From Vulcanimicrobiota bacterium (GTDB lineage: Bacteria > Vulcanimicrobiota > Vulcanimicrobiia > Vulcanimicrobiales > Vulcanimicrobiaceae): a DNA stretch of 64,000 nt. Each line of letters opens with the position of its first letter. Positions within the stretch are counted from its first letter, which is position 1. A program made the translations under genes and the position numbers. The stretch spans positions 32,001 through 96,000 of the forward strand of contig CAWGBN010000006.1 of NCBI GenBank assembly GCA_963820825.1. The letters run 5' to 3'. Under the pieces are notes generated by a model that saw only the letters and a list, made by a program, of their open reading frames with translations, did no database searches and was not told the origin of the DNA. This document shows, piece by piece, positions 1-64,000 of this stretch.

Positions 1-1
1 G

Positions 2-1039
2 GTCGTCCTCGCCTCGGTCTACTGGCGTTCGACTCAAGATCGCACGCTCTTCACGCGAACCTTGCATCGCGCGCTGCAGACGATCGTCCGCACCTATCGC
101 TGCGAGGAGCAGCACCACCGCTGCAGCCGCTACTCGTTTCCGCGCTACGTCTACACCAACGACGCGTACAACTCCGGCACCGGCATGATTTGGGGAGCGT
201 TCCGTCCGTCGGACGATGCGCTACAGTATCGCTTCAACATTCCGCAGAACGCGTTCGCGGTCGTCGCCCTGCGCGACATCGAGCAGCTCGCCGTCGACGG
301 ATACGGCGATCGCCGGCTGGCACGCGAGGCGCAGGCGCTCGGCGCGCGCGTTCAGGTGGGAATCGAACGGTACGGCCGGATCTACAATCCGGCGCTTCAC
401 CGCTGGATGTACGCCTACGAAACCGACGGATTCGGCCGATACAATCTCATGGACGATGCGAACATTCCGAATCTGACGACGCTGCCGTATATCGACTGGT
501 GCTCGTCGTTCGACCCGACCTATCTCGCGACGCGCTCGTTTGCCCTAAGCATGGATAATCCGTTCTTCTTCTCGGGCCGGTACGCGCAGGGCCTCGGGAG
601 CCCGCACACCCCCTACGGGTACGTCTGGCCTCTCGGCATCATCGGGCGCGCGCTGACCGCCACTTCCTCGCTCGAAGTCGCAACGGCGATCACGACGCTC
701 GCCGAGACGGACGGCGAGAGCGGACTGATTCACGAGAGTTTCTATCCCGACGGATACTGGCGTTACACGCGCGACGAGTTCGGATGGGCGAACGCGCTCG
801 GCGCCGAGCTCTTCTTTCGCAGCTTGGCGGGGATGCCGGCGACGCAGTTTGCATGGAGGGGGCCGATCGTGCCCTTCGAGCAACGATCTCGAACGCCGAC
901 GCTGGTACCATCCTTTACACAAATCGAGAACGAGGCGGAGATCGCCGGTACGCTCGGACGGCTGCTGCACGTTACCGGCGGGGCGATACCGCCGGCAATT
1001 CACGTCTATGACGCGGGGACCGCGCAATCGGGGAGCTAA
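2..1039 (+). CDS. Glycoside hydrolase family 125 (exo-alpha-1,6-mannosidase-like), 5'-truncated by the window edge
   Basis: Frame is open from base 2. Motifs GMIWGAFRPSDDA, MDDANIP, GLGSPHTP, HESF and FGWAN are typical of GH125. Confidence 0.85.
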   Translation, partial: VVLASVYWRSTQDRTLFTRTLHRALQTIVRTYRCEEQHHRCSRYSFPRYVYTNDAYNSGTGMIWGAFRPSDDALQYRFNIPQNAFAVVALRDIEQLAVDGYGDRRLAREAQALGARVQVGIERYGRIYNPALHRWMYAYETDGFGRYNLMDDANIPNLTTLPYIDWCSSFDPTYLATRSFALSMDNPFFFSGRYAQGLGSPHTPYGYVWPLGIIGRALTATSSLEVATAITTLAETDGESGLIHESFYPDGYWRYTRDEFGWANALGAELFFRSLAGMPATQFAWRGPIVPFEQRSRTPTLVPSFTQIENEAEIAGTLGRLLHVTGGAIPPAIHVYDAGTAQSGS

Positions 1040-1052
1040 AGCTTTGAACGAC

Positions 1053-4000
1053 ATGAACGATGGATATTACCGCTATCCGGCGATAGCAGGCGACCGCATT
1101 CTCTTCGTCTGTGAAGACGATCTCTTCAGCGCACCGGCCGCCGGCGGTGATGCGACGCGGCTGACGGTCAGCTTCGGGACCTGTTCGTACCCGCGTCTCT
1201 CGCCGGACGGCGCCTGGATCGCGTTCGTCTCGACCGACGAGGGGAATCCGGAGCTCTACGTTATGCCGGCGCGCGGCGGAGAGCCGCGGCGTCTGACCTT
1301 TCTCGGAGCCTCGCTTGCTTCCACGATCGGCTGGAGCGAGGACGGGCGGGAGATCTATTTCGTCGCAAACCCGACGACCTGGTACGAGGGCGAGACGCGC
1401 CCCTTCGCGATCGCGCGTGAGGGCGGAACTCCCCGCGAACTCAACCTCGGGCACGCGCGCTCGTTTTCGTTCGGGCCGCATGGGCGGCTCGTGATCGGAC
1501 GAAACGCCGCCGATCCGGCGCGTTGGAAGCGATATCGCGGCGGCACGTCGGGCGAAATTTGGATCGACGCGCAAGGCGAAGGGACGTTTACGAAGCTGCC
1601 GCTCCCCGACGGCAATCCGTGCTGGCCGATGTGGGTAGGCGACCGGATCTACTTCTTGGCCGATCACGAAGGTATCGGCAATCTCTACTCGTGTGCGCTC
1701 GACGGCAGCGACGTCACCCGCCACACGCACGAGAGCGAGTATTACGTTCGCTTTCCGTCGACCGACGGCAAGCGGATCGTCTACAGCGCCGGCGCCGAGA
1801 TCGGTTGTTACGACGTAGCGAGCGATAGCGTGCGGCGGATCCCGATCGAAGCGCACTCGCCGATGCCGCAGACCGTGCGCCGCTTCGAGCGGGCGTCGGA
1901 ATCGCTCGAGCACTTCGTTCCGAATCCCGACGGAACGCAAATTGCCTTCGTTTCGCGCGGGCAGGAGTTCACGATGCCGCTCTTCGAGGGAGCGGCTATT
2001 CGTCACGGCACCGGCGGCCGTGCGCGTACGCGGTTGACGCAATGGCTCCACGACGGTGCCAATCTCGTCTCCGTAACCGATGCGGGCGGCTACGAGCAGA
2101 TCGCGGTTCGCCCCGCCGACGCATCGAGCGACGCGAGACTCGTGACGAGCGGCGATATCGGCCGCGTTACCGATCTCGTCGCCTCGCCCTGCAGCGACGT
2201 CGTCGCCTTTGCGAATCACCGTCACGATCTCTGCCTGCTCGATCTCGACGACGGCAAGGTACGAGTCATCGATACGTGCCCATCGCATCGCATCCACGAT
2301 TTGTCCTTCTCATCCGACGGGCGTTACCTCGCCTACGTCTGGTATCCGGCCCACGGCACCTCGATCATCCGCGTCGCGAAGGTTCGATCGGGCAAGACGC
2401 ACGACGTGACGACGCCCGTCCGTACCGACAAATCGCCGGTCTGGGATCCCGAGGGCAGGTATCTCTATTTCATCTCGACGCGGGATTTCAATCCGGTTTA
2501 CGACGCGCTGCAGTTCGACCTGAGTTTTCCGCAGGCAAGCCGCCCGTTCGTGGTAACGCTGCGCAACGACGTGCCCTCGCCCTTCGTCCCGAAGCCCAAA
2601 CCGATCCATCAGGATCATCACGAACGCGAGCACTACCAAAACGGTAAGCCGCCCAAGGTGGCCGACGTCGAGATCGACTTCGACGGGATCACCGGACGGG
2701 TGCTCGGCTTTCCGGTCGACGAAGGCGAGTACGGTCAGATCGTCGCGGTACGCGAGCGGGTGCTCTTTACGCGCATCCCGGTAAAGGGAATCAAACCGAC
2801 GCGGCGCGAGGACCTCGATCGCGACGACCGCGGTACGCTGCTCGCATACGATTTCGAGCAGCAGCGATTGGCGACGATCGCGCCGGAGTGCGATGAGATC
2901 GAGCTCGGCCACGATGGCCGAACGCTCATCTATCGCTCGCAAGACCGGCTGCGCGCGATCGACGCGCTCAACGAGCTTCCCGAAGAGGGCGACGAGCAGA
3001 AACCTTCGACCGACCCGGGACGCAAGAGCGGATGGATCGATCTCGATCGTGCGAGCGTCGAGATCGTGCCGCGCGACGAGTGGGCGCAGATGTATCGCGA
3101 AGCGTGGCGACTGCAGGCCGAGCATTTCTGGGTCGAGGACATGAGCGATATCGACTGGGATCGCGTCTACGACCGGTACCAAGTGCTCTTGCCGCGCGTG
3201 CGAACGCGCAGCGAGCTCTCCGACCTCATTTGGGAGATGCAAGGCGAGCTCGGCACTTCGCATGCGTACGAATGGGGCGGCGATTACCGCGAGCCGCCGC
3301 AGTATCAGCGCGGATTCCTCGGCGCCGATCTGCGTTGGGACGAGGAGCGCGGCGGATATCGCATCGAGCGCATCTACCGCGGCGACTCCTGGAACCGCGA
3401 CCACGACTCGCCGCTCGCCGAGCCCGGCCTCAACGTGCACGAGGGCGACTGCATCGTCGCGATCGGCGGAAAGCGGCTATCGCACGAGGTTCCCCCCGAT
3501 CAACTCCTCGTCAACGCCTCGGACAAGAACGTCTCGGTGACGCTGCGGGAGAAGCGCGGCGACGAACGCACCGTGCTGGTGAAGGCGCTCGCGAACGAGG
3601 CGGCGCTGCGCTATCGCGCGTGGGTTGAGGAGAACCGCCGCATCGTGCACGAGCGAACCGGCGAGCGCGTCGGATATCTGCACATTCCGGACATGGGACC
3701 GTGGGGATTCTCCGAGTTTCACCGCGGCTATTTGAGCGAGTTCGATCGCAAGGGCTTGATCGTCGACGTTCGGTACAATCGCGGCGGTCACGTCTCGCCG
3801 CTCTTGCTCGAGAAGCTCGCTCGCAAGCGCATCGGCTACGACGCGCCGCGCTATGGGGCACCCGTTCCCTATCCGCCCGAATCGGTCGGCGGCCCGATGG
3901 TCGCGTTGACGAATCAGTTCGCCGGCTCCGACGGCGACATCTTCAGCCATTCCTTCAAGCTCTACAAGCTCGGACCGCTCGTCGGTAAGCGCACGTGGGG

Positions 4001-4280
4001 CGGCGTGATCGGAATCGAACCCTACCATTATCTCGTCGACGGAACGCTGACGACTCAGCCCGAGTTCTCGTTCTGGTTCGTCGACGTGGGCTGGGGTGTC
4101 GAGAACTACGGCACCAAGCCGGATTACGACGTCGACATCGCACCGCACGATTATCGCGACGGTAAGGATCCGCAGCTCGAGCTCGCGCTCGAGCTCATGG
4201 ACCGCGCGCTCGAGGGATACGTCGAGCTGCGCGCCGATCTCACGACACGTCCGTCATTGCCGTTGCCGACCCTGGCGTGA
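1053..4280 (+). CDS. Tricorn protease (S41 family: beta-propellers, PDZ domain, catalytic domain)
   Basis: Starts MNDGYYRYPAI...FVCEDDL. Contains GELGTSHAY, IVDVRYNRGG, GSDGD (catalytic Ser) and GKRTWGGVIG. ATG at 1053 chosen over the ORF-track start at 849, which overlaps the upstream gene. Confidence 0.93.
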   Translation: MNDGYYRYPAIAGDRILFVCEDDLFSAPAAGGDATRLTVSFGTCSYPRLSPDGAWIAFVSTDEGNPELYVMPARGGEPRRLTFLGASLASTIGWSEDGREIYFVANPTTWYEGETRPFAIAREGGTPRELNLGHARSFSFGPHGRLVIGRNAADPARWKRYRGGTSGEIWIDAQGEGTFTKLPLPDGNPCWPMWVGDRIYFLADHEGIGNLYSCALDGSDVTRHTHESEYYVRFPSTDGKRIVYSAGAEIGCYDVASDSVRRIPIEAHSPMPQTVRRFERASESLEHFVPNPDGTQIAFVSRGQEFTMPLFEGAAIRHGTGGRARTRLTQWLHDGANLVSVTDAGGYEQIAVRPADASSDARLVTSGDIGRVTDLVASPCSDVVAFANHRHDLCLLDLDDGKVRVIDTCPSHRIHDLSFSSDGRYLAYVWYPAHGTSIIRVAKVRSGKTHDVTTPVRTDKSPVWDPEGRYLYFISTRDFNPVYDALQFDLSFPQASRPFVVTLRNDVPSPFVPKPKPIHQDHHEREHYQNGKPPKVADVEIDFDGITGRVLGFPVDEGEYGQIVAVRERVLFTRIPVKGIKPTRREDLDRDDRGTLLAYDFEQQRLATIAPECDEIELGHDGRTLIYRSQDRLRAIDALNELPEEGDEQKPSTDPGRKSGWIDLDRASVEIVPRDEWAQMYREAWRLQAEHFWVEDMSDIDWDRVYDRYQVLLPRVRTRSELSDLIWEMQGELGTSHAYEWGGDYREPPQYQRGFLGADLRWDEERGGYRIERIYRGDSWNRDHDSPLAEPGLNVHEGDCIVAIGGKRLSHEVPPDQLLVNASDKNVSVTLREKRGDERTVLVKALANEAALRYRAWVEENRRIVHERTGERVGYLHIPDMGPWGFSEFHRGYLSEFDRKGLIVDVRYNRGGHVSPLLLEKLARKRIGYDAPRYGAPVPYPPESVGGPMVALTNQFAGSDGDIFSHSFKLYKLGPLVGKRTWGGVIGIEPYHYLVDGTLTTQPEFSFWFVDVGWGVENYGTKPDYDVDIAPHDYRDGKDPQLELALELMDRALEGYVELRADLTTRPSLPLPTLA

Positions 4281-5740
4281 AGGCGGCGCGACTCGTCGCT
4301 GCGCTGGCGGCCTTTGCCGTCCCGGCGACGGTCTACATTGCCAGCGCGTCGGTCGAGCCGGGTGCGTGGGACACCGCCGAGCTGCAAGGCGTTCCGTATC
4401 TTCTGGGCATCTCGCATCCCACCGGTTTCCCGTTCTACGTTCTGCTCGGATACGCGTGGTCGCATCTCGTACCGGTCGGGACGATCGCTTGGAGAATGAA
4501 TGCGATGAGCGGCGTCGCGATGGGGCTCGTCTGCGTCGCCGCCTATCTCGCCGCACTCGAGTTCGGGGCGAGCCTTTTCGTTGCGCTCTCCGCGACGTTG
4601 GCCTTTGCGTTCGCGCCGAACGTGTGGCAACACGCCGCGCGCGCGGAAGCGCAGGATCTCGCGGTCGCGTGCGCCGCGTTCGCAATCGTCGCGTTCCTGC
4701 GATGGATGCGTGGCGGCGGCGCCGGCTGGTTCGCCGCGGCCTTCGCGCTCTGCGGTCTCGCGATGGCCGCGCATCCCAACGCGCTCTGGACGCTTCCGGC
4801 GCTGATCGCGGGAGCGTTGATCCCGCGGCGGCGACCGCCGCTGCGCCTGGTCGCGGCATCGGCGGCGCTCACCCTCGCCGCGCTCGCGCTCTATCTCTAC
4901 CTTCCGCTGCGTTCGCAGTACGTCGCGCGCCACGGGCTCGATCCGGCCGCGGTGCTTCCCGGAGCGAACGGGGGGATCTTCTGGAACTATAACGATCCGC
5001 GCACCGCGCACGGGCTCGCGCTCGAGCTGACCGGCAGCGAGTTCGGAACGCCGAAGTATCTGCTCGCATCATTCAATCCGCTCCACGTCGAAGGCGCGGT
5101 CTGGGCCTTCGTCCAGGGTCTCAACGAACAGTACGGTATTCTCGCGACGCTGCTGATCGCCGCAGGATTCGTTGCCGCGTGCCGGCGCGATTGGCGCGCG
5201 GCGCTCGTGGTGCTCGTCGCATGCACCGCGGGATTGGTATTCTCGGTCATCTACCCGAACGAGAGCGACGTCGGGCGCTACCGGATACTGGACTCTTGGG
5301 TCGCGGTGCCGATGCTCGGCGCGTTGACGCCGCGCGCGAAACCTCTCTCGGCAAACGTCTTGCACGTCGCGCTCGTTCTCGTGCTCGTCTTCGTTGCCGT
5401 TTCGAGCCTCCACCGCCACGGGAACTTCTTCCATCGCGTGCCGGGCGAGGGCGGGCGCTGGGTGATCCGCGCGGTGCGGCCGTACGTTCCGCCGGGCAGC
5501 GTGATCGTCACGAGTTGGCTCGACGCGACCTCGCTTGCGTACGGCGCGTACGTCGACGGATCGCTGCCCGGCCGGATCGTCGTCTCCGACGACCGGTTCG
5601 ACGTTCCACTCTACCAACGGTGGACGAACGGCCGGCGCATCTTCGTGCTCGTGAACCCCAAGGACGGCGGCGCGCTCGCGGGCACGACCGATTATGCGAA
5701 GCTCGACGACTATCACGAACTCTACGAAGTAACGCGTTAG
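4277..5740 (+). CDS. DUF2723/TMEM260-like multi-pass membrane glycosyltransferase (GT-C fold)
   Basis: WDTAELQ...LGISHPTGFPFY motif and many hydrophobic helices; GTGA overlap with the tricorn stop. Confidence 0.75.
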   Translation: MKAARLVAALAAFAVPATVYIASASVEPGAWDTAELQGVPYLLGISHPTGFPFYVLLGYAWSHLVPVGTIAWRMNAMSGVAMGLVCVAAYLAALEFGASLFVALSATLAFAFAPNVWQHAARAEAQDLAVACAAFAIVAFLRWMRGGGAGWFAAAFALCGLAMAAHPNALWTLPALIAGALIPRRRPPLRLVAASAALTLAALALYLYLPLRSQYVARHGLDPAAVLPGANGGIFWNYNDPRTAHGLALELTGSEFGTPKYLLASFNPLHVEGAVWAFVQGLNEQYGILATLLIAAGFVAACRRDWRAALVVLVACTAGLVFSVIYPNESDVGRYRILDSWVAVPMLGALTPRAKPLSANVLHVALVLVLVFVAVSSLHRHGNFFHRVPGEGGRWVIRAVRPYVPPGSVIVTSWLDATSLAYGAYVDGSLPGRIVVSDDRFDVPLYQRWTNGRRIFVLVNPKDGGALAGTTDYAKLDDYHELYEVTR

Positions 5741-5762
5741 CGCTCGCGCGAAGCGTCGCTCG

Positions 5763-7046
5763 ATGCGCGCTCTTCGGCTCTCTTCAATCGTCATGGCCGC
5801 GCTCCTAACCGCCGGATGCGTCGCGCCGGTTCGTTTCGCACCCGAATCGTCTCAATCGCGCCCGCTGCGTCGCGCGGTAGGCGCCGGATCGCTCGACCGG
5901 TCATTCGGCCGCGGCGGTAGAGTCGTTCTCTCAATCGACGTCGAGCCGGTCGCCGCGCTCACAACCTCGAACGCGCGAGTCGTCGTCCTTGGAGATCCGG
6001 AGTCGCCCGGTTCGGCCGAGGTGATTCGTCTGCTGCGCGATGGGAGGCTCGACCGCAGCTTCGGTACGAACGGGAGCGTGGCGCTGCGCCTCTTCGCCGC
6101 CTACAGTATCGTCGCGGCTCCGGACGGCAAGCTAATCGTCGGCGGAGTCGCGTCCGACGGATCTCACGCCGAGCTCATTCGCCTCACCTCCGGCGGAGGT
6201 CTCGATTCGACGTTCGGCAGCGGCGGATCGGTGCAGTTCACCTTCCTCGGCGGCTCGTCGAACGGCGTGCTCGTCGCGCTCGTTCAACCCGACGGAAAGA
6301 TCCTCGCGGGCGGTTTCGCAGAGAGCCCGACGAGGGACGACGAGCTGACCTCCCTCGCGCGCTTCGATTCGAGCGGAAACGCCGACACGAGCTTTGGAAC
6401 CAACGGCATCGTCTCGATGCAGCTCATCGGCGGGGTAACGGCGCTGGGACTGCAGCCCAATGGCGCGATCCTGGTCTGCGGCGGACGTTTCGATCCATCG
6501 TCGTCGCTCTTGGCACGCTTCTCGCCCGATGGAAGGCTCGACCGCAGCGACAAGGGCGGCACGCTCGCGACTCTGGCGCACACCGGCAGCCTTACGTTTG
6601 AAGGCGCGAACGAATTCGACGCGCGCGGACGATTGCTCCAATGGAGCGCCGTACCAAAGGCTTCGAAGCAATACGTGCGCGTCGCTCGGCTGCTGCGAAG
6701 TCAAATGCGCGACCGGCATTTTCGCAGCCGTTCCTTTGCCTTCGATTCACCAGCGGCAAACGTTCCCGCCGACGTAGAGATCGGCAGCGATGGTGCGCTG
6801 CTCGTCGCCGGTCGCGGCGCGAAAGGCGATCTCGCGAAGAGCGTCTTCGGCGTCGCGCGACTCCTCGCCGGCGGCGAACTCGACCCGTCCTTCGGCACCA
6901 ACGGCCGCGTCGTCACCGCGTTCGGCGCGAGCGCGCAAGCGACGGCCCTCACGATCGAAGCCGACGGTAAGATCGTCGTTGCCGGAGCGACGCTCGGAAG
7001 CGGAAGCTCCTCGGCCGTGGCCGTGGCGCGATATCTCGCTCGCTAA
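5763..7046 (+). CDS. Delta-60-type repeat (beta-propeller) lipoprotein
   Basis: Signal peptide with lipobox LTAGC; repeats LDRSFGRGG, LDRSFGTNG, LDSTFGSGG, ADTSFGTNG, LDPSFGTNG and QPDGKIL. Confidence 0.8.
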   Translation: MRALRLSSIVMAALLTAGCVAPVRFAPESSQSRPLRRAVGAGSLDRSFGRGGRVVLSIDVEPVAALTTSNARVVVLGDPESPGSAEVIRLLRDGRLDRSFGTNGSVALRLFAAYSIVAAPDGKLIVGGVASDGSHAELIRLTSGGGLDSTFGSGGSVQFTFLGGSSNGVLVALVQPDGKILAGGFAESPTRDDELTSLARFDSSGNADTSFGTNGIVSMQLIGGVTALGLQPNGAILVCGGRFDPSSSLLARFSPDGRLDRSDKGGTLATLAHTGSLTFEGANEFDARGRLLQWSAVPKASKQYVRVARLLRSQMRDRHFRSRSFAFDSPAANVPADVEIGSDGALLVAGRGAKGDLAKSVFGVARLLAGGELDPSFGTNGRVVTAFGASAQATALTIEADGKIVVAGATLGSGSSSAVAVARYLAR

Positions 7047-7052
7047 GAGGCC

Positions 7053-7165
7053 TTGACTTTCGTTTCACCGATGTCGTATATCGGGTAGATAACTTATCGG
7101 TCCAAAATTAAATACTTAACCATCCAATATCCGCCAAGCATCAATCCAGACCGATCCAAAATTCC
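7053..7165 (+). promoter_or_regulatory. AT-rich aceA promoter/operator region
   Basis: TTGACT at 7053; inverted repeats at 7068-7084 and 7088-7098; direct repeat TCCAAAATT at 7101 and 7155. Confidence 0.5.
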
Positions 7166-7189
7166 ACTCGACGAATGCGGAGGAGTGAA

Positions 7190-8494
7190 GTGTTGAGCAG
7201 CATTGGGCATCCCCGGGGTCTTGAAGAGCGTTGGCAGCACGAGAGCCGCTGGGCCGGTATCGAACGGCGCTACCCCGCGGAGGCCGTCTATCGCCTGCGC
7301 GGGAGCTTCGTCGCCGAACAGAGTCTGGCGCGCATGGGCGCCGAGCGGCTCTGGCACGATCTACAGAGCGAATCGCCGGTGGCGGCGCTCGGCACGCTGA
7401 CCGGAAATCAGGCCGTGCAGGCCGCGCGCGCGGGTCTGCGCGCGCTCTACTGCAGCGGCTGGCAGGTCGCCGCCGACGCCAACGTCGCCGGCGAGATGTA
7501 CCCCGACCAGAGCCTCTATCCGGTCAACAGCGTTCCCGCCCTCGTCGAGCGTCTCAACAGCGCGCTGGCGCGGCTCGATCAGATCGAATCGCTCGAGGGA
7601 CGCGGAGGAACGCACTGGTATCTGCCGATCGTCGCCGACGCCGAAGCGGGTTTCGGCGGCGCGCTCAACGTCTTCGAACTGATGAAGGCAATGATCCGCG
7701 CCGGTGCCGCGGGCGTCCACTTCGAAGATCAGCTCAGCTCGGAGAAGAAGTGCGGCCATCTCGGCGGCAAGGTGCTGATTCCGACCCAACAGGCGGTACG
7801 CCATCTGCTCGCCGCGCGACTCGCCGCCGACGTGCTCGACGTCCCGACGGTTCTGATCGCACGCACCGACGCAAACGCCGCAAAGCTCGTTACCAGCGAC
7901 GTCGATCCGGCCGATCGCGCCTTCCTAACCGGCGAACGGACTACCGAAGGTTTTTTCGTCACGAAGCCCGGCATCGAAGCCTGCATCGCGCGCGGGTTGT
8001 CCTACGCCCCGTACGCGGATCTGATTTGGATGGAGACCTCCGAGCCCAACCTCGAGGAAGCGCAGCGTTTCGCCGATGCGATTCACGCGCGCTATCCCGG
8101 AAAGATCCTCGCGTACAACTGTTCGCCGTCGTTCAACTGGAAGAAGAAGCTCGACGCCGCGACGATCGCCGCATTTCAAGAACGGCTCGGTGCGATGGGC
8201 TATCGGTTTCAGTTCGTCACCCTCGCGGGCTTTCACGCACTCAACCACAGCTTCTTCACGCTCGCGCACGACTTCAAAGCGCGCGGCATGACCGCATATG
8301 CAGAATTCCAAGCGCAAGAGTTTGCCAGCGAGCCGCTCGGCTATACCGCGACGCGCCATCAGCGCGAAGTCGGTACCGGCTACTTCGACGAGGTCGCGAG
8401 CGTCATCGGCGAGGGGAACGTCTCGACCACGGCGCTTGCCGGTTCGACCGAGGCCGAACAGTTCTACGATACCGCCTCACGGGTTCCGGCCTAA
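7190..8494 (+). CDS. aceA: Isocitrate lyase
   Basis: KKCGHLGGK active-site motif, [39 protein letters not shown] precedes GTG 7190 (TTG 7193 is an alternative start). Confidence 0.97.
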
Positions 8495-8501
8495 GAACTC
8501 G

Positions 8502-10007
8502 ATGAACGTCGCTCCGGCCGGCTTCTCCATCGAACGCGATCTGCCGGACGGATTCGCAGCTTTCTACCTTCCGCTGCACCGGCGATTCACGCCGGTGCAG
8601 CAATCGCTTGCGCACGCACGCAAGGAACGGCTCGCGCGCGCGCACGCCGGCGATCTGCCCGCCTATCCGGCGTCGTCGGAGGCGACGGCGTCGCCGTGGC
8701 GGATCGAGCTTCCCGCATGGTGCGCCGACCAGCGCAATCAGATGACCGGCCCGGCCGACGACGCCGAGCTCTGCGTGAAGATGCTCAACTCGGGTGCGCC
8801 CGGCGTCATGCTCGATCTCGAAGATTCGATGGCCAACACGTGGGAGCACCTGATGCTCGGCCACCGCAACATCGTCGCGGCGCTCTACGGGGAGCTGACC
8901 TACGACGATGCCAAACGCGGCGGAAGCATCGCAATCCAGCAAAGCACGACCGTCGTCTGGAACCGGGTCCGCGGCCTGCATCTCGCGCAAGCCGGCGCGA
9001 TCACACAGACGTTGACGAGCGCGTCGCTCTTCGATCTCGCCTTGCTCGTTTACGCCCTCGACTACGACCGGTTGCGCCATCCGCTCTGCATCTACATCCC
9101 GAAATCGGAGTCTGCCGCCGAAGCGCGCTGGTGGAAGGACGTCTTCGATGCGCTGATCGAGGCCAAGGGCTGGACGCGCGATTCGATTCGCGCGATGGCG
9201 CTGGTCGAATCCCATCCGCTGGCATACGAGATGGAAGAGTTTCTCTATCACTTGCGCGAGTATATCGTCGGCCTCAACTTGGGCCGCTGGGATTATATGG
9301 CGAGCCTCATCCACTACAACTTCGAAGACCCGCAGTGGCTCTTGCCGGATCGCAACACGATTCCGCTCGACGTGCCGTTCTTTCAGGCGCTGCGAACGCT
9401 CTTGCCCGAGCTTACCCACAAGCACGGAGCGCTCGCAATCGGCGGAATGACCGCGCTCTACCCCAGCCGCGACGATCCCGAGCTCAACGCGCGCGCACTC
9501 GCCGTGCTCGAACGCGACAAAGCCAACGAGGCGGCCTGCCTGATGGACGGGGCGTGGACCGGCCATCCCGATCAGAACGCGATCGCGGTCTCGCAGTTTC
9601 CCTACCCGAATCAGCTCGAGCGGCGCCCCGCGCCGGCAACGACCCATCCCGATCTGCGCCCCGCACCGGCCGGCGCCGGCGCGACGACGCTCGACGGAAC
9701 CCGCGCCGCGGTTCGAACCGTCATTCGTTACCGCAACGGCGTGCTTGAAGGGCGCGGAGCGAGCCTGCTCGACGGCTACATGGAAGATCTCGCCACCGAC
9801 CGAATCTACCGGCTGATGATCGCGCAGCGCCTTCGCCATCCGGGACCATACACGCCGGCCTCGCTCGGTGCGATGTTCGACGAAGAGCTCGAGCGGATAA
9901 TCGCCGAGCTTCCCTCCGGAGCGGACGACGCCGCGCGCAACCGCTTTCGCCGCGCACGTGAGATCTCGGAAAGCATGATTCGCAGCGGCGCATTCGACCC
10001 CACGTAG
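8502..10007 (+). CDS. aceB: Malate synthase
   Basis: Directly follows aceA; motifs MLDLEDS, GLNLGRWDYMAS, AIGGM, DGAWTGHP, MEDLAT. Confidence 0.9.
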   Translation: MNVAPAGFSIERDLPDGFAAFYLPLHRRFTPVQQSLAHARKERLARAHAGDLPAYPASSEATASPWRIELPAWCADQRNQMTGPADDAELCVKMLNSGAPGVMLDLEDSMANTWEHLMLGHRNIVAALYGELTYDDAKRGGSIAIQQSTTVVWNRVRGLHLAQAGAITQTLTSASLFDLALLVYALDYDRLRHPLCIYIPKSESAAEARWWKDVFDALIEAKGWTRDSIRAMALVESHPLAYEMEEFLYHLREYIVGLNLGRWDYMASLIHYNFEDPQWLLPDRNTIPLDVPFFQALRTLLPELTHKHGALAIGGMTALYPSRDDPELNARALAVLERDKANEAACLMDGAWTGHPDQNAIAVSQFPYPNQLERRPAPATTHPDLRPAPAGAGATTLDGTRAAVRTVIRYRNGVLEGRGASLLDGYMEDLATDRIYRLMIAQRLRHPGPYTPASLGAMFDEELERIIAELPSGADDAARNRFRRAREISESMIRSGAFDPT

Positions 10008-11521
10008 TGCGCACTCGAGTGGCGGCCGTCGCCGCGCTCGTTACGCTCACGATTCACCTAGCCGCGAACCCGCATTACGGCTTCTTCCGCGACGAACTCT
10101 ACTTCATCATCTGCGGATTTCACCCGGCGTGGGGATACGTCGATCAACCTCCGGTCGTTCCGTTGCTCGCCGCCGGCTCGCAGGTCTTCGGCCACTCGCT
10201 CTTTGCGCTACGCGCGTTGCCCGCGCTCTTCGCCGCGGCAGGAGCGTACGTCACGTGCCTGCTCGCCTTCGAACTGGGGGGTGGGATATTCGCGGCGGCG
10301 CTCGCGACCCTCGCCTATCTCGCGGCGGGCGTGCTCGAGAGTTTCGGTGCGAAGGTCGGCCCCGACATGGTCGGCCTCTGGCTCTGGCCGCTCGCCGCGC
10401 TCTACCTGCTGCGCATCGTCAAAGGCGCCGACCCGCGCTGGTGGATCGCCGCCGGTGCGGCCGTCGGCGTTGCGCTCGAGAGCAAGTACAGCGTCCTCTT
10501 CTTCGCCGTCGCGCTCGTTCTCGGATTGCTCGCGACGCCGCAGCGCCGCGTGCTCGCTTCGCGCTGGTTCGCAGCCGGAATCGGCATCGCCGCGCTCATC
10601 GCGTTGCCGAACTTTCTCTGGCAGGCGATTCACGGGTTCCCAATGTGGGAGCTGCTGCGCAACGGCGCAAGCGGAAAGAACGTCGTCGCGACTCCGGTGC
10701 TCTTCCTCTTCCAACAGTTGCTGCTGACGAATCTCTTCGCCTCGCCGATCTGGATCCTCGGCTTTGCCTGGCTGCTAGCGAACTCGACCGCGCGTTTTCT
10801 CGGATACGCGTACGTGGTTCTCATAGCGATGATGATCGCGTTGCACGCCAAACACTACTATCCGGCCGACGTCTATCCGATCCTCATGGCGGCGGGCGGG
10901 GTCGCGATCGAAGCCTGGACGAGTCGGTTATTCGTCGTACGCGGTGCGATCGTCGTCGCCACGATCGCGGCGGGCATCTTCTTCGCGCCGTTCTCACTGC
11001 CCGTGCTCTCCGAACCCGCCATGGTGGACTACTCGCGCTTCGTGAGCCGCGCGCTTCACGTCAACCGCTCGGCGATGGCGACCGAGCGCATGCGCACGTC
11101 GGTGCTGCCCGAGGATTGGGCCGATATGCACGGATGGCCGGAGCTGGTCTCCGAAGTCGCGACGATCTACTACTCGCTCCCGGCGGCGCAACGCGACCAG
11201 GCCGCGATCGTTGCCAGCAACTACGGCGAAGCGGCGGCGATTGATTTCTTCGGTCCGCGCTACGGACTGCCGCCGGCACTCTCCGGCCACAACAACTATT
11301 GGCTCTGGGGAACGCACGGATACAGCGGCAACGTCGTCATCGACGTCAACGGCGATTGCGGCCGCCACGACTATCCGAGCCTCTTTCGCAGCGCGCGGCT
11401 CGTTACTCGATTCAACGCGCAATGGGTCATCTCGTACGAGCAAGAGATCCCGATCTCGCTCTGCGTCGGGATTACCAAGCCGCTCGCCGAGCTATGGCCG
11501 AAGCTACGGGTTTACATCTGA
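10007..11521 (+). CDS. GT39/ArnT-like membrane glycosyltransferase
   Basis: YGFFRDELYF...AWGYVDQPP motif, multiple TM helices, NYGEAAAI; start overlaps the aceB stop. Confidence 0.85.
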   Translation: MRTRVAAVAALVTLTIHLAANPHYGFFRDELYFIICGFHPAWGYVDQPPVVPLLAAGSQVFGHSLFALRALPALFAAAGAYVTCLLAFELGGGIFAAALATLAYLAAGVLESFGAKVGPDMVGLWLWPLAALYLLRIVKGADPRWWIAAGAAVGVALESKYSVLFFAVALVLGLLATPQRRVLASRWFAAGIGIAALIALPNFLWQAIHGFPMWELLRNGASGKNVVATPVLFLFQQLLLTNLFASPIWILGFAWLLANSTARFLGYAYVVLIAMMIALHAKHYYPADVYPILMAAGGVAIEAWTSRLFVVRGAIVVATIAAGIFFAPFSLPVLSEPAMVDYSRFVSRALHVNRSAMATERMRTSVLPEDWADMHGWPELVSEVATIYYSLPAAQRDQAAIVASNYGEAAAIDFFGPRYGLPPALSGHNNYWLWGTHGYSGNVVIDVNGDCGRHDYPSLFRSARLVTRFNAQWVISYEQEIPISLCVGITKPLAELWPKLRVYI

Positions 11522-12393
11522 TCGCCGATGCCCAGCGCTTGCAGAAGCTTCGGGTAGACGAGTTCCGTTCGTGCCCATGGCTGCGCGGGATCGACGATGT
11601 CGTGACGGCGCGGGAGACCGGCGAGCTCGACGTACTCGACGCCGCCGGGATTCCAAGCCGACCACAGATCGGAGACGCGCTCGGTCACTCCGTTGTTGAC
11701 GATCGGATCGAGAGGATTGACGACGGTAACGATACGTTGCGCGAGCGGCGCGCGGCGACGCGCTTCGGCATAGACGGCATCCCCGATTCGAAGGCTCTGC
11801 ATCAAGGCGTGCGTAGAGAAGCGCGGATAGGCCGTAACCGGCAGTTCCCTCGCGCGCACGTGCGGATCCCACCACAAGAATCGATTCGGCAGCGCCAGAA
11901 CGACGCGCGCAAATAACCGGCTGACCGCGTAGGGTAGGCGCAGCAGCGCGAAGCTCGGCACGACCGGCACCGCCCGCGCGATCGCCCGGAACTGCGCGAA
12001 GTAGGAGGCGAGAAGGCCGCCCATCGAGACCCCCAAGACGGCGAGGCGTTCGCCGAGGCCCTGCGCGACTTCGACGCTCTCACCGGCGGCGCGCAGAAGC
12101 GTCTCGGCGGTAACCGCCGCAATGCTCGACGTTAGACGGTCGCGGTCGCCGTGGGCCGGAAGGCGCGGCACGAAGACGTTGACCCCGCGCGCGTGCAGCA
12201 GCGGAGCGAACTGCACGAACTGCGCCGGATTGTTCGTGAGGCCGTGAAAGAGCACGACGGCGAGCGGCGTGCGTTTGCCGTGCGTGAGCAGCACCGAGCG
12301 CGCTTGCGGCAGCACGTTCGCGCCATCTCGCCCGAGATATCCGCGCGCCAGCTCCAGCGCATCGGCGTACGACTGCGGCGGTGCGTTAACGAT
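11512..12393 (-). CDS. Alpha/beta hydrolase (carboxylesterase-like), probable ATC start
   Basis: HGLTNNP and nucleophile motif GVSMGG. Frame stays open upstream of GTG 12315 to an ATC at 12393 preceded by GGAGGG. Confidence 0.8.
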   Translation of the reverse strand: MVNAPPQSYADALELARGYLGRDGANVLPQARSVLLTHGKRTPLAVVLFHGLTNNPAQFVQFAPLLHARGVNVFVPRLPAHGDRDRLTSSIAAVTAETLLRAAGESVEVAQGLGERLAVLGVSMGGLLASYFAQFRAIARAVPVVPSFALLRLPYAVSRLFARVVLALPNRFLWWDPHVRARELPVTAYPRFSTHALMQSLRIGDAVYAEARRRAPLAQRIVTVVNPLDPIVNNGVTERVSDLWSAWNPGGVEYVELAGLPRRHDIVDPAQPWARTELVYPKLLQALGIGDQM

Positions 12394-12991
12394 CCGCCCT
12401 CCGCCATGCGCAACTCAGGAGATGGTCGTTGACCAACCCGGCGGCCTGCATGAATGCATAACAGATCGTCGGACCGACGAAGCGGAAGCCTCTTTCGTAC
12501 AGGTCGCGGCTCATCGCCTCGGACTCTTTGGTCGACGCGGGAATCTCGCCCGGGCGGCGGCGCCGGTTCACGATCGGCTCGCCGCCGACGAATCGCCACA
12601 GGTACCCGTCGAAGCTCGCGAACTCGTCGCGGACCCGCAGTAAAGCCCGCGCGTTGCCGATCGCCGATTCGATCTTGGCGCGATTGCGGATGATGCCCGG
12701 ATCTCGCGCCAGCCGCTCGACGGTCGCCGGCCGCATACGCGCGACGACGTGCGGGTCGAAGCCGCGAAAGACGTCGCGGTAGCGCGCACGTTTCCGAAGA
12801 ACCGTCTCCCAGCTCAACCCGGCTTGCGCTCCTTCGAGCACCAGGAGCTCGAAAAGGGAGGTATCGTCGTGGAGCGGCACGCCCCATTCCGCGTCGTGGT
12901 ACTCGATCAAGATCGGCGTACTCGCCCAGGAGCAGCGGAGCGCAACCGCACGATCGCCGTTGCCGCCGAGCTCGCGACGCTTATCGTCCAT
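12386..12991 (-). CDS. tag: DNA-3-methyladenine glycosylase I
   Basis: RCSWA, YHDAEWG, LEGAQAGLSW, IIRNRAKI, FVGPTICYAFMQAAGLVNDH; GGAG RBS before ATG 12991. Confidence 0.95.
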   Translation of the reverse strand: MDDKRRELGGNGDRAVALRCSWASTPILIEYHDAEWGVPLHDDTSLFELLVLEGAQAGLSWETVLRKRARYRDVFRGFDPHVVARMRPATVERLARDPGIIRNRAKIESAIGNARALLRVRDEFASFDGYLWRFVGGEPIVNRRRRPGEIPASTKESEAMSRDLYERGFRFVGPTICYAFMQAAGLVNDHLLSCAWRRADR

Positions 12992-13123
12992 CTCGTCTCC
13001 AATTCGCATTACCGCTTCTTTCGTGACGAACTCTTGGCGGCCGGCTCGCAACTCTTCGGCCAACGGAATTACAACGCCGCTCGCGCCGGTTTGGCCGAAG
13101 CTGCGCAGCTACGACTAGCGCAG

Positions 13124-13996
13124 CTAGGCGGTCTGCAGCGGGGCGACTTCCGGATCGATAGCGCCGAGCAGATGCGGGTGCGCGCGATCGGCGAGACGCC
13201 AGCGGCGCAACGGCGAGACGATGTCGTGCGAGAGCGGCAACCCGGTGATCACCGCAAGCTCGACCGATTCGGGATGCAGCCGGTGCCAATGCTCGTAGAG
13301 CCGGCGAATCGCATAGTTGTTGACGGCGATCTCGGTCGCGTTGGCGACGATCGTGACGTGGCTCGCAGCCGGCCGGCTCGACTCTGCTTCGTCGAGCAGT
13401 GCGCGCGCGATGCGATACGAATGCGCGATCGCGTGCGTGGCGTAGCGCGGATATCCGTTGGTCGCGAGGAACTGGCGCTCGCGGAGAATCGGATTCCACC
13501 AGTGAAACCGGTTGGGCATACGCAAGAGCCGGTCGGTGACCGGGCCCATCAAACGGTTCGGTATCCAAGAGATTCCGAAGAAGGGCGCAATCGGAACGGC
13601 ACGGTCAACCGCATAATGCTGTGCGGCCCAGGCTGTCAAGAGTCCCCCGAGCGAGAAGCCTGCAACCGTCACGCGCTCGCCGAGCTCACGCGCAACTTCG
13701 ACGTACTCGCCGACCGCTTCGTAGAGATCCTCGGGACGCAGCCGCTCCAGCGCGTTCGAGAGCGGGTCGGCGTGGCCGTGTCGCGGAAGCCGCGGCGCGA
13801 GGACGTTGTAACCGCGTTCGTAGAGATCTCGCGCGACGCGTTGGAACTGCGTCGGGCTCGCGCTCATCCCGTGAATCAACACGGCAGCGCGTTCCCGCCG
13901 CTGCCCGTGCACGTAGGCGATCGTGCGTCCCGCGGGGGCGACGCCAGTATGGTCGCGAGCGATAAGCCGCTCGAGACGGCCGAAAAAGGTACCCAA
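13124..13996 (-). CDS. Alpha/beta hydrolase, paralog of 11512-12393
   Basis: IHGMSASP, PRLPRHG, GFSLGG, HDIV. Start inferred as TTG after AAGGA; the ORF-track extension beyond this is antisense to rocD. Confidence 0.8.
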   Translation of the reverse strand: MGTFFGRLERLIARDHTGVAPAGRTIAYVHGQRRERAAVLIHGMSASPTQFQRVARDLYERGYNVLAPRLPRHGHADPLSNALERLRPEDLYEAVGEYVEVARELGERVTVAGFSLGGLLTAWAAQHYAVDRAVPIAPFFGISWIPNRLMGPVTDRLLRMPNRFHWWNPILRERQFLATNGYPRYATHAIAHSYRIARALLDEAESSRPAASHVTIVANATEIAVNNYAIRRLYEHWHRLHPESVELAVITGLPLSHDIVSPLRRWRLADRAHPHLLGAIDPEVAPLQTA

Positions 13997-14020
13997 GGAA
14001 AAGTCCTTAAAAGCGACGGC

Positions 14021-15241
14021 GTGTATCTCCTCTCGGACCGGGCCCGCGACCTCATCGCGCAAGAAGAGCGGTACGGTGCGCGTAACTATGCGCCGCTCGA
14101 CCTCGTCGTCGAGCGCGCCAAGGGCGTCTGGCTCTGGGACGTCTCGGGCAAGCGCTACCTCGACTGTATCAGCGCCTACTCCGCGGTCAACGTCGGCCAC
14201 TGCCACCCGCGCGTCTACGCCGCGCTGGTCGAGCAGGGTGAGCGCGTTACGTTGACCTCTCGCGCGCTGCGCAACGACCGGATGCCGGGCTTTCTCGAAA
14301 AGCTCACACGGATCTGCGGTTACGAGAAGGCGGTTCCGATGAACACCGGCGTCGAGGCGGTCGAGAGTGCGATCAAGCTCGCGCGCCGCTGGGGTTACGC
14401 GGTCAAGGGCATCCCCGAAGATACCGCCGAGATCGTCGTCTTCGAGAACAACTTTCACGGACGCACGATGTCGGCGATAAGCGCGAGCACCACGCCCGAG
14501 TATCGCGCCGGTTTCGGACCATTCCTACCCGGCTTCGTCGCCGTTCCGTTCGGCGATGCAGTTGCGCTCGAGCGAGCGATCACGCCGAAGACCTGCGCGG
14601 TGCTCCTCGAGCCGATTCAAGGCGAAGGCGGCGTGAACGTGCCGCCGGATGGTTATCTCGCGCGCGTGCGGCGGCTCTGCGACGAGCGCAACGTGCTCAT
14701 GGTCGCCGACGAAGTGCAGACCGGCTTCGGCCGTACCGGCGACATGTTCGCCTGCGACCACGAGCGCGTCAAACCCGACGTACTGATCGTCGGAAAGGCA
14801 CTCGGCGGCGGTTACTATCCCGTGTCGGCGGCGCTGGCCGACGACGAGATCATGCGCCTCTTCGGTCCGGGCGCCCACGGGAGCACCTTCGGCGGGAATC
14901 CGCTCGCTTCGGCGGTCGCCGAGGCGGCGCTCGAAGTCATCGTCTCCGAGGACCTCGCCGCACGCGCACGACGTGCCGGCGCCGCGATCGTGCAAGGGAT
15001 TCGGTCGATCGGATCCGCCTCGATCAAAGAGGTCCGCGGGCGCGGTCTGCTGATCGGCATCGAGCTGAAATATCCGGCCCACGACCTAGCCGAGGCGCTG
15101 CTCGAGCGCGGCGTGGCGGCGAAGGATACGCGACCGGAGGTTCTGCGCATTGCGCCACCGCTCGTCATCGACGACGATGCCGTCGCTTACTTGCTAGAGC
15201 GCTTCGAGGAGGCCATCGCGGCCACCGACGCGCGCTCTTGA
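14021..15241 (+). CDS. rocD: Ornithine--oxo-acid aminotransferase
   Basis: YGARNYAPL, SAYSAVNVGHCHP, MNTGVEAVE, EPIQGEGG, DEVQTGFGRTG, GKALGGG, HGSTFGGNPL. Start approximate. Confidence 0.92.
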   Translation: MYLLSDRARDLIAQEERYGARNYAPLDLVVERAKGVWLWDVSGKRYLDCISAYSAVNVGHCHPRVYAALVEQGERVTLTSRALRNDRMPGFLEKLTRICGYEKAVPMNTGVEAVESAIKLARRWGYAVKGIPEDTAEIVVFENNFHGRTMSAISASTTPEYRAGFGPFLPGFVAVPFGDAVALERAITPKTCAVLLEPIQGEGGVNVPPDGYLARVRRLCDERNVLMVADEVQTGFGRTGDMFACDHERVKPDVLIVGKALGGGYYPVSAALADDEIMRLFGPGAHGSTFGGNPLASAVAEAALEVIVSEDLAARARRAGAAIVQGIRSIGSASIKEVRGRGLLIGIELKYPAHDLAEALLERGVAAKDTRPEVLRIAPPLVIDDDAVAYLLERFEEAIAATDARS

Positions 15242-15390
15242 CACTCCCCCGCCCCGGCGTGATAACGTTGGTGAGCCGAAGCAGCGGCTCGCGCCGCTCA
15301 CCGGATGCCTACGGGCGATCCGGTCTTCACTTAACGGGACTCTCGGCGGGTTCCAGGGGTGGGGCGCTCCGGCAGCGCCTTTTTTGATTT
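15238..15390 (+). promoter_or_regulatory. Promoter and putative L20-type leader of the infC-rpmI-rplT operon
   Basis: TTGACA at 15238 with a -10-like GATAAC/TAACGT; structured leader (ACCGGAT...ATCCGGT hairpin) ending in a terminator. Confidence 0.6.
15363..15385 (+). terminator. Intrinsic terminator/attenuator upstream of infC
   Basis: GGCGCT-ccggc-AGCGCC followed by TTTTTT. Confidence 0.75.
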
Positions 15391-15402
15391 GGAGGTCAGC
15401 CC

Positions 15403-16044
15403 ATAGCAAAATCTCTGCGCGTCAACGATCAGATTCGCATCCGAACGGTGCGAGTCATCGACGAAAACGGGCATCAACTCGGGATTCTGCAAACCGAAGA
15501 CGCGCTGATGCGCGCGCGAACCGCGGGGCTCGATTTGGTCGAAGTTTCGCCCAACGCTCAGCCGCCGGTCTGCAAGATCGCGGATTACGGACGGCTGAAA
15601 TACGAACAGTCGAAGAAAGATAAGGACGCTCGCAAGAAGCAGCGCCACTTCGAACTCAAGGAAGTCAAGCTGCGCCCAAAAATCGAGACGCACGACTACG
15701 AGACGAAGGCGCGAATGGCCGAACGGCTTCTGCTCGACGGAAGCAAGATCAAGGTCACGATCATGTTCCGCGGCCGCGAGATCACCTACACGTCCTTCGG
15801 CCGCAAGCTGCTCGACCGCATGGCGGAGGATATGGCGCCGCTGGCGATGGTGGAACGCGAAGCGCGGCTCGAGGGAAAGAACATGTTCATGATTTTGGCG
15901 CCGCGAGCGGTGCCGGCGGGGCCACCGAAGTTTACCGTACCAACGAAGGAGCGAACCAGTGCCGAAGATTCGAACGCATCGAGGGACAGCGAAGCGAGTG
16001 AAGGTCACCGCGACGGGCAAAGTGATGCATCGCCATCAGTTTGA
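15403..16044 (+). CDS. infC: Translation initiation factor IF-3 (ATA start)
   Basis: GGAGG RBS then ATA GCA AAA TCT CTG CGC GTC AAC GAT CAG ATT; LDLVEVSP...PPVCKI, KVTIMFRGRE. Confidence 0.97.
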   Translation: MAKSLRVNDQIRIRTVRVIDENGHQLGILQTEDALMRARTAGLDLVEVSPNAQPPVCKIADYGRLKYEQSKKDKDARKKQRHFELKEVKLRPKIETHDYETKARMAERLLLDGSKIKVTIMFRGREITYTSFGRKLLDRMAEDMAPLAMVEREARLEGKNMFMILAPRAVPAGPPKFTVPTKERTSAEDSNASRDSEASEGHRDGQSDASPSV

Positions 16045-16165
16045 CGGATGCGGCCACATCCTGAGCAAGAAGTCGCGCAAACGCAAGCGCAACTTCCGCA
16101 AGGATCAGCCGACGTTTAAAGGCGACCTGAAGCGTCTCGCACCGACGATTCCCTACCTGGTGTAA
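15959..16165 (+). CDS. rpmI: 50S ribosomal protein L35
   Basis: MPKIRTHRGTAKR...HILSKKSRKRKR; AAGGAG RBS; position in operon. Confidence 0.96.
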   Translation: MPKIRTHRGTAKRVKVTATGKVMHRHQFDGCGHILSKKSRKRKRNFRKDQPTFKGDLKRLAPTIPYLV

Positions 16166-16179
16166 GGGAGGCGTAAGCA

Positions 16180-16539
16180 ATGGCACGGATCAAACGAGGC
16201 GTCCACGGTCTCAAGCACCGGCGCAAGGTAATGAAGCTCGTCAAGGGCTTCCGCGCGGCGCGTCGCCGCAACTACCGGGTTGCAAACGAAGCGCTCCTCA
16301 AGTCGCTGGCCTACGCGTTCCGCGACCGGCGCGTCCGCAAACGCGACTTCCGCTCGCTCTGGATCAGCCGGATCAACGCCGCGGTACGCCGCGAGGGTCT
16401 CTCCTACTCGGTCTTCATGCACGGCCTCAAGAAATCGGGCGTGACGCTCAACCGTAAGGCCCTCGCCGATCTGGCGATCTCCGATCAAAAGGCCTTCGGC
16501 GCGCTCTTAAGTCTAGCCAAGCAAGCGTCCCAGAAGTAG
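16180..16539 (+). CDS. rplT: 50S ribosomal protein L20
   Basis: MARIKRG...YAFRDRRVRKRDFRSLWISRINAA. Confidence 0.98.
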   Translation: MARIKRGVHGLKHRRKVMKLVKGFRAARRRNYRVANEALLKSLAYAFRDRRVRKRDFRSLWISRINAAVRREGLSYSVFMHGLKKSGVTLNRKALADLAISDQKAFGALLSLAKQASQK

Positions 16540-16681
16540 CCGTCTACGGCAGACGCTCTCGAACAATTCGTCCCCGATCGGTGATGAAGGCAGTAGCTTA
16601 GTGAGCTTTCCAGGCCCGATCCTCGAACAAAATTCGGCAAAAGGCGTAGCTGCGACAAACACCTAGCGGCCGGAGCCGGAT

Positions 16682-16701
16682 AATGGTATATAATTACCAT
16701 T
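16682..16701 (+). promoter_or_regulatory. TATAAT -10 box flanked by a perfect 7-bp inverted repeat
   Basis: AATGGTA-TATAAT-TACCATT, 3 nt before the ATG at 16705. Confidence 0.6.
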
Positions 16702-16704
16702 GTC

Positions 16705-18120
16705 ATGAGACGTTTGGGCGCCGTCCTTCGGACGGCTCTTATCGTCGGTATCGTGGCACAGGCGCAACCTTTGGCGGCCCCCGGCCAGACGATGCCTGCG
16801 TTGCCCCCGGCGGTTTCTAATCGCGTCGACCATATCGCCCTCGACGAGCTTCATGCCGGGCGAACTCCCGGCATTGCCATCGGGATCGTCCAGGACGGTC
16901 GCTTGGTCTATGCACGAGGCTTTGGATTCGCGAGCCTCTCGCCGCACCAACCGATGACCCCCGATACGGAATTCTACGCCGGCGGCCTCACCATGCAGTT
17001 CACCGCCGCGGCGATTCTGCTGCTCGAGCAAGACGGCAAACTCAAACTCGACGACCCGGTCTCGAAGTACGTTCCGGAGCTCAAGGTTGCCGCCAACGTG
17101 ACCATCGCGCAGCTTCTGACCCAGACCTCGGGCCTGCCGAACTATACCGGGGCACCCGGCCTACCCGCCGACGTTACGCAATCGGTCAAGCTCGCCGATC
17201 TCTTCGCCGTCGTCGACAAGATGAAGCCGGTCGCCGATCCGGGGGCGGTCTACGCGAGCAATCCGCTCAACTATCTCCTTGCCGGGCTTATCGTGCAACG
17301 TGCGAGCGGCGTCACGCTCTCGGATTTCCTCGAGCAACGAATCTTCATTCCGCTCGTCATGAATCACACGTTCCTTGCCGGCGACAACGGCATCTCGCCG
17401 AGTCATGCGACGGGCTACACCCGCACACCGGGCGGCTTCGTCAGCGCGCAGATGTGGGACCCGGCGTGGCTCGGGGGCAACGCGGGTTTGGTGACGACGA
17501 TCGACGATCTCGCAAAGTGGGATATCGAGATGCCCGTATTGCTGCGCGTCGACGCGGTCCGGACGATGTACACGCCGGCCGGTAGCAGCGCGGGTCCGAC
17601 GCATTACGGCATGGGATGGGTTATCGACAGCCGCGGCGGTAAGGAGTTCGTTTGGTCGAACGGCCAAATCTCCGGCTATCGCGCGGTGAACGAGCAGCTT
17701 CCGGGCGAGCACATCGGCGTCATCGTCTTTTCAAACTCGGATTCGCTTCACGGAAGCGTCACGGTTCCCGAAGCGGTCGGCGCGCGCGTGCTGGACGCGC
17801 TCAAGCCGCCTTCCTATACAAGGCTGGACAATGCGGTCGTCACCCGCGCGAAGGAATGGTTGAACCGGCTCGCTTCGAAGCAGCTCGATCGCTCGGAGCT
17901 CACCCCGACCTTCAGTGCCTACCTTACCGACGATCTCGTTGCGCGCGAGAACTTTGCGGCGCTGGGACGATTACAGACGATGGTGCCGATCTCGAGCACG
18001 ACCGAATCGAACGGCGATACGCTCTACGAGTTCTTGGTGCGATTCCCGCGCGCGCAGTATCACTACGACTTCGAAGTCGCGCCCAACGGAAAGATCGACG
18101 GAATCGCGCTGGTCTCTTAG
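16705..18120 (+). CDS. Secreted serine hydrolase-fold protein (beta-lactamase class C / D-Ala-D-Ala peptidase family)
   Basis: Signal peptide; PGIAIGIV, GKLKLDDPVSKYVPE, TIAQLLTQTSGL. The SxxK position reads GGLTMQ. Confidence 0.85.
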   Translation: MRRLGAVLRTALIVGIVAQAQPLAAPGQTMPALPPAVSNRVDHIALDELHAGRTPGIAIGIVQDGRLVYARGFGFASLSPHQPMTPDTEFYAGGLTMQFTAAAILLLEQDGKLKLDDPVSKYVPELKVAANVTIAQLLTQTSGLPNYTGAPGLPADVTQSVKLADLFAVVDKMKPVADPGAVYASNPLNYLLAGLIVQRASGVTLSDFLEQRIFIPLVMNHTFLAGDNGISPSHATGYTRTPGGFVSAQMWDPAWLGGNAGLVTTIDDLAKWDIEMPVLLRVDAVRTMYTPAGSSAGPTHYGMGWVIDSRGGKEFVWSNGQISGYRAVNEQLPGEHIGVIVFSNSDSLHGSVTVPEAVGARVLDALKPPSYTRLDNAVVTRAKEWLNRLASKQLDRSELTPTFSAYLTDDLVARENFAALGRLQTMVPISSTTESNGDTLYEFLVRFPRAQYHYDFEVAPNGKIDGIALVS

Positions 18121-18392
18121 TCGTCGCCGTCGGCGAGGCGACGGCCCGTCGCTTCGACGACTTTCCCCAACATCGTTACTGCCTCGGCCCGGGTTGCGTT
18201 ACTGAACATGTAGCGCAAATGTTCGTCGGCATCTTCCACGATCAAGACGGCGCGGCGTCCTCCCCGAACCGAAGCGATGAGCGTATTCAGGTAGGTTTCG
18301 TCTTCGGGCGCGAGCACCGAATGTTCTCCGCCGTCGCGGCTGCGCTCCAGCATTCGTTTCAGCACGGCATCAATGTCGCTCGGTATTTCCAC
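18117..18392 (-). CDS. Hypothetical protein (91 aa)
   Basis: GGAGG RBS before GTG 18392; fills the gap between neighbouring genes. Confidence 0.6.
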   Translation of the reverse strand: MEIPSDIDAVLKRMLERSRDGGEHSVLAPEDETYLNTLIASVRGGRRAVLIVEDADEHLRYMFSNATRAEAVTMLGKVVEATGRRLADGDD

Positions 18393-18457
18393 CTTAACCT
18401 CCAAGACCACTGTCCGCCACGTCGGTAGCAACGGCGATGGCGAGTTACCTACAGTAA

Positions 18458-19012
18458 CTATCGACTAAATTCACTTCCAATTTTATCTTCTCCGCCCTGC
18501 AGCCAAAACAGGGCAAGCACGGTTTTTGCATCGGCCGCGCCGGCAGCGACCAACCGCCATGCCGCCGCAATTGAGAAGACTCCGACCTCGATGCGTTCGT
18601 CGTCGTCGAAGGCGGTCTCGCCGGCGCGCAGTTCTTCGGCATGGAAGAAATGCATCAACTCCGAGCAGAAGCCCGGCGAGGTCCAGACCGAGCCGATCTG
18701 CCGAATTCGTCCGGCAGAGTAACCGGTCTCCTCGCGCAGTTCGCGCAGCGCGCCGTCGATTGGGTCCTCGTCGCGCTCGGCGCTGCCCGCCGGAACCTCC
18801 CAGAGCATCGACCCGGCCGGGTGACGATACTGGCGGACGAGGACGAGCTCGCGCGGCGACGGCGTGGCGACGATTGCGAGCGACGCGCCGTGCTCGACGA
18901 CGTCGAGCCGATGTTCGGATCCGTCGGCGTACGCAACCTCGTCGACGCGCACGTTGAAGACGCGTCCCTCGAAGCAGCAGCGCGAGCTGCGGATGCGCGG
19001 GAGATCGTCCAT
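18458..19012 (-). CDS. NUDIX hydrolase (ADP-ribose pyrophosphatase NudF-like)
   Basis: LVRQYRHP, Nudix box EVPAG...ALRELREETG, SPGFCSE, DAKT. Confidence 0.9.
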   Translation of the reverse strand: MDDLPRIRSSRCCFEGRVFNVRVDEVAYADGSEHRLDVVEHGASLAIVATPSPRELVLVRQYRHPAGSMLWEVPAGSAERDEDPIDGALRELREETGYSAGRIRQIGSVWTSPGFCSELMHFFHAEELRAGETAFDDDERIEVGVFSIAAAWRLVAAGAADAKTVLALFWLQGGEDKIGSEFSR

Positions 19013-19063
19013 CGAGCGCCAGAGTTGGCGGAACGGCTCTCTCCCGCCTCGTAAGCAACTGCG

Positions 19064-19279
19064 ATGCCGCAACCTAGGCCCCGGTCTTCGGTCGGTACCG
19101 AGCTCGCCTGGCTCGGGTACTTTCTGGTCGTCTTCGTCTGCGCGGTCTATCTGCTCGTGCGATTGCTGGTGCCGCATCATTTCAACGACAAAATTGCGAT
19201 CGTGCTCGCGGCGATCTTCGCCGGGCTGATCTTGATCGCAACCCGCGCGTGGGTAACCCGGCGATGGCGACGCGGTTAG
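19064..19279 (+). CDS. Small two-TM membrane protein
   Basis: Two hydrophobic helices with a basic tail; overlaps the start of the TrmH-family gene. Confidence 0.6.
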   Translation: MPQPRPRSSVGTELAWLGYFLVVFVCAVYLLVRLLVPHHFNDKIAIVLAAIFAGLILIATRAWVTRRWRRG

Positions 19280-20097
19280 GCAACCGGGCCGAACGGCTCG
19301 GCGCGGTGCGCGCACTGCGAACGGTGAAGGGCCGGCGCGAGCATCAGCGCTTCGCCTTCGAAGGGTCGACGATGCTCGGCGAGGCCCTTGCCGCGAACTT
19401 CCCGATCCTCGAGCTCTACGTAACGCAGCCCGCGTACGATACGATCGCGCCGGTGCGCGATCTCGACGCCTCCGGGGTCCCAACCTTTCTCCTCGACCCG
19501 GCCGCCGCCGCGACTCTCTCCGACGTCGTTACGCCCAGCGGGATCGTCGCGGTCGCACCGACCCGCCGGCTCGACGCCCGCAGGCTCCTCGAGACCGGGA
19601 GTCCGCTGCTGGTCCTGGCCGACCTGAGCGACCCCGGAAATGCCGGCACGCTCCTGCGCTCGGGCGATGCCTTCGGCTGCGCGGGCCTCCTCTTCGGCTC
19701 GCTCGGTATCGACCCGTATCACCCCAAGGTCGTCCGAGGATCGATGGGGGGCATTTTCCGCCTTCCCGTGGCAGTCGCCGACCCGGCCCAAACCGCCGCG
19801 GCGGCCGCCGCCGCCGGCGTCCGGCTCCTCGGCCTCGCGACCGGCGGAAGGAGCCTGCAGGACGAGGAGTGGCCTTCTCCGCTGGCCATCGTCGTCGGGA
19901 ATGAGCGGCGGGGTTTGGGTGCCTGGCAGAGCATCTGCGAGCGCATCATTGAGATCCCGATGACCGGCGGCGCGGAGAGTCTTAGTGCAGGTGTCGCCGG
20001 CTCCGTTGCGCTGTATGAATCAAGCAAAAAAGCCCGTGAAAGCAAGCGTTGTCAAGAGAGTGTTTTGACCGAAAAAAGTCAAGACTACCGATGTTAA
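19264..20097 (+). CDS. TrmH/SpoU family RNA methyltransferase
   Basis: DPGNAGTLLRS, KVVRGSMG, VGNERRGL, IPMTGGAESLS. Confidence 0.92.
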   Translation: MATRLGNRAERLGAVRALRTVKGRREHQRFAFEGSTMLGEALAANFPILELYVTQPAYDTIAPVRDLDASGVPTFLLDPAAAATLSDVVTPSGIVAVAPTRRLDARRLLETGSPLLVLADLSDPGNAGTLLRSGDAFGCAGLLFGSLGIDPYHPKVVRGSMGGIFRLPVAVADPAQTAAAAAAAGVRLLGLATGGRSLQDEEWPSPLAIVVGNERRGLGAWQSICERIIEIPMTGGAESLSAGVAGSVALYESSKKARESKRCQESVLTEKSQDYRC

Positions 20098-20172
20098 AAG
20101 ACGCGTGGTATACTCAGCCAACGTCAAGTGGGCCGCGCCGGAGCCGACGGCTCAAAAGGAGACAGCAAGCGC

Positions 20173-20274
20173 ATGGCAACGTCCAATCTCTTCTGGAGGC
20201 TTTTCGCCCAAACGGGATCGATCGACGCCTACCTAGCGTATCGAAGGCTGCACGCGGCACCCTCACCTTCCTGA
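20173..20274 (+). CDS. YqzL-like small protein (33 aa, MATSNLFWRLFAQTGSIDAYLAYRRLHAAPSPS)
   Basis: AAAGGAG RBS; FWxxFxxTGxIxxYL pattern of the YqzL family. Below the ORF-track length cutoff. Confidence 0.75.
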   Translation: MATSNLFWRLFAQTGSIDAYLAYRRLHAAPSPS

Positions 20275-20317
20275 CTATTTTAGCCGCACAACAACAGACC
20301 AAAAGTCGGTTTTGGAG

Positions 20318-20355
20318 GCGCCCGGTAACGTAGAACGAACCGGGCGCTTTGCTTT
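20318..20355 (+). terminator. Terminator-like hairpin immediately upstream of the pheS RBS
   Basis: GCGCCCGGT-N12-ACCGGGCGC followed by TTTGCTTT. Confidence 0.55.
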
Positions 20356-20364
20356 GGAAGAGCG

Positions 20365-21399
20365 ATGACGGATTTAACGGACGAGCTTCGCCGTCTGCGA
20401 GAACGCTTCGACGCCGCGGCCGCCGCTGCAAACGACGAAGCGGCACTCGAAAACGTGCGCGTTACCTATCTGGGACGCAGCGGCGAGGTCACGAAGGTTC
20501 GCCGGACGATCGGCACGCTCGCACCGCAGGAACGCCCGGGCGCGGGAAAGGCGATCAACGACGCGGTCGCCGCGATGGAGGCACGGCTAGCGGAGCTCCA
20601 GGCGCGCATCGAGGCACGCGCCTTCGAGGAGGAGCTCGCGGCCTCGATCGACGTGACGTTTCCCGCGACTCCGGCGAAACTCGGCTCGATTCATCCGGTC
20701 CGGCGGATCGTCGCCGAGAGCTGCGCCTACTTCACGCGGCACGGCTTTGCCGTCGTCGTCGGCCCTGAAGCGGAACCCGACTACTATAACTTCGACGCGC
20801 TCAACATTCCGAGCGAGCATCCGGCGCGCGAGAGCTTCGATTCGTTCTGGCTGACCGGCACGACCCTGCTGCGTCCGCATACCTCGCCGATGCAAGTTCG
20901 CACGATGCAGCAGCACGCGCCGCCGATTGCGATCGTCGCCCCGGGAAAGTGCTACCGGCGCGACGCCGTCGACGCACGCCACCTCTTTCAATTTCATCAG
21001 GTCGAAGGGCTGCTCGTCGCCGAGGGCATTCACTTCGGTCACCTCAAGGGGATGTTGACCGGGCTCTGTCGCGAGCTCTTCGGCGCGAGCCAGAGCGTCC
21101 GTTTTCGCCCCTCGTACTTTCCCTTTACCGAACCGAGCGCCGAGGTCGACACGACCTGCCCGAAATGCCGCGGCAAGACCTCGAGCTGCAACATGTGCGG
21201 CGGCTCGGGGTGGATCGAACTCGGCGGATCGGGAATGGTGCATCCCAATGTCCTGCGAGAAGTCGGCTACGATCCCGAACGCTACTCGGGTTGGGCCTTT
21301 GGTTTCGGCGTCGAGCGGCTGGGTTTGGCGCGTTACGAAGTCGACGACATTCGGCGATTCGTCAACGGCGATCCCGATTTTCTCCGGCAGCTAAGCTGA
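20365..21399 (+). CDS. pheS: Phenylalanine--tRNA ligase alpha subunit
   Basis: NFDALNIP.EHPAR, LRPHTSPMQ, FHQVEG, FRPSYFPFTEPS, GMVHPNV, FGFGVER. Confidence 0.98.
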   Translation: MTDLTDELRRLRERFDAAAAAANDEAALENVRVTYLGRSGEVTKVRRTIGTLAPQERPGAGKAINDAVAAMEARLAELQARIEARAFEEELAASIDVTFPATPAKLGSIHPVRRIVAESCAYFTRHGFAVVVGPEAEPDYYNFDALNIPSEHPARESFDSFWLTGTTLLRPHTSPMQVRTMQQHAPPIAIVAPGKCYRRDAVDARHLFQFHQVEGLLVAEGIHFGHLKGMLTGLCRELFGASQSVRFRPSYFPFTEPSAEVDTTCPKCRGKTSSCNMCGGSGWIELGGSGMVHPNVLREVGYDPERYSGWAFGFGVERLGLARYEVDDIRRFVNGDPDFLRQLS

Positions 21400-21409
21400 G
21401 CGCCGAACG

Positions 21410-23740
21410 GTGCGCGTCCCAATAAGCTGGCTGCGCGAGTACGTCGCGCTACCGAACGAAACCGAGGCGATCGCGGAACGGCTTGCGATGCTCGGCTTCC
21501 CCGTCGCGGCGATCGAACGCCGGCCGCGCATCTCCGGCGTCGTCACAGGCCGCATCGCAAGCGTCGAAAAGCATCCGAATGCCGACCGGCTGCTCGTCGC
21601 GCGAGTCGACGTTGCGCGCGAGAGCCCGCTGACGATCGCCACCGCCGCCACGAACGTCGCGGCGGGCCAGACCATCTCGGTCGCAACGATCGGTGCAAAG
21701 CTGCCCCAACTGACGATCGAGGCCCGAACGATGCGCGGCGTCGCGTCGCAGGGCATGATGATCTCGGCCGACGAGCTGGCACTGCCGGCCGACTGGTTCG
21801 AAGACGGGATCATGCAGCTCGACGGCACGATTGAACCCGGACTCGACGCGGTCGAGCTCTTCGGCCTCGACACCGACGTCCTCGACGTCGAGATTACCGC
21901 GAACCGCCCCGACTCGATGTCGATCCTCGGCCTGGCCCGCGAGCTCGCGGCTTCGTACGGCGTCGCGTTGCGGTTGCCGTCGTTTGAGAATCCGGGGGAT
22001 CGCGAGGAACCGCCGGGTAAGGCTCCGGCGGTCTCGATCGATTCGTCCGACTGCTACCGGTTCGTCGCACAACGATTCGACGGCGTCACCGTCGAGCCGG
22101 CGCCGGCATGGATGCGCGTCCGGCTCGCGCTCGCCGGCCAGCGCCCGATCAACAATCTCGTCGACGTCTCCAACTATGTCATGCTCGAGACCGGGCAGCC
22201 GCTGCACTTTTACGATGCCGCAATGGTTGCGGGCAACCGGCTCGCGGTGCGAAGCGCACGCGAAGGAGAGCGGATCGTCACGCTCGACGGCGTCGAACGA
22301 ACGCTCGAGCCGCAAGCGCTCGTCATCGCCGACGACGAGCGGGCGCTCGGCCTTGCCGGGCTGATGGGCGGCGCGACGAGCGAAGTCACCGCCATGACGA
22401 CCGCGATCGTGCTCGAAGCGGCCAACTTCAACGGGACGCGCGTTCGCCGCATGAGTGCGGCACTCGCGCTTCGCAGCGAGGCCTCGTCGCGTCACGAGAA
22501 GTCGCTGGCGCCGGCGTTGACCGATATCGGAGCGGCACGCGCGGCGCAACTGCTCCGCGACCTGGGCGCGACCGCCTACCGGCCGCGCGCGTTCGGCGGC
22601 GAGATTCTCACGCCGGCCGCGATTGCGTTGCCGGTTGCCGACGTCGAACGATTGCTCGGGATGCGAATCGACGCGGGCCGGATTGCGGCGCACCTTACCG
22701 CGCTCGGCTGCGAGGTGCGCTCGGAGAGCGATGCGACGCTCGCCGTGACGCCGCCCCTCTGGCGGCTTGATTTGACGATTCCCGCCGACTTGGTCGAGGA
22801 GGTCGCGCGCGTCGAAGGCTACGACCGGATTCCGGCGGTCGTGCCGTCGGTTCCCGCTCACGAGATCTCGAGCGCCGCCTTCGAGTTGGAGAATGCGATC
22901 GCGCAGGTTCTCGCCGGCCTCGGATATCGTGAAATCGTTACGCATTCGCTGCGCGCGACGGGCGACGCCGATTCGATCGAAGTGCGCAACCCGCTCTCCG
23001 AGGAACACCGCTTTCTTCGCGATTCGCTCGCTCCCGGAATGATCGAGTATCTCGCGGGCGTCGCGGTGCCCGCGCGCGTCTTCGAGCTCGGTCAGATCTT
23101 TCGTCGCGACGGCGATCGCATCGACGAGCGCACGGCGATCGGTTTCGGATTCTCCACGCAGCGCAGCGGCGAGCCGCCGTGGCGCGATTCGGATTTTCTG
23201 CGATTGAAGGGCGATTGCGAAGCGTTGCTGCGCGCCGTAACCGGTCGCGCGGCGGAGGTCTTGCCCGGAACGCGGCCCGCGTTCCATCCCGGTAAGACCG
23301 GAATCGTTCTCATCGACGGAGGCGAGCTGGGCACAATTGGCTGCGTCGATCCGCGGCTGACCAAAGCGCGCGATCTCAACGGGAACGCCTACCTCTGTCT
23401 GCTCGAGACGGGTGCGATTCCGGCCTACCGGACTCCGCACTACCGGCCGCCGTCGCGCTTTCCGTCGACATATCGCGATCTCGCGCTCGTCGTCGAGACT
23501 TCAGTCGCCGCGCGCGAGATCGAGCAGAGCGTCTCCGAGCTCCTCGGCGCGCTCTGCACCGGCGTCGCCGTCTTCGACGAATACCGCGGACCACAAATCG
23601 GAGACGGCCGCAAGAGCCTCGCGGTGCGCATCACGTTGCAGCGGTTCGATACAACGATTACCGACGAGGAGGCCGACGCGGCGGTCGGTCGCGTACTCGA
23701 TGCGATGCGCGAGCGATTCGGAGCGACGATTCGAGCGTGA
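21410..23740 (+). CDS. pheT: Phenylalanine--tRNA ligase beta subunit
   Basis: MRVPISWLREYV, HPNADRL, ITANRPD, RPINNLVDVSNYVMLETGQPLHFYD, C-terminal FDX-ACB domain. Confidence 0.98.
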   Translation: MRVPISWLREYVALPNETEAIAERLAMLGFPVAAIERRPRISGVVTGRIASVEKHPNADRLLVARVDVARESPLTIATAATNVAAGQTISVATIGAKLPQLTIEARTMRGVASQGMMISADELALPADWFEDGIMQLDGTIEPGLDAVELFGLDTDVLDVEITANRPDSMSILGLARELAASYGVALRLPSFENPGDREEPPGKAPAVSIDSSDCYRFVAQRFDGVTVEPAPAWMRVRLALAGQRPINNLVDVSNYVMLETGQPLHFYDAAMVAGNRLAVRSAREGERIVTLDGVERTLEPQALVIADDERALGLAGLMGGATSEVTAMTTAIVLEAANFNGTRVRRMSAALALRSEASSRHEKSLAPALTDIGAARAAQLLRDLGATAYRPRAFGGEILTPAAIALPVADVERLLGMRIDAGRIAAHLTALGCEVRSESDATLAVTPPLWRLDLTIPADLVEEVARVEGYDRIPAVVPSVPAHEISSAAFELENAIAQVLAGLGYREIVTHSLRATGDADSIEVRNPLSEEHRFLRDSLAPGMIEYLAGVAVPARVFELGQIFRRDGDRIDERTAIGFGFSTQRSGEPPWRDSDFLRLKGDCEALLRAVTGRAAEVLPGTRPAFHPGKTGIVLIDGGELGTIGCVDPRLTKARDLNGNAYLCLLETGAIPAYRTPHYRPPSRFPSTYRDLALVVETSVAAREIEQSVSELLGALCTGVAVFDEYRGPQIGDGRKSLAVRITLQRFDTTITDEEADAAVGRVLDAMRERFGATIRA

Positions 23741-24282
23741 TCTTTGGGGCCGCCCCGTGGGTGGACGTCATCGTCGTCATCGTGCTGGTCATCGCAACGT
23801 ATAAGGGTTTTTCGCGAGGCTTCGTATCGGAACTGGGCGGCGCGGTCGCCGCAACCGCCGCGTTGGTAACGCCCTGGTTCTACAACGGCGCATTCGATCC
23901 GCAGATCGCACGGCTGCTCAACCTCGGGCCGGGCTCCGCGCACGTCATCGGCATGTTTGCCACGGGCCTCGCCACCTACCTCGCGATCTTAGTGATCGCG
24001 CGCATGCTCGGGACGATCGCAAAGCTTCCGCTGCTCGGATTCGGCAACTCGATCGGCGGAGCGATCGTCGGGTTTACGAAGGGAGCGTTTCTCCTGTGGC
24101 TCGTGCTCTTCGTCGCGCTCTACTTTCCACTCTCACGCGACATTCGCGACGGTCTCCATCAGTCGCGGCTCGCGCCGTACCTCGTGACCTACGACGCGCC
24201 GATCGACGAAGCGATTCTCTCGACCATTCCCTGGTTCGCGCGGCCCTTCGTTATGCCGTACTTTCGGCGACACCACTTGTAA
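23737..24282 (+). CDS. CvpA family membrane protein
   Basis: D..IVIVL...GFSRGFVSE, GGAIVGFTKG; four TM helices; GTGA overlap with pheT. Confidence 0.85.
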   Translation: MIFGAAPWVDVIVVIVLVIATYKGFSRGFVSELGGAVAATAALVTPWFYNGAFDPQIARLLNLGPGSAHVIGMFATGLATYLAILVIARMLGTIAKLPLLGFGNSIGGAIVGFTKGAFLLWLVLFVALYFPLSRDIRDGLHQSRLAPYLVTYDAPIDEAILSTIPWFARPFVMPYFRRHHL

Positions 24283-25363
24283 CGGGCAACTCGAATTCGA
24301 TCGCCGCGAGCGCACCGAGTACGTCGGCCTCGCTCACGTCGCCCATCGTGCCGAAGCGCACGATCTTCCCCGCGAGCTCACCCTGACCGCCCGCGAGCAC
24401 GACGCCGTGCTTTTCACGTAAGCTGCGCAGCAACGCCTTCGCCTCGACGCCCGCCGGCGGATAGGCGGCGACGACCGTCGGCGAGTGCGCACCGGGGTGC
24501 GAGACGAGCGTAAAGCCCATCTCGACGAGCGCCGAGCGGACGATCTCCGCAAAGCGCGCGTGGCGCGAAAAGACCGCTTCCATTCCCTCGGCGTGATAGC
24601 GCTGCAAGGCGAGGTCGAGTGCGTAGAGCATCGAAATCGGCGGTGTCCAGGGCGTCTCGCCGGCGTGCGCAAAATCGCGAGCGCGCCGCAGATCGAAATA
24701 ATAGCGTGGCGTTCCCGCCCGCGCGGTGCGCGCCCAGGCGCGTTCGCTCAAGGCGGCCATGGCGACGCCGGGAGGCGCGGCAAAACCCTTCTGCGATGCG
24801 GTGACCACGCCGTCGTATCCCCATTCGTCCATACGAAACTCGGAGGCTCCGATTCCGCTGACCGAGTCGACGAGCGAGACGGCGTGGTGCGCGCGCAAAA
24901 CCTTTGCGATCGCCGCCATGTCGCAGGCAACGCCGGTGGAGGTTTCGTTGTGCGTCAGCAGGACGCCGTCGATATGCCGCTCCGCGCCGCGCGCGAGCCG
25001 CGCGGCAAGCGCCGCCGGATCGAGCGCGGCGCCGAGCGGCGTCTCGAGCGGTTCGACGATGCAGCCGTATGCGGTCGCGATCTCGGCAAAGCGCTTGCCG
25101 AACGCGCCGACGGCACACGAGAGCAGCCGCTCTCCCGGTGAGAAGACGTTCGTAACGACCGCTTCGAGCGCACCCGTTCCGGAACTCCCGAGCAGCACGA
25201 CCTCTTGACTCGTGCCAAACGCCGCCGGCAGCGCAGCGGTAATGCGAGCGAGCAGCGCGGCAAACTCTTCGCCGCGGTGGTTGACGAGCGGTCGCGCGGC
25301 GGCCTGCAGCACCGGCTCCGCGACCGTGACCGGTCCGGGAAGGAATAAGAGTTGCCTTGGCAT
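24251..25363 (-). CDS. Class V PLP aminotransferase (alanine--glyoxylate / serine--pyruvate family)
   Basis: LFLPGPV, HRGEEF, SSGTGALE, HNETSTGV, VDSVS, ASQKG. Confidence 0.92.
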   Translation of the reverse strand: MPRQLLFLPGPVTVAEPVLQAAARPLVNHRGEEFAALLARITAALPAAFGTSQEVVLLGSSGTGALEAVVTNVFSPGERLLSCAVGAFGKRFAEIATAYGCIVEPLETPLGAALDPAALAARLARGAERHIDGVLLTHNETSTGVACDMAAIAKVLRAHHAVSLVDSVSGIGASEFRMDEWGYDGVVTASQKGFAAPPGVAMAALSERAWARTARAGTPRYYFDLRRARDFAHAGETPWTPPISMLYALDLALQRYHAEGMEAVFSRHARFAEIVRSALVEMGFTLVSHPGAHSPTVVAAYPPAGVEAKALLRSLREKHGVVLAGGQGELAGKIVRFGTMGDVSEADVLGALAAIEFELPVTSGVAESTA

Positions 25364-25378
25364 CGAAACCCACTTTCG

Positions 25379-26413
25379 ATGGACGTTGCAGGCATCCGCC
25401 TAACCGAGCTTTCGAGCTGCGCCGGCTGCGCGGCGAAGCTGGGCGCAGCCGAGTTGCGCCGAGTTATGGAGCGCGTTTCGCCCGCGACCGACGACCGCGT
25501 TCTCGTCGGCTACGGAAGCAGCGACGACGCCGGCGTCTACCAGCTTCGAGAGGATCTCGCGCTCGTCGCGACCGTCGATTTCTTCACGCCGATCGTCGAC
25601 GACCCGTTCGACTTCGGCCGCATCGCCGCAACGAACGCGCTCTCCGACGTCTACGCGATGGGCGGCCGGCCGTTGACCGCGCTGAACATCGTCGCCTTTC
25701 CCGAGGATCTCGATCTCGAAATTCTCGCGCGCATTCTCGAAGGCGGCGCGAGCGTCGCCCGCTCTGCAAAGGTGGCCGTGATCGGCGGCCACACGATTAA
25801 AGATTCCGAGCCGAAGTACGGTATGGCCGTCACCGGGGTCGTCGATCCCAAGCGCATCGTCACCAATGCGGCGGCGCGGCCCGGCGATCTGCTGGTGCTG
25901 ACCAAGCCGCTCGGCACGGGCGTGCTTACGACCGCGCTCAAGCGCGCCGCGATCGCGGCGCCCGAGCTCGAGGAAGCGGTGCGCGCGATGACGACGCTCA
26001 ACGACGTCGCCGCGAACGCGATGCTCGCCGCCGGCGCGCTCGCGGCAACGGACGTCACCGGCTTCGGATTGCTCGGCCACGCCGCCAATATGGCACGCGC
26101 TTCCAAGGTGCGGCTCGTCATCGAGGCCGCGGCGGTGCCGTTCATGAACCGCGTGCTCGAGCTCGTCGAGGCCGGCTTCGTGCCGGGCGGAACGCGACGC
26201 AACGCCGAGACGCATGCGGAGTTTACCGAGTTTGCAGGCTCGGTACCGCAGGCCGTCCGCATCGGACTCTCCGACGCGCAGACCTCGGGCGGTCTATTGA
26301 TCGCCATCGGCTCCGCGCGCGCCGGCGAGCTGATCCGCGCACTCGAAGGCAGCGGCACGCTCGCCGCCGTCATCGGCGCGGTGCGCGAGGGCGCGGATAT
26401 CGAAGTGCGGTAA
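25379..26413 (+). CDS. selD: Selenide, water dikinase (Cys form)
   Basis: RLTELSSCAGCAAK, DDAGVY, TVDFFTPIVDDP, NALSDVYAMGG, GGHT, DVTGFGLLGH, DAQTSGGLL. Confidence 0.96.
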   Translation: MDVAGIRLTELSSCAGCAAKLGAAELRRVMERVSPATDDRVLVGYGSSDDAGVYQLREDLALVATVDFFTPIVDDPFDFGRIAATNALSDVYAMGGRPLTALNIVAFPEDLDLEILARILEGGASVARSAKVAVIGGHTIKDSEPKYGMAVTGVVDPKRIVTNAAARPGDLLVLTKPLGTGVLTTALKRAAIAAPELEEAVRAMTTLNDVAANAMLAAGALAATDVTGFGLLGHAANMARASKVRLVIEAAAVPFMNRVLELVEAGFVPGGTRRNAETHAEFTEFAGSVPQAVRIGLSDAQTSGGLLIAIGSARAGELIRALEGSGTLAAVIGAVREGADIEVR

Positions 26414-26416
26414 CCG

Positions 26417-28894
26417 CTAGCGCTTGACGGGCTTGCGGAGCGACCGGCGCTTGAGGACGCCGTTGCGGCGCTTTGCCTGACCCGGACGCAAGCGCAGCGG
26501 CACGACGTTGCTCACCTTCGATTGATCGCCGAGCGGCACCGGCGAGATGACGCGTTTGCCGAGCGCGTGATGGAAGACCTCGGAGAGCTCGTCGACCGGA
26601 ACGAAGCTCATGCTCTCGCGGATCTCCTTGGGAATGTCCTCGAGGTCGATCTCGTTGCGCCGCGGGTAGAGGATCTTGCTGATGCCCGCGCGCTTTGCGC
26701 CGAGCACCTTCTCCTTGAGACCGCCGATCGGCAAGACTTGGCCGGTCAAGGTGATCTCGCCGGTCATCGCCAGACTCGGATCGACCTTGATGCCGGTCAG
26801 CATCGAGGCGAGCGAGGTTGCCAGTGCGATGCCGGCCGAGGGTCCGTCCTTCGGCGTCGCGCCGGTGGGAACGTGAATGTGTATGTCGTGTTTGGAGAAG
26901 TACTCTTCTGGTAAGCCGAGCTCGTTCGAGCGCGATCGCAGAAACGAGACGGCGGCCTGCGCGCTCTCCTTCATGACGTCGCCGAGCTGTCCGGTGAGCA
27001 CGAGTTTTCCGGTGCCCGGCATCCCCTGCGTTTCGATGAAGAGAATGTCGCCGCCGACCGGCGTGTAGGCCATGCCGGTCGCGACGCCGACCGATGCAAC
27101 TCGTTTGCGCACTTCGTTGAAGAAGCGCGGTTTGCTGAGATAGTCGGCGAGATTCTCCGGCTTGACCCGCGCCTTGAAGCGCGAACTCTCGGCGATCTTG
27201 CGCGCGGTTTTGCGGAAGACGCTTCCGATCTCGCGTTCCAGGTTGCGAACGCCCGCCTCGCGCGTGTAGTCGTTGATGATCGCGCGAAGGGCGGCGTCGC
27301 TGATCTGCGCCTGCGACTCGCGCAAGCCGTTGTTCTCGCGCTGCTTCTTGACCAGGTAGCGTCGTGCGATCTGCAGCTTCTCGAGCTCGGTGTATCCCGA
27401 GAGCGTGATGATCTCCATGCGGTCGCGCAGCGGCGGCGAGATCGTATCGAGCGTGTTGGCGGTGCAGATGAAGAGCACTTGCGAGAGATCGAACGGCAGA
27501 TCGAGATAGTGATCGCGAAAGTGAACGTTCTGTTCGGGATCGAGCACCTCGAGCAGCGCGGATTGCGGGTCGCCGCGAAAATCCGAGCCGACCTTGTCGA
27601 TCTCGTCGATCATCATGACTGGGTTGCGCGTTCCGGCGTCGCGGATCGCTCGCACGATCGAGCCCGGCATCGCGCCGATATAGGTGCGGCGATGACCGCG
27701 GATCTCGGCTTCGTCGTGCACGCCGCCGACCGAGAGACGGACGAACTTGCGGCCCATCGCGCGCGCGATCGATTGGCCGAGCGAGGTCTTGCCGACGCCC
27801 GGCGGCCCGACGAAACAGAGGATCGGTCCGGTCAATCGCTTCTTGAGTTTGCCGACCGCTAAATACTCGATGATCCGTTCCTTGATCTTGTCGAGGTCGT
27901 AGTGATCCTCATCGAGGATCGTGCGCGCGGCCTTGATATCGATGTGATCGGCAGTCTCGGTATTCCACGGCAGCGTGACGAGCCAGTCGAGATAGGTGCG
28001 AATGACCCCATACTCGGGGCTCGCTTGCGGCACGCGCGAGAGGCGCTCGAGCTCGCGATCGGCGGCCTTTTTGACCTCTTCGGGCATCGCGGCTGCGTCG
28101 ATCTTCGTGCGCAGCTCGTTGGTCTCGGCTTGCTGCGGATCGACCTCGCCCAACTCTTCCTGAATCGCGCGCAGCTGCTGGCGGAGATAGAACTCGCGCT
28201 GATTCTTCTCCATCTCGCGCTGGATGTCGCTTTGAATCTTGTGACCGAGCTCGACGACTTCCAGCTCTTTGGTGAGCAGAAGCGTCAGCTTGCGCATCCG
28301 CTTGGCCGTATCGCGCTCTTCGAGCAGGGCTTGGCGATCAGCCGTCTCCAACCGCATCGTCGATGCGACGAAGTAGGTCAGAACGACCGGATCGGTGATA
28401 TTCGCAACCTCCATCTCCATCTCGCGCGGAGCCTGCGGCAGATAGGAGAGGAGCTTCTGGAATAGGCCGGCGAGATTGCGCTGCATTGCGACGAGCTCTT
28501 CGTTTTCGACCGTCGAATCGGGGAGCTCGGTATAGGCCGCAACCATATAGGGCGCCGTCTGCGTGAACTGCTCGATCTTGAAGACTTGCTGCCCGGCGAC
28601 GATGCAGCGCAGCGTTCCGTCGGGAACCTTGAGCATCTTCTGAATGACGCCGATCGTTCCGATCCGTTGCACGTCGTCGGGACCGGGATCTTCGATTTCG
28701 CGATCGCGCAGCACGACCAGTCCGATCGGCTTGCCTTCGCGAAGTGCCTCTTCGACGAGCTGGATGCCGGGCTTCTTGACGACCGCGAGCGGGATGACGG
28801 TGTGCGGGAAGAGCACCGCTTCCTGCAGGGGCAGAATGCCGATCAGGTTCGCGGGCACGATGGCGCTTTCGTTTTTCTCGGGTTTCTCGGGCAT
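26417..28894 (-). CDS. lon: ATP-dependent Lon protease
   Basis: Lon N-domain, Walker [32 protein letters not shown]. Confidence 0.98.
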
Positions 28895-28897
28895 CGT

Positions 28898-29287
28898 TTA
28901 GGAGTGAGTCCTCTTTACCATCACGTGAAGTTCGGTACGCGCCGTGGGCATGTATGCGGTCGCCGCAAGCGGCGCGACGACGACGAGCATGCCGTCTTCA
29001 TAGCTTGCCGCGACGCCTTCGTACTCGACGGCGACCGGCAATGGAACTCGCTTCACGAACTCGCCGGTAACGATCTCCTTTTGAACGAAGGATCCGCGCC
29101 GCCGGCGAGCCGAGCCGAACCGGCGGCCGGCGACGACGAGATAACGCTCGTCGATCCCGACCCGTAAGCTCTCGGGGTCGGCTCCGGCGACCTCGACGAC
29201 GACGACGACGCGACGCCCTTCCTCATCGACGAAGACGTCGGCGTTCGGCTGGAACGTCCCGAGGCGGGCCCGCAGTACGAACTCCAT
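28898..29287 (-). CDS. Hsp20/alpha-crystallin family protein
   Basis: FQPNADV, VEVAG, GEFVKRVPLP, ASYEDGMLVV; AAGGAG RBS. Confidence 0.88.
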   Translation of the reverse strand: MEFVLRARLGTFQPNADVFVDEEGRRVVVVVEVAGADPESLRVGIDERYLVVAGRRFGSARRRRGSFVQKEIVTGEFVKRVPLPVAVEYEGVAASYEDGMLVVVAPLAATAYMPTARTELHVMVKRTHS

Positions 29288-29309
29288 TGCTCCTTACAAA
29301 CCCCCTGAA

Positions 29310-29336
29310 TTAGCAGTCGGATGCGGCGTCTGCTAC
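29310..29336. promoter_or_regulatory. Degenerate CIRCE (HrcA operator) upstream of hsp20-lon
   Basis: TTAGCAGTC-N9-GTCTGCTAC versus consensus TTAGCACTC-N9-GAGTGCTAA (8/9 and 6/9 matches). Confidence 0.65.
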
Positions 29337-29881
29337 ATCGAGGGGTCGGGAAGCGTGCGGCCGGACGGCCAGACGACGCAGGGGGCCGTCTGGATGCGCA
29401 ACGGGGTCAGGGCGTTGGGCGGGATCTGCACCCGGAAGAGCTGCGGGTGCTTAGTTGGGACGCCGTAGACGGTCGTCGGCGGGAATCCGGTCACGTTGTA
29501 GCCCGGGACGTGGGTCGCCGAGAGTACCCGGTTGATCGCCGTCGCGTCGGCCGCCGACTGATAATCCTTCGTTCGCTGGCCCAACCAGGTCGAGCCGTCT
29601 TCCAATGTGTAGAGAAATCCGATGATCTCGTTCGGAGTCATCGTCGCGGTCGAAAGAACCAGATCGATACGCACGATCTGCATTCCGCGCGAGACCGGCG
29701 ACTGTAGGACCTTCGGCACCGGGCGCAACGAGTCGAGACACGAACCATTTTGGAGCGGCTCTTGCTGCATCGGCGCAGCCGCGGGCATGCTCTGCGGCGG
29801 CGGTTGCGCCGGTCCCGGAGGCGGCTGCTGCGCGACGGCAGAGCTTAAAGCGGCGAGAACGAACGTAGCTATTGCAACCAT
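29333..29881 (-). CDS. Hypothetical secreted protein with Pro/Gln-rich linker
   Basis: Signal peptide (…SSAVA/QQ), PPPGPAQPPPQ linker, two Cys. Start approximate. Confidence 0.65.
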   Translation of the reverse strand: MVAIATFVLAALSSAVAQQPPPGPAQPPPQSMPAAAPMQQEPLQNGSCLDSLRPVPKVLQSPVSRGMQIVRIDLVLSTATMTPNEIIGFLYTLEDGSTWLGQRTKDYQSAADATAINRVLSATHVPGYNVTGFPPTTVYGVPTKHPQLFRVQIPPNALTPLRIQTAPCVVWPSGRTLPDPSM

Positions 29882-29958
29882 GCTCGCACTCTTCGCACCG
29901 TGGGTCCCTTCATCATTTGCAGTCGTCCGCGGCGCGACGAACTCGTCGCGGTTTTTCA

Positions 29959-31284
29959 TTGACGCCTAAACTTTTACGCCGTCTGGGCATGCGCGACGCC
30001 GCCCTGATCGTGATGGGCGGCATCATCGGTTCGGGTATCTTCATGAATCCGTCGGTCGTCGCGCGCTTCGTCCGCAGCGGTCTGCTGGTAATGGGCGTAT
30101 GGACGGCGGGCGGTGTCGTGGCGCTCCTGGGCGCGGGGATCTTCGCCGAGCTCGCCGCGCGCCGGCCCCACGACGGCGGGCTCTATGCCTATCTCCGCGA
30201 CGCCTTTCATCCGGCGCTCGCGTTCATCTTCGGATGGACGCTCTTACTCGTTTCGCAGAGCGGCGGAATGGCGGCGGCGGCGGTAACCTTCGCAAACTAC
30301 TTCGGACAGTTCACCGGCCTTACGTTGCCGCTCCGAGCCGTCGCCGCGGCCGCGATCGCGGTCTTCACCGCGATTAACGCGCTCGGGGTTCGCACCGGAA
30401 CGACCACGCAGAACGCGTTCATGGTCTTAAAGATCGCGGCGATCGCCGCCTTTGCCGCGATCGGTCTCTTCGCCGTCCACGCCGTCGCCAACGCGCCGGA
30501 AGCTGTTCCGCCCAGCGGAACGATCGCAACGCTCGGACTCGCGATGGTGCCGGTGCTCTTCGCCTACAGCGGTTGGCAGACGTCGAGCTTCATGACCGCC
30601 GAACTGCGCGATCCGCACGCAACGCTGCCGCGCGGGCTGCTCGCCGGTGTCGTGCTCGTCGTTGCGCTCTATCTCGGGGTCAACGCGACGTGCCTGCACG
30701 TGCTTGGGATTCACGCCCTCGCGCTCACCAATACGCCGGCGTCGGACGTTGCGGAGATCGCCTTCGGTTCGGCCGGCAGAGTCGCAATTGCGATCGTGAT
30801 CGCGATTTCGACCCTCGGATTCTTGAGCAACCAGATCCTGACGTCGCCGCGCGTCTACTTTCAAATGGCGGCCGACGGTACGTTCTTCAAACCGCTCGCT
30901 GCGGTCAACGCACAGACGCACGCGCCGGTCTTGGCGATCGTGGTACAGGGCGCGGTCGCGGTCGTCATTACGCTCTTTCTCAACTACGGGCAGATCCTCA
31001 ACTACGTCACGTCGAACGACTACATCTTCTTCGGGCTCTCGGCGATCGCGCTGATCGTCTTTCGCAGACGCGACGCGCGCGATCCGCAAGCGCCGCGTCC
31101 GTTCTTTACCATGCCGGGGCACCCATTCACGACGGTGATCTTCCTGGCCGCTGCGTGGTACATCGTCGGCAACACGATCGTAAACTCGCCGCACGACACG
31201 CTCATCGGCGTTGCGATACTGCTCTCCGGCCTCCCGGTCTATTGGCTATTTACGCGCCGGCAGCGCCGCGAGAATCCTCGGTAG
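29959..31284 (+). CDS. APC family amino acid permease
   Basis: LLRRLG...GGIIGSGIF, GGLYAYL, FAYSGW, about 12 TM helices; start is TTG 29959 or ATG 29989. Confidence 0.92.
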   Translation: MTPKLLRRLGMRDAALIVMGGIIGSGIFMNPSVVARFVRSGLLVMGVWTAGGVVALLGAGIFAELAARRPHDGGLYAYLRDAFHPALAFIFGWTLLLVSQSGGMAAAAVTFANYFGQFTGLTLPLRAVAAAAIAVFTAINALGVRTGTTTQNAFMVLKIAAIAAFAAIGLFAVHAVANAPEAVPPSGTIATLGLAMVPVLFAYSGWQTSSFMTAELRDPHATLPRGLLAGVVLVVALYLGVNATCLHVLGIHALALTNTPASDVAEIAFGSAGRVAIAIVIAISTLGFLSNQILTSPRVYFQMAADGTFFKPLAAVNAQTHAPVLAIVVQGAVAVVITLFLNYGQILNYVTSNDYIFFGLSAIALIVFRRRDARDPQAPRPFFTMPGHPFTTVIFLAAAWYIVGNTIVNSPHDTLIGVAILLSGLPVYWLFTRRQRRENPR

Positions 31285-31970
31285 AACCTCGGCGGCGGTG
31301 CCGCGCAGCACGCAATCGACCCGATCGCTGAGCGCAGTCGCCTCCGGATTGATCTCCGCAACGAAAGCGCGACCGTTGTAATGCGTCGCGAGCGCCGCGG
31401 CGGGATAGACGACCGCGCTCGTGCCGACGACCAGGATCACGTCGGCCCGCGACGCCGCGCGCTCCGCCTCGCGCCAGACGGCCGCCGGAGCGGCTCGCCG
31501 AACCAAACGATATCGGGGCGAAATCGCCCGCCGCACTCGTGATCGATTTTGTCGAGCGGCATTCCCGGAGCATCGAACGGGCGGCGCGCACCGCAGTTCG
31601 AGCAGCGCGCTTCGCGCAGGTTGCCGTGAAGCTCGAGCACGTTGCGCGAACCCGCGCGCAGGTGCAACGAATCGACGTTCTGCGTCGCCAGCGTGAAGTC
31701 GGGAACCAGCTCTTCGAGCCGGACGAGCGCACCGTGTCCGGCGTTCGGCTCGGCGCGGGCGTGCGCCGCTCTGCGTTCGTTGTACCAAGTCCAGACGAGT
31801 TGCGGATCGCGCGCGAACCCTTCGGGGGAGGCGAGATCCTCGACGCGATGCGTCCGCCAGAGACCGCCGACGCCGCGAAACGTCGGCAGGCCGCTCTCCG
31901 CCGAGATACCCGAACCGGTCAGAACGAAGACCGAGTTCGCGCGCTGAAGCGCGGTTACGAGCGCTTCCAT
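31246..31970 (-). CDS. cobB: NAD-dependent deacylase (sirtuin), frameshift near 31487
   Basis: TGSGISAESGLPTFRG, TQNVDSLH, LHGN, RPDIVWFGE, then continues in another frame as VVGTSAVVYPAA, EINP. Confidence 0.9.
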
Positions 31971-31972
31971 CG

Positions 31973-33406
31973 CTAGGCCTTGACCGCCGCGCGATGGTGG
32001 ATCTTTCCGAACGGGATATAGTGGCGCAGCGGAATTTCAGCGGCTGCGGCGTGGCGCAATCCGGCGATCGCCGCTGCAATCATGCAGACGCCCACGCCGA
32101 TCGATACCCAGAAGGCGGCATGCAAGCCGCCGGCGAGCGTCGGCTGCATCTCTTGCGCGGCGGCGCCGAGCGCGACCCCGAAAGCGATCCCGAGTTGCAG
32201 CGCGAAGCTGAGCGCGGCCGAGGCGCTTCCTTCGTCGGCATCGTCGACGTGCGCGAGACCGGCGATCATCCCGCTTTGATAGGCGAGCATGCCGCCGAAG
32301 CCGCCGATACACGTCGCCGGGAAGATCGTCGCCCAATATGACGAGTGCGGCTCCATGAAGAGCAGTATCGCCTCGCCGGCGGTCATTACGGCACCCATGG
32401 CGATACACATCCTGCGTACGCCGATGGCGCGCGCGATCGGCATCGTGAGCGGCGCCGCGACGAACGAGATGATCAACGCGGAAGGAAGAAAGGCGAGCCC
32501 CGCTTCGAGCGGCGTGTAGCCCGAGACTTGCTGGACGTAGACCGATGCGAAGACCATGATCCCGGCATACGACATCGGCTGCAGCAGCACGATCGAGGCT
32601 CCCGAGAGCAGATCCGGATAACGGAAGAGTCGCGGCGGAAGAATCGGTTCCGCGGCCAGCCGCTGCACTACGATCAACAACGCGAGCAGCACCAGCGTGA
32701 TGACGATGCCGGCAATCGTCCGTAGCGAGCCGATGCCGCCGTCCGGAATCGATTCGATCGTATAGACGAACGTCACGAGCATTGCCGTGAGCAAGACCGC
32801 GCCCGGCACGTCGAGCTTCGTGCGGCCTGCGACGCCGGCGTCTCGCGGCAGATGCGACGCGGCGAGCGCGAGGACGACGACAGCGAACGGCACGTTGACG
32901 TAGAGCACCGAGCGCCATCCCAAATATTGAACCAGTACCCCGCCGAAGAGCATGCCGGCGGCGACGCCGGTGCTGCCGATGGTCCCCCAGAGTGCGATCG
33001 CGCGCGAGCGCGCGGCACCGGGCGCGAACATCGAGAGCACGATCGCCAACGCCGCCGGATTGACCAGCGCCGCACCCAAACCTTGAAGGCCGCGCATGGC
33101 GATCAGAAAGACGCCGTTGGGCGACAAGCCGCCCAGAAACGACGCTACCGTGAAGATTACCAACCCGATGACGAAGAAGCGGTAGCGCCCGTAGATGTCG
33201 GCGCAGCGCCCCGTCAGCATGAGAAATCCGGCGAGGAAGATCGCGTAGGTGCTCACGATCCATTGGCCCGACGATGCGGTTAGGTGAAGGTCGCGCTCCA
33301 TCGACGGCAGGGCGATGCTGACGATCGAGAAGTCGACGAGCAGCATGAAAAAGGTCGCGCTCAACAAGCCGAACGCGACCCACACTCGCCCCCGTGGGGC
33401 AATCAC
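31973..33406 (-). CDS. MFS transporter (DHA2/EmrB-like)
   Basis: FMLLVDFSIVSIALP, GRCADIYGR, RGLQGLGAA, WRSVLYVNVP; GTG start overlaps the korB stop. Confidence 0.9.
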   Translation of the reverse strand: MIAPRGRVWVAFGLLSATFFMLLVDFSIVSIALPSMERDLHLTASSGQWIVSTYAIFLAGFLMLTGRCADIYGRYRFFVIGLVIFTVASFLGGLSPNGVFLIAMRGLQGLGAALVNPAALAIVLSMFAPGAARSRAIALWGTIGSTGVAAGMLFGGVLVQYLGWRSVLYVNVPFAVVVLALAASHLPRDAGVAGRTKLDVPGAVLLTAMLVTFVYTIESIPDGGIGSLRTIAGIVITLVLLALLIVVQRLAAEPILPPRLFRYPDLLSGASIVLLQPMSYAGIMVFASVYVQQVSGYTPLEAGLAFLPSALIISFVAAPLTMPIARAIGVRRMCIAMGAVMTAGEAILLFMEPHSSYWATIFPATCIGGFGGMLAYQSGMIAGLAHVDDADEGSASAALSFALQLGIAFGVALGAAAQEMQPTLAGGLHAAFWVSIGVGVCMIAAAIAGLRHAAAAEIPLRHYIPFGKIHHRAAVKA

Positions 33407-34419
33407 GGCTGCATCAGGCGTTGCCAATCGTCGGGTTGGATTCGCAGATCTGTTTCGTCGAGCTGCGCGAGCGGCGTGCGGGTGAGGTGTTCGCGTTCGC
33501 AGAGATCCTGCTCTTTGGTGTCGACGAAGAGCAGGCCGGTCACGAACTCGCCCTTCGCGCGCGATTCGTGAATCGTGCGCAGTGCGCCGATCCCGTCGGT
33601 CGGATCGTAGTCGACGTCGAGCTTGCGAAGCAAGACGTGCGAGCCATCCTCGAGCTCGACGTCGCGGACGGTGCCGGGCTCGTAATCGACGGTGACCTCG
33701 CGCCCGCCGGCGATGTAATCGGCGGTGTGCAGCACGATGTCGTGATCCTTGACGTAGGCGTAACTCTTGGTCGACCCGGCGTGGTCGTTGAAGGTCACGC
33801 AGGGGCTGATCACGTCGAGGATCGCGGTTCCACGATGCGAGAAGGCAGCTTGAAGCAACGGCACGAGCTGCTTTCCGTCGCCCGAGAACGAACGCGCGAC
33901 GAACGTCGCGCCCAGCTCGATCGCGAGACCGCAGATATCGATCGTCGCGTACTCGTTGACCTTGCCGCCCTTCTGCGTCGATCCGACGTCGGCCGTGGCG
34001 GAGAACTGTCCCTTCGTGAGACCGTAGCATCCGTTGTTTTCGACGATGTACGTGCAGTCGACGTTGCGCCGGATCATGTGACAGTATTGTCCCAAGCCGA
34101 TGCTCGCGGTGTCGCCGTCGCCGCTGATGCCCAGAACGAGCAGATCGCGATTGGCAAGCTTCGCGCCCGTCGCAGCCGAAGGCATGCGGCCGTGCAATCC
34201 GTTGAAGCCGTGCGCTTGTTCGACGAAATAGGCGGGCGTCTTCGAAGAGCAGCCGATGCCGCTCATCTTCGCCAGCTTGTGCGGCTCGACCCCGTACTCG
34301 TAGAGCGCCTTGATCAAATGGTTGGTGATCGAGTTGTGGCCGCACCCGGCGCAGAGCGTCGTTGGAAGTCCTTTGTAGACCTCGCGCGTGAGCCCGATAA
34401 TGTTCAAATTGGCTGTCAT
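33403..34419 (-). CDS. korB: 2-oxoacid:ferredoxin oxidoreductase beta subunit
   Basis: LCAGCGH, SGIGCS, HGR, GDGD, NNGCYGLTKGQFS (TPP-binding). Confidence 0.93.
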   Translation of the reverse strand: MTANLNIIGLTREVYKGLPTTLCAGCGHNSITNHLIKALYEYGVEPHKLAKMSGIGCSSKTPAYFVEQAHGFNGLHGRMPSAATGAKLANRDLLVLGISGDGDTASIGLGQYCHMIRRNVDCTYIVENNGCYGLTKGQFSATADVGSTQKGGKVNEYATIDICGLAIELGATFVARSFSGDGKQLVPLLQAAFSHRGTAILDVISPCVTFNDHAGSTKSYAYVKDHDIVLHTADYIAGGREVTVDYEPGTVRDVELEDGSHVLLRKLDVDYDPTDGIGALRTIHESRAKGEFVTGLLFVDTKEQDLCEREHLTRTPLAQLDETDLRIQPDDWQRLMQP

Positions 34420-34429
34420 TTTATCTCTT

Positions 34430-34465
34430 TGTTATCCTGAGGCTGTCGAAGGATTGTCGAAGGAC
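34430..34465 (+). repeat. REP-like element remnant
   Basis: TGTTATCCTGAGGCTGTCGAAGGA with a tandem second TGTCGAAGGA; shares ends with the element at 37069-37108. Confidence 0.55.
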
Positions 34466-34469
34466 ATAT

Positions 34470-36293
34470 TTAATCCGCGACGACCGCCGGCGCCCGCTCC
34501 TCCTCGAGGAGCGGATCGATGATCGCGTGCGCGTCGATGGGGACGCCGTTGTAGTGACGAATTGATTCGAGCCGGCCGAGCAGATGCGTCGGCAGCTCGG
34601 CGCGCATGATTCCGAAGAGCTGACCGTCGCGATTCTGCTCCACGACGTAGACGCGGTCGTGGCGCTTGACGAAGGCCGCTACGTCCGGCGAGAGCGGCAG
34701 CGCGCGCACCCGCATGTAGTTGAACTCGATGCCCGCGTCGCTGAGAAAATCGCGCGCTTCGACGACTGCGTGGTGCGTCGTGCCGTAGGCCAGGATCGCG
34801 ATCTTCGTGCCTTTCTTCTCCTCGACGACCGGCGCCGGCACGGCCGTTCGCGCCGTTTCGTGTTTGCGCACGAGCCGGTCGAGGTTGCGTTGCCAAACGT
34901 CGGGCATCTCGGAGTAGCGCGCCTCCTCGTCGTGACCGGTGCCGCGCGTAAAGAAGCCGGCGTTTGGGTGCTGCGTTCCCGGCAGCGTGCGATACGGAAT
35001 CCCGTCCTTGTCGACGTCGCGATAGCGCCCCCATGACTTCATCGACGAAAGATCGTCGGCCCCGAGCACCTTACCGCGGTCGAACGGTTTATCCGGGTAG
35101 CGAAGCGGCGGCGTCAGCCAGGCGTTCATCCCCAGATCGAGGTCGCTGAGCACGAAGACCGGCGTCTGAAAGCGCTCGGCGAGATCGAACGACTCCATTG
35201 CGAACTCGTACGCTTCGGCGACGGTCGCCGGCAAGAGGACGATATGCTTGGTATCGCCGTGCGAGAGCGTGTAGGTAAAGGCAACGTCGCCCTGCATCGT
35301 GCGCGTCGGCAATCCGGTCGACGGCCCGGCGCGCTGCACGTCGAAGATCACGCCCGGAACTTCGGCAAAATATCCGTATCCGGCATACTCGGCCATCAGC
35401 GAGATTCCCGGACCGGAGGTCGAGGTCATCGCGCGCGCCCCGGCCCAGCCGGCGCCGAAGACGATCCCGGCGGCTGCGAGCTCGTCCTCAGCCTGGACGA
35501 TCGCGACGTTGTGCCGCCCGGTCTCTTTATCGACGCGGTAGCGGTCGCAGTATTGAATGAAGTACTCGCAGAGCGACGACGAAGGCGTGATCGGATACCA
35601 CGCGGCAACCGTACAGCCGCCCATCAAGCATCCCAATGCGGCCGCGCGATTCCCCTCCATGAACATCAAACCGTCGGTCTTACCCGTCATCGGTACGAAA
35701 CGGAACGGGTCGTGCTTTTCGAGGTGCGTGCGCGCGTATTCGAGGCCGACGTTTACCGCGGTGAGATTGAGCTCGACCGCCGACGACTTGTTGCGAAACT
35801 GCGCTCGCAGGCTCTCTTCGATGGTGGCGATCGGGATATCGAAGAGGTGCGCGAGCGCGCCCACGTAGATCATGTTCATCAAATACTTGCGAAGGTCGCC
35901 CTTATCGGCGAAATGCTCCTTCGCTAAAGCCGTGAACGGAACGGGATAGTAGCTGAGATCCTCGCGCAGCGTATCGCCCTTGCACGGGAAGCTCTCTTCG
36001 TGCACGACCGCGCCGCCGGGCTTGACGCCGGCGACGTCTTGCGCCCACGTCGCCGCGTTGAGCGCGACCAGCACGTCGAAGTCGCGGGCGCGGCACTGAT
36101 AGCCGAGCGCCGAGACGCGCACGTCGAACCACGTCGGCAGCCCCTCGATATTCGAGGGAAAGACGTTCTTCGGAGCGACCGGAATTCCGAGACGCGCGAC
36201 GGCGTTGGTGAGCACGAGATTCGAAGACTGGCTGCCCGACCCGTTGACCGTCGCTACGCGAATGGTGAAATCGTTAACGTTGCGCGCTGGCAT
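34470..36293 (-). CDS. korA: 2-oxoacid:acceptor oxidoreductase alpha subunit
   Basis: NGSGS, YPITPSS, QAEDELAA, TSGPGISLM, QRAGPSTGLPT; start MPARNVNDF. Confidence 0.93.
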   Translation of the reverse strand: MPARNVNDFTIRVATVNGSGSQSSNLVLTNAVARLGIPVAPKNVFPSNIEGLPTWFDVRVSALGYQCRARDFDVLVALNAATWAQDVAGVKPGGAVVHEESFPCKGDTLREDLSYYPVPFTALAKEHFADKGDLRKYLMNMIYVGALAHLFDIPIATIEESLRAQFRNKSSAVELNLTAVNVGLEYARTHLEKHDPFRFVPMTGKTDGLMFMEGNRAAALGCLMGGCTVAAWYPITPSSSLCEYFIQYCDRYRVDKETGRHNVAIVQAEDELAAAGIVFGAGWAGARAMTSTSGPGISLMAEYAGYGYFAEVPGVIFDVQRAGPSTGLPTRTMQGDVAFTYTLSHGDTKHIVLLPATVAEAYEFAMESFDLAERFQTPVFVLSDLDLGMNAWLTPPLRYPDKPFDRGKVLGADDLSSMKSWGRYRDVDKDGIPYRTLPGTQHPNAGFFTRGTGHDEEARYSEMPDVWQRNLDRLVRKHETARTAVPAPVVEEKKGTKIAILAYGTTHHAVVEARDFLSDAGIEFNYMRVRALPLSPDVAAFVKRHDRVYVVEQNRDGQLFGIMRAELPTHLLGRLESIRHYNGVPIDAHAIIDPLLEEERAPAVVAD

Positions 36294-36357
36294 ACTTGGT
36301 TGGTTACGCGCCGCAGGCCGGAGGCCTGCGGGGATGGCCGCCAGAAGGACGGCCCGG

Positions 36358-37068
36358 ATGCTGGCGCTCTCGCACGTTATCCTGCACGTGGGGTTTTGCG
36401 GTGCCATCGCTCGGATGCCGGCCGAAACAACCGTGGCACTGCGCGTTCACCTCGCCGACCGTTCCGGTCGCACGCAAGTCGATAAGGTCTTTCGCGTCGA
36501 GCGCGGCGACGAATCCGAAGCGATCGTCGAGTTCGACAGCGCCTTCGGCACCTACCGGCTCGACCTCGTCGCGCCGCGGTACCGCTGCTCGGCGACCGAT
36601 TACCTGTTTCTCATTTCGGGGCACGATCGGAGCGTGACGGAGAAGCTCGCCGATGCGTCGGCTCCCGCGCTGCCCGCGCCGGTACTGCTCTCCGGCACGG
36701 CTCCGCAGTCCTTTCTCTACGTCCAGCCGACGTTCGTACTCTTCGATAAGAGTCAGACCGCCTGCGATAAACCCGTGCCCCAGCCGCTGACGACGAACGT
36801 CAGCGTTGAGAACGATCAGGACGGATACTACATCTCGCTCTATCCCGATCGGTCGGCTGCGCCCGGCTCGCAGCAGCTCGCGCTGCGGCTGCGAACGCCG
36901 ACGCGACAGTACCACTACGTGCGCGTTCCGATCTCGTTTCCAATGGCACCGACGGGTTGGCCGACGAGCGTTACGCTCGACGTGACCGAGGATATGATCG
37001 ACGGACTCGCGGGCGATCCGGTCAACACTCTGCTCTGCCCGAAGATGTGGCGCACCTCGGCCGGATAG
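36358..37068 (+). CDS. Hypothetical protein
   Basis: Only long, coding-like frame between korA and the groEL terminator; start uncertain. Confidence 0.6.
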
Positions 37069-37108
37069 CCCTTCGACTCCGCCGCCGCGCGGCTCGCTCA
37101 GGATGACA
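37069..37108 (-). repeat. REP-like element
   Basis: Minus strand reads TGTCATCCTGAGCGAGCCGCGCGGCGGCGGAGTCGAAGGG, the GTCATCCTGAG...TCGAAGG repeat type. Confidence 0.65.
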
Positions 37109-37146
37109 AAAAAAGGAAACAGGCGCACCTCAACGGTGCGCCTGTT
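37108..37146 (-). terminator. groEL intrinsic terminator
   Basis: AACAGGCGCACC-tcaac-GGTGCGCCTGTT stem, followed on the minus strand by TCCTTTTTTT. Confidence 0.8.
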
Positions 37147-37172
37147 AGTCTCGACAGTCCGCGTTCGGACTA

Positions 37173-38848
<1,676 letters not shown>

Positions 38849-39154
38849 TTAAACGCCGGCCGGCACTTTGTCGACGATGGCGAGAATGTCTTTTTCCGGA
38901 ATGATGAGATACTCGGTACCGTCGATCTTGACTTCGCTGCCCGAGTACTTGCGATAGAGCACGCGATCGCCGACCTTGACGTGCATCTCGACCTGAGTGC
39001 CCTTATCGGTCACCCGGCCGGTTCCGACAGCCCGAATGATGCCCTCTTGGGGCTTCTCCTTGGCCGTATCCGGAAGAAAGACGCCGCCGCTGGTCTTGTC
39101 GTCCTGCTCTACGTGCTCGACAACGACGTTGTCGAACAAGGGCTTGAGATTCAC
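38849..39154 (-). CDS. groES: Co-chaperonin GroES
   Basis: LKPLFDNVVV, GGVFLPDTAKEKP, VKVGDRV; GGAGG RBS before GTG. Confidence 0.97.
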   Translation of the reverse strand: MNLKPLFDNVVVEHVEQDDKTSGGVFLPDTAKEKPQEGIIRAVGTGRVTDKGTQVEMHVKVGDRVLYRKYSGSEVKIDGTEYLIIPEKDILAIVDKVPAGV

Positions 39155-39200
39155 GCTAAACCTCCACTGAAATATCGGTAATATAGGTGAGGAACACAAT

Positions 39201-39264
39201 TTAGCACTCTTCGCGCTCGAGCGCTAGCCGTGCCATATTAGCAGAGTCTGCTCGCGAGTGCAAG
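39201..39264 (-). promoter_or_regulatory. groES promoter with tandem CIRCE elements
   Basis: TTAGCACTC-N9-GAGCGCTAG (39201-39227) and a degenerate copy (39238-39264) overlapping a minus-strand TTGCAC-N17-TAATAT promoter. Confidence 0.88.
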
Positions 39265-39319
39265 GACCCTTTCTCCAGGGTGGCGCTCTGGCGGCTAGGC
39301 GAGCGAGCGCCTTCTCTCT

Positions 39320-39598
39320 TTAGAGAATGAGTCGGGCCGGCGAGACGAAGAGCAGGTAGGCCTGGGCCGCCGCCACCGCGGCAAAGAAGAGGACCACCCA
39401 GGGCGGCTTCACCCAACAGCGCCATTGCCGAACGCCCGCGGCGTAGGCCGCGCTGTAGAGCACCACGGCCGCGACCGAGAGCACGAGCACGGCGTACTTA
39501 CCGAAGAGGAGCGCGAGAAAGGCCGCCTTGCAGAACGTGAAGGCGTAGCCCTCGATCTCCTTACCGCGCTGGACTCTGGTCGAGTTCTCCACGAGCAA
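39320..39598 (-). CDS. Small membrane protein, last gene of the Lgt-like/radical SAM operon
   Basis: About three hydrophobic segments, Cys in FCKAA and RCWVKPP; overlaps the radical SAM stop. Confidence 0.7.
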   Translation of the reverse strand: MLVENSTRVQRGKEIEGYAFTFCKAAFLALLFGKYAVLVLSVAAVVLYSAAYAAGVRQWRCWVKPPWVVLFFAAVAAAQAYLLFVSPARLIL

Positions 39599-41090
39599 CC
39601 ATTCCTTTCATGGCGCGCGTTCGCACTTTTGGGAAGAGGCGCGCCGCACAGAACGGCATGCGCACCGGATCGTTCCCCGCGCCGGCGACGTGCACGCAGC
39701 ATTGTTCGAGCCGTTCGGTAATGAGGGTATCGGCGTCCATGAAGTGCTTGATCGTCACGCGTTTGACCCGCTCGCCGACAAAGCGCGCCGTCGCATCCTT
39801 CGCAAACGCCATCCGGATGAGCTCGCCGATGCCCCCGAAGTCGCACGCGTCGCAGAGCGTGCGCAGGTGCTTCGCGAGCTCCGGGCGCGAGAGCGTCATC
39901 GTCTCCGACATGACGCTCATCAGGCCGTCGCGCACGCGCTCGAGCGTCTCGGTGAAGGCGATCTGGTTTGCGAAGACGCTCAAATGCTCGCGTAGCGCGG
40001 CTTCTCCGACGACCGACGCGAGCCCGACGAACCGCCCATGACGGCCGCGCAGGAAGTAGCCGATCGAGCAGCAGTCGGGATGGCTGCACGGTAGGGCGAT
40101 CAGATCGTGCGTACCGACGCCGTAGCGCGACTGCGCGGCGATGCGCGCGAGAACGCCGGTCGTCGTGATCCGCGACATCGGATCGACTCCCGGTGCGCGG
40201 CCCGAAGCAAAGATCGGCTGAAACATGACGCCGCCTACGTACGGCGTCTCGAATGCCGTGTCGAGCACCTCGCCGATCTGATCGGCGTTCTCTGGAACGA
40301 CGGTCATGACGAGCGTGGTAAAGACCCGCGCCCCACTCAGCCGCGCAACCGCGCGGGATTTTACCTCGCGCAGGTCGACCCCGCGCAGGGTTGCGTGCGT
40401 TGCCGCACGCTGCCCGTCGTACTGCAGATAGACCTCAACCCGCTCGCGCAGTCCGCGGAGAGAGTCGAGCAAGCCGTCTTCGTTTGCGAGACGCACGCCG
40501 TTGGTGTTGAGCAGAATGCGGGTGATGGGAAGCGCGCAGAGCCGATCGATCAGTTCGCGAATCTGCGGATGCACGGTCGGTTCGCCGCCCGAGAGCATGA
40601 CGACGTCGAGGCGCCCGGCTTCGCGTTCGATCGCCGTCTCGACCGCATGCACGGCCGATTCCAGTGGAAGATAGTGGCCGAGCGCCGGACTCGAGCTCGT
40701 GTAACATGCCGGACAGGTCAGATTGCACTGTGTCGTCAGATCGAGCAAGTAAATACACGAGTGCTGGAGGTGCCCCGGCCCGAGCCCGTGCTCGTAACCG
40801 GTCGGCACCGGATAGAGCTCGTTCGTATCGGGATTGATGATCTTGGTCGGAACCCGCCACTGCTGCAGGTAACGCCAGAGCGATGCGTCCTCTTCGTAGA
40901 GCGACCAAACCTCGCCGTGACCGCGCCGGCACCAACGCCGCAGGTAGACCGCGCCGTCCCGTTCGACGAGATGACCGTCGCAGAAATCGTCCGGATACTG
41001 CGGATCGAATCCGTCGTGCTCCGAAAAGCAGCGCGGGCAGACCGCACGCACGCTCTTGAGAACCGTGTAGTCGTAAACGCCGAGGGGCAT
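39561..41090 (-). CDS. Radical SAM protein, MJ0619/Tes (tetraether synthase)-like
   Basis: CNLTCPAC radical SAM motif, SGGEPTVHP, LNTNG, N-terminal CPRC...CRRGH, PCSHPDC, C-terminal RLEQCCVH...PFC. Confidence 0.85.
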   Translation of the reverse strand: MPLGVYDYTVLKSVRAVCPRCFSEHDGFDPQYPDDFCDGHLVERDGAVYLRRWCRRGHGEVWSLYEEDASLWRYLQQWRVPTKIINPDTNELYPVPTGYEHGLGPGHLQHSCIYLLDLTTQCNLTCPACYTSSSPALGHYLPLESAVHAVETAIEREAGRLDVVMLSGGEPTVHPQIRELIDRLCALPITRILLNTNGVRLANEDGLLDSLRGLRERVEVYLQYDGQRAATHATLRGVDLREVKSRAVARLSGARVFTTLVMTVVPENADQIGEVLDTAFETPYVGGVMFQPIFASGRAPGVDPMSRITTTGVLARIAAQSRYGVGTHDLIALPCSHPDCCSIGYFLRGRHGRFVGLASVVGEAALREHLSVFANQIAFTETLERVRDGLMSVMSETMTLSRPELAKHLRTLCDACDFGGIGELIRMAFAKDATARFVGERVKRVTIKHFMDADTLITERLEQCCVHVAGAGNDPVRMPFCAARLFPKVRTRAMKGMVARGELDQSPAR

Positions 41091-41401
41091 CAGTGCATGT
41101 TTCCGAGGCCGCCGATGATGGCGTTGCAGAGCGCCGTGAGTCCCAAGAGTCCGGCCGCCGATCCGGTGACCAAGCCGCTCATGAAGTCGATCCGCCTTCG
41201 CGCGAGCGCAACGCCCCAGACTCCCAGTGCAAACCCGCCGACGTAGATGACGGCAAAGCCGTAGGCCGCGTTTGAAGTGAATCGCTCGCCGATCGTCGCC
41301 GCGAGGAGAACCGCGAGCGGCATTACGACGAAGCCGCCGACCGCGATTCCCACCATCAGCCCTACGAAGAACTGACCGTGGAGAGGTGTCTTCGCGGCCA
41401 C
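41090..41401 (-). CDS. Small three-TM membrane protein ending GLTALC-NAIIGGLGNMH
   Basis: Hydrophobic 103-aa frame; TGATG overlap with the radical SAM start; start approximate. Confidence 0.75.
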   Translation of the reverse strand: MAAKTPLHGQFFVGLMVGIAVGGFVVMPLAVLLAATIGERFTSNAAYGFAVIYVGGFALGVWGVALARRRIDFMSGLVTGSAAGLLGLTALCNAIIGGLGNMH

Positions 41402-42060
41402 AGTTGCGTCAGCTTGAATCCGAAGAAGAAGAGGCCCCCGATGCAGAGCACTTGTGCGAGCGTCAGGCCGAGCGGCGTCGCCGGCGCGACGCGAAAGAAC
41501 TCGACCGCGAAGCGATCGGCGCAAAAGAGCACTCCGCCGAAGTAGAAGAGGCCGTTCTCGGGGAGCACTCTTTTCGATTCGAGTGCCGCGAGCGCGGCAA
41601 AGGCGATCGCCGCCGCCGCCGCGAGATAGAGTTGCGCGGGATGGCGCCACGCGCCATGATCGTGCACCGCCCACGCGACGGAGGCGGCTCTGCCGTAACA
41701 GCAGCCGCCGATGAAACACCCGATTCGTCCGATCGCCTCGCCCGCCGGAATCGCGAGCGCGAAGAGATCGCCGGTGGGGCGCGCGATGCCCAAATGCCGC
41801 TTCATCGCGACGACCGCGAGCCACCCGCCGAGAATCCCGCCTTCGATCGTCTTCCCGGGGAGACCGGTTGCGAGCAGCTGCAGCAGGTTGGCACCGGCGA
41901 GCCCGCCGATCAGTCCCGCCGCCATGATCTGCGCCGCGACGTCCCCGGCCAATCCGCGGCGCCGCGCCATCTGCCAGAAGACGAACGCCGCGGTCGCATA
42001 TGCGGCAACGTACAGCGGCGCCGCAAGGAGCCAGCGTGCGTGCCCGTCGAGCGAATCCAT
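41362..42060 (-). CDS. Prolipoprotein diacylglyceryl transferase (Lgt)-family protein, divergent
   Basis: GKTIEGGILGG, AIGRIGCFIGGCCYG, HPAQLY, RFAVEFFR, GLTLAQ. Confidence 0.85.
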   Translation of the reverse strand: MDSLDGHARWLLAAPLYVAAYATAAFVFWQMARRRGLAGDVAAQIMAAGLIGGLAGANLLQLLATGLPGKTIEGGILGGWLAVVAMKRHLGIARPTGDLFALAIPAGEAIGRIGCFIGGCCYGRAASVAWAVHDHGAWRHPAQLYLAAAAAIAFAALAALESKRVLPENGLFYFGGVLFCADRFAVEFFRVAPATPLGLTLAQVLCIGGLFFFGFKLTQLWPRRHLSTVSSS

Positions 42061-42103
42061 TACCTACCGCCACTTCTGCCAGGCGGGTCACCCGCCTGCG
42101 CGA

Positions 42104-43253
42104 ATGGGACTAGCCGTGCAGATTCTGCGCATCTCGCTGCGCGCGCTGCGTCATAACGCCGCGCTGCTGCGCGATCTCGTCGGCCCGCAACGCGCCGCCT
42201 TCGTCGTGAAGGGGAATGCGTACGGTCACGGATTGCTCCCGGTAGCGCGCGCGATCGAACCGTTTGCGACGCGTCTCTGCGTCTATACGATCGAAGAAGC
42301 GCTCGCGCTGCGAGCCGGCGGCATCGCGGCCGCACTGCTCGTGCTCGGGCCGATTCCGCCGGAGGCGCTCGACGACGCACTCGCGGCGAACGTTGAGGTC
42401 GTGCTCTGGAACGCCGGCGAGTTCGCGCGCCGGCTCGGCGCGAGCGCGCGCAAGCGCGAGACGAGCGCCGCGGTGCACGTCAAGGTCAACACCGATCTCA
42501 ATCGGCTCGGCTTCGAGCCGCATCAACTCGCCGATGCGCTCGACGCGCTCGCGCGCATGCCGGAGATCGAGATCGCCGGCGTCTTTTCGCATCTCGCCGC
42601 GGCCGAAGAACTCGACTCGCCGTATACGATGTTCCAGCTCGGCGCTTTCGAGCGCGCGCTGGCGCAGGCGAGACTCGTTCTCGAGCGGATCGGGCGAGCG
42701 CCGCTGCGCCACATCGCCGCGTCCGCCGCCGCCATGCTCTGGCCGCAGACGCGCCTCGACTTGGTTCGCTTCGGCATCGCGCTCTACGGTCTGATGCCCT
42801 CGCCGCAGACGCGCGAAGCGTTGGGATCCGCGGCGCCCGACCTGCGGCCCGCACTCTCGTACCGTTCGCAGCTCGTCGTAACGCGTACGATCGCGGCCGG
42901 AGCCTCGGTCGGGTACGGCCGCACCTTTCACGCACCGCGCGAGATGCGCATCGGCGTCGTTCCGGCCGGCTATGCCGACGGCGTGCCTCGCGCACTCTCC
43001 AATCGCGGCAGCGTTCATCGTCGACGGTGCGCTCTGCCCGATCGTCGGGCGCGTTGCGATGAACATGACCGAGATAGACCTCACCGGCGCGCCCCGCGCG
43101 CGCCCCGGTTCGGAGGTCACGCTCATCGGATGCGACGGCGACGCGGCGGTCCGCGCCGACGACTGGGCGGCGTGGACCGAGAGCATCAACTACGAAATCG
43201 TTGCGCGCTTGCCGGGCGAACTGCGGCGCGAATACGAAGAGGCGATCGGTTAG
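42104..43253 (+). CDS. alr: Alanine racemase, frameshift near 43010
   Basis: VVKGNAYGHG, HVKVNT, FSHLA, VGYG, GYADG, then GRVAMN and INYEIV in another frame. Confidence 0.93.
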
Positions 43254-43970
43254 GCGACGGCGGCGATCGCTTCCTCGAGCTCGATCGTGCCGTTATAAAG
43301 CGCGCTTCCGACGATGCACGAGTCCACGGTAACCGGAACCAGTTGCGTGAGCTCGCGCAGGTCGGCAATATTGCGCGCGCCGCCGCTTGCGGTGACCTTC
43401 ACCTCGGCGGCGTTGGCGACGGCGTTGAGCGCCTCGATGTCGTAGCCTTCACCCATTCCGTCGCGCCGGATCTCGGTAAAGATGATCCGGGAGACGCCCC
43501 ACTGGGCGACGCGCCGCACGAGCGCGTCGCGATCGATCGGAGTGCGCTCTTGCCAGCCGTGCGTCGCGACCTGCGTGCCGCGCGCGTCGATGCCGGCGAT
43601 GACTCTGCCGGGAAATCGGTTGATGATATGGCGCGCAAGCCGTTCGTCCTCAACGAGCAGCGTTCCGATGATAATCTCCGAAGCGCCCGCGGCAAAGGCG
43701 TCCTCGGCGTGCTTGAGCGCGCGCAGGCCTCCGCCGGTCTGCACCGGCACGTCGACCGCCTCGCAGATGCGCGCGACCGCGGCGAGATTCTCGCCCGAAC
43801 CAAAGGCTGCGTCGAGATCGATCACGTGCAGCCGTCGCGCGCCCGCATCGACGAAGGCTTTCGCTCGTTCGACCGGATCGTCGCCATACGCCGACCTCGG
43901 TCGTCGGATCGCCTTGCTTCATGCGGACGCATTTGCCGCCGCGCAAGTCGATCGCCGGAACGACGAGCAT
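43250..43970 (-). CDS. hisA: ProFAR isomerase, frameshift near 43891
   Basis: VPAIDLRGGKCVR, HVIDLDAA, QTGGGLR, VATHGW, ASGG, IVGSALY. Confidence 0.92.
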
Positions 43971-43981
43971 TTAGTCGGCCG

Positions 43982-45151
43982 TCATCCGCGCGCGCCGTTC
44001 GTCGAACGCTGCTCGATCGGAACGTACGGTCCGGCCGCCGGACCTTCGTAGGTCGCTTGCGGGCGAATGAGCCGATTGTCGGCGAGCTGCTCGAGAATGT
44101 GACCGGTCCATCCGGCGATCCGGCCGCAGGCGAAGAGACAGGTAAACTCGTCGCCCGGAATTCCGAGATCGGCGAGGACCGGTGCCGTGTAGAAGTCGAC
44201 GTTCGCGTAGATCGTATTGCCGGGTTTCTTCTCTTGGAGAACCTTGCGGCTCGCCTCTTCGACGCCATGCGCCGTTTCGTACCAGCGATCGCCGCCGCCG
44301 ACGTGTTCGGCGAGTTCCTTCGCCATCGCCTCGAGATGACGGGCGCGCGGATCGCGCACCTTGTATTCGCGATGACCCATTCCCATGATGCGTTTCCCGC
44401 GATCGAGCAGGTCGCGCACGTACGGCTCGGCGTTCTCGGGCGACTTCACCTCGGTGAACGTGCGAAACGCCGCGGTCGCCGCGCCGCCGTGCAGATCGCC
44501 CTGCAGCGTTGCCAGCGCGGCGGTGACCGATGCATAGATGTCGGCGCGAGTCGAGGCGGCGACGCGCGCGGCAAAGGTCGATGCGTTATACGAGTGATCG
44601 GCGAGCAGCACGAAGTACGTGTCGAGCGCGTCTTCTTCAATTGCGTGCGGCACTTTGCCGCTTCGCATGTAGAGAAAGTTGCCGGCCTGCGAGAGGTCCG
44701 AACGCGGCGCGACGGGCTCGAGCTCGCGGCGAATCCGATCCCAGGCCGCGACGATCGTCGGCAGCTTCGCGATCAGCTCGATCGCGGTATGCACGTCGGA
44801 ACGGTGCTCGCCCTGCGCGTTGACCGGAGAGAAGAGTCCCAGACCGCTGACGATCGTGCGCAGCACGTCCATCGGCCAGGCCGTCTTCGGAACGTTCTGC
44901 ATCGCGTTGACGAGCGGCTCGGGAAGGGCACGGCACGACGCCAGCTCGCGCTTGAGCACCTCGAGTTGGTGGCGGTTCGGCAGGCTGCCGTAGAGCAGCA
45001 GGTGGACGATCTCTTCAAACGTCGCGTTCGGAGCGAGATCGTCGATGTCGTAACCACGGTAGGTAAGGCGGCCGAGCGTCCCTTCGACGTTACTAAGCGC
45101 GGTGGTCCCGACGACGACCCCTTCGAGACCACGATCGACAACGGTAGGCAA
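43982..45151 (-). CDS. gltA: Citrate synthase / methylcitrate synthase family
   Basis: GLEGVV, LTYRGY, DHSYNASTF, LHGGA, MGMGHREYK.DPR, NVDFY; GGAGG RBS before TTG. Confidence 0.88.
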   Translation of the reverse strand: MPTVVDRGLEGVVVGTTALSNVEGTLGRLTYRGYDIDDLAPNATFEEIVHLLLYGSLPNRHQLEVLKRELASCRALPEPLVNAMQNVPKTAWPMDVLRTIVSGLGLFSPVNAQGEHRSDVHTAIELIAKLPTIVAAWDRIRRELEPVAPRSDLSQAGNFLYMRSGKVPHAIEEDALDTYFVLLADHSYNASTFAARVAASTRADIYASVTAALATLQGDLHGGAATAAFRTFTEVKSPENAEPYVRDLLDRGKRIMGMGHREYKVRDPRARHLEAMAKELAEHVGGGDRWYETAHGVEEASRKVLQEKKPGNTIYANVDFYTAPVLADLGIPGDEFTCLFACGRIAGWTGHILEQLADNRLIRPQATYEGPAAGPYVPIEQRSTNGARG

Positions 45152-45290
45152 GGATTTCCTCCATAGACGGCAAGGTATAACGGCAAGGCATAACGGTCGG
45201 GGTTTTCCCCGGCGGCAAAGCTTCGACTCCTCGGAGAGTCGGCCTGTGACGAGAGGCATCGGCGTGCCGGCTGGTTGAATTGGCACTCCC

Positions 45291-45725
45291 GTGGACCCAC
45301 TCGACCTGACGAAACGCCCCCCGCGCAGCCCGCGCGCGCTCTTACCCGGGCTCGATCTGCTCATGGCCGCCCGGACGGTCGACAAAATCCGCGCCACGCT
45401 TCCCGGCGGGAATATCGGCGAGTATCAGATCACCGGCTTCAGCTCGAGTCTGCTCAACGCGCTCGGAATCGTCGAGAGCGCCTTACGTGCCGCGGTCGCG
45501 CGTGCCGCATCGGACGCCGAGATCGGAGGCTGGATTCGAGAGCACAGCGACCCCAGCCGTTACCCGGAGATCAACGCTAAACAAGAAGGACGAACGATCG
45601 GCGAGCGCTTGGACGATCCCACGTTCGTCGCACGTTATCCGCTCGCTCGCCGCCTTCCACCCGAAGCCTCCCGGCTCGATCTGCTCATCGCCGACGATGC
45701 GGCGGCCTTCGAAGAGCGCGCCTAG
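45291..45725 (+). CDS. DUF5069-domain protein
   Basis: LDLTKRPPRSPR...ARTVDKIRA...GEY pattern. Confidence 0.75.
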   Translation: MDPLDLTKRPPRSPRALLPGLDLLMAARTVDKIRATLPGGNIGEYQITGFSSSLLNALGIVESALRAAVARAASDAEIGGWIREHSDPSRYPEINAKQEGRTIGERLDDPTFVARYPLARRLPPEASRLDLLIADDAAAFEERA

Positions 45726-46132
45726 CCGCCGTCCCCGACGACCTCTTCGGCCGAGACGGTCGACCGCCAGCAAATCTGCCAACGCTCGCCCTCGCGACGA
45801 AAGACGTACGTATCGAAGCCGCGCTCGCTGCCGCTGCGTCCACCGAACTCGTAGCGCATGCGCCACGGCATCGTCGCAACCGCAACGTCGCCGTAGGTAT
45901 CGACTTCGGGGTCGTCGATGCTCACCTCGAGAACCGTCGCGCTGCGGATGAAGTCGCCGTAGCTGGCCGCAACCGCCGCGCGCCCGCGCGCGACGCGCGC
46001 GAGACTCGGCGCTACGACGATCGCATCCTCGGTAAAATGCGGCGCGACGAGCTCGGCGATCGCTTCGGGTTCGACCTCTCGCCAAATCCGGTTGACTTCG
46101 GCCAGAACGCCGACGGGATCAAGCGACGGCAT
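45722..46132 (-). CDS. NTF2-like (DUF4440/SnoaL) protein
   Basis: HFTEDAIVV, RGRAAV, YGDVAV, DTYVFRREGERWQI. Confidence 0.8.
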   Translation of the reverse strand: MPSLDPVGVLAEVNRIWREVEPEAIAELVAPHFTEDAIVVAPSLARVARGRAAVAASYGDFIRSATVLEVSIDDPEVDTYGDVAVATMPWRMRYEFGGRSGSERGFDTYVFRREGERWQICWRSTVSAEEVVGDGG

Positions 46133-47072
46133 CGCGCAGGTCGGCACGAGCGCGCGCGTAGCCGACGATCCGGTCGATCAACGATTCGAACGAGATGCCG
46201 ACCGCCGCACAGGCATCGGGAACGAGGCTCACCGGCGTCAAGCCGGGGAGAGAGTTGATCTCCAGGAGATGCGGACGCTGATCGGACGTGACGATAAAGT
46301 CGCTTCGCGAGTAATCGCGCAGCCCCAGCAGACGATGCGCAGAGAGCGCGAGCATCTGCAGGCGTGCGGCGAGATCTTCGTCGATCGGCGCCGGGACGAC
46401 GTGCGTGCTGCCGCCGGGCTCGTACTTGGCATCGTAACTGTAGAAGCCGTCGCGATTGGCGACGATCTCGACGATCGGCAGCGCCTCTTCGCCGAGCACC
46501 GCACAGGTAAACTCCCGGCCCTCCAGATACTCCTCGGCGAGAATCTGCGAGTAATTTTTCGAGGCCTCGAGCATCGCACTCGTCCACTCTTCGTGCGTGC
46601 GAACGATCGCGACGCCGGCCGAGGAGCCCTCGAAGCGCGGCTTGACGACGAGCGGAAGGTCGAGCGAACCCGGCAGCAGCGGCAGGGTCCCGCCGCTCAG
46701 ATCGAAGAGATCCCAAACCGGCGTCGGCAGCCCCTCCGCCGCGAGCAGTTTCTTGGTGAGATGCTTGTCCATCGAGAGTGCCGCCGCTTCCAGCCCGCTG
46801 CCGGTATACGGAATCGAGAGATACTCGAGCAATGCTTGAACGTGGCCGTCCTCGCCGCCAGGTCCGTGCAGCGCGATGAAGACGATGTCGGGCTTGAGCT
46901 GACGAACGGCGTCGAGAAAGCGCTCGTCGTAATCGAGCGATTGCGCGTCATACCCAAGCGAGTTGAGCGCGCGCACGACTTCGGAGCCCGAACGGATCGA
47001 GATCTCTCGCTCCGCGCTACTGCCGCCCATCACGACGGCGACGCGCTCTTTGCTGCGGGTATTACGTTGCAT
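46119..47072 (-). CDS. ddl: D-alanine--D-alanine ligase
   Basis: MGGSSAEREIS, LHGPGGEDG, MDK, EGSS, YSYDAKY, EINSLPG. Confidence 0.96.
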   Translation of the reverse strand: MQRNTRSKERVAVVMGGSSAEREISIRSGSEVVRALNSLGYDAQSLDYDERFLDAVRQLKPDIVFIALHGPGGEDGHVQALLEYLSIPYTGSGLEAAALSMDKHLTKKLLAAEGLPTPVWDLFDLSGGTLPLLPGSLDLPLVVKPRFEGSSAGVAIVRTHEEWTSAMLEASKNYSQILAEEYLEGREFTCAVLGEEALPIVEIVANRDGFYSYDAKYEPGGSTHVVPAPIDEDLAARLQMLALSAHRLLGLRDYSRSDFIVTSDQRPHLLEINSLPGLTPVSLVPDACAAVGISFESLIDRIVGYARARADLRDAVA

Positions 47073-48018
47073 CGATGAAAACTCCAACCAAGTGCACTTC
47101 GAGCTGTAAATCGACGTTCGAGCGGTCGCGCACCGCCCGGCGTACGCGTGCGAGCAGCGTTGCGACGTCTCGTGCCGTCGCTCCGCCGAGGTTATTGATG
47201 AAGTTGGCGTGCAGCTTCGAAACTTCCGCTCCGCCTTCGCGCCATCCCTTGGCCCCCGCATCTTCGATCAACCGTGCCGCCGCCGCGCCGGGCGGGTTGC
47301 GAAAGCAGGAGCCTGCGTTGGGCAGCGCGATCGGCTGCGTCTTCTTGCGCCGGATGAGGCGCGTCTGCATCTCGCTGCGGACGTCGCGCGCGCTCGAGCC
47401 GGCGAAGTCGAGCACGACCCGCGAGACGACGACGTCGCGGTCGAGCGTCGAGTGGCGATAGAGGTACTGCACCCCGGCGGCGTGCGGCTCCGGCCGCCCC
47501 GGCGACTGCACCCACACCTCGCGAACGAACTCTCCGATCTCCCGATCGGTGCCGGCATTCATTCGCAACGATCCGCCGATCGTTCCGGGAATCCCGGCCA
47601 GCGAACCGATACCCTCGGCGCCGGCCGTCGCCGCCTTTGCCGTCACGAGTGCCATGTCGGCCGATCCGCCGGCCTCGACGACGACGCGCTCGCCCTCGTT
47701 ACGGACGTTCACCGCCGCAAAATCTCCGGCGAGCCGGATGACGACCCCGCGAACGCCGCCGTCGCCGACGAGCACGTTGCTCCCGGCGCCGACGATCCAC
47801 CACGGCATCCGCCGGCGCAGGCAGAAGCGCATCAGCCGCGCCAGCTCCGTCTCGTCCTGCACGGCTGCGAACGCGTCGGCCGGACCGCCGATCTTCCACG
47901 AAGTATACGGCGCGAGCGGTTCGTCGAAGCGAACCCGCGACCCAAAGATCTCCCGCAGCGATTCGCGATCCGCATCGTCGAGCAGCGAGCGCAGCGCTCG
48001 CGCGGTGGTGACGCTCAC
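47062..48018 (-). CDS. murB: UDP-N-acetylmuramate dehydrogenase
   Basis: TSWKIGGPA, GSNVLV, GIPGTIGG, MNAG, NAGSCFRNP, HANF. Confidence 0.95.
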   Translation of the reverse strand: MSVTTARALRSLLDDADRESLREIFGSRVRFDEPLAPYTSWKIGGPADAFAAVQDETELARLMRFCLRRRMPWWIVGAGSNVLVGDGGVRGVVIRLAGDFAAVNVRNEGERVVVEAGGSADMALVTAKAATAGAEGIGSLAGIPGTIGGSLRMNAGTDREIGEFVREVWVQSPGRPEPHAAGVQYLYRHSTLDRDVVVSRVVLDFAGSSARDVRSEMQTRLIRRKKTQPIALPNAGSCFRNPPGAAAARLIEDAGAKGWREGGAEVSKLHANFINNLGGATARDVATLLARVRRAVRDRSNVDLQLEVHLVGVFIDAT

Positions 48019-49406
48019 GCGCGCAGCGGCGTGACGCGCGCTTCGACCGGCGTGGAGAAGCGTTGCGCCAATCGCACCGCGACGTCGGTAATGTCGCCGG
48101 CACCGAGCATCAGCACCAGCGCGCCGGCGGGAGCCTCCTCATAGAGTCTTCGCTCGAGCTCGGCGACCGATTCGGCATACTCGACTCTCGCGCCGAGGGC
48201 CGCGAGCGACTCGCCGATCGAACGTTCGCTCACGCCCGGGATCGCGGGTTCCGACGCGGCGTAGACCGGCGCGAGATAGATGCTGTCGGCGCCGCGCAGC
48301 GCCGCGGCGAACTCCCGCGCCAAGAAAGCGGTTCGCGTATATCGGTGCGGCTGGAATGCGACGATCAGCTCGCCGGGATGGCAGCGGCGCGCAGCGGCGA
48401 TCGTGGCACTGACCGCGGTTGGATGGTGGGCGTAATCGTCGACGATGGTAACGCGCTCGTTCGCAAGCAGAATCTCGAAGCGGCGGCGCACGCCGCGAAA
48501 CTCGCGCAGGGCCGTCGCGATCGCGGAGAAGGGCACGCCGAGCTCGAGGCCGATCGCGATCGCGGCGAGAGCGTTCTGCGCGTTCATCGCGCCCGGCACG
48601 CGAAGCTCGATCCGTCCCAGCGTTCGATCGCCCGCGAGCAGATCGAACGCGGAGCCGAAACCGGCGAAGGTAAGATTGACGGCGCGCAGCGACGCGGATG
48701 GGTCGAGTCCAAAGGTGACGATTCGCGCGCGCAGATCGTGCGCGGTGAGCGAAGCGGAGAGCGAGTTGTCGGCGCCGATCACCGCGAGACCGCGCTCGGG
48801 GAGCTTCGCGAGAAACTCCGCGAAGGCGCGCGCCAGCGCCGGCAGCTCGTCGTCGCTGGCGAGGTGATCGTTCTCGAGATTCGTGACGACGGCCATCGCC
48901 GGTTCGAGCAGCGCAAAGGATCCATCCGATTCGTCGGCTTCGGTAACGAACCAGGGCGAGGTTCCGTCGTGGGCGTTGCTTCCAAGCGAGACATCGATGC
49001 CGCCGAGCACGAGACTCGCATCGATCCCGCCGTGACGCAAGACCGCGTGCGTCATCGCCGTCGTGGTCGTCTTACCGTGCGTTCCGCAGACGGCGATCCC
49101 GTTTCGCCCGGCGAGCAGACGTGCGAGCATCTCTCCGCGATGTAAGATCGGAGTGCCGAGTCGCGCCGCCGCCGCGCACTCGGGATTGCGGCGGTCGATC
49201 GCCGAGCTGACGACGACGGTGCTCGCGGCGCGCACGTTGCGCGCGTGGTGTCCGATCGTAATCCGGGCACCCTCGGCGCGCAACCGCTGCAGAAGCGGTG
49301 TCTCGCCGAGATCCGAGCCGGAGACGCTCTCACCGCGTGCCAGCAGAATGCGGGCGATCGCGCTCATCCCGATGCCGCCGATGCCGACGAAGTGGTAGCT
49401 CGTCAC
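48015..49406 (-). CDS. murC: UDP-N-acetylmuramate--L-alanine ligase
   Basis: HFVGIGGIGMS, GTHGKTTT, EADESDGS, DDYAHHP, FQPHRYTRT. Confidence 0.97.
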   Translation of the reverse strand: MTSYHFVGIGGIGMSAIARILLARGESVSGSDLGETPLLQRLRAEGARITIGHHARNVRAASTVVVSSAIDRRNPECAAAARLGTPILHRGEMLARLLAGRNGIAVCGTHGKTTTTAMTHAVLRHGGIDASLVLGGIDVSLGSNAHDGTSPWFVTEADESDGSFALLEPAMAVVTNLENDHLASDDELPALARAFAEFLAKLPERGLAVIGADNSLSASLTAHDLRARIVTFGLDPSASLRAVNLTFAGFGSAFDLLAGDRTLGRIELRVPGAMNAQNALAAIAIGLELGVPFSAIATALREFRGVRRRFEILLANERVTIVDDYAHHPTAVSATIAAARRCHPGELIVAFQPHRYTRTAFLAREFAAALRGADSIYLAPVYAASEPAIPGVSERSIGESLAALGARVEYAESVAELERRLYEEAPAGALVLMLGAGDITDVAVRLAQRFSTPVEARVTPLRA

Positions 49407-50497
49407 GCGTTCTCTCTTCGCGACGTCAAGAGATCGATCCGGGCAAGAATCGCGGTCAGCGGGTCGGCTCCCCCCAAACGCGCGGCCCCTTCCGCCAGCT
49501 CGCGCAGCCGGAGCGGTTCGACCGTCTGCGCCAACAGGGAGGGCAAGCCTCCGTCTTGCAACTGCGCGTCGGTGAGGACGACGGCCGCACTGCCCGCGGC
49601 AAATCGTGCCGCGTTTGCGTCTTGATGGCCCTCCGCCGCATGCGGATACGGAACGAGGATTGCGGGCTTTCCGAGCGCGGCCAACTCGCCGAGCGTCGAC
49701 GCTCCGGCGCGCGAGAGAACCAGGTCGGCAACCGCGTACGCGTCGGCCATGTCGTCGAGATAGGCGCGCGCGTTCGGCAGCTCCGAGGCGACGCGATCGA
49801 AATCGGTTCGCCCCGTCAACGCCAGGAGTTGCCAACCCGGCGGCAATCCGCGCTCGCGCGTCATTTGGATCAAGGCATCATTGATCGAGCGCGCGCCTTG
49901 ACTTCCGCCCATCGCAACGAGCGTACGCCGCGACGGATCGAGCCCGAGGCGCGCGATCGCATCCTCGCGCGGCGGCAGCGCGCGCAACGTCGATCGGATC
50001 GGGATTCCGGTCGCCCGGTACTTCCCATTCGACCGGCCGCCGGCCGCGTACGGCGGAATCCAGACTTCGTCGACGATCGGGGCGAGTAGTCGGTTCGTCA
50101 AACCCGGCGCCGCGTTGGGCTCGAGCAGGACGAGCGGCGCGCGCGAGAGCCCCATCGCGCGCCGGATGCGCGCGGCCAGCGCGACCGGAAAGCAGACGTA
50201 GCCGCCCGTCGCAATTACGAGATCGGGTCGTTGCGCCGCGAGAAGCCGCAGGCTCTGGAGCGTGCCTTTGATATTCGATGCGATCGTTCGAACGAGGTCA
50301 AAGGAGGGCGAACGCGGCAGCGAGCGGCTCGAAATCGCGTGGAGATCGTAGCCGGCCGTCGGAACGATCGTCGCTTCGAGGCGATCGGCGGTACCGATGA
50401 AGGCAATCTTCGCGCGCCGCTCGCGTAAGGCATCGGCGATCGCGATCGCCGGATAGAGGTGCCCGCCGGTTCCGCCCCCAGCAAAGACGACGGTCAC
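49403..50497 (-). CDS. murG: Undecaprenyl-PP-MurNAc-pentapeptide GlcNAc transferase
   Basis: GGGTGGHLYP, GGYV, GGSQGA, RAGAST, HQDANA. Confidence 0.96.
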   Translation of the reverse strand: MTVVFAGGGTGGHLYPAIAIADALRERRAKIAFIGTADRLEATIVPTAGYDLHAISSRSLPRSPSFDLVRTIASNIKGTLQSLRLLAAQRPDLVIATGGYVCFPVALAARIRRAMGLSRAPLVLLEPNAAPGLTNRLLAPIVDEVWIPPYAAGGRSNGKYRATGIPIRSTLRALPPREDAIARLGLDPSRRTLVAMGGSQGARSINDALIQMTRERGLPPGWQLLALTGRTDFDRVASELPNARAYLDDMADAYAVADLVLSRAGASTLGELAALGKPAILVPYPHAAEGHQDANAARFAAGSAAVVLTDAQLQDGGLPSLLAQTVEPLRLRELAEGAARLGGADPLTAILARIDLLTSRRENA

Positions 50498-51642
50498 GTA
50501 TAGGGCGTCCGGCGCGCGTGGCGCGCCGGAGAGTTTCGCCCGACGTTGGCGATGAGCGCGACCGCAATGCAGTTGACGACGAGCGAGCTGCCGCCGAACG
50601 AGATGAAGGGCAACGGCACGCCGGTCACCGGCCACGACGACGAAACGACGCCGATATTGATGAAGGCCTGAATGGTGATCATCGCCGCGCAGCCGATCGC
50701 GAGGAAGAAGCCGAAGCGATCGGGTGCCGCAAGCGCGATGCGGATCGAACGGTAGGCAAGCGTAACGAAGAGGACGATGACGGCCAGCGTCCCGATCAAT
50801 CCCAACTCTTCGCCGAGCACCGAGAAGATGAAGTCCGTATACTGCTCGGGCAGATAGAAGAACTTCGCGCGCGAGGCGCCGAGACCGACGCCGAAGAGCC
50901 CGCCGCTCCCCAAGGCGAGGAGCGATTGAACGATGTGGAAACCGGTATTGAGCGGATCCTTCCACGGATCGACGAAGGCAAAGACGCGCGCGCGCCGGTA
51001 GGGACTCGCCAGCACGCTGAGCGCGGCAAACGGAACCATCGCGACCACGATCGCGGCGAGATGGAGTAGACGCGCGCCGCCGGCGAAGAAGAGCGCGAGC
51101 GCGATGAAGAGCAGCAGGCTCGCCGTGCCCATATCGGGTTCTTTGAGCACCAAGACCGCCATGATCGCGACCGGAATGCAGAGCGGAACGAGTCCGCGCG
51201 CGAGCGAGGTGATGCGCTCGCCGCGCGTCGACAAGACGGCAGAGAGATAGATCACCAGTGCGAGCTTCGCGAACTCCGAGGGTTCGATGCTCAATCCCGC
51301 CGCGCCGATCCAGCGGCGTCCGCCGTTGACGCCGAAACCGACGTGCGGAACGAAGACGAGCATGAGGCCGAAAATGGCCGCGACGAGCAGGTACGGCGCG
51401 ATCGAGCGCAATCGGTGATAGTCGATTCGATAACAAACGTAGGCGGCGCCCAGGCCGACGGCCAGCCAAATCAATTGACGCTTGAGATAGTACGCGATGT
51501 CGCCATGCTCGGCATACGCCGTCGCGCTCGACGCCGAGAAGACCATAACCAAACCGATCGCAATCAGCGCCGCGACGGCCGTGAAGAGCACGGTGTCGAG
51601 CGGCGCGCGCGCCGATGCGCGCAACGTCGCCGCGCTATGCAC
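50494..51642 (-). CDS. ftsW: SEDS peptidoglycan polymerase FtsW
   Basis: MVFSAS, RRWI, PSEFAK, EPDMGT, YLPEQYTDFIF, GEELG, PFISFGGSS. Confidence 0.95.
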   Translation of the reverse strand: MHSAATLRASARAPLDTVLFTAVAALIAIGLVMVFSASSATAYAEHGDIAYYLKRQLIWLAVGLGAAYVCYRIDYHRLRSIAPYLLVAAIFGLMLVFVPHVGFGVNGGRRWIGAAGLSIEPSEFAKLALVIYLSAVLSTRGERITSLARGLVPLCIPVAIMAVLVLKEPDMGTASLLLFIALALFFAGGARLLHLAAIVVAMVPFAALSVLASPYRRARVFAFVDPWKDPLNTGFHIVQSLLALGSGGLFGVGLGASRAKFFYLPEQYTDFIFSVLGEELGLIGTLAVIVLFVTLAYRSIRIALAAPDRFGFFLAIGCAAMITIQAFINIGVVSSSWPVTGVPLPFISFGGSSLVVNCIAVALIANVGRNSPARHARRTPYT

Positions 51643-53035
51643 CGGCCGTCTCCCGCAGCGCGTTGACGGCTGCAACGAACTGCTCGCCGCGGTCTTCGGC
51701 CGATTCGAACATGTCAAACGAGGCGCAGCCCGGTGAGAGTAAGACCACGCCGCCGGCACCCGCAAACTCCCGAGCGCGTCCGACCGCCTCTTCCATCGAT
51801 CCCGCGTGGGCGACGGCGACGCCGGAGGCGGCACGAGTGATCTCTTGCGCGGCTTCGCCGATCGTCACGAGCGCCCGCGCGCGCTCGCGGATCGCCGCGC
51901 CCATCGCTTCGAAGGTGGTGCCCTTCGCGCGTCCGCCGGCGATGAGGACGACCGGCACCTCGTAGGTATAGAGCGCCGCGACGACCGCCGCCGGATTCGT
52001 CGCCTTGGAATCGTCGACGTAGCGGATGCCGTCGATCTCGGCGACGGTCTTGAGACGGTGCGGCATCGGCTCGAAGCTCTTGATCGACTCACGCAGCGTT
52101 TCGACCGCGCACCCCGTCGCCAGCGCGGCGAGCAGCGCCGCCATTGCGTTGCGCACGTTGTGCTCGCCGGGAAGCGGGATCTCTTCGCGGGCAACGATCG
52201 GAATCGGCCGCGGATCGCCCGCGACCGGCGCATACATCACCAGCCCGTCGCGCAGGTACATCGTCGCGCGATCGGGGCGCTCGAGCGAGAACCAGAGCTG
52301 GCGCGCCTGCGCGCGCGCGTTGCCGTCGCGCCAATCCAGCACCGCAACGCGCGGATCGTCGAGATTGCCGACGAACCAGTCGGTCATCGATTGATTCGCG
52401 CAGATGCGATACTTCGCTTCGGCGTACTCCTCCATCGAATGGTAGCGGTCGAGATGGTCGGGCTCGATGTCGAGCAAGACCGCGACGCGCGGCTTAAACG
52501 CACGAATCGTCTCGAGCTGAAAGGAAGAGACCTCGGCAACGACCCACTCGTCGGCCGCCGCGCCGCGCACTTCCTTGATGAGCGGGTTGCCGATGTTTCC
52601 GCCGACCCGCACCCGCCGGCCGCAGCCGCGCAGCAAGTGTCCGATCAGCGCGGTGGTCGTCGACTTACCCTTCGTTCCGGTGACCGCCACGATCGGCGCC
52701 CCGCAGAGCCGGTAGGCGAGCTCGATCTCGCCGAGCACCGGAACGTCGGCTTCGTGCATGCGGCGCACGACCGGCGAGGTCGGCGGAACGCCGGGCGATA
52801 GCACCGCGCAGCCGAGATCGCGGGCGATCGCGCCAATCGACGCGGGCTCGACGAACTGCGCGCCGTGAGCCCGTGCGAAGGCGATGGGGTCGACGAGTTC
52901 CGCGACGGCCTTCTCGTCGGTCGCGTAGAGCGTCACGTTCTGCTCGCTCAAGATCTCGATACTCGCTAAACCGCTGCGTCCGAGGCCGATGATCAGGATC
53001 TTCTCGCCGGCATCAAATTGAAAAGGTTCGCTCAT
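51635..53035 (-). CDS. murD: UDP-MurNAc-L-Ala--D-glutamate ligase
   Basis: GLGRSG, SPGVP, TGTKGKSTT, GGNIG, EVSSFQL, DHLDR, DDSKATN, LLSPGCASFD. Confidence 0.97.
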   Translation of the reverse strand: MSEPFQFDAGEKILIIGLGRSGLASIEILSEQNVTLYATDEKAVAELVDPIAFARAHGAQFVEPASIGAIARDLGCAVLSPGVPPTSPVVRRMHEADVPVLGEIELAYRLCGAPIVAVTGTKGKSTTTALIGHLLRGCGRRVRVGGNIGNPLIKEVRGAAADEWVVAEVSSFQLETIRAFKPRVAVLLDIEPDHLDRYHSMEEYAEAKYRICANQSMTDWFVGNLDDPRVAVLDWRDGNARAQARQLWFSLERPDRATMYLRDGLVMYAPVAGDPRPIPIVAREEIPLPGEHNVRNAMAALLAALATGCAVETLRESIKSFEPMPHRLKTVAEIDGIRYVDDSKATNPAAVVAALYTYEVPVVLIAGGRAKGTTFEAMGAAIRERARALVTIGEAAQEITRAASGVAVAHAGSMEEAVGRAREFAGAGGVVLLSPGCASFDMFESAEDRGEQFVAAVNALRETAGA

Positions 53036-54003
53036 CGCACGATGGCCCATCCTAACAGCGAAGCGAGCACCGACGCAAGCCAAAAGCGCGAGGTCACCTT
53101 CGTCTCGGGCCATCCGCTGAGTTCGAAGTGATGATGCAGCGGGCTCATTCGCAGTATTCGCCGTCCGCCCGTCGCCTTGAAGTACCCGACTTGCAGGATG
53201 ACCGAGAGCGCTTCGGCGACGAAGACCGCGCCGATTACGACGAGCAGCAGCATCTCTCCGGTGAGTATCGCCGATCCGGCGAGTAAGGCTCCGAGCGCGA
53301 GCGAACCGGTATCGCCCATGAAGATGCGTGCCGGATGCAGGTTGAAGAGCAGAAAGCCGGCGCAGGCACCGATGCCCGCGGCGGCGGCAACGGCCACGCC
53401 CGGCACCGAGGCGCTCGTCGCGACGAGCGCGAGCACGACGAGCGGCGGAATCATCGTCCCGGCCGCGAGTCCGTCGAGACCGTCGGTGAGATTCACCGCA
53501 TGGGTCGTTGCGGTAATGGCGAGAATCCCGAGCAGCAGCCAGAGCCAGTGCGGCGCCACCAGCGCAAAGCTGCCGGCGTGGAAGAGGACGTCGGGCGGGA
53601 AGAGGCTCGGTGAGGCGGCCGCCACCCGCAAGAAGAACGCCGCGGCGAGCGCGGTCGCCAAGAACTTCGTGCGCGCGCGCAGGCCGCGATTCGCGCCGTT
53701 GCGGATCGCGAGCATATCGTCGACCGCGCCGATTCCGGCGCAGAGCGCGACGAGCAAGACGAGTTCGGGTAGTAAAGGAAGACGCACGCTCGCAAGCGCC
53801 ACGAGCAGCACCACGACGAAGACGATGCCGCCCATTGTCGGCGTTCCCGTCTTGGTTTGATGGGTTTCGGGAGCGTCTTCGTAGGCGCGCTGGCGCACCT
53901 CGAGGCGGCCGAGGATCGCGAGCAGCGCCGCGGTCGTGAGTGCGGCGACGAGAAAGCCGGCGAGAACCCAGAGACCGAGCGTCGCCCACGACGGATTGCT
54001 CAC
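53032..54003 (-). CDS. mraY: Phospho-MurNAc-pentapeptide transferase
   Basis: KTGTPTMGG, VDD, NLTDGLDGL, FMGDTGS, MSPLHHHFE. Confidence 0.96.
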   Translation of the reverse strand: MSNPSWATLGLWVLAGFLVAALTTAALLAILGRLEVRQRAYEDAPETHQTKTGTPTMGGIVFVVVLLVALASVRLPLLPELVLLVALCAGIGAVDDMLAIRNGANRGLRARTKFLATALAAAFFLRVAAASPSLFPPDVLFHAGSFALVAPHWLWLLLGILAITATTHAVNLTDGLDGLAAGTMIPPLVVLALVATSASVPGVAVAAAAGIGACAGFLLFNLHPARIFMGDTGSLALGALLAGSAILTGEMLLLVVIGAVFVAEALSVILQVGYFKATGGRRILRMSPLHHHFELSGWPETKVTSRFWLASVLASLLGWAIVR

Positions 54004-54713
54004 GACGGCGCCTCGAGCAGCGGATTCGGCCCGCTGGCGCGCCATTTCAGCACCACGATCGGCGTCTGCTCGTCGCTGTTGCCGTGGGGATTGTCGAGCA
54101 GCGTCGCTTCCACGCTTGTCGCGCGGACGCCGGTCGAACACCCCAGCACCTTCGCTCGTCCGAGATCGTTCACATCGACCACCGCGCAAGCGATGCCGGT
54201 CTGCTCTTGGACGAGGCGTGCGAAGCCGGCGGCGTCGCGCGGCGCGAAGACGATCGCACGCTCGTACGGCGGCATCGTCCCGGTGTAACCGTCGAAGGCC
54301 GCAATTGCTTCGCCCATTACCTCGTAGAAGGCGCCGCGCCGGCCGACGATCCGGCCGGCAAGCTGCAGCAGCGTCGCGTAGACGACCTTCCACGTTCCGA
54401 CCCGATCGATGACGAGCTGGACCGACTCCGGCTGACTGATCGTCGCCATCGGATCGGCGCGCCGCGAGAGTGCGAAGGCCAGGCGCGACGGGCGAACGTA
54501 CTCGGCGGCGAGCAGCTCGCCTTGCGCGATCGCAACGGCGGTCTCCGAAACGGTGATGACGTCACCCGGTCGCGCGATGCCGCGCACCGCGCGCGCGATC
54601 GATGCGACGAGATCGTCGCCGGGGCAAACGAGCGGCGTTCGGATGGGGATCGCGGTCAGCCCGGCCGGCACCTCCGGGCGGGTTACGAGCAGACCGCGCG
54701 TTGCAAGGCTCAC
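54000..54713 (-). CDS. CofE / F420-0:gamma-glutamyl ligase family protein
   Basis: IPIRTPLV.PGDD, DVITVSETAVAIAQG, DGYTGT, VVDVNDLG, DNPHGNSDEQTPIVV; 4-nt overlaps with both murF and mraY. Confidence 0.8.
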   Translation of the reverse strand: MSLATRGLLVTRPEVPAGLTAIPIRTPLVCPGDDLVASIARAVRGIARPGDVITVSETAVAIAQGELLAAEYVRPSRLAFALSRRADPMATISQPESVQLVIDRVGTWKVVYATLLQLAGRIVGRRGAFYEVMGEAIAAFDGYTGTMPPYERAIVFAPRDAAGFARLVQEQTGIACAVVDVNDLGRAKVLGCSTGVRATSVEATLLDNPHGNSDEQTPIVVLKWRASGPNPLLEAPS

Positions 54714-56086
54714 GTGCGCAACTCTTCGACGATCTCTTCCAATTTGTATCTGCGCGAGCCCTTCAAGAGGACGACGTCGTCGGGTCGAACGTGCTCGCGC
54801 AGCCATCGTGCCGCTTCGGAGTTCGTAGCGATCTGAACGATCTGGCGGTCGGTGAGACCGCCGCGCTGCGCGCCCCGCCGCAGATCGGCGGCATAATCTC
54901 CGCTCACCAGAAGCACGTCGACGCGCGCCGCCGCGTGAGCGCCGACGCGCTCGTGCAGCGCGCGCGACTCCTCGCCGAGCTCGGCCATCGAGGCGAGCAC
55001 CGCAATATGGCGCGCCGCCGTCTCGCCGGCAAAGGCGTCGAGTGCGGCAATCATCCCGTTGGCGTTGGCATTGTACGCATCGTAGATTAGTTGAATACCG
55101 TGCAGCGCGAGACGATCGTAGCGCCCTTGCGGTAGGCGCAGATCCGGGATCAGCGCGATGAGCGGTTCGAGCGGCACCTCGAGCTCGATCGCGCCCGCAA
55201 TCGCGGCCGCGAGATTCGCGCGGTTGTGCACTCCCGGCACCCGCACGTCCAACGCGAGCTCGACGCGCTCGCTGCCGGTACGATGGAGGAGACGCCGGTT
55301 GCCGAGCACGGTATACGCCGATCCCGCCAATGCGTGCTCTTCGATCGGCTCTTCCTCAACGGAGAACCAGTGCGGCGCACGAGCGAGCGTCACGGCGCGA
55401 CGGCGCGACGCTTCGTCGCCCGCGTTGAGCACCGCGCGCGCTCCGCGCGCAAAGAGTCCCCACTTCGTCTCCTCGAGACGCTCGCGCGAACGCATGATCT
55501 CCACGTGCGCGTCGCCGACGTTGGTGAGGATGCCGGCTTCGGGGCGAGCGATCTCGACGAGCGCCGCGACGTCGCCGTAATGGCGGGCGCCCATCTCGAC
55601 GACGAGCACGTCGTGGGCCTCGTTCGACGCGCGTAACAAGAGTTTGCTGACGCCGATCTCGTTGTTCTCGTTCTCGGGCGTGGCCAGGATACGCTCGCCG
55701 AACTTTGCCGCGAGCAACTGCGCGAGGAACGCTTTGGTCGTCGTCTTGCCGGTGCTGCCGGTAACGGCGATGACTCGGCCGCGAAAGCACCCGCGCGCCG
55801 CTCCCGCAAGCGCCATGTAGGCCGCCGTCGTATCGCGCACGAGCATCGTCGCGATACCCGGCACGCGCGCTTCGGGCCGGTCGACGACGAGCATCGAGGC
55901 GCCTCGCCGCACCGCCTCCGCAGCGTAATCGTGACCGTCGAACCGCTCGCCGCGCAACGCGACGAAGGTCTCGCCGGGTCGAATCGTCCGCGTATCGGTG
56001 TTCGCGCGAAGCGTCGCCGGTGCGGTTTGCCCGTCCACGAGCTTCGCCGAGGTTGCCGCGATTGCCGAATCGAGCGGAACGTTCAT
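54710..56086 (-). CDS. murF: UDP-MurNAc-tripeptide--D-Ala-D-Ala ligase
   Basis: FVALRGERFDGH, TGSTGKTTTK, NNEIG, EMGA, DAYNAN, LKGSR. Confidence 0.96.
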   Translation of the reverse strand: MNVPLDSAIAATSAKLVDGQTAPATLRANTDTRTIRPGETFVALRGERFDGHDYAAEAVRRGASMLVVDRPEARVPGIATMLVRDTTAAYMALAGAARGCFRGRVIAVTGSTGKTTTKAFLAQLLAAKFGERILATPENENNEIGVSKLLLRASNEAHDVLVVEMGARHYGDVAALVEIARPEAGILTNVGDAHVEIMRSRERLEETKWGLFARGARAVLNAGDEASRRRAVTLARAPHWFSVEEEPIEEHALAGSAYTVLGNRRLLHRTGSERVELALDVRVPGVHNRANLAAAIAGAIELEVPLEPLIALIPDLRLPQGRYDRLALHGIQLIYDAYNANANGMIAALDAFAGETAARHIAVLASMAELGEESRALHERVGAHAAARVDVLLVSGDYAADLRRGAQRGGLTDRQIVQIATNSEAARWLREHVRPDDVVLLKGSRRYKLEEIVEELRT

Positions 56087-57552
56087 CGCAGCGCCCCGCG
56101 CGCGGCGAGTGCTTCGCGCACGACCGCGCCGTCGTCGAACGGCAAGACGCGATCGCCGACGATTTGATAGGTTTCGTGCCCCTTCCCGGCGACGAGCACC
56201 ACGTCACCGGAACGGGCTTCGGCGATCGCTCGTTCGATCGCACGCCGGCGGTCGAGCTCCACGACATAATCTCGCCTGCCGATTCCGGCGGCGATCGCAT
56301 CGACGATTGCTTGCGGCGCTTCGGAACGCGGATTGTCGCTGGTGAGGTAGATGCGATCGGCGAGCCGCGCCGCGACCGCGCCCATCTCCGGGCGCTTTCC
56401 CCGATCGCGATCTCCGCCGCAGCCGAAGACGACGGCGATCCTGCCGTTCGCCGTCTCGCGCAGCGACTGCAGCGCCGATTCGAGCGCGTCGGGCGTGTGC
56501 GCGTAATCGACGACGACCGCGACGTCGCCGCCGGCGTGCCGCTCCATCCGGCCCGGAACGCGCGCGATCTGCGCGAGCGCCTGCGCGCTCGTGCCGTCGT
56601 CGATCCCGAAGCAGCGCGCGACGCCGATTGCGGCCAACGCGTTCCAAACGTTGAAACGCCCCGCCAGCGGAAGCTCGTACCGCCGTCCGTCGACGACGAA
56701 GCGGCTCGACCCCGCTTCGACGACGATCTCTTTCGGAACGAGGCTCGCATCGCGCTCCATACCGTAGGTGATCACCTCGCGTCCGTCGCGGCGCAGCTCC
56801 CCGGCCCATCGGCGGCCGTGCGGATCGTCGGCGTTGAGCACGCAGCGTTTCGCGAGCTCGAAGAGCCGCCGCTTTGCCGCAGCGTACGCTTCTACCGTTT
56901 CGTGAAAGTCGAGGTGGTCGCGCGCGACGTTGGTCAGGGCCGCCGCGAAGAAGCGCACGTCGTCGATTCGGTCGAGCGCAAGCGCGTGGGAGCTCACCTC
57001 CATCGCGACGGCGGCGGCGCCGGCGTCGCGCATCTCCGCGAGCAATCGGTGGAGTTCGGGCGGGAGCGGCGTCGTGTTCTCGAGATGCCATGTTTGCTCG
57101 GCGAACTCCGCGCCGACCGTCCCGACGACTCCGCACGGCGTTCCCGCAGCGCCCAGAATCGCGGCGATCATGTGCGTCACCGTCGTCTTGCCGTTCGTAC
57201 CGGTGACGCCGACCACCGCGAGATCGTGCGACGGATCGCCGTAAAATGCCGCCGCCAGCGCCGAGAGCGCGCGCCGCGCGTCGCGTACGCGCACGGCCGC
57301 AACCTCGGCCGGAAGGCTTACGTTCGCATCCGCCTCCAGGACCACGGCGCGAGCGCCTCGCGCGATTGCGTCGTCAACGTAGCGACGGCCGTCGGTATGG
57401 CTCCCGCGCAGCGCGACGAAGAGCGCGCCGGGTTCGACCTCGCGCGAGTCGATCGCAATCTGGGTAATCGTAAGGTCGCGCTCGCCGGAGATCTCCGTCC
57501 ACGCGACCCGGCTCAGCAGCGTCGCAAGCGCGACGCTGCGATCACCGCCCAC
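56083..57552 (-). CDS. murE: UDP-MurNAc-L-Ala-D-Glu--meso-DAP ligase
   Basis: GTNGKTT, MEVSSH, DHLDFH, DYAHTPD, GCGGDRD, DNPR (DAP-specificity motif), GKGHE. Confidence 0.97.
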   Translation of the reverse strand: MGGDRSVALATLLSRVAWTEISGERDLTITQIAIDSREVEPGALFVALRGSHTDGRRYVDDAIARGARAVVLEADANVSLPAEVAAVRVRDARRALSALAAAFYGDPSHDLAVVGVTGTNGKTTVTHMIAAILGAAGTPCGVVGTVGAEFAEQTWHLENTTPLPPELHRLLAEMRDAGAAAVAMEVSSHALALDRIDDVRFFAAALTNVARDHLDFHETVEAYAAAKRRLFELAKRCVLNADDPHGRRWAGELRRDGREVITYGMERDASLVPKEIVVEAGSSRFVVDGRRYELPLAGRFNVWNALAAIGVARCFGIDDGTSAQALAQIARVPGRMERHAGGDVAVVVDYAHTPDALESALQSLRETANGRIAVVFGCGGDRDRGKRPEMGAVAARLADRIYLTSDNPRSEAPQAIVDAIAAGIGRRDYVVELDRRRAIERAIAEARSGDVVLVAGKGHETYQIVGDRVLPFDDGAVVREALAARGALR

Positions 57553-59281
57553 GCCGTGCGACGGAAGCGCTCGGCAAGACTCCGGCGTGCAGCATGGCAT
57601 CGCGGGCGATCTCGGCAAATGCGGGTGCGGCGACGATGCTTCCGTAGTATGCGCCGATCGGCCGTTCCACTTTCACGTAAATGACGTAACGGGCATGCGG
57701 GTAGGGGACCATTCCGATGAACGACGCCGCGTAGTATCCCGCGCGATACTCACCGTCGACCACCATCTGCGCCGTACCGGTCTTTCCCGCCGTCGCATAG
57801 CCTGCAATCCGTGCGCTCGGGTCTCCGGTACCGTGAAGGACGACCGTGCGGAGGAACGAGCGCAGCTCCGCGGCAGTGCGCTGCGAGAATACGCGCCGCA
57901 CTACCTCCGGCGAGTAGCGCCGCACGAGCGCGCCATGCGGATCGTAAACGCCGTGCACGATGCGCGGCTGCATCAGCAGCCCGCCGTTGGCGATTGCGGC
58001 GTAGTAGCGCGTCATCGCCAGCGGCGTGACCGAGACGCCTTGACCGAAGGACATCGTCGCGAGTGACGAGCCGCTCCACTGCGACGGCGGCGGCACGATT
58101 CCCGGATTCTCGCCGGAAAGGCCGACGCCGGTTGGCGTTCCGAATCCCGCCTTGCGCTCCATCGCATAGAGTGTCTTGCCGCCGATCGCAAGACCGACCT
58201 CGGCCGCACCGACGTTGTGCGAAAGCGCGATGATCTGCTCGAGCGTCTCGCTGCCCCCGGCTCCCATGAGACCGTCTTCCGCATTGTGAATCGTCTGACC
58301 GCCTACTTCGATCTCGTTGCGCGCGGGAAAGCGGCTCGCGAGGGTGACTTTGTGCGATTCGAGGGCGGCGGCCGCAGTGATGAGCTTATACGTGGAGCCG
58401 GGTTCGTAGGCATCCATCACCGCGCGATCGCGCCGCTGCGCGTCGTTGAATTTCCAGAAGCGGTTCGGATCGAAATCCGGCATGTTGGCCATCGCGAGGA
58501 TCTCGCCGGTCCACGGATCCATCACGATCGCGGTTCCGTCGAGCGCGTGATACGCGTTCACCTGCTTCGCGAGCGCCCGCTCGGCAACGAACTGAAGGTA
58601 CGGATCGATCGTTAGCTCGACGTCCAATCCAGGCTGCGCCGGCATGATGACGCGCTCTCGGCCGAAGGGTATCGGGCGCCCGAACTCATCGGCTTCGAGC
58701 GTGACTCGTCCCGACTGACCGCGCAGCACGTCATCGTAGGCATATTCGATTCCGTCGAGGCCGTTTTCATCGGTACCGACAAAGCCGATGACGGTCGAGC
58801 CGAGGCGCCCGGCGGTGTCGACGCGTAATCCCGTCTGCTCTTCTTTGAGGTCGATGCCGATCAGGCCGAGACTGCGGACGCGCGCCGCTTCGTCGTGCGG
58901 CACCTTTCGCGCGATCCACGCGAACCAGAGATGCCGGTCGTGCAGCGCGGCGATCGTCGCCGCGTCGAGCCTGCCGAAGATCCGTTCGAGCTTCGTAACC
59001 GTCGCATCGGGATCGACGATCTCGCGCGGCACCGCGTAGACGCTCTCCGACGGGAGCGAACGGACGAGCACGTTTCCGCTGCGATCGAGAATGCCGCCGC
59101 GGCGTGCAAAGACCTCGACGGTATCGGAACGCTGGGCGAGCGCCTCTCTCGCATAGAGCGAACCTTTGAGCGCTTGGACGTCGTAGAGCCGCCACGCGAG
59201 AAAGAGCGCGACGATGAGACATGCATAGAACGAGAGCCGGGCGCGCATCGGAGCGACGCGCGCAAAGGTTCGCTGATGCAT
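57542..59281 (-). CDS. ftsI: Class B penicillin-binding protein (FtsI/PBP3)
   Basis: RGGILDR, EPGSTYK (SxxK), SHN (SxN), GKTGTAQ (KTG). Confidence 0.93.
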   Translation of the reverse strand: MHQRTFARVAPMRARLSFYACLIVALFLAWRLYDVQALKGSLYAREALAQRSDTVEVFARRGGILDRSGNVLVRSLPSESVYAVPREIVDPDATVTKLERIFGRLDAATIAALHDRHLWFAWIARKVPHDEAARVRSLGLIGIDLKEEQTGLRVDTAGRLGSTVIGFVGTDENGLDGIEYAYDDVLRGQSGRVTLEADEFGRPIPFGRERVIMPAQPGLDVELTIDPYLQFVAERALAKQVNAYHALDGTAIVMDPWTGEILAMANMPDFDPNRFWKFNDAQRRDRAVMDAYEPGSTYKLITAAAALESHKVTLASRFPARNEIEVGGQTIHNAEDGLMGAGGSETLEQIIALSHNVGAAEVGLAIGGKTLYAMERKAGFGTPTGVGLSGENPGIVPPPSQWSGSSLATMSFGQGVSVTPLAMTRYYAAIANGGLLMQPRIVHGVYDPHGALVRRYSPEVVRRVFSQRTAAELRSFLRTVVLHGTGDPSARIAGYATAGKTGTAQMVVDGEYRAGYYAASFIGMVPYPHARYVIYVKVERPIGAYYGSIVAAPAFAEIARDAMLHAGVLPSASVARRGR

Positions 59282-59311
59282 TCCTTCGACCGCCCTAGCG
59301 ACGGGTTACGC

Positions 59312-59761
59312 TCACTGCGAGCGCGTCACCGCCGGAGCGAAGAATCCGGCCAGCGTCGAGAAGAGTGCAAAACGCGACCGCACGCGAGCGACCCGCGGCG
59401 GCTCGATTCTCACGACCGCAAGGGTCTGCGGTTCGCGCATGCCCAATCGCGCGGCAATCGCCGCGAGCCGGTCGTCGGAACGAAGCGCGGCGATGCGATC
59501 GTCGAGCCGCATCGTCTCTTCCTGCAACGCTTCGCGGTCGGCTCGCGCCGTGGCCACCGCATAGCTCAACCCGGTGAGGCTGGACGTCAGCAGGACGTAG
59601 CTCATCAGCAAGAAGAGCAAGCAGCTCAGGGCGATGAAGACCCGGCCGACGCCCGTATAGCGCGCTCGCGATTTGCGCACCATCCGCCGCTGCGTCGCGG
59701 CCCGCACGGTTCGCGGGTTGCGAATCCGCGACGCGCGCTCGATGAGACGCGGTGCGACCAT
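59312..59761 (-). CDS. Cell division protein FtsL-like
   Basis: Basic N-terminus, one TM helix, coiled coil, ARLGM; lies between rsmH and ftsI. Confidence 0.75.
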   Translation of the reverse strand: MVAPRLIERASRIRNPRTVRAATQRRMVRKSRARYTGVGRVFIALSCLLFLLMSYVLLTSSLTGLSYAVATARADREALQEETMRLDDRIAALRSDDRLAAIAARLGMREPQTLAVVRIEPPRVARVRSRFALFSTLAGFFAPAVTRSQ

Positions 59762-60634
59762 CAGCTTGCCTTTCGTTGCGCGGCGCGCAGCTTCGCGCTG
59801 CGCGCGCGCCGATTCTCGGCGATCTCCTCGCGGCCTGGGAGAACCGGGCGCTTCGTCAGCACGTCGAGACGCTCGTCGTTGCGGAAGCTCTGCTTGACGA
59901 TTCGGTCTTCGAGCGAATGGAAGCTGATCGCGACGACGCGTCCGGCGCCGCGCAGACGGCCGACGGCTCCGTGCAAACCTTCGCGCAACGCTTCGAGCTC
60001 GTCGTTCACCGCGATGCGCAACGCCTGAAAGACTCGCGTCGCCGGATGAACTCGCTCGCGCCGGCCGCGGCGCTGCACCACGCCCGGCAACGAGCTGGGC
60101 GAACTCCGCGGTCGTACTCGGCAGATTGGCATTCGTCCGGCGGGCGACGATCGCGCGCGCGATGCGCCGCGCGGAGCGCTCTTCGCCATAGTAAAAGAAG
60201 ATATCCGCGAGCTCGCCTTCGCTCGCCGTCGAGAGTATATCGTAGGCGCTGCGTCCCGCGCCGGGATCCATCCGCATGTCGAGCGCAGCCGGTTTTCCGA
60301 GCGAGAAGCCGCGCTCGGGATCGTCAAGTTGCATCGACGAGACTCCCAAATCGAAGAGGACGCCGTCGATCGAGTCGATTGCGAATCGATCGAGGACGTG
60401 AGTGATTTCCCGAAAGTTTGCCTGAGCGAAGACCAACCGCGAGTCGGAGATCGCAGCGGCGCGAGCCGCCGCGTGCGGATCGGCATCGATTGCGATCACG
60501 CGACCACCCTCGAGCCGCTCCAGCATCGAGCGCGTATGTCCGCCCGCCCCGAACGTGGCGTCGACGTAGATCCCGTCGGGGCGTATCGCCAGATACTCCA
60601 TGGCAGCCTCGAGCAGCACCGGAACGTGGCTCAC
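59761..60634 (-). CDS. rsmH: 16S rRNA m4C1402 methyltransferase, frameshift near 60084
   Basis: [32 protein letters not shown], then [29 protein letters not shown] in another frame. Confidence 0.95.
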
Positions 60635-60646
60635 GCCGCCGCCACA

Positions 60647-61087
60647 TCACAGACCAAACTCGGCCATGAAGCTGGGGATCTCGCCCTCGGGGGGCGCCTG
60701 GAAGTCGTACCGCTCCTTCGCCCAAATCTCGATCCGCGTGAGCAGTCCGACCGAGACGACCTGCCGTTCGATGCCCGCATAGGAACGCAGCCGCGCGGGA
60801 ACGACCACCCGTCCCTGCGCGTCGCAACCGACCTCTTCGCTATGCGCGAAGAGATAGCGGATATGGCGGCGGTAGCGCTCGTCCTTGGTGGGAACCGCCT
60901 CGAGCCGGCCGCAGAACTCGACCCACGTGGCGGTCGGGTAGAGCGCCAGGCAGGCATCGGGAGGGGCGATCGTTAGGACAAACTGGGGCCCGAGTCGCTC
61001 GCGGAAGCGCGCCGGCACGATAAGCCGCCCCTTGTGGTCAAGGGCGTGCTGCTCCGAACCGGCAAAGCGCGGCAGTTCCGCGTGCAC
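60647..61087 (-). CDS. mraZ: Transcriptional regulator MraZ
   Basis: LDHKGRLIVPARFR, DAQGRVVVP, IEIW; GGAGGA RBS. Confidence 0.95.
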   Translation of the reverse strand: MHAELPRFAGSEQHALDHKGRLIVPARFRERLGPQFVLTIAPPDACLALYPTATWVEFCGRLEAVPTKDERYRRHIRYLFAHSEEVGCDAQGRVVVPARLRSYAGIERQVVSVGLLTRIEIWAKERYDFQAPPEGEIPSFMAEFGL

Positions 61088-61103
61088 AAAGTCCTCCGGA
61101 AGG

Positions 61104-61139
61104 CACCACTAAGCACTACTTCCCACCACTATACGCCCC
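61104..61139 (-). promoter_or_regulatory. MraZ-binding direct repeats
   Basis: Minus-strand GGGGCG / GTGGTG / GTAGTG / GTGGTG at a 10-bp period just upstream of mraZ. Confidence 0.75.
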
Positions 61140-61182
61140 AGCTTTCCTTAAGGCAAGGTAAACGGCGCAACCTTTTGGCCGC

Positions 61183-61209
61183 TTGGCACTCCACGATATT
61201 GACTGCTAG
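61183..61209. promoter_or_regulatory. CIRCE-like inverted repeat upstream of mraZ
   Basis: TTGGCACTC-N9-GACTGCTAG (8/9 and 7/9 matches to consensus). Confidence 0.6.
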
Positions 61210-61319
61210 GGCTTGAGAACTTCGCTAATTCGGTTGCAGCATCGACGCGATATCCGACGGTCCGGTCGGATAGGCGAAGAGCGCGCTCTCGAGCGTGGCC
61301 GCCGGAACTCCGGCGCGGA

Positions 61320-61688
61320 TTGCTCTCGACGGCGATCGTCGTCGGATCGACGAAGTGAGCCGCGCCGTGGTACGTCGCGATTTTCGATTCGCGCAACGCC
61401 AACTCGCGTTGCGCCGGAAACGGATCGGGAAAGGAACGTTTGAAGCGCATGAGCTCGTTCCAATCGATGCCGATCGTCCTGCGATCCCGCTGCCGCGCAT
61501 GCGTTGCGACCCGTCGACGAGCTCGGCGGAACCGACGAGAATCTCCTTCGGATTCGCATCCGCGCAGCGGGCAGGTGCCGCCATAAGGCAAGCGATCGAC
61601 GATCGCGACGCCCCGCATTCGCGCGCGTCTGCGCGACGCTCGTGCCGGCAGCACCCGTGCCGATGACGACGACGTCGAAATCGGTCAG
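61320..61688 (-). pseudogene. Remnant of a glutathione reductase-like pyridine nucleotide-disulfide oxidoreductase
   Basis: DFDVVVIGTGAAG / VAIVD...GGTCPLRGC / PKEIL / IDWNELMRFK are split across frames; recognisable homology ends after roughly 120 codons. Confidence 0.8.
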
Positions 61689-62548
61689 TGCGAAGCGCTC
61701 GCTTTGGCGACGCGTTCGGCGTCAATCAATCCGCGCTTCCGCGCGAGGCCCCAACGGTAACCGCCCAGCTCTCCCGATCCGCGGATGACGCGATGGCACG
61801 GTATCAGCACCGCCGTTGGATTCTGCGCGCACGCCTGCGCAACCGCTCGCGCCGCGGTCGGCCGGCCGATCGCCGAGGCAACTTCGGCATACGACGCCAC
61901 GTCGCCGGCCGGAATGCTCTGCAGATATCGCCAGACGCGCATTTGAAAGGCGGTCGCGCGGATGTCGAGCGGCAGATCGGGTGAGGGACCCTCGCCGGCG
62001 AGATAGCGCGCGATCGCTTCGACCCAGATGCGGAACTGCGGATGGTACGGCTCGCGCATCGGTTCGATTCGCGCTTCGCGATACTCGCGGCGCAGTTTTT
62101 CCAGCAACTCGTCGCGCGTCTCGCCGAATCCGACGAAGCAGACGCCGCGGTCGGTCGCCCCGATCGTCATTAGCCCCAGCGGCGTCGGAAGCGACGCATA
62201 GGAGATCGTTACGCCCGCGCCGCCGCGGCGATACTGCCGAGGGGTCATGCCGAGGTTCGAGGTCGCGTTCTCGTAGACGCGGCTCGTCGACGCGTAGCCC
62301 GCGTCGAGCGCCGCCATGTCGATCGGCTTGGCGCGCCCGAGGCCCTCTTTGAGCTTACGCAGGCGAACCGTTGCCAGATACTGCTTGGGCGTGACCCCGA
62401 CCACACGCTTAAAGGTGCGGGCGAAATGGAAGCGGCTCATGGCCGCGCGCTCGGCAAGCTCAGCGAGCGTCAAGGCTTCGTCGCTATGATCTTCGACGTA
62501 CCGGCAGACGTCGCGTATCAGGTCGGCGTTAGGATTCGTTTTTGGCAT
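61685..62548 (-). CDS. AraC-HTH plus methylated-DNA--protein-cysteine methyltransferase (Ada-like)
   Basis: MSRFHFARTFKRVVGVTPKQY, TAFQMRVW, SYAEVA, IPCHRV, GGYRWG. Confidence 0.92.
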   Translation of the reverse strand: MPKTNPNADLIRDVCRYVEDHSDEALTLAELAERAAMSRFHFARTFKRVVGVTPKQYLATVRLRKLKEGLGRAKPIDMAALDAGYASTSRVYENATSNLGMTPRQYRRGGAGVTISYASLPTPLGLMTIGATDRGVCFVGFGETRDELLEKLRREYREARIEPMREPYHPQFRIWVEAIARYLAGEGPSPDLPLDIRATAFQMRVWRYLQSIPAGDVASYAEVASAIGRPTAARAVAQACAQNPTAVLIPCHRVIRGSGELGGYRWGLARKRGLIDAERVAKASASH

Positions 62549-62656
62549 GAATAGACTCTAATGATGCTCGAGGGCCAAAACCATCGGAAAGTTGCGAAGT
62601 AGTCGTGGCCTGCCTGCCAGGCCCTGCCGCGGGCGGGGAAGAAAGGCGCCCCTGCG

Positions 62657-63127
62657 ATGAGTCGATTCCTCGGAATCTGCGGCCTTTTGGCTCTGCTCTG
62701 CGCCTGCAGCGGCGGGTACTTGCCGTATGCTTCCGGCTCGCTCAATCCGGCAGCGATCAACGCGCTGGTGAGCGGAGCCTCAGAGGCGGACGGGGTGCCG
62801 CCCGGATTGGTGCACGCGGTGCTGATGGCCGAATCGGCGGGCAACCCCTCGGCAATCAGCGGCGCCGGAGCCCAAGGGCTCATGCAACTGATGCCCGGTA
62901 CGTCGGCCGGCTGCGGCATCGCCAATCCCTTCGACCCGACCGAAAACGTCCAGTGCGGTACGGGTTATCTTCACTCGCTGCTTCGCCGCTATCACAACAA
63001 CGTAACGCTCGCCGTCGCCGCCTACAACGCAGGCCCGGGCGCGGTCGACCGCTATCACGGCGTACCGCCGTATCCGGAGACGCGCGCCTACGTCGCGCGC
63101 GTGCTCAACGCGTACCGCAACTACTAA
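62657..63127 (+). CDS. Lytic transglycosylase (SLT domain) lipoprotein
   Basis: Lipobox-like LCAC; AES, GAQGLMQLMP, AAYNAG, PYPETRAYV. Confidence 0.92.
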   Translation: MSRFLGICGLLALLCACSGGYLPYASGSLNPAAINALVSGASEADGVPPGLVHAVLMAESAGNPSAISGAGAQGLMQLMPGTSAGCGIANPFDPTENVQCGTGYLHSLLRRYHNNVTLAVAAYNAGPGAVDRYHGVPPYPETRAYVARVLNAYRNY

Positions 63128-63140
63128 AGCGCGGCCGCTG

Positions 63141-64000
63141 ATGGCGACGCTGACGTATCAACAACCGCTCCCGCGCGTCCGCTCGACGTTTCTGCGTCTG
63201 CCGATTCTCGACAGCTATTTGCTGCGCGAGATGGCCGTGCCGTTCTTCTTTGCCTTCGGCGCGTTTCTGCTCTTCTGGGCGCTGAATATCTTCTTTCTCG
63301 CAGCCGACTACATCATCAACCAGCACGCGCCGTTCTTCTTGGTTCTGCGCTTCGTCGTTTTCCGCATCCCGCAGGCAATTCCGATGGCCTTCCCCTTCGG
63401 CTGCCTCTTCGCTGCGCTGCTGGCGATGGGCCGGGTGATGGGCGACAACGAAGTAACCGCGATGCGGACGGCCGGAATTCCGGTCAAGCGCATCGTGCTT
63501 GCGCCGCTGCTCTTCGGCGTGGGAATGTTCGCCATCGCCTACTGCATGAACGAGTGGGTAGCGCCGGCCTCGGTCGATCTCTCGACCCGCACCTTCTACC
63601 AGATCATCTACCATACCGACGCGCTGCCGGTCGAGCCGCAGTTCTTCCGAAAGGATCCCGACACCGGAAACACGTTCTACGTCGGTCAGGTCGCGCCGGA
63701 CAATCGGACGATGCTCGACGTACAGATCTTCAAGCCGGCAAAGTTCGGTCCGTGGAACGAAACGCTGCAATCGAAGACGGCCTCGGTCGCGGGCAGCAGC
63801 CTCGTCCTGCACGACGTCATCGATACGCGCTACAACGACGACGGCTTCGTCACCAATCAGCAGCACGTCAAGAGCGTGACGATCGGGCTCCCGCTCGGCG
63901 AGACCGCCTCGCAGTTCGTCAGTCAGGTCAATAACGACCCCTGGACGATGAGCAGCAAGTCGCTGCGCACCCAGGTCAACGCGCTGCAGTCGCAGGGAAT
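63141..64000 (+). CDS. LptF/LptG family permease, 3'-truncated by the window edge
   Basis: ILDSYLLREM..PF, PMAFPFGCL, NEVTAMRTAGI, NEWVAP; frame open to the window end and absent from the ORF track. Confidence 0.88.
   Translation, partial: MATLTYQQPLPRVRSTFLRLPILDSYLLREMAVPFFFAFGAFLLFWALNIFFLAADYIINQHAPFFLVLRFVVFRIPQAIPMAFPFGCLFAALLAMGRVMGDNEVTAMRTAGIPVKRIVLAPLLFGVGMFAIAYCMNEWVAPASVDLSTRTFYQIIYHTDALPVEPQFFRKDPDTGNTFYVGQVAPDNRTMLDVQIFKPAKFGPWNETLQSKTASVAGSSLVLHDVIDTRYNDDGFVTNQQHVKSVTIGLPLGETASQFVSQVNNDPWTMSSKSLRTQVNALQSQG

Follow-up and report, generated by a model that had tools for sequence, protein, structure and literature searches.

The window, the 64,000-nucleotide stretch of DNA analysed here, contains in its ORF listing four intact overlapping genes, all on the minus strand, between positions 39320 and 42060. 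They encode an Lgt paralog, a 103-aa membrane protein, a 509-aa radical SAM (rSAM) enzyme and a 92-aa membrane protein, and the features discussed below are as follows:

41362..42060, minus strand: Lgt paralog P0001, 232 aa (PF01790, fold match to 5azb)
41090..41401, minus strand: Cys-tailed small membrane protein P0002, 103 aa, candidate lipid acceptor (translation, homologues)
41126..41128, minus strand: codon of Cys92 of P0002, a lipobox-like cysteine in the context L-T-A-L-C (sequence, motif statistics)
39561..41090, minus strand: Tes/GDGT-MAS-like radical SAM enzyme P0003, 509 aa (profiles, alignment, model)
39320..39598, minus strand: two-Cys membrane protein P0004, 92 aa (conservation, synteny)

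Gene overlaps and conserved linkage

The stop codon of the Lgt paralog (TAG, 41364-41362) and the GTG start of P0002 at 41401, whose frame is nested in a longer open frame, give an overlap of 40 nt. P0002 and the rSAM gene meet in a stop/start overlap ('cacTGATGccc', 41092-41088), and the rSAM stop (TAA, 39563-39561) lies 38 nt inside P0004 if the latter starts at TTG 39598. An alternative GTG at 39592, for which AAGGA is better spaced and which agrees with 90-aa homologues, would reduce this overlap to 32 nt and is likely the true start, giving a protein of 90 aa. All four genes are conserved as proteins in relatives, which sets them apart from chance ORFs in a genome of 65% G+C. It should be noted that groEL and alr, which flank the cassette, are frameshifted in the assembly, so that indel errors are present in the region; the four cassette genes are intact. 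The original prediction, made from the letters of the window, had placed four overlapping minus-strand genes at these coordinates, and the ORFs and all junctions read as it described; its gene identities agree with the Pfam matches and conserved motifs. No paper describing a function of an Lgt-like/Tes-like rSAM cassette was found among those that could be searched, and the statement that this arrangement had no described function holds for the searchable literature.

The rSAM clade of the window was represented by 80 genome loci from Eremiobacterota, Chloroflexota, one Verrucomicrobiia MAG and many Actinomycetota. The original prediction had named conservation of synteny as a test, and synteny is conserved: an Lgt-like gene adjoins the rSAM gene in 77 of the 80 loci (the three misses are contig ends), and the gene for the 92-aa protein is found in 65, directly after the rSAM gene whenever present. 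The original prediction was also right to regard the four genes as a single unit. The linkage is maintained where gene order has changed to rSAM-P4-Lgt (L010, L011, L058-60, L066, L076, L090 and L092). Among other clades of the superfamily, a same-strand Lgt-like gene was found in 48 of 80 metagenome loci, and in 28 of the 34 that were flanked on each side by 1200 nt or more. Natural fusions of LGT, Zn ribbon and rSAM also occur in different clades (P0168 and P0169). The cassette is accessory, being present or absent at a single site, which fits a self-contained unit.

The Lgt paralog and the radical SAM enzyme

P0001 matched PF01790 (LGT) over residues 17-209 with 78.3 bits (cut-off 24.9). 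In a whole-genome search with the same profile it scored 76.2 bits and a canonical Lgt elsewhere in the genome 202 bits; P0001 is therefore a spare copy. It fell short of the NCBIfam equivalog cut-offs (38 bits versus 118.9 for TIGR00544; 46.5 versus 334 for NF000778). Its AF2 model (pLDDT 93.0) has seven TM helices, and the sole PDB match at E<=0.001 was the E. coli Lgt structure 5azb (Foldseek E 2.5e-7, TMq 0.74, target-normalised TM-score 0.61). P0001 thus shares the family and seven-helix fold of E. coli Lgt (5AZB/5AZC), whereas the periplasmic head domain and arms are missing (232 aa versus 291), the head domain being replaced in the model by a short hairpin between helices 4 and 5 (residues 132-139).

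The E. coli enzyme is characterised by the signature G142-R143-L-G-N146-F-I-N-G-E151-L-W-G and a H103GGL motif (PMC13251419). The corresponding signature of P0001 is GRIGCFIGGCCYG, in which R143 is kept and both N146 and E151 are replaced by Cys. In the HMMER alignment to 5azb, Cys115 corresponds to Asn146, Cys120 to Glu151 and Glu73 to His103, P0001 having 'IEGG' where E. coli Lgt reads 'FHGG'. On the other hand, Arg112, Arg183, Glu187 and Arg190 (equivalent to R143, R239, E243 and R246) are retained, as are G154 and the HP..Y motif, and the equivalents of these four charged residues were invariant among 30 Lgt-like sequences. The Cys at the Asn146 position was found in all 30 and in 39 of the 41 metagenome Lgt-like proteins with a readable motif; in all, 13 residues of the paralog are invariant across three phyla. 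P0001 further differs from E. coli Lgt in being a second copy, of a type that invariably has a radical SAM enzyme as neighbour or fusion partner, and in that its presumed acceptor Cys lies near a C-terminus, not after an N-terminal signal peptide. A second Lgt homologue of Mycolicibacterium smegmatis, MSMEG_5408, carries N146C and Y26H, is non-essential and has been presumed to have low Lgt activity (PMC13251419, PMC11741404). It resembles P0001 in the Cys at N146, and the cassette clade of the window is common in Mycobacterium and Mycolicibacterium, M. smegmatis not being among the 80 genome loci returned. Such N146C paralogs, the M. smegmatis one included, are read as weak duplicates; the linkage reported here suggests that they have a job of their own.

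P0003 matched PF04055 (radical SAM) with 66.9 bits and Zn_ribbon_HMPTM with 25.4 bits, narrowly below the cut-off of 27. Its rubredoxin-like site (C18, C21, C54 and H58, the second half being CX3H where Tes has CX2H) and its RS motif (C122-x3-C126-x2-C129) are invariant; an additional LPCSHPDC motif (C335, H337 and C340) is conserved, as are C413, F450-M451-D452, C464, C465, H467 and C481. The rubredoxin-like N-terminus and C-terminal CC.H...PFC region on which the original prediction relied are thus both present, and conserved in the P0003 clade. F450-M451-D452 and CC.H...C align with the auxiliary-cluster C-terminus of MAS, which includes a labile Met, so that these residues would be cluster ligands, an assignment made by alignment only. 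The structure 7tol aligns to residues 41-484 (E 4.6e-30), indicating full-length homology, and the model of P0003 (pLDDT 78.9) matched 7tom and 7tol over approximately 550 columns (E 3e-31 and 2e-29, TMq 0.68 and 0.70), whereas TMq did not exceed 0.35 for the next structural matches (SkfB, viperins, MoaA and others). The four-domain architecture of GDGT-MAS/Tes is complete in P0003.

Nevertheless, by the criterion that the original prediction had set for itself, the enzyme lies outside the Tes family proper. The Tes model NF045702 scored 157.2 bits on P0003 against a cut-off of 450, which none of 72 full-length superfamily representatives reached, and GDGT-MAS scored 108 bits against P0003, below all 150 superfamily representatives listed (at least 136.8 bits). 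Moreover, of the Tes [4Fe-4S]N cluster ligands, C73, C77, C80 and a His (PMC9433317), the three cysteines are gone: in the HMMER alignment they face the segment 'GYEHGLGPGH', which is Cys-free across the clade and has low pLDDT (81-91). P0003 falls in a clade of its own with members from Eremiobacterota, Chloroflexota and Actinomycetota, and is, judged by profiles and alignment, a Tes-like enzyme, not a Tes. Features common to P0003 and Tes/GDGT-MAS (MJ0619, 7TOL/7TOM) are the rubredoxin-like N-terminus, the CX3CX2C core and a C-terminal FMD...CC.H...C, the region of the reactive auxiliary cluster in Tes; phospholipid tails are bound by GDGT-MAS, which generates a lipid C-S(cluster) intermediate (PMC9433317). 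Unlike archaeal Tes, which has no such partners, P0003 is bacterial, accessory and obligatorily accompanied by Lgt-like and small proteins; it also has the extra LPCSHPDC and lacks the three [4Fe-4S]N cysteines. The top curated model was TrsS (NF045646), a member of the same superfamily, although its cut-off was missed (198.6 bits versus 490); the literature searched, where TrsS appears as a table entry (PMC13188914), describes no function for it. A possible functional analogue is Mss of Thermotoga and Thermoanaerobacter, a radical SAM enzyme that joins acyl tails in bacteria (PMC13159169, PMC13459092). According to PMC13159169, a Tes homologue is undetectable in Mss-bearing genomes, so that Mss is a different family, and no link to Lgt is mentioned there ('Lgt' and 'diacylglyceryl', 0 occurrences).

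Cysteines of the small membrane proteins

P0002 contains three hydrophobic segments. RRR stands before the last of these, and Cys92 comes after it with a tail of 11 residues (NAIIGGLGNMH). Homologues occur in five loci (L006, L007, L015, L016 and L023), and profile searches returned no Pfam or NCBIfam family. To define a class, we required K/R followed by an uncharged stretch of 15 hydrophobic residues, a Cys and a tail of 3-16 residues. Of 1760 same-strand ORFs lying no more than 1.3 kb from Lgt-like/rSAM pairs, 105 were such Cys-tailed proteins, spread over 87 of 126 loci, compared with 4 of 1983 ORFs on the opposite strand and 1 of 1206 and 1 of 1263 farther away; this enrichment is partly post hoc, as the criterion was set after examples had been seen, and the controls were counted under the same rule. 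The Cys-tailed class is thus strongly enriched beside Lgt-like/rSAM pairs, and P0002 is a member of it. By the same criterion, a Cys-tailed protein was lacking at 20 of the 77 loci in the clade of the window and at 19 of the 45 in other clades, some but not all of them on short contigs.

Among 66 non-redundant Cys-tailed proteins, the residue at -2 to the Cys was Gly in 35, and that at -1 was Ala or Gly in 27 and Leu, Val or Ile in 26, including the Leu of P0002; the Cys context of the class is not a canonical lipobox. A C-terminal His or GGMH recurred in 11 of the 66, and tandem copies of Cys-tailed genes were found at four loci (L153, L155, L170 and L171). P0002 was also considered as a lipoprotein precursor and rejected, its n-h-Cys segment being C-terminal and not an N-terminal [LVI][ASTVI][GAS]C, with Leu at -1. 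Its last helix, with a basic start, an uncharged hydrophobic run, a Cys and a short tail, nevertheless resembles a lipoprotein signal peptide, without belonging to that class, and has its geometry moved to the C-terminus. The membership of P0002 in an enriched class lends indirect support to the claim of the original prediction that the Lgt paralog may lipidate a small protein.

In MYXO-CTERM-type signals and eukaryotic CAAX boxes a Cys, the presumed lipid site, also lies close to a C-terminal hydrophobic segment; in those signals the signature is located ahead of the helix and is the target of a processing protease of the CPBP/Rce1 type. The cassette differs from them in that the Cys follows the helix, a protease gene is absent and the enzymes are unrelated. 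Neither a signal peptidase II-like nor another processing gene was found in the cassette of the window. At one distant locus (L134) an ICMT/PEMT-like methyltransferase lies within the cassette.

The invariant residues of P0004 were C23 (in AFTFCK), Y48, G55 and C61 (in GVRQWRC) among 28 sequences from three phyla; C61 lies inside a basic loop that is probably cytoplasmic. An HMM of P0004 gave zero matches in 80 loci of other superfamily clades, and P0004 is, by this profile search, specific to the rSAM clade of the window. It has no Pfam or NCBIfam family, and its Atlas matches were unnamed clusters only.

A candidate lipidation system and competing readings

Starting from the genes, families, linkage and conserved residues observed directly, we consider it quite plausible, if still tentative, that the cassette is a dedicated membrane system for protein lipidation with radical remodelling of lipid tails, which would equip a small membrane protein with an unusual lipid; all of the chemistry that follows is inferred. 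As expected from its family, the Lgt paralog would transfer a diacylglyceryl-type group to a thiol. Its fold and the retained Arg and Glu residues that bind the phosphatidylglycerol head group would put the active site at the outer leaflet and the C-terminus in the cytoplasm. From motif and position, the acceptor could be the Cys at the outer end of the last helix of P0002. By homology to GDGT-MAS, the rSAM enzyme, which in some lineages is joined to the C-terminus of the Lgt-like protein, would work on the cytoplasmic face, and its 5'-deoxyadenosyl radicals and C-terminal auxiliary cluster might functionalise or couple terminal acyl carbons. P0004, translationally coupled to the rSAM enzyme, could serve that enzyme as a membrane partner in this clade or act as a further acceptor, a role read from position and conservation only. 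Since the acceptor Cys and the Lgt site are predicted outside and the rSAM enzyme in the cytoplasm, both could not reach the same molecule end at once; with active sites on opposite faces, the rSAM enzyme would most simply modify the donor phospholipid before transfer, although the order of steps is a guess. Points against this reading are the replacement of Asn146, Glu151 and His103, the low Lgt activity presumed for the N146C paralog of M. smegmatis, the non-canonical Cys context, the loci without a Cys-tailed protein and the absence of a processing gene from the cassette.

An unlikely but serious alternative is a synthase of free lipids, in which the rSAM enzyme couples tails tail-to-tail like Tes to give glycerolipids that are macrocyclic or span the membrane (diabolic-acid or brGDGT-like), the role of the Lgt-like protein is only to bind, present or re-head phospholipid and the small proteins are scaffolds or regulators. 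The resemblance of P0003 to GDGT-MAS across the whole architecture, the retained head-group-binding residues, the occurrence of the cassette in soil bacteria and the 20 of 77 loci mentioned above would fit such a synthase; but it would leave unexplained the invariant active-site Cys of the Lgt-like proteins, the enrichment of Cys-tailed proteins and the two invariant cysteines of P0004, the rSAM enzyme fails the Tes model and is without one Tes cluster, and archaeal Tes works without such partners. Furthermore, membrane-spanning lipids are not known from cultured carriers such as Mycolicibacterium, Nocardia and Microbacterium, which counts against a free product. In favour of such a synthase, bacterial Tes homologues have been proposed as brGDGT synthases (PMC8941075); against it, Lgt is reported absent from archaea (PMC13251419).

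Rather improbable, in our judgement, is a peptide or protein maturase that would modify the small proteins, for example by a thioether or C-C cross-link at Cys, with Cys61 of P0004 as target or cluster ligand, independent lipidation by the Lgt-like protein and a RiPP-like lipopeptide as product. Tandem small Cys-tailed genes with variable tails do look like RiPP precursors (the four tandem loci and L110), the His or GGMH ending recurs, P4 with its two invariant cysteines is always translationally coupled to the rSAM enzyme, and fold matches besides GDGT-MAS include peptide maturases such as SkfB, in the core only. However, the Cys and tail are predicted to be extracellular, beyond the reach of a cytoplasmic rSAM enzyme, the Pfam and NCBIfam searches returned no SPASM/twitch or RRE domain for peptide binding, the sole full-length structural relative is a lipid enzyme, and P4 is missing from other clades that retain the Lgt-like/rSAM pair.

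By pure analogy, the rSAM reaction might also stop at a C-S (or Se, As) bond at the tail end, yielding an omega-functionalised lipid handled by the Cys-variant Lgt-like enzyme. The Tes mechanism includes a lipid C-S(cluster) intermediate (PMC9433317), TrsS, an uncharacterised (seleno)protein (PMC13188914), gives the top NCBIfam match, and rSAM neighbours at L134, L158 and L163 include methyltransferases, a CobW-like GTPase, an ICMT/PEMT-like enzyme and an ArsP-type permease. Such neighbours are absent from the window and its clade, the TrsS cut-off is far off and the rSAM gene of the window is without a selenocysteine codon, which makes this reading very improbable. Finally, that the paralog is merely a redundant or decaying housekeeping copy beside an unrelated radical SAM gene, as the canonical Lgt in the genome and the replaced key residues might suggest, is hardly credible, given four overlapping genes, 13 invariant paralog residues in three phyla and a linkage that persists across phyla, gene-order changes and fusions.

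Returning to protein lipidation, a broader proposal, possible though on the doubtful side, is that most bacterial 'Tes homologues' are half of a hitherto unknown protein-lipidation machine and not free-lipid (brGDGT) synthases. A Cys-variant Lgt would attach a diacylglyceryl group with radical-coupled (macrocyclic, membrane-spanning) or omega-functionalised tails to small membrane proteins or peptides, at a Cys directly behind their last helix; the products would be a new class of C-terminally lipid-tethered proteins or lipopeptides, and in the clade of the window the two-Cys protein would bridge the outer transferase and the inner radical enzyme.

If dedicated lipidation is true, it would extend the Lgt/Lsp/Lnt paradigm by a new route in which the acceptor lies near the C-terminus and a radical enzyme takes part. 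Lgt is a pursued antibiotic target. Bacterial Tes homologues serve as markers for producers of branched tetraethers, which are palaeoclimate proxies (PMC8941075, PMC11868695). The Tes homologues in the sampled loci are tied to an Lgt-like transferase and Cys-tailed proteins, and if this tie is functional, such surveys may count a different pathway. The cassette is carried by cultured Actinomycetota (Microbacterium, Knoellia, Nonomuraea and Mycolicibacterium), which makes the question directly testable.

Organization and occurrence of the cassette

The window (G000:C6:32001-96000) is part of a genome of 2.98 Mb in nine contigs that is 85% complete. The four genes under study, here called the cassette, and their neighbors are listed below.

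Genes of the cassette (39320-42060) and its flanks
36304-38833, minus strand: groEL, downstream of the cassette and on the same strand
38849-39154, minus strand: groES, downstream of the cassette and on the same strand
39320-39598, minus strand: P0004, two-cysteine membrane protein, 92 aa, TTG start
39561-41090, minus strand: P0003, radical SAM enzyme, 509 aa
41090-41401, minus strand: P0002, Cys-tailed membrane protein, 103 aa, GTG start
41362-42060, minus strand: P0001, Lgt paralog, 232 aa
about 42110-43253, plus strand: alr, divergent, upstream of the cassette

The gene junctions described in the original prediction could be confirmed: a 40-nt overlap, a TGATG and a 38-nt overlap. The last becomes 32 nt if P0004 starts at the GTG at 39592, for which an AAGGA is better placed and which fits the 90-aa homologs. 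A consensus scan revealed no sigma-70-like sites, and all terminator-like matches were located within genes. Close homologs came from sources named Eremiobacteraeota or Baltobacteraceae.

The cassette is an accessory element and shows presence/absence polymorphism at a single site. The radical SAM gene was found in 9 of 41 relatives (G000 included), in 5 of 24 further species belonging to this genus and, across the phylum, in 32 of the 301 genomes drawn (25 of the 234 that are of high quality; 14 of the 100 genera). In all five same-genus genomes lacking it (G002, G006, G014, G018 and G022) the site was empty, groES and alr being 143-174 nt apart; in the window this distance is 2956 nt and holds the 2.8-kb cassette. 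Two same-genus carriers (loci L005 and L015) had the cassette at the identical groES/alr site.

With regard to the flanks, groES starts with the GTG at 39154 behind a GGAGG ribosome-binding site. Upstream of it, between P0004 and groES, lie an inverted repeat, TAGCGCTC-N9-GAGTGCTAA (minus strand, 39226-39201), and a second, weaker one, TTGCACTC-N9-CTCTGCTAA (minus strand, 39263-39238); on the basis of the consensus, we take both repeats at 39201-39263 to be CIRCE-like. Thus, groESL has HrcA-type regulation of its own and probably lies outside the cassette operon. The groEL frame switches twice, near 38175 (after ...AVLDDP) and near 37215 (after ...EPKKEA); because groEL is essential, these changes are probably indel errors of the long-read assembly and not signs of a pseudogene. 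The same assembly error is likely for alr (alanine racemase), whose frame shifts near 43000 (...ALSNRGS, then FIVDGALCPIVGRVAMNM...) and whose straight translation is matched by relatives at residues 6-302 only.

The Lgt paralog and the radical SAM enzyme

P0001 matched the Pfam LGT family (78.3 bits, cut-off 24.9) and scored well below all NCBIfam lgt equivalogs (38-46 bits versus 119-334). Its predicted model, built from 30 homologs, has seven helices (pLDDT 93), and the sole PDB match with E ≤ 0.001 was E. coli Lgt (5azb; E 2.5e-7, TMq 0.74). HMMER aligned GRIGCFIGGCCYG of P0001 to GRLGNFINGELWG of 5azb. Compared with the E. coli enzyme, P0001 keeps R143, R239, E243 and R246, but has Cys for both N146 and E151 and IEGG opposite FHGG, which places Glu at H103. 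The residues invariant among 30 sequences from three phyla were K87, G97, A103, G111, R112, C115, G123, P141, Y145, R183, E187, R190 and Q203. A canonical Lgt (202 bits) is present at another place in the genome; thus, P0001 is a spare, altered copy. Cys at N146 and at E151 has been noted in distant Lgt proteins, according to a 2026 survey. In one Chloroflexia genome, a canonical-type Lgt gene (GRLGNFVNQELYG; L030:2272-3261, minus strand) adjoins a Cys-variant Lgt-like gene in divergent orientation. In Mycolicibacterium smegmatis, MSMEG_5406, a locus tag neighboring the second Lgt homolog MSMEG_5408 (N146C), is annotated as 'hypothetical' and goes down about 9-fold under zinc starvation (PMC7174638); no connection with the cassette could be established.

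For P0003, TrsS was the best NCBIfam model at 198.6 bits (its cut-off being 490), followed by Tes at 157.2 bits (cut-off 450). The protein aligned with GDGT-MAS (Tes; 7tol) across residues 41-484 (E 4.6e-30), and its model (pLDDT 78.9, pTM 0.86) matched 7tom and 7tol with TMq of 0.68-0.70; other PDB matches (SkfB, viperins, MoaA and others) had TMq ≤0.35. Conserved columns comprised the rubredoxin-like C18/C21/C54/H58, the radical SAM motif C122/C126/C129, LPCSHPDC (C335, H337, C340), C413 and, toward the C-terminus, F450-M451-D452, C464-C465-x-H467 and C481. The published GDGT-MAS structure (PMC9433317) combines a rubredoxin site, C9X2C12X20C33X2H36, with two clusters: [4Fe-4S]N, bound by C73/C77/C80 and a His, and [4Fe-4S]C, which has a labile Met439. 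Read against this structure, the rubredoxin-like N-terminus and the C-terminal region claimed to be recognizable in P0003 are both kept; the three [4Fe-4S]N cysteines are missing, with GYEHGLGPGH at the aligned positions.

Among 1.84 billion cluster representatives, 210 proteins were homologous to P0003 at E ≤ 1e-30. Identity was 47-43% for P0124, P0126 and P0127 and dropped to ≤35% for full-length proteins. None of the 72 full-length superfamily representatives reached the Tes cut-off, and two reached that of TrsS. A quick-search tree was made from 58 of these 72 representatives (14 partial matches being dropped) and 10 of the 28 rows in alignment A3, 68 rows in total; it was midpoint-rooted and contained no bona fide Tes. 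In this tree, the window's clade formed a single branch (SH-aLRT 99, stem 0.73), and the TrsS-passing and most Tes-like representatives were placed on the opposite side. Thus, P0003 has a Tes-like build, but the curated models make it neither Tes nor TrsS. The TrsS preprint 10.1101/2022.07.06.499078 contained nothing on a link between Lgt and Tes-like enzymes.

Conservation of the module and its small membrane proteins

A genome scan yielded 580 confirmed radical SAM loci, and the best 80 were examined. These span Eremiobacterota/Vulcanimicrobiota, Chloroflexota (Limnocylindria and Chloroflexia), one Verrucomicrobiia MAG and many Actinomycetota (Mycobacterium, Mycolicibacterium, Nocardia, Nonomuraea, Microbacterium, Microbispora, Knoellia, Ornithinimicrobium and Dactylosporangium). 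The window's clade extends to cultured Actinomycetota, with Microbacterium arabinogalactanolyticum and Knoellia locipacati as non-pathogenic carriers. The neighborhood agreed with the proposed gene association: a same-strand Lgt-like gene was present in 77 of the 80 loci, the three misses being contig ends, and a P0004-like gene (P4) followed the radical SAM gene in 65. Of the 15 loci lacking the latter, about 11 belong to Mycobacteriales and Pseudonocardiales and have full flanks, and no divergent P4 was credibly found in the 15 by regex search. Gene order was mostly Lgt-(small gene)-radical SAM-P4, and radical SAM-P4-Lgt in Microbacterium-type loci, L010 and L011. Clustering of stop-to-stop ORFs from 90 loci, a noisy procedure with crude ORF calling in high-G+C DNA, revealed no other widely common family (none in more than 15 loci outside the core), and the non-core families found were lineage-specific (groES/groEL). 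In an Eremiobacterota MAG (L026:3954-6758), the Lgt-like, radical SAM and P4 genes share one stop-free frame, and the radical SAM match breaks off after about 307 residues; compensating frameshift errors are a likelier cause than a true fusion.

In P0004, C23, Y48, G55 and C61 were the sole residues invariant in 28 sequences from three phyla. Cys23 and the loop are separated by a stretch of 25-29 residues, essentially free of charge, that has GP, TPP or GK at its center. At Cys61, the loop is strongly basic (mean of 5.4 K/R versus 0.7 D/E in 20 residues), and the N-terminal tail is about neutral. Two predicted topologies would fit this pattern, either one long helix with Cys23 outside and Cys61 inside, or a re-entrant hairpin with both cysteines inside. 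In the ESM Atlas, the protein fell into unnamed clusters only.

The small membrane proteins encoded between the Lgt-like and radical SAM genes were very diverse (variants carry an N-terminal zinc ribbon, a proline-rich region or a short helical N-domain); the feature common to all is a Cys after the last hydrophobic helix, a few residues from the C-terminus. We formulated this post hoc, from examples, as a rule (Cys 3-16 residues from the end, the preceding 15 residues uncharged with mean hydropathy ≥1.6), and its matches were concentrated beside the gene pair.

Cys-tail matches among ORFs of 50-330 aa at 126 loci with both Lgt-like and radical SAM genes
Same strand, ≤1.3 kb from the pair: 105 of 1760 ORFs (87 of 126 loci)
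Opposite strand, ≤1.3 kb from the pair: 4 of 1983 ORFs
Same strand, farther off: 1 of 1206 ORFs
Opposite strand, farther off: 1 of 1263 ORFs

K/R precedes the helix in 101 of the 105 matches. Among 66 non-redundant Cys-tailed proteins, Phe occupied position -3 in 24. Position -2 was Gly 35 times and Ala 9 times, and position -1 was Ala (14), Gly (13), Leu (11), Val (8) or Ile (7). The tail has 3-15 residues (mode 9-10) and ends in His in 11 of the 66, often as GG.MH, NH or FH. P0002 (…ARRRIDFMSGLVTGSAAGLLGLTALC-NAIIGGLGNMH) is a member of this class, and its GG.MH ending was found again in distant low-G+C clades (L153, L155 and L160). Tails ending in His (window 41090-41125; L016, L020, L023, L149, L153, L155, L160 and L170) span clades with radical SAM identity of only about 30%. 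Two or three tandem Cys-tailed copies of 58-120 aa occur at L153, L155, L170, L171 and L110. Within the window's clade, P4 and a Cys-tailed protein occurred together in 48 loci, P4 by itself in 16, a Cys-tailed protein by itself in 9 and neither in 4; in other clades, a Cys-tailed protein was present in 26 of 45 loci. Neither Pfam nor NCBIfam has a family for P0002, P0004 or 18 small proteins of other loci. A single sub-threshold match to MAB_1171c (18.7 bits versus 100) was disregarded.

The pairing was also observed outside the window's clade. A metagenome scan with a sister-clade alignment returned 80 loci at 29-56% identity, of which 48 have a same-strand Lgt-like gene (22 upstream, 26 downstream); of the 34 loci whose flanks reach 1200 nt or more in each direction, 28 have the gene. 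Its motif was GR.[GA]C in 39 cases and GR.GN in 2. The P0004 profile had no match in these 80 loci, and the two-cysteine protein is specific to the window's clade. At L144 and L146, the Lgt-like protein linked to the radical SAM gene keeps Asn at 146 (GRLGNLLGGDPFG), and a Cys-tailed protein is nonetheless present. Two natural single-chain fusions, P0168 (671 aa) and P0169 (733 aa), combine an LGT domain, a Zn ribbon and a Tes-like radical SAM domain; both carry GR.GC, and they sit in two different superfamily clades.

Proposed function and alternatives

These data show a self-contained, widely conserved module consisting of a Cys-variant Lgt-fold protein, a radical SAM enzyme of Tes architecture and small Cys-bearing membrane proteins. 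It is distinct from canonical lipoprotein biogenesis, Tes, TrsS and Mss. Lgt, which works on the outer membrane surface of the cell's lipid bilayer, transfers diacylglyceryl from phosphatidylglycerol onto a thiol. GDGT-MAS abstracts hydrogen at terminal lipid carbons and goes through a lipid-sulfur(cluster) adduct (PMC9433317). In the reading that we favor, the Lgt paralog would lipidate the Cys with which the final helix of the Cys-tailed protein ends, an acceptor whose geometry would be that of a signal-peptide lipobox, and the radical SAM enzyme would modify acyl tails, in the simplest case those of the donor lipid on the inner side prior to its use. We consider this reading the most likely one, at a little short of an even chance. 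Its weakest point is that the predicted Lgt-type and radical SAM active sites lie on opposite faces. In the fusions P0168 and P0169 the radical SAM domain is C-terminal to the Lgt-like domain; with seven helices and the N-terminus outside, the C-terminal end would be cytoplasmic, as a SAM enzyme requires.

Several alternatives should be weighed. A module whose radical SAM enzyme serves as a free-lipid synthase is the best of them, if unlikely. Somewhat less probable still is a peptide maturase, and heteroatom chemistry by the enzyme appears improbable. We give almost no credence to the idea that Lgt paralog and radical SAM enzyme are unlinked in function. The rest of the probability belongs to some explanation that we have not thought of.

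Our literature search, which extended to papers without their supplements, found none linking an Lgt-like protein with a Tes-like radical SAM enzyme. 'Lgt' and 'diacylglyceryl' were not found in PMC13459092, PMC13274423 and PMC13159169, the last of which describes Mss-bearing genomes as having no Tes homolog. A single text match in PMC8939145 was unrelated.

Some metagenome loci differ in composition. At L158 (3219-6571) and L163 (3405-6722), a Tes-like radical SAM gene has no Lgt-like neighbor, and what follows it is either a CobW-like GTPase-methyltransferase fusion or DUF547 together with a methyltransferase; such loci may represent a separate sub-system within the superfamily. At L134 (3126-8027; 33% G+C), the order is a small Cys-tailed protein, the radical SAM enzyme, an ICMT/PEMT-like methyltransferase with DUF4395, an ArsP-type permease, an Lgt-like protein and a second Cys-tailed protein, and the gene resembling isoprenylcysteine methyltransferases brings CAAX processing to mind.

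Follow-up and report, generated by a model that had tools for sequence, protein, structure and literature searches.

At the gene level, a gene for a CofE-like protein –CofEL from here on– lies between murF and mraY on the minus strand of the window, by which we mean the whole 64-kb stretch of DNA that was analysed. The genes around it encode peptidoglycan precursor enzymes and their partners in the dcw cluster:

57542..59281, minus strand, ftsI-type class B PBP (Transpeptidase and PBP_dimer domains)
56083..57618, minus strand, murE (Mur ligase domains)
54710..56086, minus strand, murF (Mur_ligase_M, Mur_ligase_C, and Mur_ligase domains)
54710..54713, minus strand, overlap of the CofEL start with the murF stop, GTGA, 4 nt (read from the sequence)
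54000..54713, minus strand, CofEL, 237 aa, GTG start and TGA stop (open reading frame with translation, PF01996)
54000..54003, minus strand, overlap of the CofEL stop with the candidate GTG start of mraY, GTGA, 4 nt (read from the sequence)
53032..54003, minus strand, mraY (Glycos_transf_4 and MraY_sig1)
51635..53050, start approximate, minus strand, murD (MurD-like_N, Mur_ligase_M, and Mur_ligase_C)
50494..51600, start approximate, minus strand, ftsW (FTSW_RODA_SPOVE)
49403..50500, start approximate, minus strand, murG (N- and C-terminal Glyco_transf_28 domains)
48015..49400, start approximate, minus strand, murC (Mur ligase N, M, and C domains)
47062..48018, minus strand, murB (MurB_C and FAD_binding_4)
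46119..47261, minus strand, ddl (Dala_Dala_lig_N and Dala_Dala_lig_C)

On the minus strand, the GTG start codon of CofEL is at 54713-54711 and its TGA stop codon at 54002-54000, and the TGA stop of murF is at 54712-54710. An in-frame ATG further upstream, at 54806, would give a protein of 268 aa. The GTG start is supported, since a database copy with 100% identity is likewise 237 aa long and the 120 best relatives range from 227 to 252 aa. For mraY, the GTG within the overlap is a plausible candidate start; were mraY to start instead at the in-frame ATG that encodes the M of 'MARQRAES' (about 54045, position by hand), the overlap would be 46 nt. The first-pass annotation described a 4-nt overlap of CofEL with both neighbours, and GTGA is indeed found at each end, the GTG start of mraY being a candidate. 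The MurF and CofEL matches of relatives abut at the same coordinate, and in close relatives the MraY match starts 9-15 nt past the end of the CofE-like match. As far as the gene sequences can suggest it, translational coupling of CofEL to murF in the class Eremiobacteria is the best explanation. No glutaminase partner adjoining CofEL was found in the window.

The same annotation had placed the gene inside the dcw cluster, and this position turned out to be a trait of the class and not of the whole phylum. The murF-CofEL-mraY order was present in 116 of 118 loci of the class Eremiobacteria, coming from three samples (29/30, 8/8, and 79/80), and the other two loci were cut by contig ends. None of 12 loci in other classes of the phylum had CofEL within the dcw cluster: there, a membrane-anchored form is located elsewhere, with an ECF/ABC transporter nearby in 7 of the 12. 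In 29 of 32 membrane-anchored forms, more K/R follow the N-terminal helix than precede it (mean 2.8 vs. 0.4). As for their N-terminal domain, its fold is that of a generic Ig-like beta-sandwich, as in gamma-adaptin ear, ApaG, and similar domains (E ~1e-4), and no Pfam family matched it, so it offers no functional lead. Of the 201 phylum genomes sampled, 198 had a CofEL homologue, and on this ground a chance ORF was rejected.

Regarding family and fold, PF01996 was the sole domain found in the protein (46.7 bits, gathering cut-off 25), and its match covers residues 24-105, which correspond to profile positions 2-81 of 218 only. The MurT domains (Mur ligase middle and MurT_C) were not found in it. 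The AF2 model (pLDDT 82.7) extended the likeness further. Foldseek matched it to AfCofE alone (E 1e-10 to 3e-9, TM 0.55-0.58), and VIA aligned 181 residues to 2phn_A (2PHN) with Z 14.6 and rmsd 3.1, the next chain having Z 4.4. Profile-profile comparison of CofEL with true CofE gave a probability of 97.3%. By its predicted structure, CofEL is a CofE fold over nearly its whole length, and it shares this fold with CofE and with FbiB's N-terminal domain (PF01996, TIGR01916; PDB 2PHN, 2G9I, 7ULD). The N-terminal 'PGDD...GD...AxGR' region is homologous in CofE and CofEL. The CofE equivalogs TIGR01916 and NF009809, for which the cut-offs are 180.65 and 274 bits, gave 30.4 bits over residues 21-105. 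The assignment to the CofE family made in the first-pass annotation therefore stands, by PF01996 and by the fold from Foldseek and VIA, yet the protein is not the F420 enzyme. Within the CofE/FbiB-N fold, it is best explained as a stand-alone protein of a large and uncharacterised sister branch. This branch counts 241 clusters at E<1e-30, and public records name its members 'coenzyme F420-0:L-glutamate ligase'.

At the residue level, D51, D141, D180, N182, D183, N208, and G127, as well as T217, P218, Q64, and R66, were 91-100% conserved among 127 cluster representatives, as were T26, F129, Y130, P209, and G211 of the same branch set. The window protein carries every branch-specific conserved residue except R66. 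This superfamily-conserved Arg, aligned to CofE R47, is Glu here and is Glu in 104 of 131 Eremiobacterota loci. From the alignment and reading by eye, D141, N182/D183, and N212 align to the CofE motifs 'NAGVD', 'SDS/TFGR', and 'MGE', so that CofEL has acidic or polar residues at the aligned positions of CofE's metal-ligand motifs. The metal ligands of AfCofE, which we take to be D109, D150, T151, and E208, agree in numbering with the alignment. A near-invariant Asp/Asn cluster at the metal-site positions is as expected for catalysis.

Other parts depart from CofE. Lysines K39 and K43 of 'THKVVSKAEGR', invariant in the true CofE set, are T/S/K and I across CofEL (T58 and I62 in the window protein), and nucleotide binding may thus differ or be lost. 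Residues 95-138, a segment modelled as helices, align poorly to CofE and hold a CofEL-specific glycine-rich basic motif, G(K/R)xxG(R/K)(R/K)GxFY; the region of CofE F92 falls there. In AfCofE, F92 and R234 of the C-terminal hairpin are F420-contacting parts, and R234 stacks on F420 (PMC10861534). The tail that bears R234 is missing or shortened in CofEL: 14 residues follow the last conserved strand, compared with about 30 in AfCofE, and the structural match to 2PHN ends at chain residue 226.

The first-pass annotation reported no F420 biosynthesis genes in the window, which was borne out over the 64 kb. The genome-wide check for cofC, cofD, and fbiC that it proposed pointed the same way: the whole genome (85.4% complete) gave no match to CofC (PF01983) or CofD (PF01933), and cofG/cofH-like matches on another contig stayed below cut-off (TIGR03550, 63 bits vs. 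213; TIGR03551, 308 vs. 374). Of the 201 genomes sampled across the phylum, 39 contained true CofE; none of the 131 sampled from the class Eremiobacteria (families f1-f3) did. Considering how widespread CofEL is in the same 201 genomes, the two proteins occur together as paralogues in further classes of this phylum. The publicly annotated function –a true F420-0:gamma-glutamyl ligase– has on its side the database names of the relatives and a PF01996 score above cut-off. We nevertheless rejected it as next to impossible: the scores are far under both equivalog cut-offs, the genome gave no cofC or cofD, the tail is shortened, and true CofE is missing from the sampled genomes of the class and sits alongside CofEL elsewhere. 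CofEL is unrelated to cofactor F420 function, and the 'coenzyme F420-0:L-glutamate ligase' label on these proteins is no basis for inferring F420 metabolism. In this way, hundreds of sequence clusters are mislabelled as an F420 enzyme in public databases.

Genomic surroundings also separate CofEL from CofE, since CofEL is found with cell-wall genes and not with cofC/cofD. We scanned 28 cluster representatives for domains, and CofEL was fused to Amidase_3 in six clusters (one of them with 25 members), to an AsnB-type amidotransferase in four, to a polysaccharide deacetylase in one (CofEL-TM-polysaccharide deacetylase), and to MurF in one, the latter being one protein on one 2.9-kb contig. M20 peptidase and adenylate-kinase were further fusion partners. 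Among neighbourhoods, we found mreC-X-mreD at two loci, X-murB at five, and murJ at two, where X is CofEL. A transglycosylase, a MurT-like ligase, and CofEL stand in a row in Actinomycetota, where murJ adjoins CofEL at one further locus, and a block in Clostridia contains CofEL with murB, rapZ, and the CofD-family gene yvcK. In Bacillota, Amidase_3 was directly upstream or fused in 62 of 79 loci, which had been seeded with that fusion. Altogether, wall enzymes recur next to CofEL, or joined to it in one protein, across Bacillota, Actinomycetota, Cloacimonadota, Planctomycetota, and other groups. Thus, the fusions and neighbourhoods indicate that CofEL probably performs an undescribed step on a cell-wall building block. 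Our literature search retrieved no publication linking this family to the cell wall.

For that step, the first-pass annotation suggested an amide ligase acting on a carboxylate of the stem peptide, for example the D-Glu alpha-carboxyl. This remains the best reading, now with stronger ties to the wall, and we give about even chances to CofEL being a cytoplasmic metal- and nucleotide-dependent amide ligase on a muramyl-peptide carboxylate, possibly the D-Glu alpha-carboxyl. Its ligase chemistry, nucleotide use, substrate, and site are all parts that we infer. As in CofE, a nucleotide triphosphate and a divalent metal would activate the carboxylate as an acyl phosphate, to which an amine –ammonia, an amino acid, or a diamine– would then be joined. 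The carboxylate donor could be the MurF product UDP-MurNAc-pentapeptide, or the lipid I/II that MraY and MurG produce, and our best guess for the site would be the alpha-carboxyl of D-iso-glutamate. A cytoplasmic location is the best explanation that the sequences suggest, because the AsnB, MurF, and adenylate-kinase partners are cytoplasmic and because of the K/R bias after the helix in membrane-anchored forms.

MurT amidates the D-Glu alpha-carboxyl, which makes MurT/GatD the closest comparison. The proposed likeness is that of a nucleotide-dependent acyl-phosphate ligase working on a stem-peptide carboxylate at the cytoplasmic face. There is no homology: MurT has a Mur-ligase fold, while CofEL has PF01996 only and no adjoining glutaminase in the window. 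The distribution of the two is largely complementary. Of 251 Actinomycetota genomes, 19 had CofEL, 106 had MurT, and two had both (odds ratio 0.145, Fisher p 0.003, for genomes that are related and not independent). Pelotomaculum propionicicum carries both MurT and CofEL, and in one actinomycete the two genes are immediate neighbours, so CofEL does not just stand in for MurT. In the phylum, a single genome out of 201 had MurT, and the window's own genome gave no MurT_C match; the near-absence shows little, because most diderm bacteria, to our knowledge, are without MurT anyway. Compared to MurC-F and Mpl, CofEL shares an operon and, in one case, a fusion with MurF, but the fold is unrelated. 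The proposed mechanism of CofE was itself modelled on MurD and FPGS, according to excerpts of PMC8498797.

The identity of the amine is a further question on which the first-pass annotation had offered cadaverine, as in Selenomonas-type walls, and this example did less well than the ligase itself. If CofEL were a polyamine ligase, it would place cadaverine, putrescine, or agmatine on the D-Glu alpha-carboxyl of the precursor, the position where the cadaverine/putrescine amide of Selenomonas and Veillonella is found. Of the 79 Bacillota loci, 25 had an OKR_DC_1 Orn/Lys/Arg decarboxylase gene immediately next to the Amidase_3-CofEL pair, in either of two arrangements: downstream in 21 and upstream in 4. 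These neighbours are not independent, as most belong to one set of relatives around Pelotomaculum, and the single OKR_DC_1 gene of this genome is not linked to CofEL: it adjoins MgtC and an SpoIIIAA-like ATPase, which are uninformative neighbours. PF02784 had no match in the genome. GNATs acetylate amines, and one cluster is a CofEL-GNAT fusion; a class-III aminotransferase adjoins CofEL in one actinomycete; and the charge reversal from R66 to Glu in the window's clade would, speculatively, suit a cationic substrate. On the other side, the SLH domain is the receptor of polyaminated peptidoglycan in Negativicutes, and the genome (85.4% complete) gave no match to SLH (PF00395), so that the SLH/OmpM side of a Selenomonas/Veillonella-type wall was not found here. 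Moreover, CofEL is common in Microbacterium and Oscillospiraceae, for which we know of no reported polyamine-bearing wall. On balance, we find a polyamine ligase decidedly unlikely. The excerpts of PMC10628300 and PMC12826042 that bear on polyamine modification of peptidoglycan describe it without naming the enzyme, which leaves room for such a role, and our literature search found no named polyamine-peptidoglycan ligase gene.

Other readings change the carboxylate, the chemistry, or the pathway. MurNAc ends in a lactyl carboxylate resembling the first substrate carboxylate of CofE, and CofEL could ligate at this carboxylate in the manner of Mpl or MurC, putting a peptide or an amino acid back on UDP-MurNAc for salvage or editing. 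Amidase_3, the commonest fusion partner and neighbour, frees this lactyl carboxylate, and the CofEL-associated amidases whose sequences we read have no hydrophobic signal segment; the M20 peptidase fusion would fit as well. For CofE, F420-0 supplies this first carboxylate through its phospholactyl group (PMC10861534). This analogy is purely chemical, the window has a normal murC, and the AsnB fusions and the murJ and mreCD contexts would not obviously be needed, which makes the lactyl carboxylate a very unlikely target. CofEL might also serve wall synthesis as something other than a ligase, namely a nucleotide- or precursor-binding regulator, a scaffold, or a hydrolase. A fold from the F420 pathway has been put to use in wall physiology before, in organisms without F420: YvcK, a CofD-fold protein of Bacillus, serves cell-envelope physiology without F420, and its gene occurs with CofEL in the Clostridia block. 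The CofD fold differs from that of CofEL, and this genome gave no match to the CofD family. The lost CofE lysines, the replaced R66 in the window's clade, and the new basic motif where the CofE alignment is poor would agree with a non-ligase. Against it stand the near-invariant Asp/Asn cluster (127 clusters) and fusion partners that are enzymes making or breaking amide bonds, and we consider it unlikely. Lastly, CofEL could be a housekeeping ligase for another small molecule, for instance one that puts a glutamyl tail on a different cofactor or metabolite, with its dcw position being an accident of the lineage. Stand-alone forms were scanned with a narrower alignment, the family-wide one being too diverse, and in 80 loci seeded with them CofEL followed rpoD in 45, while no wall gene was recognised beside it in 30 with the query set used. 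The location outside the dcw cluster in other classes and the ECF transporter beside the membrane-anchored form (7 of 12 loci) also speak for such a role. However, wall genes accompany CofEL in at least five independent arrangements spread over different phyla, and its fusions with wall-active enzymes are of at least four kinds. An accident is hard to reconcile with this, and we judge a housekeeping ligase to be quite unlikely.

For the amide ligase on a muramyl-peptide carboxylate, the reading that we prefer, a broader version is tentative and rather doubtful at present: CofEL would be the missing family that derivatises the D-iso-glutamate alpha-carboxyl, widespread and analogous to MurT/GatD though folded differently, adding ammonia, an amino acid, or a diamine depending on the lineage. 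If true, it would explain activities that are orphans so far, among them the diamino-acid bridge in the group-B walls of Microbacteriaceae and polyamine-bearing walls, and Eremiobacteria would have a modified stem peptide. Should a stem-peptide carboxylate be modified at all, CofEL would represent a wall ligase of a new type and would provide genes for D-Glu alpha-carboxyl substituents that have been known chemically for decades. Peptidoglycan precursor synthesis is among the best-mapped bacterial pathways, and here a gene with enzyme-like features holds a fixed place between murF and mraY throughout a whole class of abundant soil bacteria. Judging by record titles, Microbacterium, Pelotomaculum, and Thermaerobacter are cultured carriers of CofEL; the phylum itself has one cultivated species, Vulcanimicrobium alpinus (PMC9758169).

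The 237-aa protein studied here, of a CofE-like family (hereafter CofEL, or X in gene orders; CofE is the F420-0:gamma-glutamyl ligase), is encoded within a complete dcw cluster on the minus strand of the window.

Genes of the dcw cluster in the window, listed in reading order
60647-61108, minus strand: mraZ (Pfam)
59312-60634, minus strand: rsmH, with an apparent frameshift (Pfam)
57542-59281, minus strand: ftsI (Pfam)
56083-57618, minus strand: murE (Pfam)
54710-56086, minus strand: murF (Pfam)
54000-54713, minus strand: CofEL gene, between murF and mraY
53032-54003, minus strand: mraY (Pfam)
After mraY, minus strand: murD, ftsW, murG and murC, in that order (Pfam)
47062-48018, minus strand: murB (Pfam)
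46119-47261, minus strand: ddl (Pfam)

Both ends of the CofEL gene show tcac on the plus strand, hence GTGA on the minus strand. The CofEL GTG start shares 54710-54713 with the end of murF, whose stop it overlaps, and is supported by a 100% identical database copy of 237 aa and by relatives of 227-252 aa. The CofEL TGA runs into a GTG at 54003 from which mraY could start, a less certain assignment given an in-frame ATG 42 nt upstream. Thus, the first-pass annotation described the locus correctly –a CofE-family gene overlapping murF and mraY by 4 nt each– with a caveat for the mraY side.

The long rsmH ORF (window 59312-60634, minus strand) covers just positions 3-187 of the 309-position Methyltransf_5 profile, the C-terminal half of RsmH lies in a different frame (ORF 59761-60486), and the tail of the long ORF resembles FtsL when judged by eye (membrane helix and coiled coil). 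Either an assembly indel or a genuine frameshift could account for this. groEL is also divided between two ORFs (window 36304-38833, minus strand), 38159-38833 covering positions 1-199 of the Cpn60 profile and 36304-38115 covering 250-490. An essential gene is thus hit by an apparent indel for the second time, which points to errors of sequencing or assembly in this genome.

The order murE-murF-X-mraY-murD was fixed in the window's class, Eremiobacteria. It was found at 29 of the 30 loci of the first search (the other is cut at the contig start), at 8/8 additional loci from the class families f1-f3, and at 79 of 80 loci when named species genomes were scanned (the contig end truncates the remaining one). 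Conservation of the dcw location is bounded by the class: none of the 12 loci from other classes of the phylum had dcw genes within 6 kb of CofEL. In those classes the protein has about 400-440 aa, and a model of this longer form (pLDDT 88.4) presents an N-terminal membrane helix, an Ig-like beta-sandwich that matched no known family, a linker, and the CofE-like domain. An ECF/ABC transporter is nearby in 7/12 of these loci. At L039 (2304-6741), L037, L042, and L048-L051, an ECF-type transporter (fused S/T component plus double ABC ATPase) adjoins the membrane-anchored CofEL.

Sequence searches recognised the CofE likeness in the N-terminal third alone. Pfam PF01996 scored 46.7 bits (cut-off 25) over residues 24-105 only, the two NCBIfam CofE equivalogs (cut-offs 181 and 274) scored 30 bits, and PDB sequence and profile searches matched Archaeoglobus fulgidus CofE (AfCofE; PDB 2PHN) over the N-terminal stretch only. 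An AlphaFold2 model of the window protein, built from 33 homologues (pLDDT 82.7, pTM 0.80), matched only AfCofE when searched against the PDB with Foldseek (E 1e-10 to 3e-9, TM 0.55-0.58). Against 48,161 chains, VIA-align placed AfCofE at Z 14.6 (rmsd 3.1 A, 181 residues; model residues 18-235 vs chain 2-226), and the next chain at Z 4.4. Moreover, profile-profile comparison with ten true CofE sequences of the same phylum gave 97.3% probability. In the model, the CofE likeness spans the whole length of the protein, which is therefore a distant CofE paralogue with a complete CofE fold.

CofEL departs from true CofE at several points. The 'THKVVSKAEGR' of true CofE is 'SETAVAIAQG(R/E)' in CofEL, with both lysines lost. 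Acidic or amide residues are retained at the aligned 'NAGVD', 'SD(S/T)xGR', and 'MGE' (D141, D180/N182/D183, N208/N212), motifs in which Nocek in 2007 reportedly placed the Mn ligands D109, D150, T151, and E208. The AfCofE stretch of F92, which stacks on the F420 ring (PMC10861534, section 8), corresponds to helices 95-138 of the CofEL model, where the alignment is poor and CofEL holds a new, near-invariant glycine-rich basic motif, G(K/R)xxG(R/K)(R/K)GxFY. CofEL stops 14 residues past the last conserved strand; the AfCofE tail at this point is about 30 residues long and contains R234, described as its second contact with F420 (PMC10861534, section 8). Across 127 cluster representatives, D51, D141, D180, N182, D183, N208, G127, T217, P218, Q64, and R66 are 91-100% conserved. 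R66 aligns with an invariant Arg of CofE and is Arg in 116/127 family clusters; in the window protein it is Glu (codon 66, window 54516-54518). Of 131 Eremiobacterota loci, 104 have Glu at this residue, 21 have Arg, and 6 have Gln, and Glu is confined to relatives at least 67% identical.

We rejected the identity of a true F420 ligase: the equivalog scores are far below cut-off, the genome, 85.4% complete, showed no CofC or CofD, and CofE is a separate paralogue. The window's genome (9 contigs) has a single PF01996 gene, and the check proposed by the first-pass annotation for cofC, cofD, and fbiC gave no match there to CofC or the CofD family. The only cofG/cofH-like radical-SAM genes, on another contig (C8, 52351-55247) and one with an internal TGA, fell below the F420 cut-offs and probably serve menaquinone (futalosine) synthesis. 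With the TIGR01916 cut-off as the criterion, true CofE was present in 39/201 genomes sampled across the phylum, every one of them from families f6 and f18-f21 of other classes, and in 0/113, 0/3, and 0/15 genomes of f1, f2, and f3. CofEL was present in 198/201, including the genomes with true CofE; therefore, the two families must have separate jobs. Two genomes in these counts, G178 and G128, are flagged unpublished, and no claim is made on these alone. The public annotation of the CofEL gene is wrong, and the finding is real and conserved.

Searching 1.84 billion cluster representatives with a family profile gave 1335 clusters at E<=1e-3, of which 241 reach E<=1e-30. Among the best 150, 126 had a near-complete domain: 42 stand-alone, 32 with an N-terminal membrane helix and extension, 41 with another N-terminal extension, four with a C-terminal extension, and seven unclassed. 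Pfam scanning of 28 of the longer representatives identified fusions to Amidase_3 (MurNAc-L-Ala amidase; 6), TPR repeats (5), and AsnB-type glutamine amidotransferase (4), and one each of MurF-CofEL, CofEL-membrane helix-polysaccharide deacetylase, CofEL-M20 peptidase, CofEL-adenylate kinase, and CofEL-GNAT; no partner domain was recognised in eight. The Amidase_3 fusion is real and recurrent (a single cluster has 25 members, on contigs up to 454 kb), and MurF-CofEL, one protein on one 2.9-kb contig, should be weighed lightly.

Gene neighbourhoods outside the phylum were read by tblastn with annotated neighbours. In 79 loci from a scan seeded with the amidase fusion, Amidase_3 was fused or directly upstream in 62 –partly by construction– and divergently upstream in five. 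An Orn/Lys/Arg decarboxylase was directly adjacent in 25 (21 downstream, in Pelotomaculum and kin; four upstream, in Thermaerobacter and others), and a PBP5-type DD-carboxypeptidase lay downstream in seven. Twelve amidase-free loci comprised one dcw cluster, five X-murB loci (rapZ and the CofD-family yvcK farther along), two mreB-mreC-X-mreD loci (Cloacimonadota), two with murJ, and two too short to judge. In a stand-alone-seeded scan (80 loci of at least 571 relatives), CofEL overlapped the end of rpoD in 45, all Actinomycetota and mostly Microbacterium, X-murB recurred in five, and no wall gene was recognised with the query set used in 30. Of four more actinomycete loci, one has a MurT-like ligase between a transglycosylase and CofEL, one carries an AsnB-CofEL fusion, and the other two have murJ and a class-III aminotransferase, respectively, next to CofEL. 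Thus, the wall tie is recurrent across several phyla and arrangements, yet not universal.

The fusion partners include the cytoplasmic enzymes AsnB, MurF, and adenylate kinase, the amidase-fusion sequences inspected had no hydrophobic signal segment, and the deacetylase fusion has a membrane helix between its two enzyme domains. Membrane-anchored forms have their helix from about residue 2 onwards. K/R residues average 0.4 ahead of the helix and 2.8 over the 15 residues that follow it, and the second count is the higher one in 29/32. Under the positive-inside rule, this K/R excess indicates a membrane-tethered CofE-like domain on the cytoplasmic side. Such a location would fit an enzyme meeting lipid-linked or UDP-linked precursors.

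A cultivated member of the phylum has a thin peptidoglycan layer beneath an outer membrane, in an account whose envelope description gives no wall chemistry (PMC9758169). In the literature searched, nothing tied the CofEL family to the cell wall. As described for CofE, a carboxylate is activated with GTP and then joined to the glutamate amine (PMC8498797; PMC10861534), a proposed mechanism itself patterned on MurD and FPGS (PMC8498797). We consider CofEL a putative new functional variant of this known fold, very likely a cell-wall-associated enzyme. That it is an amide ligase on the stem peptide is plausible, a candidate role we hold at about even.

As its free carboxylates, the wall precursor offers the D-Glu alpha-carboxyl, that of mDAP, and that of the terminal D-Ala. 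Enzymes of the AsnB family amidate mDAP, and AsnB-CofEL fusion in one protein suggests that CofEL acts on another carboxylate. MurT/GatD amidates the D-Glu alpha-carboxyl. MurT_C occurred in 1/201 genomes of the phylum, a scarcity that says little given that most diderm bacteria, to our knowledge, have no MurT, and in 1/5 CofEL-bearing genomes from other phyla. Among 251 Actinomycetota genomes (three flagged unpublished: G379, G325, G293), 19 had CofEL, 106 MurT, and two both (odds ratio 0.145; Fisher p 0.003, which overstates the avoidance because related genomes are non-independent). However, MurT and CofEL coexist in Pelotomaculum and stand side by side in one actinomycete, against simple avoidance. 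Because of the AsnB fusion and the scarce co-occurrence with MurT, the D-Glu alpha-carboxyl is the favoured, thinly supported candidate target.

In Negativicutes, polyamines on D-Glu are described as read by the OmpM SLH domain (PMC10628300; PMC12826042), and the cadaverine example of the first-pass annotation would make CofEL a Selenomonas-type polyamine ligase. We find this improbable: no SLH domain was found in the window's genome (85.4% complete), and its only OKR_DC_1 decarboxylase is unlinked to the CofEL gene. The more general idea of an amine donor stays in play, given the Bacillota decarboxylase neighbours, the GNAT fusion, and the R66E change. PF02784, the family including diaminopimelate decarboxylase LysA, had no match in the window's genome and was present in 13/14 control genomes; 85% completeness or another lysine route could explain this.

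Beside the second Pelotomaculum Amidase_3/CofEL copy (L215, 4133-11369) are a CtpB-like S41 protease, a YhcN/YlaJ spore lipoprotein, and a PBP5-type DD-carboxypeptidase, sporulation-type surroundings that hint at a role in spore cortex synthesis. Finally, the 45 rpoD-linked loci include an ATP-grasp gene in 41, an alanine-racemase-like gene in most, and murJ in four. In the Microbacteriaceae loci L243, L266, L272, and 38 others, an ATPgrasp_ST ligase comes after rpoD-CofEL, on the opposite strand; in L266 separate ORFs encode the C- and N-terminal racemase domains. This block of rpoD-CofEL, ATPgrasp_ST, and racemase-like genes is a possible candidate gene set for the group-B cross-bridge.
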